A DNA stretch of 33,976 bases from an uncultured Dehalococcoidales bacterium (GTDB lineage: Bacteria; Chloroflexota; Dehalococcoidia; Dehalococcoidales; UBA2162): the NCBI GenBank assembly GCA_964583115.1, contig CAZOUZ010000002.1, positions 1 to 33,976 of the forward strand, in the 5' to 3' direction. Every line of letters begins with the position of its first letter. Position 1 is the stretch's first letter. Positions 1 to 33,976 of the stretch are shown here, piece after piece. Below the pieces are notes generated by a model. The model was not told the DNA's origin, did no database searches, and was given only the letters and a program-made list of their open reading frames with translations. The translations under genes and the position numbers were made by a program.

Positions 1-54
1 ACACTGGCAGACAGATTAGGAAACCGCTGCTCTATCCACCTGAGCTACAGGGGC
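1..54 (-). tRNA. Partial tRNA gene, 5' portion only (the 3' part lies left of the window). The anticodon loop TTCCTAA suggests tRNA-Arg(CCU).
   Basis: The reverse complement of 1-54 reads GCCCCTG TA GCTC AGGTGGATA GAGC A GCGGT TTCCTAA TCTGT CTGCCAGTGT. It has a 7-nt acceptor strand, U8/A9, a GCTC/GAGC D-stem with a GG-containing D-loop, and a 7-nt loop with U33 and purine 37. It closely resembles bacterial tRNA-Arg 5' halves. The anticodon stem is weak (G.U, C-G, G.U, G-C, U.U), so the isotype is tentative. Confidence 0.55.
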
Positions 55-156
55 AAGGCAGAAATAATTTTACCAGCATCGGCACAGCAACGCAACAGGG
101 GTATTGCAGGGAGCGCATAAAAGAGAGGGATTTATGCGGGAAGAATAACCTCGGTC

Positions 157-714
157 TTAGTCGAGGGATACCGCGCGGATGACCTCGCCGGTCTGCGACT
201 CGATGTAAAAGGCATCGTTGCCGATTATAGCCAGATTGATAGCGTGAAAATCCTGCCCGGGGGGCAGCCTGCCGCTGAAAAGCGAATTGTATTCGTCCCT
301 GCCGATAATTTCAAAGGAAACTATGAAGCCGTCGGCAAGAGCCCTGCTTTGCAGGGCAAGAGCGTAATCATCGCAGTCCACCTCGCCGCCGGGCGGCTGA
401 AAGTAGACCGTAGCCGTGCTCTCCGCCGCCACCGCCAGCCACTGCCTCAGTTCCTCAAGATTCTCGAAATGGCGAAGCTCTGCCGGCTCACTCCGGATGC
501 TCCCCGTGTCCCGGACCACAGCAACAGGTCTTTCCACATACTGCACCGTGTGACTCTCGACAAGCCGGCACTCGACAGTCGGGCCGATGACCGTACGCAT
601 CTCCGGCTCGAACTCGACTCTGCCGATATTGACGCCGGCACAGAAAGCCAGAGCGAGCGCTCCGGCTGCCAGCAGCACCCTGAAGGCAAAGACAACCCCG
701 TCCGATAGCTGCAC
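157..714 (-). CDS. Membrane-anchored hypothetical protein with a transglutaminase-like / papain-fold Cys-His-acid motif arrangement
   Basis: GTG start at 712-714 preceded by GGAGGT-AGAAG. The N-terminus is hydrophobic (VVFAFRVLLAAGALALAFCAGV). The motif VDCDDYALAL...(about 44 aa)...FHAINLAIIGNDAFYIES resembles the G-D-C-x-D-[YF]-A ... H-A ... D/E layout of transglutaminase-core and BTLCP-type cysteine peptidases. Confidence 0.6.
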   Translation of the reverse strand: MQLSDGVVFAFRVLLAAGALALAFCAGVNIGRVEFEPEMRTVIGPTVECRLVESHTVQYVERPVAVVRDTGSIRSEPAELRHFENLEELRQWLAVAAESTATVYFQPPGGEVDCDDYALALQSRALADGFIVSFEIIGRDEYNSLFSGRLPPGQDFHAINLAIIGNDAFYIESQTGEVIRAVSLD

Positions 715-852
715 CTTCTACCTCCGCCGGGTCCGGTTGATTATTTACGCCCATACAGCATCTCACCGCCGTTTACGGAGATAAATAGTCCATTCGTACC
801 TGAACACATAGGCAATTGGTTCTAAAAAGACTTACCGGGGCGCCGGGCAATG

Positions 853-861
853 TGTTAAAAT
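853..861 (+). promoter_or_regulatory. Candidate extended -10 promoter element (TGtTAAAAT) for folP
   Basis: TGTTAAAAT lies at 853-861, about 33 nt upstream of the folP ATG. There is only a poor -35 (TTACCG). The folP SD GAGGT is at 882-886. Confidence 0.3.
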
Positions 862-893
862 AGCGACTGGACAATCCGTATGAGGTATCAACA

Positions 894-1754
894 ATGAGCC
901 AATCCGGGATGACAAAATGCGGCAATACGGAATTCCGCTGGGGAGAACGCACCTATGTGATGGGGATAATCAACGTCTCCCCGGACTCCTTCTCCGGCGA
1001 CGGGATTACCGACCTCAAAGCCGCCGAAGAGCAGGCGCGCCGCTTCGTCAGCGAAGGCGCCGATATTCTCGATGTCGGCGGCGAGTCTACCCGCCCCGGC
1101 TCGTCATCGGTCCCGATTGACGAGGAAATCAGGCGGGTGGTGCCGGTAATAGAGCGGCTGGCCGGGGAAATAACCGTCCCCCTGAGCGTGGATACGTACA
1201 AGTCGGAAGTCGCCGAGCGGGCGCTGAAGGCCGGGGCAGCAATTATAAACGACCAGTGGGGTCTGAAAAAAGACAGGCGGCTGGCGGAACTTGCCGCCGC
1301 ATATAATGCCCCCCTTATCCTGATGAGCAACCAGCGGGATAAAGGCGGTTTCGATGCCGGAATCCAGCGCGACGTAGCCTACTATGACGACCTGATGGCA
1401 GAGGTAACATCATCGCTTCAAAACAGCATTAAACTGGCACTGGAACTTGGAGTGCCCGAGGAGAACCTGATTGTCGACCCCGGCATCGGCTTCGGCAAGA
1501 CCTGGCGGCAGGAACTAGAAATTATCCGCCGGCTGGACGAGCTTCAAAAACTGAAAAAGCCCATCCTGATAGGACCTTCACGGAAATCATTCATCGGAAT
1601 GGTGCTCGACCTGCCCAGTGCCGAGCGCCTGGAAGGCACCGCCGCCTCCGTAGCCATCGGTATCTCCAAGGGCGCCGACATCGTGCGGGTGCACGATGTA
1701 CAGCAGATGGTGCGGGTCTGCCGGGTGAGCGACGCTATTGTCCGCTGGTCGTAG
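894..1754 (+). CDS. folP: Dihydropteroate synthase
   Basis: Classic DHPS motifs are present: GIINVSPDSFSGDG, DVGGESTRPG, SVDTYK and the pterin-binding C-terminal half (GIGFGKT, GPSRKSF, VRVHDV). Confidence 0.95.
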   Translation: MSQSGMTKCGNTEFRWGERTYVMGIINVSPDSFSGDGITDLKAAEEQARRFVSEGADILDVGGESTRPGSSSVPIDEEIRRVVPVIERLAGEITVPLSVDTYKSEVAERALKAGAAIINDQWGLKKDRRLAELAAAYNAPLILMSNQRDKGGFDAGIQRDVAYYDDLMAEVTSSLQNSIKLALELGVPEENLIVDPGIGFGKTWRQELEIIRRLDELQKLKKPILIGPSRKSFIGMVLDLPSAERLEGTAASVAIGISKGADIVRVHDVQQMVRVCRVSDAIVRWS

Positions 1755-2598
1755 CCTTTACAAACTCCCGGTAGGCATTCATAATTCTCTGAGTAACGGC
1801 ACCCGGACTGCCGGGACCGACAGCCCTGCCTTCAACCTCCACCAGCGGCATAATCTCCATAATCGAGTTGGTCAGGAATGCCTCGTCAGCCCGATAGACT
1901 TCATCAAGACCGATATCCTGCTCAGCAGCACTTATATCTAACTGCGAGGCAATCTCAAGTACCGTTTCCCGGGTAATCCCCGGCAAAATACCGTTCTCTT
2001 CCTTCGGCGTCTTCAATATGCCGCCGCTTACCAGGAAGACGTTGCTCATACTCGCCTCGGCAAGAAAACCCTTATCATTGAGGAAGAGGGCTTCGTCAGC
2101 CCCGGCTTTTTTTGCCTCCTGCCTGACTAACATGCTCTCCAGGTAATTAGCCGACTTCAGCCCCGAGAGCGGCGATTGGCTGTTGCGGCGGATGGAGGAA
2201 ACCACCACCCGGAACCCTTTTTTATAAACCTGTTCCGGGTAGGGATGATAAGCAGTCGCCAGCACCAGCACGGTAGGCTCCTCACAGGAAGCTGGGTCGG
2301 GCACCATCCCGCCCTCGCCGATAGAAACGGCGACCCTGACGCGGGCATTTGAAAGCTTATTTGCCCGGATGGTGTCCATCACCGCCTCTGCCAGTGCCAG
2401 CCCTTCGGTCTTTATTCCCAGCATTTCCATAGCACCAGCCAGGCGGCTCAAGTGCCTCTCCAGGCGGAATACCCTGCCGCCGTAAGCGCGCATCGTCTCG
2501 AAGAGTCCGTAACCATAGAGAAAACCGTAGTCCAGTACAGATATCTTCGCCTGATTTAAGGGCACCAGGGCGCCGTTCAGGTAAACAATCCCGCTCAT
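1735..2598 (-). CDS. pabC: Aminodeoxychorismate lyase (class IV PLP aminotransferase fold)
   Basis: Class IV aminotransferase motifs are present (YGYGLFETMRAY, LKSANYLE, GILPGITR). It lies directly downstream of pabB-pabA. I prefer the ATG at 2596-2598 (MSGIVYLNG...) over the track's GTG at 2619. That ATG has an AAGGGAG SD 7 nt upstream and forms an ATGA overlap with the pabA stop. Confidence 0.8.
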   Translation of the reverse strand: MSGIVYLNGALVPLNQAKISVLDYGFLYGYGLFETMRAYGGRVFRLERHLSRLAGAMEMLGIKTEGLALAEAVMDTIRANKLSNARVRVAVSIGEGGMVPDPASCEEPTVLVLATAYHPYPEQVYKKGFRVVVSSIRRNSQSPLSGLKSANYLESMLVRQEAKKAGADEALFLNDKGFLAEASMSNVFLVSGGILKTPKEENGILPGITRETVLEIASQLDISAAEQDIGLDEVYRADEAFLTNSIMEIMPLVEVEGRAVGPGSPGAVTQRIMNAYREFVKATTSGQ

Positions 2599-3191
2599 AA
2601 GTCCGCTCCCTTCGACCACCTCGGCTGAGTGAAGCCGAGAAAATTGCTCAGCAGAGCGTGACCGGCCTCGGTCATTATAGACTCCGGATGGAACTGCACC
2701 CCCTCGACCACGTAGTCCTTGTGCCGGATACCCATCACCACGCCGTCTTCCGTCTCGGCAGCCAGCGCCAGCGACGAGGGAAGGGTCTCTTTTTTCACCA
2801 CCAGGGAGTGGTAGCGGCCCGCCTCGAAGGGATTATCTATACTTTTATATATCGTCCTGCCGTCATGATAGACCATCGAGCTCTTACCGTGAGTAGGGAC
2901 AGGAGCACGGACGACCTGCCCGCCGTAAACATAGCCGATACACTGGTGTCCCAGGCAGACGCCGAGAATGGGAATCCTCCCGGCAAAACGCCAGATAACA
3001 TCGTTGGAGATACCCGCCTCGAGCGGCGTGCAGGGTCCGGGAGAAATGATGATGTGCGACGGTCCCAGGCTCTCGATTTCGTCAAGGATTATGCTGTCAT
3101 TACGATAGACAGCCGGTTCCCAGCCCAGCTCTCCCAGGTACTGGGCGAGGTTATAGGTGAAAGAATCGTAGTTATCAACGATTATTACCAT
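2595..3191 (-). CDS. pabA: Aminodeoxychorismate/anthranilate synthase glutamine amidotransferase component II
   Basis: Class I GATase triad context is present: GVCLGHQ (Cys) and VQFHPES (His/Glu). It is about 198 aa and sits 2 nt downstream of pabB. Confidence 0.9.
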   Translation of the reverse strand: MVIIVDNYDSFTYNLAQYLGELGWEPAVYRNDSIILDEIESLGPSHIIISPGPCTPLEAGISNDVIWRFAGRIPILGVCLGHQCIGYVYGGQVVRAPVPTHGKSSMVYHDGRTIYKSIDNPFEAGRYHSLVVKKETLPSSLALAAETEDGVVMGIRHKDYVVEGVQFHPESIMTEAGHALLSNFLGFTQPRWSKGADL

Positions 3192-3193
3192 AT

Positions 3194-4636
3194 TTACCCC
3201 GCATTATCCGACGTCACACCGATGGCATCAATCAGCGCCCTCACCTTGTCCAGCGTCTCCTGGTACTCGGACTCAGGGTCGGAATCATATACTACGGCAC
3301 CGCCCGCCTGAAAATAGGCTTTATTCCCCTTTACAATAAAAGTTCGTATTACGATATTGAGGTCGAGGTCGCCGCTAAAGCTCAGGTAGCCGATGCCGCC
3401 GGTATAGACGCTCCTTCTAGTCGGCTCCAGTTCGTCTATAATCTCCATCGAGCGCACCTTGGGGGCTCCGGTGATGGAGCCGCCGGGAAAGGTGGCTTTA
3501 AGCAAATCGATGACCTTCTTCCCCTCTCTGAGCTGTCCGACCACCGTCGAGGTGAGGTGGAAGACGGTAGGAAAAGTCTCCAGAATCGCCAGTTCGGTAA
3601 CTTTTACGCTGCCGTAACGGCATACCCTGCCCAGGTCGTTCCTCTCAAGGTCGACAATCATTATATTCTCCGCCCGGTCTTTTACGCTGCCCACCAGTTC
3701 ATCGGCGTTAGCTTTGTCTTCTTCCAGCGTCTTTCCCCGGGGACGGGTGCCCTTAATCGGGCGCGTCTCCACCCAGTCTCCCCGGACGCGGAGAAATCTC
3801 TCCGGCGAGGCACTGACCACGGTAACCTCGTCGAAACCGAGATAGGCGGCAAAAGGCGCCGGGTTTATCCGGCGCAACCGCTTATACAGCTCGTAAGGAG
3901 TGATAGAAAGCTCAGCCTCGAAGCGCTGAGAGAGGTTCACCTCGAATATATCACCGTTAATAATGTACTGCCGGCACTTCTCGACGGCATCGACATATTC
4001 CCGGTGAGTAAAACCGCCTTTAAGAGCGACCTGCCCGGAAGCGGCTCCCGGCGCAGGCGGCTCCTCCGTAATCAACGGCGGTGCTCCTGCCAGTTTATCC
4101 CTGGTTTCGTCAAGACGCTGTTTAGCCCTCGCCGTTCTTCTGCTCTCCTCCAGTTCCGGGAAGCCGGTGGAGACGATATAAGCCCTGCCCTCAAGATTAT
4201 CGAAGGCAAGCACCAGGTCGTAGAAGCTGAAATAGCATTCGGGCAATTCGAGGTCGTCCAGGGCGGTGCCGGGCAGACGCTCGATAAAGTGACAGAGGTC
4301 GTAGCTGAGATAGCCAACGCCGCCACCGGCGAACGGCACCGGCGAGGCAGGTGAGTCCAGGCGGTATCTCTCCAGTAAGTCCCCCAGCACATCGAAAGGG
4401 TTGGCATTCAAACGTTCCGTCTCAACGCCACGGGTAATGACTACCTCGCTGCCGCGGCTGCTGAGGACGAGAAAAGGGTCGCTGCCGATGAACGAGTAGC
4501 GCCCCAGTTTTTCGGGGTCCATACCGCTGTCAAGGAAAAAGCAGAACCGCCGGTCCCTGAAAAGTTCGAAGGCTTCGGGCGGGGACAGCTCCGTATCTAT
4601 CTCTTCAATCAGCGGACGGCGAGAGTTTTCTACCAT
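3194..4636 (-). CDS. pabB: Aminodeoxychorismate synthase component I
   Basis: Chorismate-binding enzyme motifs are present (FPGGSITGAPK, GGIGYLSFSGDLDLNIVIRT). It has PIKGT (RPIKGTRPRG), with the Lys characteristic of PabB, rather than the PIAGT of TrpE. The operon context is pabA, pabC and adjacent folP. Confidence 0.88.
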   Translation of the reverse strand: MVENSRRPLIEEIDTELSPPEAFELFRDRRFCFFLDSGMDPEKLGRYSFIGSDPFLVLSSRGSEVVITRGVETERLNANPFDVLGDLLERYRLDSPASPVPFAGGGVGYLSYDLCHFIERLPGTALDDLELPECYFSFYDLVLAFDNLEGRAYIVSTGFPELEESRRTARAKQRLDETRDKLAGAPPLITEEPPAPGAASGQVALKGGFTHREYVDAVEKCRQYIINGDIFEVNLSQRFEAELSITPYELYKRLRRINPAPFAAYLGFDEVTVVSASPERFLRVRGDWVETRPIKGTRPRGKTLEEDKANADELVGSVKDRAENIMIVDLERNDLGRVCRYGSVKVTELAILETFPTVFHLTSTVVGQLREGKKVIDLLKATFPGGSITGAPKVRSMEIIDELEPTRRSVYTGGIGYLSFSGDLDLNIVIRTFIVKGNKAYFQAGGAVVYDSDPESEYQETLDKVRALIDAIGVTSDNAG

Positions 4637-4677
4637 AGGAATACATCAACAATTCTGCTTCGAGAACAGACACCTGC

Positions 4678-4706
4678 ATCATACAACCACAGATAATGCC
4701 AGTCAA
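4678..4706 (-). promoter_or_regulatory. Candidate sigma70-type promoter of pabBAC (TTGACT-17-TATGAT on the minus strand)
   Basis: On the minus strand the sequence reads TTGACT (plus 4701-4706), a 17-nt spacer, then TATGAT (plus 4678-4683). This lies about 40 nt upstream of the pabB ATG at 4636. Confidence 0.45.
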
Positions 4707-4714
4707 CGTCCGGT

Positions 4715-4769
4715 ACTTGATTATATATTCAAGTTTTTATATACTACTAATTGAACAACCATTCAATTA
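4715..4769 (+). promoter_or_regulatory. Candidate promoter of the TetR/ABC operon (TTGATT-17-TATACT) with two related palindromes, likely TetR operators
   Basis: The -35 TTGATT is at 4717-4722 and the -10 TATACT at 4740-4745. Palindrome 1, ACTTGA-N8-TCAAGT (4715-4734), overlaps the -35. Palindrome 2, TAATTGAA-CAACCA-TTCAATTA (4748-4769, perfect 8-bp arms), lies just downstream of the -10. Both share a TTGA...TCAA core. Confidence 0.45.
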
Positions 4770-4788
4770 GCGAGGATGGTGGACACCA

Positions 4789-5394
4789 ATGGAGAAACGC
4801 CGGCAGATATTACTAGCAGCACGGCAGGTCGCCGCCAGAGAAGGTTTCCACCGGGCTACCATCCAGAAAATCGCCGCCGAGGCGGGGCTAAAATCGCCTT
4901 CCCTGGTCTACTGGTACTTCAAAAACAAGAAGGAGCTTTTCCAGGCTATGATGGAAGAGCTTTCTCCAATACTTAGCCAGCTACCGAACCTCTGGGATAG
5001 ATTAGACGACCCGCCCGAAGAAGTGCTTTTCTTTATCGGAAGAGGCTATTTAAATACCTTCAACAATCCGGAAGCCAGGCAGCTTTTCCGCATTTTTTTC
5101 TCGGGAGTGACCAGGGAGCCGGATACAGCCAACAGCTTCGCTGAAAAGGCGGTCTTATTGCTCAGCTTTTTAGTCGCCTACCTCGAACACCAGATTGATA
5201 CCGGCAGGCTGCGTCCTCACGATACCCAGAGCAGCGCCCGGTCTTTCATCGGCTCGTTCGTAATCTACATGATTGGAAGCGAGCTATTTTTGCCGCTGCG
5301 TGCCGGTCTGCCGACGCAGGAAGTCTACGCCCGGGAAGTGGTCGACATTTTCCTGAGAGGACTCCGCCCGGATGAAGGGCAGCTATTAAAATAA
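4789..5394 (+). CDS. TetR/AcrR family transcriptional regulator
   Basis: The N-terminal HTH is typical of the family (FHRATIQKIAAEAGLKSPSLVYWYFKNKKELF). It is about 200 aa and is the first gene of the efflux operon. Confidence 0.9.
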   Translation: MEKRRQILLAARQVAAREGFHRATIQKIAAEAGLKSPSLVYWYFKNKKELFQAMMEELSPILSQLPNLWDRLDDPPEEVLFFIGRGYLNTFNNPEARQLFRIFFSGVTREPDTANSFAEKAVLLLSFLVAYLEHQIDTGRLRPHDTQSSARSFIGSFVIYMIGSELFLPLRAGLPTQEVYAREVVDIFLRGLRPDEGQLLK

Positions 5395-5422
5395 AGACAA
5401 GACAAAGCTGAAGGAGGGCAGT

Positions 5423-6520
5423 ATGAAACGAGTCGGGTTGGCAGTGATTATTGTTGTTGTGGTAGCAATTATCGCAACCGGAATATGGTGGTTGTTTACA
5501 TCGTCGTCTTCGGAGAATTCCCATGATATTTCGACCTCCGGATTTATCGAGGCGACGAGCATATCCATTGCCCCGGAAATCGGCGGCCGCATTGTCGAAA
5601 TTACTGCCGGTGAAGGTGACCTGGTTGAAGCCGGTGCTGCCCTGGTAGTGCTGGACGGCTCTCTCCTCAGCGCCCAGAAAGAGCAGGCTGAAGCGGCGGC
5701 AAAAATAGCCCGGGCCGCCCTTGAGCAGACAGAGATTTCCCGGGAACAGGCGGTGCTTTCCGCCGAAGGAGCAAAAAATATCCTGGAGAACGCCCTTGAT
5801 GTGCAGGCAAATCCCCTGGAACTGGAAGCCAGAATCATCGCTGCCCGGGGAGAGGTCGATATTGCCAAAGCGAACTACGATTATATCAAGGGACAGGCCC
5901 TGGTCGACTCGTCCCAGAAAAAAGTTGCCAGGCTCCGCTACGAGGTCGCCCAGGAATTACTGGAGAACCTGCTGACCATCAGGGACAATCCCCAGGAGAT
6001 AAATGCGGCGGTTGAGCAGGCGGCTACCGCCAACAAGACAGCCCGGCAGGCAGTCGAAGCAGCCGGGAAGGCGGTGGAGATAGCCGGGATACAGGTGGAG
6101 CAGGCTGAGGCATCCCTGAAGGTTTACGACATCCAGCTAGGTAAACTCACTCTTTCCTCACCCCTCTCCGGGGTGGTGGCGGAAAGCTACGCCGAAGCCG
6201 GAGAGATAGCCAGAGCGGGCGCTCCCGTCCTTACCGTTACCGTACTCGACGAAGTAACCCTCACCGCCTACATCCCGGAAAGCAAACTCGGGCTGGTGAA
6301 GCCCGGACAGGAAGCGATTGTCTCCGTAGACTCATATCCCGATGAAAGCTTTTCCGGCAAGGTAGTCTATATCTCGCCCGAGGCGCAGTTCACCCCGAGA
6401 AACGTCCAGTTGAAAGAGGAGCGGGAGAAAACGGTCTTTGCCGTCAAAATCAGGCTGGACAATCCGGACATGAAACTGAAACCGGGCATGCCGGCGGATG
6501 CCGTAATATTAACCGATTAA
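5423..6520 (+). CDS. HlyD-family membrane fusion / periplasmic adaptor protein
   Basis: It has an N-terminal TM anchor (VGLAVIIVVVVAIIATGIWWLF), a lipoyl-like hairpin (GRIVEITAGEGDLVEAGAALVVLD), a long Ala/Glu-rich coiled coil and a C-terminal beta-barrel (GMPADAVI). The SD is GAAGGAGGG. Confidence 0.88.
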   Translation: MKRVGLAVIIVVVVAIIATGIWWLFTSSSSENSHDISTSGFIEATSISIAPEIGGRIVEITAGEGDLVEAGAALVVLDGSLLSAQKEQAEAAAKIARAALEQTEISREQAVLSAEGAKNILENALDVQANPLELEARIIAARGEVDIAKANYDYIKGQALVDSSQKKVARLRYEVAQELLENLLTIRDNPQEINAAVEQAATANKTARQAVEAAGKAVEIAGIQVEQAEASLKVYDIQLGKLTLSSPLSGVVAESYAEAGEIARAGAPVLTVTVLDEVTLTAYIPESKLGLVKPGQEAIVSVDSYPDESFSGKVVYISPEAQFTPRNVQLKEEREKTVFAVKIRLDNPDMKLKPGMPADAVILTD

Positions 6521-6539
6521 TGATAGAGGACTGGTATCT

Positions 6540-8498
6540 ATGGAAATTCCGGCTGTCGAAGCCAGAGGACTTCAGAAGAAATACGGAAAAACTCTCGCCG
6601 TAAGCGGGCTCGACCTGAAAGTGGAACGGGGGGAGATATTCGGGTTTGTCGGCGCCGACGGCGCCGGAAAAACAACGACCATCCGGATGCTCTGCACGCT
6701 GAGTCTTCCTTCCGCCGGTGAAGCCAGCATCCTCGGCATGGACACGGTGAAGCAGGCGGGCAGCATCAAGGAAAAAATCGGCTATATGTCGGAGCGGTTC
6801 AACCTGTACCCGACGCTGACCGTAGAGGAAAACATCGACTTCTTCGCCCGGCTGCGCAACCTGCCGCGTGACGTCAGCCGGCAGCGCAAGAAAGAGCTTT
6901 TAAGCTTCTGCCGTCTGGAGCCGTTCCTTCATCGGCAGGCGGAGCACCTCTCCGGGGGTATGCAGAAAAAGCTTGCCCTGGCCTGCAGTCTGATACACGA
7001 GCCGGAAGTAATCTTCCTCGACGAGCCGACCACCGGGGTCGACCCGGTCTCACGGCGCGACTTCTGGAGGATAATCACCGGCTTTTTATCCAGAGGCATA
7101 ACCGTTATAGTGTCCACACCTTACCTCGATGAAGCGGAAAGGTTCAGCAGGGTCGCCTTTATGCATAACGGGGAGATTATCGCCTGCGATACTCCGCAGA
7201 CCCTGAAAGCCGGCCAGGCCGGTGAAATACTCGAAATCAGGGCCGACCCTGCCGGCAAAGCCTTAACAGTACTCAAACAGGCGACTTTTTTCAGTACCCC
7301 CCAGTTATTCGGCGATACCATCCATATTGTCGTAGAAGAGGCGGAAAGGGACGGCGCCGAAGTTAAACGCCTGCTTGAGCAAAATAACGTAGCCATTGAG
7401 AAGATAAGGGCGATACCACCGGGCCTTGAAGACGCTTTCGTTACCCGTCTTGCCGGACTTGAAGAAAAACCGCCGGGCAGGAGTGCGGACAGCCCGGCAG
7501 GCGCTGTAACTGAGGAAAATGCGCCGGGTGATACCGCCATCGAAGTTACCGACCTGACGCGGAAATTCGGCGACTTCACGGCGGTCGACCGGGTGAACTT
7601 TGAAGTCAAGCGGGGTGAAATCTTCGGCCTGCTGGGTCCCAACGGCTCGGGCAAGACGACGACAATCCGGATGATTACCGGACTTCTCAAACCGACATCG
7701 GGCAGCACCGGGGTACTGGGTAAAGATATGGCGGCGGAGACAGGCGCGTTGCGCTCCAAAATGGGCTATATGTCGCAGAAATTCTCCCTCTTCGCCGACC
7801 TCACCGTCGAGGAGAACATAAACCTCTACGGCGGTCTCTACGGACTCACGGCCCCGCAGCTTGAAGAGGGCAAGGACTGGGTGCTGGATATGGCCGGTCT
7901 CGGGGGAAAGGAGAAACTGATGCCCGCCGAGCTGTCCGGAGGCTGGAAACAGCGGCTTGCCCTCGGCTGCACCATCATTCACAGTCCGGAGGTGATTTTC
8001 CTCGACGAGCCGACAGCCGGGGTCGACCCCCTTTCCCGCCGCTCCTTCTGGGAACTTATACAGGAGCTTGCCGCCAGGGGCACCACGATATTCATCACCA
8101 CCCACTATATGGACGAGGCGGAGCACTGCCACCGCCTGGGGCTGTTTTACAACGGGAAACTAATCGCCCTGGGAAGTCCGGAGCAGCTAAAGACGGAGCG
8201 GGTAAAAGGCGAACTTATCGAGGTCATCTGCCCGGACTATTCGAAGGCGCTGGAATTGCTCTCGGCGGACGTCCGCTACCGCCAGCTCAGCCTTTTCGGC
8301 AGCGCCATTCACATCAGGGTTGATAAGTCAAAAACCGCTTCCCCCGAAATCAGGAAGCTCTTGCGAAGCAGCAATATTGAAATATCCGGCATCAGCCGGA
8401 TACCTTTTACTCTTGAGGACATCTTTATCTCGCTGGTCGAAGAGTATGAAGAACAGGAGACAGAGCCGGTTAGCCAGAACGGTAAGAAAGGAGCCTGA
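6540..8498 (+). CDS. ABC transporter ATP-binding protein with two fused ATPase domains (YbhF-like)
   Basis: Both ATPase domains carry complete motif sets: Walker A GADGAGKTT and GPNGSGKTT, signature LSGGMQKK and LSGGWKQR, and Walker B IFLDEPT twice. Confidence 0.93.
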   Translation: MEIPAVEARGLQKKYGKTLAVSGLDLKVERGEIFGFVGADGAGKTTTIRMLCTLSLPSAGEASILGMDTVKQAGSIKEKIGYMSERFNLYPTLTVEENIDFFARLRNLPRDVSRQRKKELLSFCRLEPFLHRQAEHLSGGMQKKLALACSLIHEPEVIFLDEPTTGVDPVSRRDFWRIITGFLSRGITVIVSTPYLDEAERFSRVAFMHNGEIIACDTPQTLKAGQAGEILEIRADPAGKALTVLKQATFFSTPQLFGDTIHIVVEEAERDGAEVKRLLEQNNVAIEKIRAIPPGLEDAFVTRLAGLEEKPPGRSADSPAGAVTEENAPGDTAIEVTDLTRKFGDFTAVDRVNFEVKRGEIFGLLGPNGSGKTTTIRMITGLLKPTSGSTGVLGKDMAAETGALRSKMGYMSQKFSLFADLTVEENINLYGGLYGLTAPQLEEGKDWVLDMAGLGGKEKLMPAELSGGWKQRLALGCTIIHSPEVIFLDEPTAGVDPLSRRSFWELIQELAARGTTIFITTHYMDEAEHCHRLGLFYNGKLIALGSPEQLKTERVKGELIEVICPDYSKALELLSADVRYRQLSLFGSAIHIRVDKSKTASPEIRKLLRSSNIEISGISRIPFTLEDIFISLVEEYEEQETEPVSQNGKKGA

Positions 8499-8500
8499 CA

Positions 8501-9616
8501 ATGTGGCAGCGTATTACAAGCATAATTATAAAAGAATTCATTCAACTCAGGCGTGACCGGCGAACCGTGGCGATGATAGTCCTCATCCCGATTATTCAGA
8601 TGAGCCTCTTCGGCTACGCCCTGAGCACCGACGTTAAAAACGTTCCCCTTGCTGTCTGGGACGCCAGCAATACCCCGGAAAGCCGCCAGCTTATCGAGAG
8701 CTTCCAGCAGACGGACTTCTTTACCCTCAAATACTACGCCACCAGCTACGACGATATCTCCGAACGGATAGAATCCAGCAAAGCCAGGGTAGCCCTGGTG
8801 ATACCCCCCGATTACTCCCGCAGCTTAAACCGCGGAGAGACCGCCCGGTTACAGTTCTTCACCGACGGCTCCGAGCCGACCTCAGGCATACAGGCGCTTG
8901 CCAACGCCAGCCTCATCGTGCAGGCGGAGGGCGCCGAACTGATGAGCCGGCAGCAATTGAGCGATATAGGGCTGCCCGTCTCGCTGGAACCCCGGGTCTG
9001 GTACAACCCGGCGATGCAGAGCTCGATTTTCTACCTTCCCGGTCTTGTCGGGCTGATTCTGAGTATGCTGACGGTAATGCTCACCGCCTTTGCCATTGTC
9101 CGCGAGCGGGAGAACGGCACCATCGAACAGCTTAACGTTACTCCCCTGCGGCGGGGCGAACTCATCGTAGCCAAGCTAATCCCATACATAATAATCGCTT
9201 ATGCCCAGGTAATTCTTATTCTGTTCACGGCGGTGGTAGTATTCGATATGCCGATTAGGGGCAACCTGCTGTTGCTCCTGGCGTTGACGGCAGTTTTCCT
9301 GATGTTTTCCCTCGGCATCGGCCTGTTCATCTCCACAATATCCCACACCCAGTTCCAGGCAATGCAGGCAAGCATTCTGATACTGCTGCCCAGTATCATC
9401 CTCAGCGGGTTCGTTTTTCCGGTTGAGTCCATGCCCAGACTGGCACAGTGGGTCTCGGCGATACTGCCGCTGACCTATTACCTGCGCATCGTCCGCGGCA
9501 TCGTCGTCAAGGGAGTCGGCATGGAGTACCTCTGGCAGGATACTCTCATCCTGGCGGCAATGGGAGTACTGACTCTGGTTATAGCAGCATCCCGGATGCG
9601 TAAGACTTTAACCTAA
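8501..9616 (+). CDS. ABC-2 type transporter permease (YbhS/YbhR-like)
   Basis: It has an N-terminal TM, a large extracytoplasmic loop, and then about 5 hydrophobic segments. The typical ABC-2 start is present (IIKEFIQLRRDRRT). It starts 2 nt after the ATPase stop. Confidence 0.9.
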   Translation: MWQRITSIIIKEFIQLRRDRRTVAMIVLIPIIQMSLFGYALSTDVKNVPLAVWDASNTPESRQLIESFQQTDFFTLKYYATSYDDISERIESSKARVALVIPPDYSRSLNRGETARLQFFTDGSEPTSGIQALANASLIVQAEGAELMSRQQLSDIGLPVSLEPRVWYNPAMQSSIFYLPGLVGLILSMLTVMLTAFAIVRERENGTIEQLNVTPLRRGELIVAKLIPYIIIAYAQVILILFTAVVVFDMPIRGNLLLLLALTAVFLMFSLGIGLFISTISHTQFQAMQASILILLPSIILSGFVFPVESMPRLAQWVSAILPLTYYLRIVRGIVVKGVGMEYLWQDTLILAAMGVLTLVIAASRMRKTLT

Positions 9617-9769
9617 AAGCGCGCCGGTCGATAACTTACCCCGAACCTTGATTTTATGCCTGATTTTACGTACACTTGGTGCAATACCCATTTTAACTAC
9701 ATTTTGCACGGCGTACCCGATTTTCCAGCGGTGCCGGTAAAAAAGGTGCGGCAAAGGAAGAGAAAATAG

Positions 9770-11065
9770 ATGACGGCAAAAGGGTCAATAATAAAATCGG
9801 TAACGGCAAGAGAGATTTTTTCCGGGCGCGGGCACCCTTCTATCGAAGCAACGGTGGTAACGGAGAACGACTCCGCAGGCGTAGCCGAAGCCACCGCCGG
9901 ACTTTCGGTCGGGAAGCACGAAGTCCAGTTTGCCTATGACGGCGGCGAGCGCTGGGGAGGACGCGGGGTGCTGAAAGCCGTCGGCTATGTCAACGATATC
10001 ATTGCTCCCGCCCTCAAGGGAGCGGACGCCTCGAAACAGTGGGAAGTTGATAAAATTCTTCTCGACCTCGACGGCACGCCGAACAAGGCAAAACTCGGCG
10101 GCAATACCACCGCCAGCGTTTCCGCCGCCACTCTCAAAGTTGGCGCCGCCAGCCTGGGAATACCCCTTTACCAGCACATCGGAGGAGTTAACGCCTGCAC
10201 ACTGCCGGTACCCGGGGTGGGAATCCTGAACACGCTTGAAAGGTACGGCGGCGAGGCGATACACGGCGACAAGCCAAGCTATGCTTTCATGGCTTACGGC
10301 TTCGATACTTTTTCCGATGCCTGCTACGCAAGCTGGCAGATACGGTCGGTCTATCTGAAAATGATTGAGGAAAGGTTCAACCTGAGAGCTGTCGGCAGCT
10401 ACCGCATCGTTATCCCGTCCGGCGCCGTCGAGCATGAAAAGGAAATCTGGGATATCATGGCGGAGGCGATTGAAAAGACCGGCAACGCAGGCAAAATGGG
10501 CATTCAGGTGGATGTCGCCGCCGGAACCTACTACAACAAAGAGAAAGACGTCTTCGAAGGCCTGTTCTCCAGGGAAGATAAGACTAAAGAAGAACTCATT
10601 CAACTCTACCGTGATATGGTTAAAAACTACCCCTTTATTGTCCTCGAAGACCCCCTCTACGAAGAGGACTATGAGGGGCATGCCGTCCTGACCCGAGAGC
10701 TGGGGATTCAGGTTGTCGGTGACGACCTGTTTACCACCAATATGGAGCGGTTGAAGGAGGGAATGAAAGTCGGCGCCTGCAACTCGGTGCTGCTCAAGGT
10801 CAACCAGGTAGGCACCATCAGCGAGGCTTTCGATACGGTACAGATGGCTTACAGCAAAGGGTACGGGGTTATGCCCTGTGCCAGCCGGGGCGAAGGTGCC
10901 GACATCGCCGATTACGCTGTCGGGCTGGGCACCGGCAACATCAGGGAAAGCGCCCTTGACCCGACCGCCAACCGGCTGCGCAAGATTGAAGCCGAGCTCG
11001 GCAGCCGGGCCAGGTTCCCCGGCAAAGCAGGTTTCAAGCTGGGGCCGGTCACGGGGCAACCATAA
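9770..11065 (+). CDS. Enolase-family protein, divergent, with several canonical catalytic residues substituted. It may not be a bona fide 2-phosphoglycerate enolase.
   Basis: It shows end-to-end resemblance to enolase: REIFSGRGHPSIEA, LGGNTTASVS, LYQHIGG, VDVAAG, LEDP, VGDDLFTTN, LLKVNQVG. However, QEFM becomes YAFM, VGDEGG becomes VGSYRI, SHRSGE becomes CASRGE and QIKTG becomes NIRES. Confidence 0.85.
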   Translation: MTAKGSIIKSVTAREIFSGRGHPSIEATVVTENDSAGVAEATAGLSVGKHEVQFAYDGGERWGGRGVLKAVGYVNDIIAPALKGADASKQWEVDKILLDLDGTPNKAKLGGNTTASVSAATLKVGAASLGIPLYQHIGGVNACTLPVPGVGILNTLERYGGEAIHGDKPSYAFMAYGFDTFSDACYASWQIRSVYLKMIEERFNLRAVGSYRIVIPSGAVEHEKEIWDIMAEAIEKTGNAGKMGIQVDVAAGTYYNKEKDVFEGLFSREDKTKEELIQLYRDMVKNYPFIVLEDPLYEEDYEGHAVLTRELGIQVVGDDLFTTNMERLKEGMKVGACNSVLLKVNQVGTISEAFDTVQMAYSKGYGVMPCASRGEGADIADYAVGLGTGNIRESALDPTANRLRKIEAELGSRARFPGKAGFKLGPVTGQP

Positions 11066-11125
11066 TATCATTGCGAATCCCGATTTTATCGTGGACGAAG
11101 CAATATATATGAATAAATATCTCTT

Positions 11126-11279
11126 GAGATTGCTTCGTCGCTTCACTCCTCGCAATGACAATTATATTAGATTACTGTCATTCTGAGCCCCGATGAAATC
11201 GAGGGCGAAGAATCTCGGGGTGGGAGAACGATACACATACTCCACTTCCCCGAGATCCTTCGCTACGCTCAGGATGACA
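11126..11279. repeat. Three copies of a 32-45-nt GC-rich repeat family in alternating orientation within an AT-rich spacer. Copies B and C form a ~104-nt imperfect hairpin.
   Basis: Copy A spans 11126-11160; its reverse complement reads TGTCATTGCGAGGAGTGAAGCGACGAAGCAATCTC. Copy B spans 11176-11220 (TGTCATTCTGAGC[16-nt insert]GCGAAGAATCTCGGGG). Copy C spans 11248-11279; its reverse complement reads TGTCATCCTGAGCGTAGCGAAGGATCTCGGGG. B pairs with C over 13 + 16 bp, with one G.U and one mismatch. Confidence 0.6.
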
Positions 11280-11314
11280 AAATGTAAAAATATATAGACA
11301 GCGATGAAATTTAA

Positions 11315-12715
11315 ATGATAATTAAAAACACGGACACACTGACTTCTCACGGCAACACGGCGGGCAGGCGTATTGTTCTTGACATAATGGAGGCAGGACT
11401 CGCCGCGCCGGACCCGTATGAGAACACGAAAAAGATAGCCCGGCTCGAGGGTGAAAAACTGGTCCTGGGCAACCCGCAACTCTCCGACCCGCCGGGCCAG
11501 GAACCAGTCGAGTACGCCCTTAAAGACATAAGGAACATATACGTAGCCGGCGGAGGAAAGTCGGCACAGAGAATGGCAAAAGGGCTCGAAGACGCCCTTG
11601 GAGACCTGATAACAGACGGACAGGTAAACGGCAAGAAAGGGGAGCAGGTACTGCTGAAACGTATTCCCGTAACCCTTGCCGGGCATCCCATCCCCGATGA
11701 AGACAGCGTTAAAGGCTCCGCCAGGATTCTGGAGATAGAGAAGAGCGCCAGGGAAGGCGATATCGTCTTCTGGCTGAATTCGGGAGGAGGTTCCGCCTTA
11801 CAGGCTTTACCGGCGCCCGGAATATCCCTGGAAGATTTGCAGGAGATTTACCGGATACTCTACTTCGGCTGCGGTGCCAGTATGCCGGAAGCCAATGCGG
11901 TAAGAAACCTGATTACCGTTGTCAGAATGAAGCACGCCAAGCACGTTAAAGGCGCCACCCTGGTCCAGCTTATGACAACCGAACTGCCCCTGAAACTGCG
12001 CGGGCATATGTTTTTTGAGGAAGCTTTCAGCAGTGAATACGAGCGCGCCATACACGTCCTGAAGAAATACGAAATCTGGGAAAAGGTGCCGGCTTCAGTC
12101 CGGACCTTCCTCGATAAAGCCGACCCGGAATACCTGCACCCCACACCCGGGGAGTTCGCCCAGAGACCGTACTATGTCTTCCGGGTAATGGGGCCCGAGT
12201 ACCTGTTGAATGCGGCTAAAGCCAGGGCGGAGGAGCTGGGACTGAATACAACCGTACTCGCCACCAGCCTGAACGACGTCGAAGCAAAACCCACCGGAGA
12301 AATACTCGCCGATATCGCCCAGGAGGCGGAAGTGCTGGGAAGACCGCTTGAGCCTCCCTGTGTTTTCCTCTGCGGCGGTGAGGTGGTGGTGCCAATCGGG
12401 GAGGAAACCGGGTTCGGGGGACGGAACCAGGAGCTTGTCCTGGCGGCAGCGCCGCGAATAGCCGGCAGCAAGAATACAGTCATCGGCTCGGTTGATTCCG
12501 ACGGGACGGACGGGCCGACGAACGTCGCCGGCGGTATAGTCGACGGTTATACGGCGGAAAGAATCCAGCAGGCAGGGTTCGACCTCGCCGAAGAACTTAG
12601 AAGACACAATTCGAGTCCCGTCCTGGAGGCAATAGGCGACACCATAATGACCGGAAACACGGGCAACAACGTCAGGGACCTCAGGGTAGTTTACGTCGGA
12701 AAACCCCAACCATAA
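11315..12715 (+). CDS. Glycerate 2-kinase / hydroxypyruvate reductase-like protein (DUF4147 + MOFRL family)
   Basis: The C-terminal MOFRL hallmark is present: CGGEVVVPIGEETGFGGRNQELVLAAAPRIAG...SVDSDGTDGPTNVAGGIVDG. The N-terminal part is typical of the TtuD/GckA family. Confidence 0.85.
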   Translation: MIIKNTDTLTSHGNTAGRRIVLDIMEAGLAAPDPYENTKKIARLEGEKLVLGNPQLSDPPGQEPVEYALKDIRNIYVAGGGKSAQRMAKGLEDALGDLITDGQVNGKKGEQVLLKRIPVTLAGHPIPDEDSVKGSARILEIEKSAREGDIVFWLNSGGGSALQALPAPGISLEDLQEIYRILYFGCGASMPEANAVRNLITVVRMKHAKHVKGATLVQLMTTELPLKLRGHMFFEEAFSSEYERAIHVLKKYEIWEKVPASVRTFLDKADPEYLHPTPGEFAQRPYYVFRVMGPEYLLNAAKARAEELGLNTTVLATSLNDVEAKPTGEILADIAQEAEVLGRPLEPPCVFLCGGEVVVPIGEETGFGGRNQELVLAAAPRIAGSKNTVIGSVDSDGTDGPTNVAGGIVDGYTAERIQQAGFDLAEELRRHNSSPVLEAIGDTIMTGNTGNNVRDLRVVYVGKPQP

Positions 12716-12747
12716 GATAAACAAAAAGCGTTGCCCGCACCTTACAC

Positions 12748-12763
12748 CCCGGTGAAGGCACCG
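12748..12763 (+). terminator. Small hairpin (CCGGTG-AAGG-CACCGG) downstream of the glycerate kinase gene; weak candidate terminator
   Basis: It has a perfect 6-bp stem followed by ATTTCTC. It sits in the 67-nt convergent spacer between 12715 and 12783. Confidence 0.3.
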
Positions 12764-12782
12764 GATTTCTCCATCTCCGTAT

Positions 12783-13964
12783 CTAGCCTCCGAGACCGGG
12801 GGCATTTCCGGTATACGGGTTCGCTTCCGCCAGTTTTTCGTTAAGCTCCACGCCGAGCCCCGGCTTTGTCGGGGGTATTATATACCCCTCTTCCCACCGG
12901 ATAGGCTCGCTGAGAATCTCGGCATAGAACCCTCCCCAGGTCTCTATGCTCTCCTGAATCAGGAAATTGGGACTGCAGGTATCGACGTGAATATTGGCCA
13001 GGGCTTCTATCGGGCCGGCGTACAGATGCGGGGCTATCTGCGCATAATGCGCCTCAGCCATTCCGGCTATCTTCTTGGCTTCGAGAATACCGCCTACGCG
13101 CCCCAGGGCAAACTGGAGGATAGAAGCCGCCTGTTTATCCAAAAGCTCCCTGAACTCGTATTTCGTCGAAAGTCTTTCGCCGGTGGCAATCGGGATACTG
13201 GTGTGACGGGCTACCCGCGCCATCTCATCCCGGTTCTCCGGCGGCACCGGCTCCTCAAACCATAGAGGGTCGTACTTCTCTAATCTCTTGGCCAGCCTTA
13301 TTGCGCTGGAAGTAGTCATCTGACCATGTGTACCGATAAGTATATCGCACTTATCTCCAACTGCTTCTCTTACGTTTTCGACCACTTTTTCAGCAGCCTC
13401 CAGGGCTTCCATAGTTACCTGAATCGGAGCTATGTAGCCGATCAGTTTTATCGGATCGAATTTTATGGCGGTGAAACCTAATTTCAAATAATGGGCTGCC
13501 CTTTCTCCGGCTATTTGTGGGTCACCCTGCGCTCTACGCTCTGGATCGGGGTCATCATCATCTTTCGGGTATAAATAGGTATAGCTCCTGAGTTTTTCGT
13601 GATACTTGCCGCCGAGCAGGTTATAGATGGGCTGGTTCAGGGCTTTGCCGATGATGTCCCAGCAGGCTATTTCAAACCCGCTGATTATCCCCATCTTCGT
13701 CAGGTCAGGGTGCTGGTCGTAACCGCTGGCATAGATTTTGCGCCACATCGTCTCTATCTGAAACGGGTCGGTATCAATCACAAACTGTTCGGCGACGCTC
13801 CGGATTAACTTCACTACCACCTGCGGGTCGAAGGGTACGGCATAGGCTTCACCGATGCCTTCAATCCCATCGTCGGTAATAAGTTTAACGAACAGCCATT
13901 TCCCTCCCCCTCGACTGGGCGGGGGATTTGCCACCAGATATGTCTTCAGGTCAACTATCTTCAT
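12783..13964 (-). CDS. Mandelate racemase/muconate lactonizing enzyme family protein, galactonate/gluconate-dehydratase-like acid-sugar dehydratase
   Basis: It aligns by eye to E. coli DgoD along its whole length: MKIVDLKTY..., FEIACWDIIGKAL, LWFEEPV, IATGERL, IAGMAEA, IAPH, KPGLGVE. The SD is GGAGGTG. The MR/MLE signature D-x-H reads G-T-H here. Confidence 0.88.
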   Translation of the reverse strand: MKIVDLKTYLVANPPPSRGGGKWLFVKLITDDGIEGIGEAYAVPFDPQVVVKLIRSVAEQFVIDTDPFQIETMWRKIYASGYDQHPDLTKMGIISGFEIACWDIIGKALNQPIYNLLGGKYHEKLRSYTYLYPKDDDDPDPERRAQGDPQIAGERAAHYLKLGFTAIKFDPIKLIGYIAPIQVTMEALEAAEKVVENVREAVGDKCDILIGTHGQMTTSSAIRLAKRLEKYDPLWFEEPVPPENRDEMARVARHTSIPIATGERLSTKYEFRELLDKQAASILQFALGRVGGILEAKKIAGMAEAHYAQIAPHLYAGPIEALANIHVDTCSPNFLIQESIETWGGFYAEILSEPIRWEEGYIIPPTKPGLGVELNEKLAEANPYTGNAPGLGG

Positions 13965-13994
13965 CTTTCACCTCCATTATGAATATTACTTCTG

Positions 13995-14672
13995 TCAATC
14001 ATTTTTCTTTATAGCAAAGCAGACCGAACTGTTGTTCTCGGGATTCGTTTTAAAAATATTCACTTCCTGCCGGGCAGTATCAATCATTTCGGCGGCTTCC
14101 GGGTCACCGTCATATTCGGCCTGTGCCCTGGCTATCAGCTTTTCGAGAGGAGTGATATACTCGTCCCGCCAGGTATCGGTATCCAGCAGGAAATAGTCTA
14201 TCAGTTCATAACCGCAGCCGGATATTATTTTCAGTTTCTCTTCGATATTGCCCTGGGCATCGTGCAAGAGAATATAACCACCGGACCTGAGAAAGCGCTT
14301 CCACTCTTCCAGACCTTTCTCGAAACCGATTGCGTATACCGAGCCTTCGGCAAGGATGATATCGAAGCTTTCATCCGGGAAGTCCATATCGAGGGTAGAG
14401 CGCTCGATTACCTTGATTCTATCCTCCAGGCCTTCCTCCCCGACATTCTTCCGAAGCACGTCCAGCATTTCCCGGTCGATATCGATACAGGTTATTTCGC
14501 AATCGACCGACTTCGCCAGCTCCACGGCTGACACACCGGACCCGCAGCCCGCATCAAGAATCTTCGGCCTGTCCATCGGCGGAATTATCCGGAAAGACTT
14601 CTGCGTGTACTTGAAGAGCCGCCTTCTTACCCCGTCCTTCTCAGCCTGGAACCAGGCCTTTCCGCCCTGCAT
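13995..14672 (-). CDS. Class I SAM-dependent methyltransferase
   Basis: Motif I is ILDAGCGSGVSAVELA, followed by an acidic post-I residue (CIDID) and motif II/III context (FDIILAEGSVY). The SD is GGGAGGGTG. Confidence 0.85.
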   Translation of the reverse strand: MQGGKAWFQAEKDGVRRRLFKYTQKSFRIIPPMDRPKILDAGCGSGVSAVELAKSVDCEITCIDIDREMLDVLRKNVGEEGLEDRIKVIERSTLDMDFPDESFDIILAEGSVYAIGFEKGLEEWKRFLRSGGYILLHDAQGNIEEKLKIISGCGYELIDYFLLDTDTWRDEYITPLEKLIARAQAEYDGDPEAAEMIDTARQEVNIFKTNPENNSSVCFAIKKND

Positions 14673-14902
14673 TTCACCCTCCCGTATCTCTCACTTTCAC
14701 TAATGTATATGATACGCTTTTGCAGCCCGTAGATGTCAATACCTTGCGCCCGCCCGGACACAGAGCCATCAGCCGCTATTTAATATTTACCGCCTATCTG
14801 ATACACTCTAGGGAAACGCAGTTTTCCACAATTCGACAAGCTACCGGGCTGCCGTAATTAAATCTTTAAAACAGGGCAAACTCCGGGAAAGGGAGGGTAA
14901 AG

Positions 14903-15706
14903 ATGAAGAAAAATCGACTCCGGGAACTACTTAATGAGGGCAAGCCGACTCTTGGCACCCACGTCCTGTCCCCCTGGCCGGGCATCGTCGAGGTAATCGG
15001 CTACTCCGGCGCCTTCGATTACATCGAGTACGTCGGCGAATATTCCTCCTTCACCCTGGAGCAGTTGGACAATTTCGGCCGCGCCGTGGAGCTTTTTCCG
15101 GATATGTCGGCGATGATGAAGGTAGAGGAGCAGACCAGAGGATTTATTGCCACCCGGGCAATCGACTCCGGCATCCAGAACGTTCTCTTCACCGATTGCC
15201 GCTCCGCGGAAGACGTCAGGGAGTGTATTCGCTACGTCAGGGCAGAAACGCCTGAAGCCGGCGGCGTTCACGGCTACGGTATGCGGCGGAGTATCGGCTA
15301 CGGCGGTTATCGGTCCGGGAACACGCTTGAGGAATGGACGAAGGCAATGGATAACGTCGTTATCGCTATAATGATTGAGAAAAAAGGGGCAATGGAGAAC
15401 CTGGAAGAGATTCTCTCCGTAGAAGGCGTGGATATGGTCCAGTTCGGACCTTCCGACTACTCGATAAGCATCGGCATGCCGGGGCAGTCGCAGAGCGCCG
15501 AGGTCCAGGGCGCCCACCGGCGGATGATAGAGCTTGCCCTGGGAAAAGGCGTCCACCCCCGGGTGGAGGTTGGCAGCTTCGAGCAGGCAAAACCGTTCGT
15601 TGAAATGGGAGTCCGCCACTTCTGCATCGGCTGGGACACGGGAACAATCGCCCAGTGGTGCCGGCAGCAGGCGGAAGGAATGGCCGGACTGCTTCCCCGA
15701 AAGTAA
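14903..15706 (+). CDS. HpcH/HpaI family aldolase (2-keto-3-deoxy-acid aldolase, GarL/HpaI-like)
   Basis: The family layout is present: N-terminal LRELLNEGKPTLGTHV, metal-binding region IAIMIEKKGAMENLEEI and VQFGPSDYSISIG. It is about 267 aa. The SD is GGGAGGG. Confidence 0.85.
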   Translation: MKKNRLRELLNEGKPTLGTHVLSPWPGIVEVIGYSGAFDYIEYVGEYSSFTLEQLDNFGRAVELFPDMSAMMKVEEQTRGFIATRAIDSGIQNVLFTDCRSAEDVRECIRYVRAETPEAGGVHGYGMRRSIGYGGYRSGNTLEEWTKAMDNVVIAIMIEKKGAMENLEEILSVEGVDMVQFGPSDYSISIGMPGQSQSAEVQGAHRRMIELALGKGVHPRVEVGSFEQAKPFVEMGVRHFCIGWDTGTIAQWCRQQAEGMAGLLPRK

Positions 15707-15736
15707 GTAACCCGGTCAAAACGAGAAGGAGAAAAG

Positions 15737-16723
15737 ATGTCAAAACAGAAGGTCTTTGTAAGCCGCATAATAGCCCGGGAAGCGCTGGACAAAATCGCCG
15801 GTGCCGCCGAGATGGAAGTCTGGCAGGAGGGACTGCCGCCGCCTTACGAGATTCTTCTCGAAAAAGCCCGTGAGGCTGACGGGCTGCTGACACTGCTGAC
15901 CGACCGGATGGACGCCAATTTGATGAGCAATTCGCCCAACTTAAAGGTAATAAGCAATATGGCTGTCGGCTACGATAATATCCAGGTCGAAGAAGCGACA
16001 AAACACGGCATTGTCGTCGGCTACACTCCGGGAGTACTCACCGAGACAACCGCCGATTTTGCCTTCACCCTGCTTATGGCTGCCGCCAGGAGGGTGGTCG
16101 AAGCCGACGGCTACACCAGGCAGGGGAAGTGGAAGACCTGGGAACCGATGGTACTGCTCGGTCACGATATCAATCACGCCACGCTGGGCATAATCGGCCT
16201 GGGGCGCATCGGCAGCGGGCTGGCAAAGCGGGCAAGAGGCTTCGATATGAAGGTAATCTACTACGACAGCGTCAGACAGAGCCGGGAAGAGGAGACCGGG
16301 CTTGACATCGAGTATGTCCCCGAACTGCCGGCGCTGCTTTCGAGGTCCGATTTTATAAGCGTCCACGTCCCGCTTACCCCGGAGACCAGTCACCTTATCG
16401 GTGCGGACGAGTTCGCAAAAATGAAGCCGACAGCCGTCTTTATAAACACCTCGCGCGGTCCGGTAGTCGACCAGCAGGCACTATATGAGGCGCTCAAGAC
16501 CGGCGAGATTTTCGCCGCAGCCATAGACGTTACCGAGACCGAACCGATACCCCCCGACGACCCCCTTCTCACCCTGAGCAATATCATTATTGCCCCTCAT
16601 ATCGCCAGCGCCAGCTTTCCGACACGCACAAAGATGGCCCTGATGGCTGCCGAAAATCTCCTGTCCGGACTGCGAGGCGAACCGCCGCCGAACTGCGTCA
16701 ATCCCGAGGCACTGAAAAAATAG
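15737..16723 (+). CDS. D-isomer-specific 2-hydroxyacid dehydrogenase (glyoxylate/hydroxypyruvate reductase-like)
   Basis: The NAD-binding motif is [16 protein letters not shown]. The catalytic Arg/Glu/His contexts are [16 protein letters not shown] and APHIASAS. It starts 30 nt after the aldolase gene with an AAGGAGA SD. Confidence 0.9.
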
Positions 16724-16790
16724 CATTCCGGGCAAAAGAAGTACCGGGCGGTCATACCTGCATAATGGGCGGCGTCTACAGGTAAACCGA

Positions 16791-16818
16791 GGGGGACTGT
16801 TTCAGGAAACAGTCCCCC
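16791..16818. terminator. Bidirectional intrinsic-terminator-like hairpin between convergent genes
   Basis: GGGGGACTGTTTC-AG-GAAACAGTCCCCC is a perfect 13-bp-arm palindrome. A T-run (CTTTTTC) follows on the plus strand. It sits between the dehydrogenase stop (16723) and the bicupin stop (16845). Confidence 0.6.
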
Positions 16819-16844
16819 GATAACTTTTTCCGGGACGGAACGGA

Positions 16845-17735
16845 CTACCTCATCGACAGGTGCTCGGCGGCGAGAGAAATCACCACGAAGATAAAGGGTC
16901 TCTCGACCTTGGTAACCGTAAGAGGTATGTGGACGAAGTTTCTCGGGCAGGCGACCGCCGCCGGAGTATTTATTACGTGTTTCTCCTTTTCCTTGCCCAG
17001 GCAAATCTCGGCTTCTCCCCCCAGCTTGCTTAAATCATCGGTATCTGTCCCCATAAACAGCAGCACTTCCTCAAAAGCGTGGGCATGCGGGGTATAGGGC
17101 GCAAAACCGAACCGGTAGGGTGCCTTCACGCTTTCATAGGAAATATGGAGGTCCAGCCCGGTCTCACTGCCGGGGACATAGGTTATCACTCCCCCCGAAT
17201 CATCCGGGGAGTCCGGGCGGTAGTAATAAGCCCCCTTCCGTCTGAAAGAGAGCTTTTGAACCTTATCTTTATATTTTATGCCGGTCGTCTCAGCCTGCCC
17301 CCTGTCCGAAGTCAGCCTCTCCGAGACCTTCCACTCTCCCGCCAGTGAAACAGCCATCGATATAAACCGCTTATCGAGTCTGGTGATTTCCGCCGGGAAA
17401 TGGGCGAATCCGGCAGGAAGGACCACCGCCGTCGGCGTGTTGATTATCTGCTTTTCCTTTTCCTCGCCCAGGCACAGCTCGATTTCCGCGCCCAGCTCCA
17501 GCAGGTTGTCCATATCGGCTCCCATAAAAAACAGAAGCTCATCGAAATCATGCACATGCGGCTCATAAGGCTCTTTACCCATCTTGCCGGCTTCCCGGTA
17601 GGTGCCGTAGGTAATGTTGACGTCCAGCCCGCAGAGGAATTCGCCGTCCATCCTGACGCCCTGCCGGTAAAAGCCCGGCCCGTAATCCTGAAAAGTGAGT
17701 TTTTTAATGTATTCCCCGTATTTCGTCTCTGCCAT
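16845..17735 (-). CDS. Uncharacterised two-module cupin (bicupin-like) protein
   Basis: There are two tandem modules, each with cupin motifs: PHVHDFDELLFFMG...LPAGFAHFP and PHAHAFEEVLLFMG...CPRNFVHIP. The N-terminus is MAETKYGEY. The SD is GGAGGA-CAAAA-ATG. Confidence 0.85.
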   Translation of the reverse strand: MAETKYGEYIKKLTFQDYGPGFYRQGVRMDGEFLCGLDVNITYGTYREAGKMGKEPYEPHVHDFDELLFFMGADMDNLLELGAEIELCLGEEKEKQIINTPTAVVLPAGFAHFPAEITRLDKRFISMAVSLAGEWKVSERLTSDRGQAETTGIKYKDKVQKLSFRRKGAYYYRPDSPDDSGGVITYVPGSETGLDLHISYESVKAPYRFGFAPYTPHAHAFEEVLLFMGTDTDDLSKLGGEAEICLGKEKEKHVINTPAAVACPRNFVHIPLTVTKVERPFIFVVISLAAEHLSMR

Positions 17736-17783
17736 TTTTGTCCTCCAACATTCGCTACATATATGGAAACACCCGGGTCTGCT

Positions 17784-18182
17784 TCACCGGGTCTGGTCGG
17801 TCAGTGAAACGACGAAACAAACGTAAGGCTTATCGATTTTCCTTGTCACTATCGGACAGTGGGGCATTCCTTTCGGGACTACAATTACGGTGGGAACATT
17901 GAATACGTGTTTCTCCTCTTCTTCGCCCATAGACATCTCGACTTCCGCCCCGAGCTCATCAAAGCTATGAGGGTCGGTGCCGATAAAAAATATGGCTTCA
18001 TCGAAATCATGGGTATGCGGTTTCACTGATTTGCCGGTAATACCTGTTTCGTAGGCACAGGCATAAATAACCTGGGCATTGAACCCGTTCATAACTTTGG
18101 AGTTTACGGAAAACAAAGGCCCCTTGCTGCCCTTAGCAAAAGGTATGGTTACAAAACAGTCACCGTATTTTGTCTCTGCCAT
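17784..18182 (-). CDS. Uncharacterised single-module cupin protein, paralog of the bicupin modules
   Basis: Cupin motifs PHTHDFDEAIFFIG...VPKGMPHCP are present. I prefer the ATG at 18180-18182 (MAETKYGDC...), which has a GGAGGA SD 8 nt upstream and matches the paralog N-termini, over the track start at 18203. Confidence 0.85.
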   Translation of the reverse strand: MAETKYGDCFVTIPFAKGSKGPLFSVNSKVMNGFNAQVIYACAYETGITGKSVKPHTHDFDEAIFFIGTDPHSFDELGAEVEMSMGEEEEKHVFNVPTVIVVPKGMPHCPIVTRKIDKPYVCFVVSLTDQTR

Positions 18183-18223
18183 TAATAATATCCTCCCTCT
18201 CAATCATTCGGGTGAATTAACCT

Positions 18224-18252
18224 ATTTTGTGCTGGCAGCCTGCTATTGTCAA
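18224..18252 (-). promoter_or_regulatory. Candidate promoter of the cupin operon 18182->16845 (TTGACA-17-CAAAAT, minus strand)
   Basis: On the minus strand the sequence reads TTGACA (plus 18247-18252), a 17-nt spacer, then CAAAAT (plus 18224-18229). This lies about 40 nt upstream of the ATG. Confidence 0.4.
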
Positions 18253-18285
18253 GCTCCGGCAATCTCAGGCTTCGCCGGAGTAAAG

Positions 18286-18411
18286 ATGATTGCCCTGATG
18301 ACACCGGAAGGCTTTGCCAGGCTGATGGGCACGATGTGGCCGGAGTTAATCGACGCTATGCCCTTCGGCATGGGGCCGATGATTGACTACCTGCGGGGGA
18401 AAAAGCCGTAA
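18286..18411 (+). CDS. Candidate small ORF (41 aa, MIALMTPEGFARLMGTMWPELIDAMPFGMGPMIDYLRGKKP), function unknown; possibly a gene remnant
   Basis: The ATG at 18286 is preceded by GGAG-TAAAG. It lies in the otherwise unassigned 214-nt gap between the cupin start and the Lon stop. An in-frame GTG at 18229 would add VLAACYCQAPAISGFAGVK. I recognised no homology. Confidence 0.2.
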   Translation: MIALMTPEGFARLMGTMWPELIDAMPFGMGPMIDYLRGKKP

Positions 18412-18417
18412 CCGTCA

Positions 18418-20868
18418 TCAGGCTTCAGACTGCTCATCATTATTGCCGGTATCTTTATTTTTGTCTTTTTCCTCGCTCCTGGAGAAATCCCTGAGTTTCT
18501 CAGCCAGAGTTACCAGGCGTTTTTCCACCCTGCCGTTAACAGAATCAGGCTCAAAGCTGCCGTCTTCCAGGCGTTTGCCCGCCTTTATACCGGTAAGGAC
18601 TTCGATTCCCTCATCGACGGTGGTTACCGGGTAGATGTGGAATTTTCCAGCCTCGACCGCCTTAACAACCTCTTCCTTGAGCATCAGGTTTCTGACGTTG
18701 CTGGCCGGGACAAGGACTCCCTGGTTCCCGTTCAGCCCCTTAGCCTTGCATACCTCGAAGAAGCCTTCTATCTTCTCGTTCAGCCCGCCGATTGCCTGCA
18801 CGTCCCCCTTTTGATTGACCGAGCCGGTAACGGCGATACCCTGCTTTATCGGCGCTCCGGCAAGGCGGGACAGAAGGGCGTAAAGCTCAGTACTCGAGGC
18901 GCTGTCTCCTTCTACCTCCTCATAGCTCTGCTCAAAAACAAGGCGGGCGGACAGCGACAACGGCATATCCTGGACGTACTTCTCCGTCATATAACCGTTC
19001 AGTATCATCACGCCCTTGGTGTGGAGTCGCCCCCCCAGTTTGGCTTCCCTCTCGATATCAATCAGTCCCTCTCTGCCGACGCCGACGCTGGCTGTTATCC
19101 TGGAAGGCTTGCCGAAGGCAAAATCCCCGAGGTCTATCACCGCTAGGCCGTTCACCTGTCCCGCCCTCTCCCCGTCAGTGTCGATAACAATCATTTCCTG
19201 CCCAATCATCTCATTGATGCGCTGCTGGATTAAATTGGAACGGTACACCTTCTGTTCTATCGCCTTCTCCACGTGCCTGGCTTCTATAAGGGACACGCCT
19301 TCCTCTCCCGCCCAGAAGCTTGCCTCACGGATAATATCGGCGATATCGGCAAACAGCGTGGACAGTTTTTCCTGGTCGCCGGCAAGCCGCGAGCTGTGCT
19401 CCATAATTTTAGCCAGGGCATCGTTCTTCAGGTGCTTCAGGTCTTCTTCCTGGCACATCCGGCAGATTACGGCGGCATAGTCTTTCAGGTTACCCTCCGT
19501 CTTATCCATACGGCTGTCAAAATCAGCTTTAATCTTGAATAACTCCTTGAACTCAAGGTCCATCCTCAGCAGCAGGTAGTAAAACATCGGCTCGCCGATT
19601 ACCACCACCTTTATATCCAGGGGAACGGGTTCCGGTCTCAGGCTCTTCATTGCCAGGAAGCCCATCCGCTCACTTATCTCCTCAATAGTAAGGTTCCCGT
19701 CGCGAAGGGTCCTTTTCAAGCCGTCCCAAGACTGGTAGTTCGCCAGCAGGTCCTCAATCCTCATCACCAGATAGCCGCCGTTAGCACGGTGCAGGGAGCC
19801 GCTTCTTATCATCGAGAAGTCGGTATAGGAAGCGCCGAACTGGGCTTCCTTCTCGATGCGACCGAACAGGTTGTTAAAGGTAGGATTAAGCTCCAGGACC
19901 ACCGGGGCACCTTTTAACTCGGAATTATCAACCAGGAGGTTGACTTCGTATTTTTTAAGCGCCTGTTTCCAGGCCATATCTTTCATCGCCGCCAGGGGGT
20001 CCGAAGCCTGGGCCTGCTGCGGCTCGGACTTAAACTGCTCGAAGTTCTCAACGATGTCCTGCTCGACCTCGGTCAGGTAACCAACAACCTGCGGCAGTTC
20101 CCGGTACTTATTCCTCATTTCGTCGAAGAGGTGACCGATAGAATAGCGGGCTACCTCGCGGTCGGTCTCCTCAAGCCGCTCGTTAATAGCGCTCTCGTCA
20201 CCTCTCAGACCGGTTATCTGCTCTTTCAGCTCTTTTGACAGTTCTTCCTGTTTCTTTCTTAATGTCTCTTTATCTTCAGCGCTTAACTTTTTATAGTCCT
20301 CCTCACCCATCGGCGCGCCTTCCGAGGCAGGCAGAAAAACCAGGCCCACCGGGGTATTCTGAAGAATAAACCCGTTATCTTCAGCCTTCCTGCTCAGCGC
20401 ATTAAAAACGGCTTCTCTCTTTTTATTTAATTCCGAAGTTATTTCTTCCCGCCTTGCGGCGTATTCCTTGCTGGCAAATACCTGGGCAAGACTCCGCCTG
20501 GCGTTATCGGTGAGGTGGCTCACATCTTTCTGCAGGTCCTGTCCCTTACCCGCCGGTACCTCCAGAGCCCTGGGGCAGTAGGCATCCTTAAAGTTATGGA
20601 CGTAGCACCAGTCGGGAGGAACTTCCTTCTTCGCCGCCCTTGCCTCCAGAAAAGACTTAATCGCCGTAGTCCTGCCCGTCCCCGACGGTCCAGAAACATA
20701 AATGTTGAATCCCTGCTTGATAATACTCAAGCCGAAATTCAGGGCGCTCAACGCCCGCTCCTGTCCGATGATTCCCTCCATCGGACTCAGGTCAACAGTC
20801 GAATCGCAGTTGAACATCGCCGGGTCGCACCGGTGCCTCACCTGCTCCGCTCTCAGTTCTTCAGGCAT
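18418..20868 (-). CDS. Lon-like protease of the LonC/YcbZ type (AAA-like domain with a long helical insertion + Lon S16 protease domain)
   Basis: The C-terminal half closely resembles E. coli YcbZ and the Lon proteolytic domain: GQVNGLAV, GKPSRITA, EVEGDSASSTELYALLS (catalytic Ser) and GGLNEKIEGFF (catalytic Lys). The N-terminus has a P-loop-like GPSGTGRTT. A ~200-aa charged coiled-coil-like insertion is present. The SD is GAGGAGGT. Confidence 0.9.
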   Translation of the reverse strand: MPEELRAEQVRHRCDPAMFNCDSTVDLSPMEGIIGQERALSALNFGLSIIKQGFNIYVSGPSGTGRTTAIKSFLEARAAKKEVPPDWCYVHNFKDAYCPRALEVPAGKGQDLQKDVSHLTDNARRSLAQVFASKEYAARREEITSELNKKREAVFNALSRKAEDNGFILQNTPVGLVFLPASEGAPMGEEDYKKLSAEDKETLRKKQEELSKELKEQITGLRGDESAINERLEETDREVARYSIGHLFDEMRNKYRELPQVVGYLTEVEQDIVENFEQFKSEPQQAQASDPLAAMKDMAWKQALKKYEVNLLVDNSELKGAPVVLELNPTFNNLFGRIEKEAQFGASYTDFSMIRSGSLHRANGGYLVMRIEDLLANYQSWDGLKRTLRDGNLTIEEISERMGFLAMKSLRPEPVPLDIKVVVIGEPMFYYLLLRMDLEFKELFKIKADFDSRMDKTEGNLKDYAAVICRMCQEEDLKHLKNDALAKIMEHSSRLAGDQEKLSTLFADIADIIREASFWAGEEGVSLIEARHVEKAIEQKVYRSNLIQQRINEMIGQEMIVIDTDGERAGQVNGLAVIDLGDFAFGKPSRITASVGVGREGLIDIEREAKLGGRLHTKGVMILNGYMTEKYVQDMPLSLSARLVFEQSYEEVEGDSASSTELYALLSRLAGAPIKQGIAVTGSVNQKGDVQAIGGLNEKIEGFFEVCKAKGLNGNQGVLVPASNVRNLMLKEEVVKAVEAGKFHIYPVTTVDEGIEVLTGIKAGKRLEDGSFEPDSVNGRVEKRLVTLAEKLRDFSRSEEKDKNKDTGNNDEQSEA

Positions 20869-20965
20869 AACCTACCTCCTCATCGAAGCTTGAACGTACA
20901 ACATACAATGTAAGGAGTATTATATATCATAAGGAAAAGTTACGTCACTCTTAAATATGGTTCTG

Positions 20966-21196
20966 TTTGCATTTGGTTGAATGAAGTGCTCTCCCTCTTT
21001 ATCCCCTTCTCAAACGGTTCCCCGCTTTACTGGGCGATTACTTATCTGTTTGAAAGGGGGAGATATTGTTGAGAGGGAACTCCGCCCCCTCTCTTTATTA
21101 CACCCCTCTCCAGCCAGGAGAACTCTCCATTCAATAGCAATGGTTCCGGCTGGAGAGGGGTCAGGGGTGAGGTAAATAATATCAACCAGATGCAAA
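20966..21196 (+). other. 231-nt multi-hairpin element closed by a 15-bp long-range stem; candidate structured ncRNA or MITE-like repeat
   Basis: TTTGCATTTGGTTGA (20966-20980) pairs with TCAACCAGATGCAAA (21182-21196), giving 15/15 if one G.U is read on the plus strand. Three internal hairpins are present. The first is 21003-21015/21048-21060 (13 bp, one G.U, one mismatch). The second is 21071-21077/21087-21093 (7 bp). The third is 21103-21115/21148-21160 (perfect 13 bp), with two mini-hairpins in its loop. Confidence 0.4.
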
Positions 21197-21263
21197 TATA
21201 CTCATATCCTGGATTTGGACATGATTTTTCAAATTACGCGTTCCGTAACTCTTTACAATCCCA

Positions 21264-21292
21264 TTGACACCTTTTATAACAAACACTACAAT
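21264..21292 (+). promoter_or_regulatory. Candidate promoter of the SDR gene (TTGACA-17-TACAAT)
   Basis: A perfect -35 TTGACA lies at 21264-21269, followed by a 17-nt spacer and TACAAT at 21287-21292. This is about 40 nt upstream of the ATG at 21332, which has an AAGGAGGG SD. Confidence 0.5.
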
Positions 21293-21331
21293 CGGCTAAG
21301 AATAAACAGCATCTGATTCAAGGAGGGAATA

Positions 21332-22090
21332 ATGGATCTGGGTTTGAAAGACAGAGTGGCGCTGATAACCGGCGCCGGCAGCCGGATAGGGTTCGGCAGG
21401 ACTATTGCCCTAACCCTGGCAAAAGAAGGCTGCGATATAATCGTCAATGATATAAACCTCGATGACGCTCAAAAGACAGCAGAGGAGGTCGGGACTCTGG
21501 GACGCAAAGCCATCGCCATCAAGACCGATGTAACCAAGAAAGCCGAAGTGCAGGAAATGGTAAAGATGGGCCTTAAAGAATTCGGCAGGATAGATATACT
21601 GGTCAACAATGCCGGGGCTATCACCCAGGCGGGAAGCTTTGTCGACCAGAAAGAAGAGGACTGGGAAAAAGATATCGCCCTCAACCTCAAGGGCACCATG
21701 CTCTGCGCCCAGGCGGTGCTCCCCGGTATGCTTGAGAATCAGTACGGCAAGATTGTCAACATATCGTCCGGCACCGCCAAAATAGCCCACCCCGGCGTTT
21801 CCGCTTACGGCATCGCCAAGGGCGGCGTTATGGTCTTCACCAGGGGACTTGCCAAGCAGGTAATCGCGCAGGGAATAACCGTCAACAGCATCGCTCCCGG
21901 CTGGTCGCTGACAAATTTCATCAAGGGCGACAAAGAGGCTTTAAAGGAACGCTTCCTGCCGGAGACGCCGATAGGGAGGGGCACCGAGCCTCAGGACATC
22001 GCCAACACGGTCGCCTTTCTGGTATCGGACGTCTCCGCCGATATCGTCGGACAGGTCATCAGCGTCGACGGCGGCTCGACAATGCAGTAG
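21332..22090 (+). CDS. Short-chain dehydrogenase/reductase (FabG-like SDR)
   Basis: SDR motifs are present: TGAGSRIGFGR (cofactor-binding Gly-rich motif), NNAG, and the catalytic S...YGIAK (SSGTAKIAHPGVSAYGIAKGG). It is about 252 aa. Confidence 0.92.
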   Translation: MDLGLKDRVALITGAGSRIGFGRTIALTLAKEGCDIIVNDINLDDAQKTAEEVGTLGRKAIAIKTDVTKKAEVQEMVKMGLKEFGRIDILVNNAGAITQAGSFVDQKEEDWEKDIALNLKGTMLCAQAVLPGMLENQYGKIVNISSGTAKIAHPGVSAYGIAKGGVMVFTRGLAKQVIAQGITVNSIAPGWSLTNFIKGDKEALKERFLPETPIGRGTEPQDIANTVAFLVSDVSADIVGQVISVDGGSTMQ

Positions 22091-22114
22091 TCGGCTCACG
22101 GCAGCACCATCTAT

Positions 22115-23104
22115 TTATTTACCGCTTCCGGAATATAACCTGCCGGGTCCGGCAGTGAAATGAAAGAGCGGCCTGTCTATCCTGTTTATCTTCAGCGGAC
22201 AGTGCACCGTGCCGGCCGGAATAAAAGCCATGAAGCTTTTATCCATTACATTCTGCTCCCCGTCTATCCACAGCTCGACTTCCCCGCCCAGGTCGTGAAT
22301 GTCGTCCGGGTTGGTGCCGAAAAAGGCGATAGCCTCGCCAAAGGGATGCGTGTGAGGCGGCACCGCCTTATCTTCACCGGGTTCTGGCTCCGGCCTTTCT
22401 CCGGGCCAGAACCACAGGGCTTCGACATAAAAATCGGCGCCGGGGAAGACCTCGCTATCCAGGTAAACGATGCGGTGAGCGTATTCAGGGGGTATTTCGT
22501 GCCGGAACTCAGGAAGCACCAGGTCGGGTTTATCCTGAAAGATAAAATGATTGGCATATTGCTTTCCGGCGGTATTAACTTTTCCCGTGTTCCGCTGCTC
22601 TTTCGCAGTATCAGACAGATTAACTCCCTGATAACTCTGCCCCGGGCCCATAGTGAAGTGAAACATCGGCCTGTCCATTCTATTTATCTTGAGCGGACAG
22701 TGATTCATTCCCGCCGGGATGTAGGCAAGAAAGCTGTTGGTCATGATATACTGTTCGTCTTCCAGCCACAGCTCGACTTCTCCGCCGAGGTCATGCGGGT
22801 CGTCAAAGTTGGTGCCGAAAAAGGTGATAATCTCCGAGAACGGATGAGAATGACGCTGCGGTCCGCCCTCGCCTTTCTCTTTCTCTATCTGCTGCTCAGC
22901 AGTCTCCCGCCCAGGGAAGAACCAGACGCACTCGGAATAGAAAGCACCGGGGACGACCTCGCTGTCCATCCATATCACGTGGTTCATCGTGCGCTGTTCA
23001 CCGGGTTTCGGGACATTCAGCCTTTCCCCCGGCCTGAAACCGGGCAACCGTATATCCTTTTTCAGTTCCGTGCAAATGTATTTGCTGTGTTTCGATTCAG
23101 CCAC
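22115..23104 (-). CDS. Uncharacterised two-module cupin (bicupin-like) protein
   Basis: The two modules carry RHSHPFSEIITFFG...IPAGMNHCP and PHTHPFGEAIAFFG...IPAGTVHCP. The GTG start at 23102-23104 is preceded by GGGAGGT-AAAAAA. The N-terminus is (M)AESKHSKY. Confidence 0.85.
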   Translation of the reverse strand: MAESKHSKYICTELKKDIRLPGFRPGERLNVPKPGEQRTMNHVIWMDSEVVPGAFYSECVWFFPGRETAEQQIEKEKGEGGPQRHSHPFSEIITFFGTNFDDPHDLGGEVELWLEDEQYIMTNSFLAYIPAGMNHCPLKINRMDRPMFHFTMGPGQSYQGVNLSDTAKEQRNTGKVNTAGKQYANHFIFQDKPDLVLPEFRHEIPPEYAHRIVYLDSEVFPGADFYVEALWFWPGERPEPEPGEDKAVPPHTHPFGEAIAFFGTNPDDIHDLGGEVELWIDGEQNVMDKSFMAFIPAGTVHCPLKINRIDRPLFHFTAGPGRLYSGSGK

Positions 23105-23132
23105 TTTTTTACCTCCCTGAAAAACCGCTTTC

Positions 23133-24059
23133 CTATTCTTTCCGCCCGCTGATGCCGCTCTCTTCCCAGCCTTCCTTCATACTGCCGGTGCCGAGCATAA
23201 ACGCCATCTGTATATGCGGCCTGGTGAATTTCTTCCAGGTAAGCGGACCGTGCCGGGTACCCCCGGGCATAAAGATGCCTGTCGTGGTGTTAAAGGTGAA
23301 CGGCTCGCCCTCGACGCAGAACTCGATTTCGCCGCCGAGGTCTTCGGGATTATCCGGGTCACCACCCCAGTGCAGGACAATCTCATCGAAATTATGCACG
23401 TGCTCGTGGATATGGGGGTTCGGCTCGGGGATGCCGTATATCCAGCCCAACTCGATATAGTAGCTGGCTTCCGGCACCTGGGCGCTGCTCATATAGGTCA
23501 TCGTCGGACTCTGGCGGCCCTTAACTATGCCACCCGCCTCGCGAAGGGGCGCCCTTACCAGGTATTTTTCGTAGTCGATATCATCCGTTTTCTCCGGCAG
23601 ACCACCTTTTTCCGTCTTGATACCGCTGTCCCCCCAGCCTTCCTTCGGGTCGCCGGTGCCGAGCATTATTGCCATTTCAATATGGGGCTTGGTGAATTTC
23701 TTCCAGATTATCGGGCCGTGTCTCACGCCCCTGGGCACAAAGAGCGCCGTGTTCGTGCTGAAGGTGAGTGGTTGGCCGCCGACGTAAAACTCAATTTCGC
23801 CGCCGAGGTCTTCAGGATTTTCAGGGTCGCCGCCGATGTGCAGGACAATCTCGTCGTAGTTATGATGCACCATCTCGTGATTATGGGGGTTCGGGTCGGG
23901 TATGTCATATATCCAGCCGAACTCGATATAGTAGTTGGCTTCCGGCACCTGGGCGCTGCTCATATAGGTCATCGTCGGACTCTGGCGGCCCTTAACTATA
24001 CCGCCCGCCTCACGAATCGGTTTCCTGACAAAATATTTCCCGTAGTCGGATTCAGGCAT
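23133..24059 (-). CDS. Uncharacterised two-module cupin (bicupin-like) protein with very similar internal halves
   Basis: The two modules carry NHEMVHHNYDEIVLHIGG...VPRGVRHGP and IHEHVHNFDEIVLHWGG...MPGGTRHGP. Both contain the identical stretch GGIVKGRQSPTMTYMSSAQVPEA. The N-terminus is MPESDYGKY. Confidence 0.85.
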   Translation of the reverse strand: MPESDYGKYFVRKPIREAGGIVKGRQSPTMTYMSSAQVPEANYYIEFGWIYDIPDPNPHNHEMVHHNYDEIVLHIGGDPENPEDLGGEIEFYVGGQPLTFSTNTALFVPRGVRHGPIIWKKFTKPHIEMAIMLGTGDPKEGWGDSGIKTEKGGLPEKTDDIDYEKYLVRAPLREAGGIVKGRQSPTMTYMSSAQVPEASYYIELGWIYGIPEPNPHIHEHVHNFDEIVLHWGGDPDNPEDLGGEIEFCVEGEPFTFNTTTGIFMPGGTRHGPLTWKKFTRPHIQMAFMLGTGSMKEGWEESGISGRKE

Positions 24060-24098
24060 ATCGTAGAAGTCTCCTCTATGAATTCGGAATTAACAAAG

Positions 24099-24127
24099 AT
24101 TGTAACACCAACAGGCGATACCAGCAA
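24099..24127 (-). promoter_or_regulatory. Candidate promoter of the bicupin pair 24059->22115 (TTGCTG-17-TGtTACAAT, minus strand)
   Basis: On the minus strand the sequence reads TTGCTG (plus 24122-24127), a 17-nt spacer containing an extended-10 TG, then TACAAT (plus 24099-24104). Confidence 0.45.
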
Positions 24128-24187
24128 GTTTAGAAAGCGGACAGCCGTAATAGCGAATAACCTTGAGAAGGAGAGTGTTTTGCCCGG

Positions 24188-25021
24188 TCAGACGTGAGCG
24201 GCGAGCCAGGCTCCGATATCCCGGAAAACCTGTTCTCGCTCCGGCTCATTGAAAATCTCGTGGTAGAAACCTTCGTAAAGCTTCAGCGTCCTGTCCTCCG
24301 AGCCTACTCGTTCAAACAGCATCCGGCTGCCTTCGGGGTCGGACAGCCGGTCGTCAGCGCCGTGCATTATCAGCACCGGCAGCTTGATTTCCGGTATTGC
24401 GGAGGGCAGTTCCCGCGTAATTTTGATAAGCTCGGCGCCCAGACGGGCGCGAATCTTCCCTCTGTAAACAAGCGGGTCGTTCACGTAACCGTCCACCACA
24501 GCCCTGTCCCGGCTGAGGGTAGAGGCATCAAGAACGGTGGTGCCGGTCTTCGGCAGCAGCAGGGAGAGTACCTTCGCCATCGCCATCAGCGCCGGCGATA
24601 CGGTGGAGTCGATTTTCAGAGCCGCCCCGGAAAGCAGCAGCCCGGCAAGCCTGTCCTGATAACGGACGGCATAAGCAACGGCAATCGTTGCCCCCATACT
24701 GTGGCCGACGGGGAAGATTTTAGCCTGCTCATACTCATTTCTTATCATCCCGATAAATGTATCGAGGTCTTGAACATACTCGGAGAACCGCCCGACATAG
24801 CACCGCAAGCCTTCCGACCTGCCGTGCCCCCGCTGGTCAAAACCGTAGACAGCGTAACCTTTCGGCACAAAGTAGTCGACGAGGTTTGCATAACGCCCGC
24901 TGTGCTCGGCCAGACCGTGAACGACCAGCAATACCGCCTTCGGATTTGCCGGCGGCAGCCAGCACTGGTAATAGAGGTCAAGGTTACCGTATCCCCTGAA
25001 CTTACCTTCTCTATGCTCCAT
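24188..25021 (-). CDS. Alpha/beta hydrolase, lysophospholipase / monoacylglycerol lipase-like
   Basis: VVHGLAEHSGRY and the nucleophile elbow GHSMGA are present, along with the C-terminal HGADDRL and YHEIFNEPE typical of PldB/MGL-type enzymes. Confidence 0.88.
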   Translation of the reverse strand: MEHREGKFRGYGNLDLYYQCWLPPANPKAVLLVVHGLAEHSGRYANLVDYFVPKGYAVYGFDQRGHGRSEGLRCYVGRFSEYVQDLDTFIGMIRNEYEQAKIFPVGHSMGATIAVAYAVRYQDRLAGLLLSGAALKIDSTVSPALMAMAKVLSLLLPKTGTTVLDASTLSRDRAVVDGYVNDPLVYRGKIRARLGAELIKITRELPSAIPEIKLPVLIMHGADDRLSDPEGSRMLFERVGSEDRTLKLYEGFYHEIFNEPEREQVFRDIGAWLAAHV

Positions 25022-25041
25022 TATTTTCGTCCGGGGCAGGC

Positions 25042-25689
25042 TTAACTCTTGTCCCGCCGCAGCAGTTCATTCCGCAAACTCCCTGCGTTCCCCGCCTGTG
25101 AAAGAGCGGCTCTGGCAGTGGGAATAAAGTTGAGCACCATGACTACGATTAGAATAACTGAGAATACCACAGGCAGCCAGGTCTTTTCCAGAAACCCGGC
25201 GGATACGGGCAGGGAGAGGAGGCCGATATTCAGCGACAGCACCGGATTGCGGGTAATGAGTGAGAGTATAAACATAATAATGAAAACAATCAGCAGCGCC
25301 CAGGGCATTACCATCGCCAGTACCCCTACTGCCGCCGCCAGACCGTTTCCTCCGGTGAACTTCAGATAGACCGACCACATATGGCCGGCTACGGCTGCTA
25401 TTCCGGCAAGAAAGACGAAAAGGTGAGGTTCATAGATTGGAACGCCCAGCAACCAGTGGGCGATAGCTACCGACGCCGCCCCCTTACCTATATCGAAGAT
25501 TGCCACCGGAATCGCCGCTGCCAGACCGACCTCCCGGAAGACATTCCGCCCGCCGGCATTACCCCCGCCAAGTCGACGGATATCTTTTCCGGTTACCAGA
25601 CGGGTAACAATGTAAGCAGAGTTAATAGAGCCAAGCAGGTAAGCAATAACTACGGCTACAAATCCGGTAACAACCTCGTTCAGTATCAT
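25042..25689 (-). CDS. plsY: Glycerol-3-phosphate acyltransferase PlsY
   Basis: GSINSAYIV...DIRRLGGGNAGGRNVFRE matches the PlsY motifs (GSIPSAY, GSGNxGATN). It is a ~215-aa polytopic membrane protein. Confidence 0.88.
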   Translation of the reverse strand: MILNEVVTGFVAVVIAYLLGSINSAYIVTRLVTGKDIRRLGGGNAGGRNVFREVGLAAAIPVAIFDIGKGAASVAIAHWLLGVPIYEPHLFVFLAGIAAVAGHMWSVYLKFTGGNGLAAAVGVLAMVMPWALLIVFIIMFILSLITRNPVLSLNIGLLSLPVSAGFLEKTWLPVVFSVILIVVMVLNFIPTARAALSQAGNAGSLRNELLRRDKS

Positions 25690-25722
25690 TTATGCCCCCA
25701 CTTGATTAACCGGCAGCTTTAC

Positions 25723-26580
25723 TCAATCAGTGTAGAAAGCCACCGCCAGGGTCCCGGTGCCGGTTGCATAGCCCATCACCGGGGTGAACTCGCTTATCCA
25801 AAGCTCCACACAATTGAATTCGGACGCAAGCCGCTCTCTTAATTTCTCCGCTTCATCCGGGGCATAGGCATGCATTACGGCGACGTGCGCCGGACTCTGC
25901 CCTACTTTGCGTCTCATCAGCCTGATGACACGTTCAATACCCTTCTCCCGGCTTCTTACCGCTCCGGCGAAACGAACCAGCCCCGAGGAGGCTGTAAGTA
26001 TAGGTTTAATATTCAGCATCGAGCCAACACTGGATGCAACCTTGGGTATCCGCCCGGTGCGGTAAACGTAACGGATGGTGTCCAGAAGAGCTAAAAATTG
26101 GACCTTATCCCTTACTTCCTCAGCCACTTTAATCGATTCTGCCAGGTCTTTCCCCTCTGCGGCAGCCCGGGCAACAGCCAGGGCGACAAATCCTTCCGCG
26201 GCGGTAACATTCTTGGAGTCCAGCACTTCAATGGTGACTTCGGGAAGCTCGGCCCTGGCGTCTTCCATGGCCACGCGAGCCATTTCATAACCCGTGCTCA
26301 GCCTTGATGAAAGGGTAACGCAAAGGATGTTCTTTGCCTGCTCACTGGCTTCACGGTAGGCTTCAAGATAGTGCCCGGGTGACGACGGCGAGGTATTGAA
26401 TCTCTCGGGGTCTTTCAAGAACAGTTCGTAAGCCTGGGACGGGGTCATATCCACCATGTCCCGGTAGACCTTACCCTGCACAAGGAGCCTGATAGGCACA
26501 ATAATGATACCGTACTGCTCAATAAGCTCCCCTGCCAGGCAGGATATGCTATCGGTAACAACGGCAACCTGTTTATCCAT
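25723..26580 (-). CDS. DegV family fatty-acid-binding protein
   Basis: The N-terminal VAVVTDSISCL, overall length, two-domain pattern and linkage to plsY are all typical of DegV/FakB. Confidence 0.9.
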   Translation of the reverse strand: MDKQVAVVTDSISCLAGELIEQYGIIIVPIRLLVQGKVYRDMVDMTPSQAYELFLKDPERFNTSPSSPGHYLEAYREASEQAKNILCVTLSSRLSTGYEMARVAMEDARAELPEVTIEVLDSKNVTAAEGFVALAVARAAAEGKDLAESIKVAEEVRDKVQFLALLDTIRYVYRTGRIPKVASSVGSMLNIKPILTASSGLVRFAGAVRSREKGIERVIRLMRRKVGQSPAHVAVMHAYAPDEAEKLRERLASEFNCVELWISEFTPVMGYATGTGTLAVAFYTD

Positions 26581-26583
26581 ATT

Positions 26584-26639
26584 GTATTATGATACCTAGA
26601 GTTTCTAGGCATCATAATACACCGTAGATGTCTTGTCAA
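26584..26639 (-). promoter_or_regulatory. Candidate degV promoter (TTGACA-17-TATGAT, minus strand) overlapped by a 37-nt palindrome (possible operator)
   Basis: On the minus strand TTGACA lies at plus 26634-26639 and TATGAT at plus 26611-26616. The palindrome GTATTATGAT-ACCTAG-AGTTT-CTAGGC-ATCATAATAC spans 26584-26620, reaching from the -10 to 4 nt before the ATG. Confidence 0.5.
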
Positions 26640-26726
26640 CAGGTATCAGTAAACCTTTGAAAAACAGGGAAGCCGGTCAAAACGGCTAAAGCGCCCGCGC
26701 CCGGGGAAAAAACCGGAAAAAGGTGA

Positions 26727-28694
26727 CTATACCCTATCCTCTTTGAGAGACTCGACTACCGACGGGTCGGCCAGGGTGCTGATATCGCCCAGGTTATCAA
26801 CATCGCCGGCGCTAATCTTGGTCAGTATCCGCCTCATTATCTTGCCGCTCCTTGTCTTGGGCAGAGCATCGGCAAACTGAATCTTGTCCGGCGTGGCTAT
26901 CGGCCCTATCTCCCTGCGGACATGTGCCACGAGTTCCTTCTTTAGCTCGTCAGTACCCTCTATCCCGGCTTTCAAGGTGACAAAGGCGTATATGCCCTGC
27001 CCCTTTATCTCGTGCGGCATACCCACTACCGCCGCCTCCGCCACGTCCTGGTGTGATACCAGAGCGCTCTCCACCTCGGCGGTGCCCAGGCGGTGCCCGG
27101 ATACGTTGATAACATCGTCTATCCGTCCCATCAGCCAGTAGTAGCCGTCACTGTCCACCCTGGCTCCGTCCCCGGTTGTGTAAACCCCCGGATACTGTAC
27201 AAAATAATTGTTCTTGAACCTTTCCGGTTCCCCGTAGACCGTCCGCATCAAGCCCGGCCATGGTCTCTTTATCACCAGGTATCCGCCTTCGTTTACATCC
27301 GCTTCAGTACCGTCCTGTCTGAGCACGGCAGGCTCTATCCCGGGAAACGGCACCGTTGCCGAGCCGGGCTTTATCGGTACTGCCCCGGGTAACGGCGTTA
27401 TTAAGATGCCTCCGGTCTCCGTCTGCCACCAGGTATCCACTATCGGGCACCTGCCTTTGCCGATTACATTGTAATACCACATCCACGCCTCGGGATTTAT
27501 CGGCTCTCCTACCGAACCTAACACCCGCAGCGAACCCATGTCATGCCGGTCCGGCCACTCATCACCTTCCCTCATTATTGCCCGCAGGGCGGTAGGCGCC
27601 GTGTAAAAGATATTTACCTGGTACTTCTCCACAATGGCCCAGAACCTGTCGGGACGGGGATAATTGGGTACCCCTTCAAACATAAGGCTGGTAGCTCCAA
27701 AGGCTAACGGAGCGTAGACTATATAACTGTGTCCGGTCACCCAGCCGATGTCCGCCGTGCACCAGTAGGTGTCCTCTTCTTTCACGTCGAATATCCACTT
27801 GAATGTCTGATAGGCATATAGCAGATATCCGGCCTGGGTGTGCAGCACTCCTTTCGGCTTACCGGTGCTGCCGCTGGTATAGAGTATGAACAGCGGGTCT
27901 TCCGAGTCCATTACCTCGGGCTCGCAGAACGGCCTGGCTTCCCCGGATGCCATCTCATCGTGCCACCAGCAGTCACGCCCCTCTTTCATCTCTACGTTGA
28001 CATTCGCCCGCCTGACCACTATCGCGTCTTTTACTTTGGGACACTGCTCAAGGGCAGCATCGGCATTATCTTTGCTCCTGATTACCCGGCCTGCCCGGTA
28101 GTAGCCATCGGCACAGATAAGTACCGTGGAATCACAGTCAAGCATCCTGTCCCTCAATGCCTCGGCGCTGAACCCGCCGAATACCACGCTGTGTATCGCC
28201 CCGACACGGGCACAGGCAAGCATAGCTATCGGCAGCTCGAGAATCATCGGCAGGTATATCGATACCCGGTCCCCTTTCTTCACGCCGTGCTTCTTCAACA
28301 CGTTGGCAAATGTGCATACCTCGTGATACAGCTCCTGATAGGTCAGCGTCTTGCTCTCTCCTCCATCCCCTTCCCAGACTAACGCCGCTTTATTCTTCCG
28401 CCAGGTCTTTAAGTGCCTGTCCAGACAGTTGTAGCTAACATTCAGCTTGCCGCCGACGAACCACTGGTGCTTGCCTTCTTTGAAGTCCTCTACGAGCACC
28501 TCTTTCCACTTCTCATACCAGTCAAGCTGCTCCGCCAGCTCCCCCCAGAACGCCTCAGGGTCTTCTACCGACCTCTTATATATCTCCCTGTACTCGTCCA
28601 GGCTCTTTATGTACGCCTGCTCGCTCAGTTCTTTCGGCGGGGCAAATACCCTGTCCTCCGCCATCATCGATGTAATCGTCTTGTCTTGCTCCAC
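26727..28694 (-). CDS. acs: Acetyl-CoA synthetase (AMP-forming)
   Basis: Acs motifs are present: [43 protein letters not shown] and [14 protein letters not shown] prefer the GTG at 28692-28694 (GGAGGAGGA SD 6 nt upstream) over the track start at 28727. The ATG-ATG at 28662-28667 is another possible start. Confidence 0.93.
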
Positions 28695-28820
28695 AGATAG
28701 TCCTCCTCCCCAAAAATCTACGGTCACATATCCCCACAGAAGCGCACAAAGAGCAGTAAAAATGTGCAGGTTTGTTTATATGAGACCAGTCTGCGCAAAG
28801 ACGCAGCCTTTTTGTTCTAA

Positions 28821-29276
28821 CTAATCCTGGTAAGTAACACCCATTAACTGAGTAAAAGCCATCCGCAACTTTTGAGACGCTACGCAAGCTACACCAGCTA
28901 ATACTTCAGCGCATAACCTGGGATTTGTATTGACCAGCTCCCGAAGTTGTTTGCCGTCAAAAGCAAGCACCTTTGTCTTTTCGATTGCTTTCGCCGCGCA
29001 AACGTGGTGATACGGAGGCGCCACAGCCGTCCAGCTAAAACAGCCGAAGTCGGAAACAGCCTGAATTTGCCGCCTGTCCGTTGGACCCAGCTCAAGCATA
29101 ATAGATACCAACCCGTCTTCAATCACGTACATATCCGTTGACGCCGTTTCCTGCTTGAATATGATTGTGCCGGCTTCGAATTCTTCGTAACGGCACAGCT
29201 TTGCTACTTCGGCAATATCATCGTCGCTCAGGTGACTGAAAACGTCCGACTTTTTCATGACTTCCACTGTTTCCAT
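28821..29276 (-). CDS. Stand-alone cyclic-nucleotide-binding-like domain protein (no DNA-binding domain)
   Basis: The cNMP-binding beta-roll pattern is present: SDVFSHLSDDDIAEVAKLCRYEEFEAGTIIFKQETASTDMYVIEDGLVSI. The start is the ATG at 29274-29276 (METVEV...), with a GGAGGGGG SD 4 nt upstream. The phosphate-binding cassette is non-canonical (FGCF...HHVCAAKA). Confidence 0.75.
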   Translation of the reverse strand: METVEVMKKSDVFSHLSDDDIAEVAKLCRYEEFEAGTIIFKQETASTDMYVIEDGLVSIMLELGPTDRRQIQAVSDFGCFSWTAVAPPYHHVCAAKAIEKTKVLAFDGKQLRELVNTNPRLCAEVLAGVACVASQKLRMAFTQLMGVTYQD

Positions 29277-29431
29277 ATTTCCCCCTCCTGAACCATTGTA
29301 TCCCTTAAGCATGGCGACCAAATGCGATTATACCACAGATACATGGTCGGAGGATAATCTCTCAGGCCCTTTAAGAGACAGCCGCAGCGGTCCTTCATAG
29401 TCTACCTTTCAGGTATTTTTCAGGGACGGCA

Positions 29432-29460
29432 TTGCTACTCAAAAAGGGGAGTGTTATAAT
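29432..29460 (+). promoter_or_regulatory. Candidate promoter of the histidine kinase/response regulator operon (TTGCTA-17-TGtTATAAT)
   Basis: TTGCTA lies at 29432-29437, followed by a 17-nt spacer with an extended-10 TG at 29452-29453, then TATAAT at 29455-29460. The ATG is at 29481. Confidence 0.45.
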
Positions 29461-29480
29461 CCAGCACAAGGACAGGTGGC

Positions 29481-31673
29481 ATGACTTTACGTACCAAGGC
29501 ACTGTTAATTATCGGTATAGCCCTGCTCAGCATGGGCGGGTTAATATACGTTACCTCACGCTTCACCTTTATGAGAGGTCTCGAAGAGATTGAAGAACGT
29601 AATACCGGCAGGCAGGTCGAACAGGCGATTGGCGCCCTATCTCATATCATATCCGGACTGGAGGCTAACACTGCCAACTGGGCTTCATGGGACGATACCT
29701 ACGCCTTTATCGAGGACAGGAACGAAAAATATATCAAGTCGAACCTCGTCGATGATACATTCATCACCATGAAGCTCAATATTATGGTTTTTATTAACTC
29801 CTCCGGCGATGTCGTCTTCAGCAAGGCTTTTGACCTTGATAAAGAGGAGGAAACGGAAGTCCCGCGTGACCTGCTGGGACATCTTTCCGGGGATAGTCCC
29901 CTTTTGAGCCTCTCCGGCGCCCAGAGCTTCGCTTCAGGTATTCTCTCTCTGAAACAGGGACCTCTAATCATCACCTCGCAACCCATCCTGACCAGTGAAG
30001 ACGAAGGACCTGCCCGCGGTACCCTCATCTTTGCCCGCTATCTCGATTCCGGAACAGTAGACGACCTGTCCCAGATTACCCTCCTTCCCATAACCGTGCG
30101 CCCTATCAACAACCTCGTACATCCGGATTTTAAGGAAGCATTTGCTTCCCTCTCGAATGACGAAGCTACTTTTGTAAAACCGCTGGATGGTCAGCAGACT
30201 GGCGGCTACGCATTACTCAAGGACATTTACGACAGGCCTGCTTTCATACTGAAAGTAGAGGTACCCAGAGAAACTTATCAACTCGGCCAGGCTGTAACCA
30301 GCTATTTCATCCTGTCCGTACTGGGAGCCGGCGCCCTCGTCGGAGCCCTGATGATGCTCCTGATACAGAAACAAGTCCTGTCACGGTTCACCAATCTTAT
30401 CCGGGGTATCGACAGCATTGCTGAAAGCGGAAACACGTCAACACGCATATCAATAGGAGGCAGAGACGAACTGAGCCTGGTAGCCGGCACAATCAACGGG
30501 ATGCTGGCGGCAATCCAGGAGGCGGGGATGGAAATACGGGAGAGTGAAAGGCGGCACCGCCTGCTTGCCGAGAACGTGACAGATGTAATCTGGACAACGG
30601 ACAATGAACTCAATTTTACCTATATCACTCCTTCGATAATACACCTTACGGGATATACCGTCGAGGAAGCTATGTCCCTGACGCTTCAGGAATCCATGGA
30701 TACGGCAACTTTTGAAAAAGCCAGAAAGGCTTTTGCCGAGGAAGCAGCCAGGGGAGATATATCATCCGGGGACACCCTGAGTATGCCGGCATTCGAAGTC
30801 CAGTTGAATAAGAAGGACGGCTCCACGGTATGGTCCGAGATTAAAATGTCCGCTATACGGGACTCCGGCGGTGCAGTCACCGGATTTACCGGTGTCGCCC
30901 GGGACATCAGCGAACGCAGGCAGGCTGCGGAAAACCTGCAGCTACAGTACGAACAGGAAAAAGCCTTAAGACAACAGCTTGAAGAAGAGATACAAAAAAG
31001 AATCGAGTTCACCAGGGCACTCGTCCACGAACTGAAAACACCGATTACGCCGGTGCTGGCAGCCGCCGAGCTGCTGCTTGAAGAAACTCTGGACGAACGC
31101 CTGACCAGACTGGTGCAGAACATCGACCGCAGCGCCTCCAACCTGAACCAGAGAATCGACGAACTCCTCGACCTGGCAAGAAGTGAAATTAACACCCTTC
31201 AACTAGACCTCGAGCCCGTAGACCTGATACCATTATTTAAGGAGGTAACGAATGAGATGACGCCTGTCGCCGAGCGCTACGGACAAAGCCTGAGCTCAGA
31301 TTTACCTCCGTCTCTTCCCGACGTATCCGTTGACACGGGACGTTTAAGACAGGTTATACTTAATCTCCTCAGCAATGCCTTCAAGTTTACCCCTACGGGA
31401 GGGAAGGTAACTATGAGAGTTAAGGAAAAAGGTCACAATCTCCTCGTGGAAGTAGAAGATACGGGACCCGGAATAAACAAGGAAGACCAGATGCGGCTGT
31501 TCGACCCCTACTTCCGGCGCCCCGGAGACAGAGAGCGCCTCAGCGGACTGGGACTGGGCCTAGGCCTGGCCAAGAAACTCGTGGAACTCCACGGAGGAGA
31601 GATGTGGATGCGCAGTCGAAAAGGTAAAGGCAGTACCTTCAGTTTTTCACTGCCAATAAAACCTGACAGTTAA
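29481..31673 (+). CDS. Sensor histidine kinase: TM-CHASE4-TM-HAMP-PAS-HisKA-HATPase
   Basis: There are two TM segments flanking a ~260-aa extracytoplasmic domain with the CHASE4-type motif ANWASWDDTYAFIEDRN. A HAMP-like linker and a PAS domain (LLAENVTDVIWTTD...GVARDISERRQ) follow. The kinase core shows the H-box HELKTPITP, the N-box LLSNAFKFTP, G1 EDTGPGI and G2 GLGLGLGLA. Confidence 0.93.
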   Translation: MTLRTKALLIIGIALLSMGGLIYVTSRFTFMRGLEEIEERNTGRQVEQAIGALSHIISGLEANTANWASWDDTYAFIEDRNEKYIKSNLVDDTFITMKLNIMVFINSSGDVVFSKAFDLDKEEETEVPRDLLGHLSGDSPLLSLSGAQSFASGILSLKQGPLIITSQPILTSEDEGPARGTLIFARYLDSGTVDDLSQITLLPITVRPINNLVHPDFKEAFASLSNDEATFVKPLDGQQTGGYALLKDIYDRPAFILKVEVPRETYQLGQAVTSYFILSVLGAGALVGALMMLLIQKQVLSRFTNLIRGIDSIAESGNTSTRISIGGRDELSLVAGTINGMLAAIQEAGMEIRESERRHRLLAENVTDVIWTTDNELNFTYITPSIIHLTGYTVEEAMSLTLQESMDTATFEKARKAFAEEAARGDISSGDTLSMPAFEVQLNKKDGSTVWSEIKMSAIRDSGGAVTGFTGVARDISERRQAAENLQLQYEQEKALRQQLEEEIQKRIEFTRALVHELKTPITPVLAAAELLLEETLDERLTRLVQNIDRSASNLNQRIDELLDLARSEINTLQLDLEPVDLIPLFKEVTNEMTPVAERYGQSLSSDLPPSLPDVSVDTGRLRQVILNLLSNAFKFTPTGGKVTMRVKEKGHNLLVEVEDTGPGINKEDQMRLFDPYFRRPGDRERLSGLGLGLGLAKKLVELHGGEMWMRSRKGKGSTFSFSLPIKPDS

Positions 31674-31684
31674 AGGGGAAAAGT

Positions 31685-32368
31685 ATGAAAGTACTTATTG
31701 TCGAAGATGACCACGAAATTGTAGAGATTATCTCGTTAGCCTTTGAAATACGCTGGCCCGAGGCGCAGCTCGTCTCCACCCATCTGGGAGAGCAGGGAGT
31801 GGAGATGGTAGAGGGCGAGAACCCCGATGTTGTCATTCTCGACCTCGGGCTGCCCGATATCAGCGGCTTCGACGTGCTGAAGGAAATCCGCACTTTTTCC
31901 ATGGTACCTATCCTGATTCTGACCGTCAGAGGTGAAGAAGCCGATATTGTCAAGGGGCTGGAGTGGGGAGCAGACGATTATATGATAAAACCCTTCCGGC
32001 AGCTTGAGCTTCTGTCACGCATAAAAGCACTGACCCGCAGAGCCGGCACTTCCGACGAAGAAAAACCGCTCGTCTGTGGAGAACTGCACTTCAACCCTAC
32101 TACGATGCAGCTATTTCAGGGAGAAGAAGAGTTAAAAATCACCCGAACCGAAGCAAATATCCTTAACAAGCTTATGTCAAATGCCGGCCAGGTTGTCGTC
32201 TACTCGAGCATAGCGGAATCGGTATGGGGAGACGATTATCCGGATGCGGTAGACAGCCTCCGCGTCTACATCCGGAGGCTGAGAGGGAAAATTGAAGAAA
32301 ACCCGGATAAACCGAAGATTATCCTCACCAAGACCGGTGTCGGATACATGATGGCAAAACCGGACTAG
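31685..32368 (+). CDS. OmpR/PhoB-family response regulator (receiver + winged helix)
   Basis: Receiver residues are intact (VLIVEDD, VILDLGLPD, ILTVRG, DDYMIKPF). The C-terminal wHTH is present (LTRTEANILNKL..., LRVYIRRLRGKIE, ILTKTGVGY). Confidence 0.95.
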   Translation: MKVLIVEDDHEIVEIISLAFEIRWPEAQLVSTHLGEQGVEMVEGENPDVVILDLGLPDISGFDVLKEIRTFSMVPILILTVRGEEADIVKGLEWGADDYMIKPFRQLELLSRIKALTRRAGTSDEEKPLVCGELHFNPTTMQLFQGEEELKITRTEANILNKLMSNAGQVVVYSSIAESVWGDDYPDAVDSLRVYIRRLRGKIEENPDKPKIILTKTGVGYMMAKPD

Positions 32369-32399
32369 TCTTCCTCAAAAATCACCTTCAGCGTTATCA

Positions 32400-32432
32400 G
32401 GCTGAAGCCCCTAGGGGCTTCAGCCTTTCGTT
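32400..32432 (+). terminator. Rho-independent terminator after the response regulator gene
   Basis: GGCTGAAGCCCC-TA-GGGGCTTCAGCC is a perfect 26-nt palindrome (32400-32425) followed by TTTCGTT. An upstream CTTCAGC (32386-32392) could form an alternative pairing with GCTGAAG. Confidence 0.7.
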
Positions 32433-32504
32433 AGGCGCTGTCACCGTATTCAAAACAGAAAACCCGCCGGCATCCCGGAGCCCCTGTTTACGGTATTATC
32501 TAGG

Positions 32505-32534
32505 ATTGTAACTACTTTGTAACCACTTTGTAAT
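32505..32534 (+). promoter_or_regulatory. Three direct repeats (ATTGTAAC / TTTGTAAC / TTTGTAAT) with exact 11-bp phasing; candidate OmpR-family regulator binding site
   Basis: The repeats lie at 32505-32512, 32516-32523 and 32527-32534, immediately upstream of a candidate -35/-10. Confidence 0.45.
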
Positions 32535-32547
32535 GTTTTTTTAATTT

Positions 32548-32576
32548 TTCAAGACGGTTTTTAAGCTCTTTATAAT
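32548..32576 (+). promoter_or_regulatory. Candidate promoter (TTCAAG-17-TATAAT) for the receiver-like/SipW/TasA-like genes
   Basis: TATAAT lies at 32571-32576 and a weak -35 TTCAAG at 32548-32553, with a 17-nt spacer. The weak -35 next to the direct repeats fits an activator-dependent promoter. Confidence 0.4.
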
Positions 32577-32608
32577 CCCGTGTGTGTATATTAGACGTGA
32601 GGTTGTTG

Positions 32609-33016
32609 ATGAAAGCGATAATTTACGGACGCGAGAGAACAATAAAAAAACTGACCGGACTACTTGAGGATGAAGGAATTGAAGTGAAAGTTAAACGGGA
32701 TGGAATCTATAAGACTATGGACTGGCAGGAAGACGGAGAGTTCGACTTGGCGATTGTTGACGGTCATATAGAGACCGCCGGGCTGGCCTGCCGGAATATC
32801 AGGGAATCCGGAAACACGCCGATTGCCCTGCTGGTAGACCCCAGACGGGCAAACTGGAAGCAGTTAGAGCCGCTGGATGCCGATTGCTATCTGCCGGAAA
32901 CGAAGGAAAACGGTGAGATGGCAGCCCGCCTCAGAGCGATACTGCGCCGCTACTCACACGGGAGACCGGCTGAAGGCAGGCCCGTCAGCGTAAGCGGAGG
33001 GACAGCAGCCAACTGA
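32609..33016 (+). CDS. Stand-alone degenerate receiver-like (pseudo-receiver) domain protein
   Basis: It has a CheY-like alternating pattern (KAIIYG..., FDLAIVDG, PIALLV, ADCYLPE, MAARLRAILRR). The N-terminal acidic pair is missing (IIYGRER in place of the usual VDD). The conserved Lys context (KP) is replaced (YLPETK). I prefer the ATG at 32609 (GTGAGGT SD 5 nt upstream) over the track GTG at 32582. Confidence 0.7.
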   Translation: MKAIIYGRERTIKKLTGLLEDEGIEVKVKRDGIYKTMDWQEDGEFDLAIVDGHIETAGLACRNIRESGNTPIALLVDPRRANWKQLEPLDADCYLPETKENGEMAARLRAILRRYSHGRPAEGRPVSVSGGTAAN

Positions 33017-33115
33017 TATGCCCCCGGGCAGAATTTTTAGCGATAATTCAACACGGATTTTACAGATATTTAACACAGGTACCGGAAAATAAAAAGGAGG
33101 AACAGGAAAGAGAAC

Positions 33116-33601
33116 ATGAAAATGAAGATTGTAAGCAGAACAGTTCTGGTGATACTTGTCCTGGTTCTCGCCGGTCTTGCCTTTATCTATTTCGTACCTG
33201 GCTACAATTTATACCTGGTTAGAAGTGAAAGTATGGTACCGTTCCTCAATATGGGAGATTTAATCATCACCGGGCCGATGGACGGACCGGTAAGCGGTGA
33301 GATAAAACCCGGGACTATCGTTACCTACGAATACAGGAACGAGCTTATAACCCACCGGGTAAAGGCAATCGAAGGCACCACCCTCACAACCAAGGGTGAC
33401 GCCACCGAGGACCCCGACCCGTGGCCGGTTACCCTCCCGGACGTCCGGGGCGTTTACCTGTTCAAGATTCCCTCGGTGGGCTTCGTAACGAATTTCATCC
33501 AGACCAAAACAGGCTGGTTTCTAACGATTATTATTCCCGGCGCCTTGCTTACTCTCTGGCTGGTAAAAGACATTGTAAAAGAGGCTTTCAGCGAGGCTTA
33601 A
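33116..33601 (+). CDS. sipW: Signal peptidase I, SipW/archaeal (ER-type, Ser-His) subfamily
   Basis: It has an N-terminal TM, the catalytic Ser box VRSESMVPFLNMGDLI, the His box LITHRV, the TKGDATEDPD box and a C-terminal TM, as in SipW-type S26B peptidases. Confidence 0.85.
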   Translation: MKMKIVSRTVLVILVLVLAGLAFIYFVPGYNLYLVRSESMVPFLNMGDLIITGPMDGPVSGEIKPGTIVTYEYRNELITHRVKAIEGTTLTTKGDATEDPDPWPVTLPDVRGVYLFKIPSVGFVTNFIQTKTGWFLTIIIPGALLTLWLVKDIVKEAFSEA

Positions 33602-33700
33602 TATTTATCTTAAAATTTGGGAGGTGAGGCTTATTGAAAAATGACACTAAACAAACCGTAAACGTAAACCCTTAAATATTCTTAAAGAAAGGAGAGAAAG

Positions 33701-33976
33701 ATGAAAAAGATACTTGGATTAACAGTAGCAGCCCTTATGGTGATGGGGCTCGTCGGAGGCGGCACCTGGGCTTATTTCAGCGACCCTGAGGCAACCGGCA
33801 ATAACGTCTTCTCTGCGGGTACCTTAGACCTTGACCTTGACAGCGGAGATGATACCGAACCTGTTATGTTTAATCTTTTAGACCAGGTCCCCGGTGCTGC
33901 GGACAACGCTACATTATCGCTGGACTATGCCGGAAACCTTGATGGCAAGCTGGACATTAGTTTCTCAGCGATAAAC
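33701..33976 (+). CDS. TasA/camelysin-family protein with a SipW-dependent-type signal peptide (5' partial; runs off the window end)
   Basis: This ORF is not in the ORF track because no stop is reached. The ATG at 33701 is preceded by AAAGGAGAG. It translates to MKKILGLTVAALMVMGLVGGGTWAYFSDPEATGNNVFSAGTLDLDLDSG.... The GTWAYFSD...N.F.AGTLDL pattern is the hallmark of SipW-cognate signal peptides and the TasA/camelysin N-terminus. Confidence 0.8.
   Translation, partial: MKKILGLTVAALMVMGLVGGGTWAYFSDPEATGNNVFSAGTLDLDLDSGDDTEPVMFNLLDQVPGAADNATLSLDYAGNLDGKLDISFSAIN

Follow-up and report, generated by a model that had tools for sequence, protein, structure and literature searches.

Does a cluster of cupin-like genes in the genome of an uncultured Dehalococcoidales bacterium belong to a characterised enzyme family, and do these genes form a dedicated system together with their neighbours? 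We have analysed a stretch of 33,976 nucleotides (contig CAZOUZ010000002.1), referred to here as the window, for which a first-pass annotation had described four genes built from one repeated module, in two operons flanking a protease and an SDR. The features that matter for the argument are the following:

16845..17735, minus strand: gene A, 296 aa, bicupin of the A/B subfamily with the His-His-Glu-His tetrad in both modules (open reading frame and motifs)
17784..18182, minus strand: gene B, 132 aa, single module of the A/B subfamily (open reading frame and AlphaFold2 model)
18224..18252, minus strand: promoter-like TTGACA-17-CAAAAT upstream of gene B (consensus match only)
18418..20868, minus strand: LonC-like protease between the cupin pairs, not part of the unit (Pfam LonC_helical, AAA_32, LonB lid and Lon_C)
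21332..22090, plus strand: SDR oxidoreductase, convergent with gene C across a 24 bp gap (Pfam)
22115..23104, minus strand: gene C, 329 aa, bicupin of the C subfamily with a GTG start and the full metal tetrad twice (open reading frame, Cupin_2 and DNA repeat)
23133..24059, minus strand: gene D, 308 aa, bicupin of the D subfamily (open reading frame and AlphaFold2 model)
24188..25021, minus strand: alpha/beta hydrolase, Hydrolase_4 (Pfam)

Seven modules in four genes

The open reading frame check confirmed the four minus-strand genes and their coordinates, and the 21 possible module pairs were all significant by BLASTP (43–228 bits), i.e., the genes contain seven copies of one module of ca. 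130–160 aa. The division into three two-module proteins (A, C and D) and one single-module protein (B) is borne out by both reading frames and motifs. Modules of the same protein were 42% (A), 54% (C) and 74% (D) identical, those of different proteins 21–40%. In two genes the repeat is visible even in the DNA, the halves of D being 77–86% identical over ca. 430 nt and those of C 73% identical over 219 nt. The bicupin fusion may have arisen, or been homogenised, repeatedly. Gene B lies 48 bp upstream of A, with which it is probably co-transcribed, and D lies 28 bp upstream of C. An alternative TTG start for B exists at 18203, but we favour 18182 because it provides the MAETKY start conserved in the family and is preceded by the ribosome-binding site GAGGGAGGA.

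The metal-binding motifs were searched with regular expressions. The core of cupin motif 1 (G-x5-H-x-H-x3,4-E-x6-G) was found as H-x-H-x3-E-x5,6-G in six of the seven modules. The exception is the N-terminal module of D (MVHHNYDE), described before as having lost its first His, which is rather displaced by a one-residue insertion. LG[GA]ExE is present in all seven. P-x-G-x2-H-x-P appears in six, the C-terminal module of A (PRNFVHIP) having Asn instead of the motif-2 Gly. Thus, 6/7 modules keep the core P-x-G-x2-H of cupin motif 2 (G-x5-P-x-G-x2-H-x3-N). They lack its flanking G and its terminal N and have H-x-P instead. The N-terminal tag reported for the four proteins is real and conserved throughout the family (consensus MAxSKYxKYIVT). 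However, the same pattern is repeated where the second modules begin (DYEKYLVR, KQYANHF, IKYKDKV) and therefore belongs to the module itself.

The description of both operons as equipped with promoters found little support. Apart from the site upstream of B, we spotted by eye only TTGCTG-17-TACAAT upstream of D, and a scan of the region gave 10 sites against 6.2 ± 2.5 in shuffled sequences, i.e., not above chance. The SDR gene has an 11/12 promoter match at 21264–21292. A strong Shine-Dalgarno sequence precedes each of the four cupin genes.

An unnamed branch of the cupin superfamily

Searches with profile HMMs and against the PDB left the module, as first suspected, without assignment to any characterised cupin family. 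The only Pfam match was Cupin_2 (PF07883), a generic superfamily-level model of the conserved barrel that carries no functional meaning, with C above (37.5 bits) and D below (25.7 bits) its gathering threshold of 27.2 bits. Genes A and B had no Pfam match, none of the module proteins matched an NCBIfam model, and the PDB sequence search gave no close solved structure (best matches at E ~0.002–0.003). Although 78 of 95 family members matched Cupin_2 at E ≤ 0.01, the matches span only profile positions ~25–56 of 70, around motif 2, and among 325 clusters homologous to A (E ≤ 1e-10, ca. 300 aa each) there was no Pfam match at all.

The family comprises ca. 950–1450 clusters at 50% identity, in three subfamilies (A/B, C and D), and is found almost only in Dehalococcoidia/Dehalococcoidales and in MAGs of the sulfate-reducer type. 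The hosts (Dehalococcoidales, Desulfobacteraceae, Desulfatiglans, Syntrophaceae and Thermodesulfobacteriota) are anaerobes by label. The closest homologue of C (P0001) was 69% identical. Without exception, 25 diverse single-module members have the tetrad, and it was found in 34 of 36 single-module proteins. Two-module proteins keep it in at least one module in 225 of 251 cases, and out of 539 modules 425 retain E80 and 425 retain E82. This is a large, unnamed and undescribed family-level branch of the cupin superfamily, carried by uncultured anaerobes.

AlphaFold2 gave confident models for the two proteins predicted, a cupin barrel for B (pLDDT 90.3) and two barrels for D (pLDDT 93.3, pTM 0.91), and with both Foldseek retrieved hundreds of cupin folds at E ≤ 0.001. 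Eight MarH/StnK3-like chains came first for B (E ~1e-6, TM 0.60–0.74, 20–24% identity), with only a ca. ten-fold gap in E-value to many functionally unrelated cupins, and the remaining cupins followed at 15–18% identity or less. The matches of D were generic bicupins. OxdC, YxaG and MncA had the lowest E-values, and BacB was the best match when normalised by target (TMt 0.69–0.71). With the family profile as query, MarH (6j4b) was the first PDB sequence (E = 0.0024) and the 7eqk series, which we take to be StnK3, the third (E = 0.031), over ca. 55–60 aligned residues. Judged by profile and predicted model, the nearest characterised relatives are MarH and StnK3, and among bicupins, by fold, BacB.

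Genomic neighbourhood

The protease, the SDR and the alpha/beta hydrolase had been named correctly, as their Pfam domains indicate, and the dense paralogy is also genuine, with multi-copy loci recurring elsewhere (24 of 73). On the other hand, the comparison of loci did not support a dedicated system with the LonC protease and the hydrolase among its members, since homologues of both were found beside family members only in one near-identical contig (L005). The same contig was the only one with homologues of the 2-hydroxyacid dehydrogenase, the HpcH aldolase and the methyltransferase in such a position. Outside it, linkage of the hydrolase was found in 0 of 72 loci. Grouped with PlsY and DegV downstream, the hydrolase looks like part of a lipid module.

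What does recur across phyla is a D-type gene beside a C-type gene, beside an orthologue of the SDR, or beside both. In 14 of the 64 loci a D-type bicupin adjoins a C-type cupin, and the hosts of these include Actinomycetes, Gaiellales, Bacillota and Thermodesulfobacteriota. The SDR is the sole neighbour in the window with orthologues that recur beside family members elsewhere (44–65% identity, within 3.5 kb of D-type genes, at 12/64 loci). Among the 16 SDR reading frames at least 44% identical to that of the window in the 64 D-type loci, 15 lay within 3.5 kb of a bicupin, a zone that makes up 46% of the DNA surveyed (binomial 9e-5, kinship ignored). As a partner, however, the SDR is only partly upheld. 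Its orthologues often occur without a cupin, and the three checked in reverse had no cupin neighbour.

That the genes might be a housekeeping family scattered among relatives, raised at the outset as an argument against any system, applies in part. In about a third of the D-type loci (~22/64) a lone copy is embedded in a conserved order of housekeeping genes, a pattern seen in many Dehalococcoidales, and the same held for those C-type and A-type loci that we inspected. Other members sit in variable catabolic islands with AOR, OYE-like reductase, CoA-transferase, enoyl-CoA hydratase, MmgE/PrpD, URO-D-like proteins, MarR and ABC uptake genes. In several of these islands a UGSC-family selenoprotein adjoins the family member. 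Neighbours found elsewhere also include SDRs, Zn-ADH, class I/II aminotransferases with AOR, Liv-type ABC uptake systems, tungsten aldehyde:ferredoxin oxidoreductases and a NiFe hydrogenase.

Candidate chemistry and known cupins

Our preferred reading, which we put forward tentatively, is that the family comprises enzymes of metal-assisted enolisation (isomerases, epimerases or tautomerases) acting on 2-oxo acids or similar carbonyls in anaerobes. The proteins would be cytosolic, metal-dependent enzymes of strict anaerobes, each module a jelly-roll barrel holding one divalent metal on the tetrad, with the two further conserved Glu of the adjacent strand (LGGExE) as candidate acid/base residues. 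The catalytic unit would be a body of two barrels, either a homodimer of single modules (B) or a fused bicupin (A, C and D). In an oxygen-independent, redox-neutral reaction, the metal would be chelated by a 2-oxo acid, another enolisable carbonyl or an alpha-hydroxy-carbonyl compound, a proton would be taken from the neighbouring carbon to leave a metal-stabilised enolate, and its return elsewhere would result in isomerisation, epimerisation or tautomerisation, possibly in a retro-aldol-type cleavage. D-type and C-type proteins might cooperate as a hetero-oligomer or in consecutive steps, and the SDR might reduce or oxidise the adjacent carbonyl or hydroxyl. The genes next to A/B in the window (2-hydroxyacid dehydrogenase, HpcH/HpaI pyruvate aldolase and an MR/MLE enzyme), together with the neighbours elsewhere, fit carbonyl or 2-oxo-acid metabolism. 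Against this, no contig other than the near-identical one shares the 2-oxo-acid genes beside A/B, the likeness to MarH/StnK3 is remote (E = 0.0024; 20–24% identity), and a cupin fold does not predict chemistry.

A wider proposal is doubtful. The family might represent a novel class of metallo-cupin enzymes that work without oxygen and catalyse an undescribed reaction. It would be near-core in the carbon metabolism of Dehalococcoidia, and D-type/C-type hetero-oligomers, paired with a dedicated SDR, would in addition have been drawn into catabolic islands linked to uptake. Such islands, several with the selenoprotein, could then mark a so far unrecognised pathway by which anaerobes use an organic acid or aromatic compound that is abundant in sediments.

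An unlikely alternative is non-oxidative cleavage of C-C or C-O bonds (by a decarboxylase, a retro-Claisen/beta-diketone hydrolase or a lyase), as a step by which anaerobes would degrade an imported organic acid or aromatic compound whose carbonyl intermediate the SDR prepares or consumes. The variable catabolic islands would suit it, the best bicupin fold matches include oxalate decarboxylase and MncA, and the PDB title of the 7eqk series reads ‘epimerase/lyase’. However, identity to the decarboxylases does not exceed 14% (TM ~0.5, rmsd 7–11 Å), the only sequence-level match is a 33-residue stretch, and the catabolic genes around the family do not amount to one recurring pathway. The solitary genes in housekeeping synteny, many of them in Dehalococcoidales, would also fit a core-metabolic role, e.g., that of a cupin sugar or sugar-phosphate isomerase (comparable to archaeal phosphoglucose/phosphomannose isomerases, KduI and KdgF) standing in for a missing classical enzyme of Dehalococcoidia. 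Thermococcus phosphomannose isomerase and KdgF are among the fold matches and the gene set adjoining A/B is sugar-acid-like. Nevertheless, we consider this improbable, since these matches rank below MarH/StnK3 (10–16% identity), no NCBIfam isomerase model was matched, no sugar kinases or transporters recur nearby, and a core glycolytic enzyme would not usually have three to four paralogs per locus and a patchy spread over phyla.

Very improbable is an O2-dependent dioxygenase (like quercetinase, gentisate or acireductone dioxygenase) serving oxygen detoxification or micro-oxic catabolism. Cupin dioxygenases typically carry the 3-His-1-Glu tetrad, JGI automatic names say ‘quercetin dioxygenase-like’, and the quercetinase YxaG is a top bicupin fold match and the best PDB sequence match of C (E = 0.0033). 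But that match covers only the 33 residues around motif 2 and falls to E ~1 with the family profile, and the hosts, strict anaerobes by label, with O2-sensitive tungsten and NiFe enzymes encoded next door, argue against O2-dependent chemistry. Least probable of all is a non-enzymatic, possibly abundant, metal-storage or small-molecule-binding protein (like MncA or seed globulins), in spite of MncA being the top bicupin fold match, the strong ribosome-binding sites of all four genes and the 26 of 251 two-module proteins with an incomplete tetrad in both modules, given the strong conservation of the tetrad and the two extra Glu, the lack of a signal peptide, unlike the periplasmic MncA, and the linkage to oxidoreductases and transporters, which suggests catalysis.

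Among known systems, OxdC, YxaG and MncA share with the family the bicupin architecture and the 3-His-1-Glu site, but they are O2-requiring or periplasmic, ca. 50–70 residues longer, and match D at TM ~0.5 with an rmsd of 7–11 Å and 10–13% identity. Cupin DMSP lyases (DddK, DddQ, DddW and DddL) have the motif 1 spacing H-x-H-x4-E-x-Y. The modules depart from it: in all of them three and not four residues separate the second His from the Glu, and none has Tyr at Glu+2. DddQ was a low-ranking fold match of the B model.

BacB of Bacillus subtilis bacilysin biosynthesis (3h7j/3h7y/3h9a), later reassigned as an isomerase and acting in a pathway with the SDR BacC, resembles D in its two fused cupin barrels and, by prediction, in its metal sites (both tetrads in A and C, one shifted in D). 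It differs in its shorter length (ca. 235 aa), its low identity (13–14%) and its origin in an antibiotic operon of an aerobic Firmicute, and was absent among the PDB sequence matches of C and of the family profile, so that the likeness is structural only. The bicupin carries bound phenylpyruvate, an arylpyruvate, and was termed an oxidase, in a pathway that includes the oxidoreductase BacC (PMC2797259).

The closest parallel appears to be with MarH and StnK3 (compared through 6j4b/6j4d and the 7eqk series), of maremycin and streptonigrin biosynthesis. These cupins epimerise beta-methyl-indolepyruvate, a 2-oxo acid, and their genes share a cassette with those of a SAM C-methyltransferase and a PLP aminotransferase (PMC4742848). 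No such cassette exists in the window, where the methyltransferase (13995–14672) is three genes away from A and there is no adjacent aminotransferase. Elsewhere, unrelated class I methyltransferases adjoin some D-type and C-type genes, and aminotransferases were found near a D-type gene only in two loci (L012 and L013). MarH and StnK3 are monomodular proteins of actinomycete antibiotic clusters, only 20–24% identical to the family, without its N-terminal extension of ca. 55 residues (KYxKY start) and its DPxxPxDLGG insert, and MarH has Arg at the position of the first conserved Glu. What they share with it is the single barrel of similar size of the single-module members, the PH-x-H-x3-E ... 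P-A-G-x-x-H-C pattern and, in the ExE strand, the second Glu. A redox-neutral reaction of this kind, with the 2-oxo acid bound to the metal, would be well suited to anaerobes.

Cupin modules of the window and their fold

The first-pass annotation had described four minus-strand genes built from one repeated cupin module, and all four open reading frames were found:

16845-17735, minus strand: gene A, ORF of 296 aa
17784-18182, minus strand: gene B, ORF of 132 aa
22115-23104, minus strand: gene C, ORF of 329 aa with a GTG start
23133-24059, minus strand: gene D, ORF of 308 aa

In a regular-expression scan, every one of the seven modules had LG[GA]ExE, whereas H-x-H-x3-E-x5,6-G and P-x-G-x2-H-x-P were each recovered in six. 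The exceptions are those singled out before, i.e., the C-terminal module of A (PRNFVHIP) and the N-terminal module of D (MVHHNYDE), where the first His is displaced by a one-residue insertion. All 21 module pairs were significant by BLASTP. Identity between modules was 42% within A, 54% within C and 74–77% within D, and lower (21–40%) between proteins. At the DNA level the halves of D are 77–86% identical over ~430 nt and those of C 73% over 219 nt, with shorter shared stretches in A and B. All seven modules share eleven invariant positions, which comprise the four canonical ligands, two Glu on the LGGExE strand and structural residues (Gly, Leu and Pro). The sequence described earlier as an N-terminal tag is indeed conserved (family consensus MAxSKYxKYIVT), but it recurs where second modules begin and is therefore a structural element of the module. 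Genes C and D are overlapped by long antisense ORFs of 330 and 327 aa (22160-23152 and 23214-24197, plus strand). Of these, the ORF antisense to D appears “conserved” elsewhere (ORF cluster c26) only as the mirror of a conserved cupin gene, and such shadow ORFs can mislead ORF-based clustering.

The description of these genes as promoter-equipped operons proved weak, as a consensus scan was overall not above the shuffled expectation. Upstream of B there is a 10/12 match, and upstream of D only one of 3/6 plus 5/6, picked by eye. The best promoter-like match of the region (TTGACA-17-TACAAT, 11/12; 21264-21292, plus strand) is located upstream of the SDR gene (21332-22090, plus strand) and divergent from the LonC-like protease gene, not before the cupin genes. 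Strong ribosome-binding sites were found for all four genes. A search of the window for a riboswitch or other RNA as a clue to the ligand gave no Rfam family and no tRNA.

In profile libraries, Cupin_2 was matched by C with 37.5 bits and by D with 25.7 bits, under the 27.2 cutoff, in both cases only over the motif-2 half of the model; A and B had no match. NCBIfam had no matching model for any of the four proteins, nor for a set of 25 diverse single-module relatives, and over a sample of the family 78 of 95 members matched Cupin_2 and none a more specific model. The AlphaFold2 model of D (95-sequence alignment; pLDDT 93.3, pTM 0.91) has two barrels, and that of B (25 sequences) reached a pLDDT of 90.3. 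Foldseek comparison of these models with the PDB matched hundreds of cupins. For the bicupin (two-module) model the best E-values were those of MncA, the quercetinase YxaG and oxalate decarboxylase (TM ~0.5, identity ≤13%), and the best target-normalised match was BacB (TMt 0.69–0.71, identity 13–14%). For the single-module model the top eight were all MarH (6j4d, 6j4b) or members of the 7eqk/7eu6/7eup/7euz/7f6x series (E ~1e-6, TM 0.60–0.74, identity 20–24%), the remaining cupins following at identities ≤18%. This series is described as “non-heme iron epimerase/lyase” and we take it to be StnK3. Independently of Foldseek, the family profile ranked 6j4b first (E=0.0024) and 7eqk third (E=0.031) among PDB sequences, aligning PHTHPVDE...GARIEVQLDG...RIPAGSEHCFLTL of MarH with EHVHDxDE...LGAEIE...FVPKGLKHCPLTL of the family. 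The module is a cupin beyond reasonable doubt. The earlier judgement that it cannot be assigned to any characterised cupin family holds as well: the profile searches then suggested gave only the generic Cupin_2 (C above the cutoff) and an empty NCBIfam result, and structure prediction gave confident cupin (B) and bicupin (D) folds with remote structural relatives and no close characterised match.

Family size, subfamilies and the origin of the bicupins

A word-indexed search that started from the alignment of the seven modules yielded 1208 clusters at 90% identity (E≤0.001). When 1.84 billion representatives were scanned exhaustively with HMMER, there were, at 50% identity, 1455 clusters at E≤0.001, 947 at E≤1e-10 and 133 at E≤1e-30, with two-module proteins of ~280–360 aa and single-module proteins of ~130–170 aa. 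All source names are “hypothetical” or a generic cupin label. Where the organism is stated, it is a MAG assigned to Dehalococcoidales, Dehalococcoidia, Chloroflexi or Deltaproteobacteria, and the labels of the closest homologues of the window cupins are split between Dehalococcoidia and Deltaproteobacteria. Our literature search on cupins in Dehalococcoidia found no paper on this family. Three subfamilies can be distinguished, typified by D, C and A/B; that of A comprises 325 clusters at E≤1e-10 without any Pfam match. One C-type single-module protein (P0254) begins with a hydrophobic stretch resembling a membrane anchor or signal peptide, while the rest of the family appears cytosolic.

Among 251 two-module proteins, the His-His-Glu-His tetrad is kept in both modules of 95, only in the N-terminal one of 62, only in the C-terminal one of 68 and in neither of 26, the distribution expected if a protein needs just one active barrel, so that its partner is free to turn structural. 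Single-module proteins keep it in 34 of 36 cases. Mean identity is higher between the two halves of a single protein than between N- and C-terminal halves of different proteins of the same subfamily (39.5 vs. 29.8% identity in A type, 44.9 vs. 34.6% in C type and 47.3 vs. 43.5% in D type), and between subfamilies there is no positional signal for N vs. C halves. This pattern across the three subfamilies suggests that the barrel has been fused repeatedly, or that halves have been homogenised by gene conversion; judged by these identities, the family has no single ancestral bicupin. The halves of the window D protein (74–77% at the protein and 77–86% at the DNA level) are much more alike than is usual for the D type (47% on average).

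Sediments, aquifers and peat harbour abundant Dehalococcoidia and related uncultured anaerobes, and much of the carbon metabolism of these organisms depends on genes without annotation. The family described here (~1000 clusters at 50% identity, often several copies per genome, sometimes in core-like synteny) has no Pfam or NCBIfam name, and its reaction, once assigned, would close a gap met repeatedly when the metabolism of these anaerobes is reconstructed. It is not a new kind of system but a fairly large branch, as yet unnamed and at family level, of a superfamily that is known very well. Cupin families that await characterisation are common, so that this one is a worthwhile target but no surprise to the specialist. 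Its unusual points are the repeated barrel fusion (or conversion), a clean case of passage from a homodimeric barrel to a two-barrel protein, and a partly conserved cupin-cupin-SDR unit.

Genomic neighbourhoods

The window makes up an entire NCBI contig of 33,976 bp. We have compared 64 D-type loci from species-representative genomes, together with C-type and A-type loci, matching all their ORFs with the window proteins and with one another. The D-type loci were retrieved with a 12-sequence D-type alignment and patterns (GWIYGIP...), so this set is biased to the D type. The cupin genes had been taken as part of a candidate system with the LonC-like protease (18418-20868, minus strand), the SDR and the alpha/beta hydrolase (24188-25021, minus strand). 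The cupin-cupin and cupin-SDR linkages do recur, but a larger system with protease and hydrolase has to be rejected: their homologues are absent beside family members in 71 other loci and found only in L005, a near-identical contig that is also the only further one with the order LonC-B-A-dehydrogenase-aldolase-methyltransferase-MR/MLE. Likewise, no family member outside L005 has a homologue of the 2-hydroxyacid dehydrogenase, HpcH aldolase, methyltransferase or MR/MLE enzyme nearby.

Several window neighbours can be described in their own right. The LonC-like protease, unlinked to cupins in other genomes, has Arg for the Walker A Lys (GPSGTGRT), a replacement typical of ATPase-inactive LonC proteins. 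Downstream of the hydrolase gene come PlsY and DegV, with which it seems to form a lipid module. Directly beside A and B, positions 9770-16723 group an enolase, a DUF4147/MOFRL protein read as glycerate-kinase-like, an MR/MLE-family enzyme, a class I methyltransferase, an HpcH/HpaI aldolase and a D-2-hydroxyacid dehydrogenase, a cluster reminiscent of a sugar-acid pathway (glucarate/galactarate type) leading to pyruvate and glycerate. A folate/pABA set occupies 894-4636, with a pterin-binding (dihydropteroate synthase-like) protein and a class IV aminotransferase, glutamine amidotransferase and chorismate-binding enzyme read as PabC-, PabA- and PabB-like.

In about 22 Dehalococcoidales loci a solitary D-type gene sits in housekeeping synteny, with FtsH, MoaE, polyprenyl synthase, MetRS, RsmI and an IMPDH-like gene upstream and an unknown 264-aa gene, a NUDIX-like gene, a response regulator and Crp downstream (names mostly read from representative sequences, with Pfam on a subset). 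The C-type gene of other Dehalococcoidales lies between SRP54 and an SbcC-like gene, and two A-type genes adjoin a small metallo-beta-lactamase-fold gene and H+-pyrophosphatase. In at least eight of the housekeeping-type loci (L003:9037-9765, L006:8786-9448, L032/L039/L041/L042/L044/L058/L066) the gene directly upstream of the bicupin is divergent and encodes a ~240-aa class I SAM methyltransferase (ORF cluster c21), not orthologous to that of the window (13995-14672).

In 14 of the 64 loci the D-type gene has a second family member, usually a C-type bicupin or single module, no more than 1.5 kb away; among them are loci from genomes of Actinomycetes, Gaiellales, Bacillota and Thermodesulfobacteriota. 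An SDR 44–65% identical to that of the window is found within 3.5 kb in 12 of the 64; 15 of 16 such ORFs fall in this zone, which makes up 46% of the surveyed DNA (binomial 9e-5, ignoring phylogeny). The D-C-SDR arrangement of the window was seen again in a Dehalococcoidales MAG (L024) and in a Deltaproteobacteria MAG (L010), where the SDR (65%) is followed by a single C-type module. In the reverse test, three close SDR orthologues (71–75% identical, on long contigs) had no cupin neighbour, one of them in the same kind of island. The SDR is thus a recurrent but facultative partner.

Neighbours in these variable islands include URO-D-like proteins (at least 13 loci), MarR, FMN reductase, Zn-ADH, DUF169, aldehyde:ferredoxin oxidoreductase (AOR), OYE-like reductases, molybdopterin oxidoreductase, MmgE/PrpD, CoA-transferase, enoyl-CoA hydratase, class I/II aminotransferases and Liv-type ABC uptake systems. 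At L073:7020-9002 a close orthologue of the window SDR stands beside corrinoid (B12-binding) and URO-D-like proteins, AOR, DUF169 genes and FMN reductase, families that surround bicupins elsewhere, and this set hints at islands of corrinoid-dependent methyl transfer (O-demethylation type). A UGSC-family ORF beside D-type (L034, L035, L047) and A-type (L078) bicupins ends in TGA. The frame continues past it, stop-free, into a ~425–440-aa ORF without Pfam match (L035:10976-11383 and L078:5298-5621, and downstream; junctions ...AVGD*GSCTKY... and ...GVGG*DGCSAS...), and to judge from this frame the pair looks like one selenocysteine-containing protein split by gene callers.

A possible reaction and comparison with known cupins

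Our preferred proposal, advanced tentatively, is metal-assisted enolisation of a 2-oxo acid or similar carbonyl compound. Each barrel would bind a divalent metal, to which the enolisable substrate would be chelated. A Glu of the LGGExE strand would then take a proton off and return it via a metal-stabilised enolate, and the outcome would be isomerisation, epimerisation or tautomerisation with neither O2 nor a redox cofactor, which could extend the cupin repertoire by a reaction type independent of oxygen. The SDR may work on an adjacent carbonyl or hydroxyl, and D-type and C-type proteins may function jointly. Established as a basis are the cupin fold, the conserved four-ligand site with two conserved Glu, hosts that are anaerobes by label, the facultative linkage to one SDR clade and a second family member, and a remote but consistent similarity to MarH/StnK3 and BacB. 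The three 2-oxo-acid enzymes that adjoin the window A/B pair (MR/MLE, HpcH aldolase, 2-hydroxyacid dehydrogenase) fit the proposal, yet they are not conserved elsewhere.

Reaction type is notoriously hard to predict from the cupin fold, and the similarity of the modules to MarH/StnK3 is only modestly above that to other cupins. The first rival, bond-cleaving non-oxidative chemistry, we consider unlikely. It is more doubtful still that the family is a core sugar-phosphate isomerase, and very improbable that these proteins, in hosts labelled as anaerobes, are O2-dependent dioxygenases; a non-catalytic binding protein would be, by a little, the least probable. A phloroglucinol pathway, with the SDR as phloroglucinol reductase and the cupin as ring-opening enzyme, was discarded, as we found no literature support and no other pathway genes.

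Compared with known systems, the modules show motif 1 and the fold of the cupin superfamily, with partial Cupin_2 matches. MarH and StnK3, two epimerases with a cupin fold, act on beta-methyl-indolepyruvate by inverting its C3 (PMC4742848). The similarity to them is marginal, their gene cassette is absent at the window, and the family has an extra N-terminal segment and a Glu on the ExE strand where MarH has Arg; the modules are not demonstrable members of the MarH/StnK3 family. Neither are they members of the BacB, YxaG/OxdC or DMSP-lyase groups. BacB is a bicupin that has two metal sites and phenylpyruvate bound (PMC2797259). The nearest characterised neighbours of the module, remote as they are, act on arylpyruvate-type 2-oxo acids.
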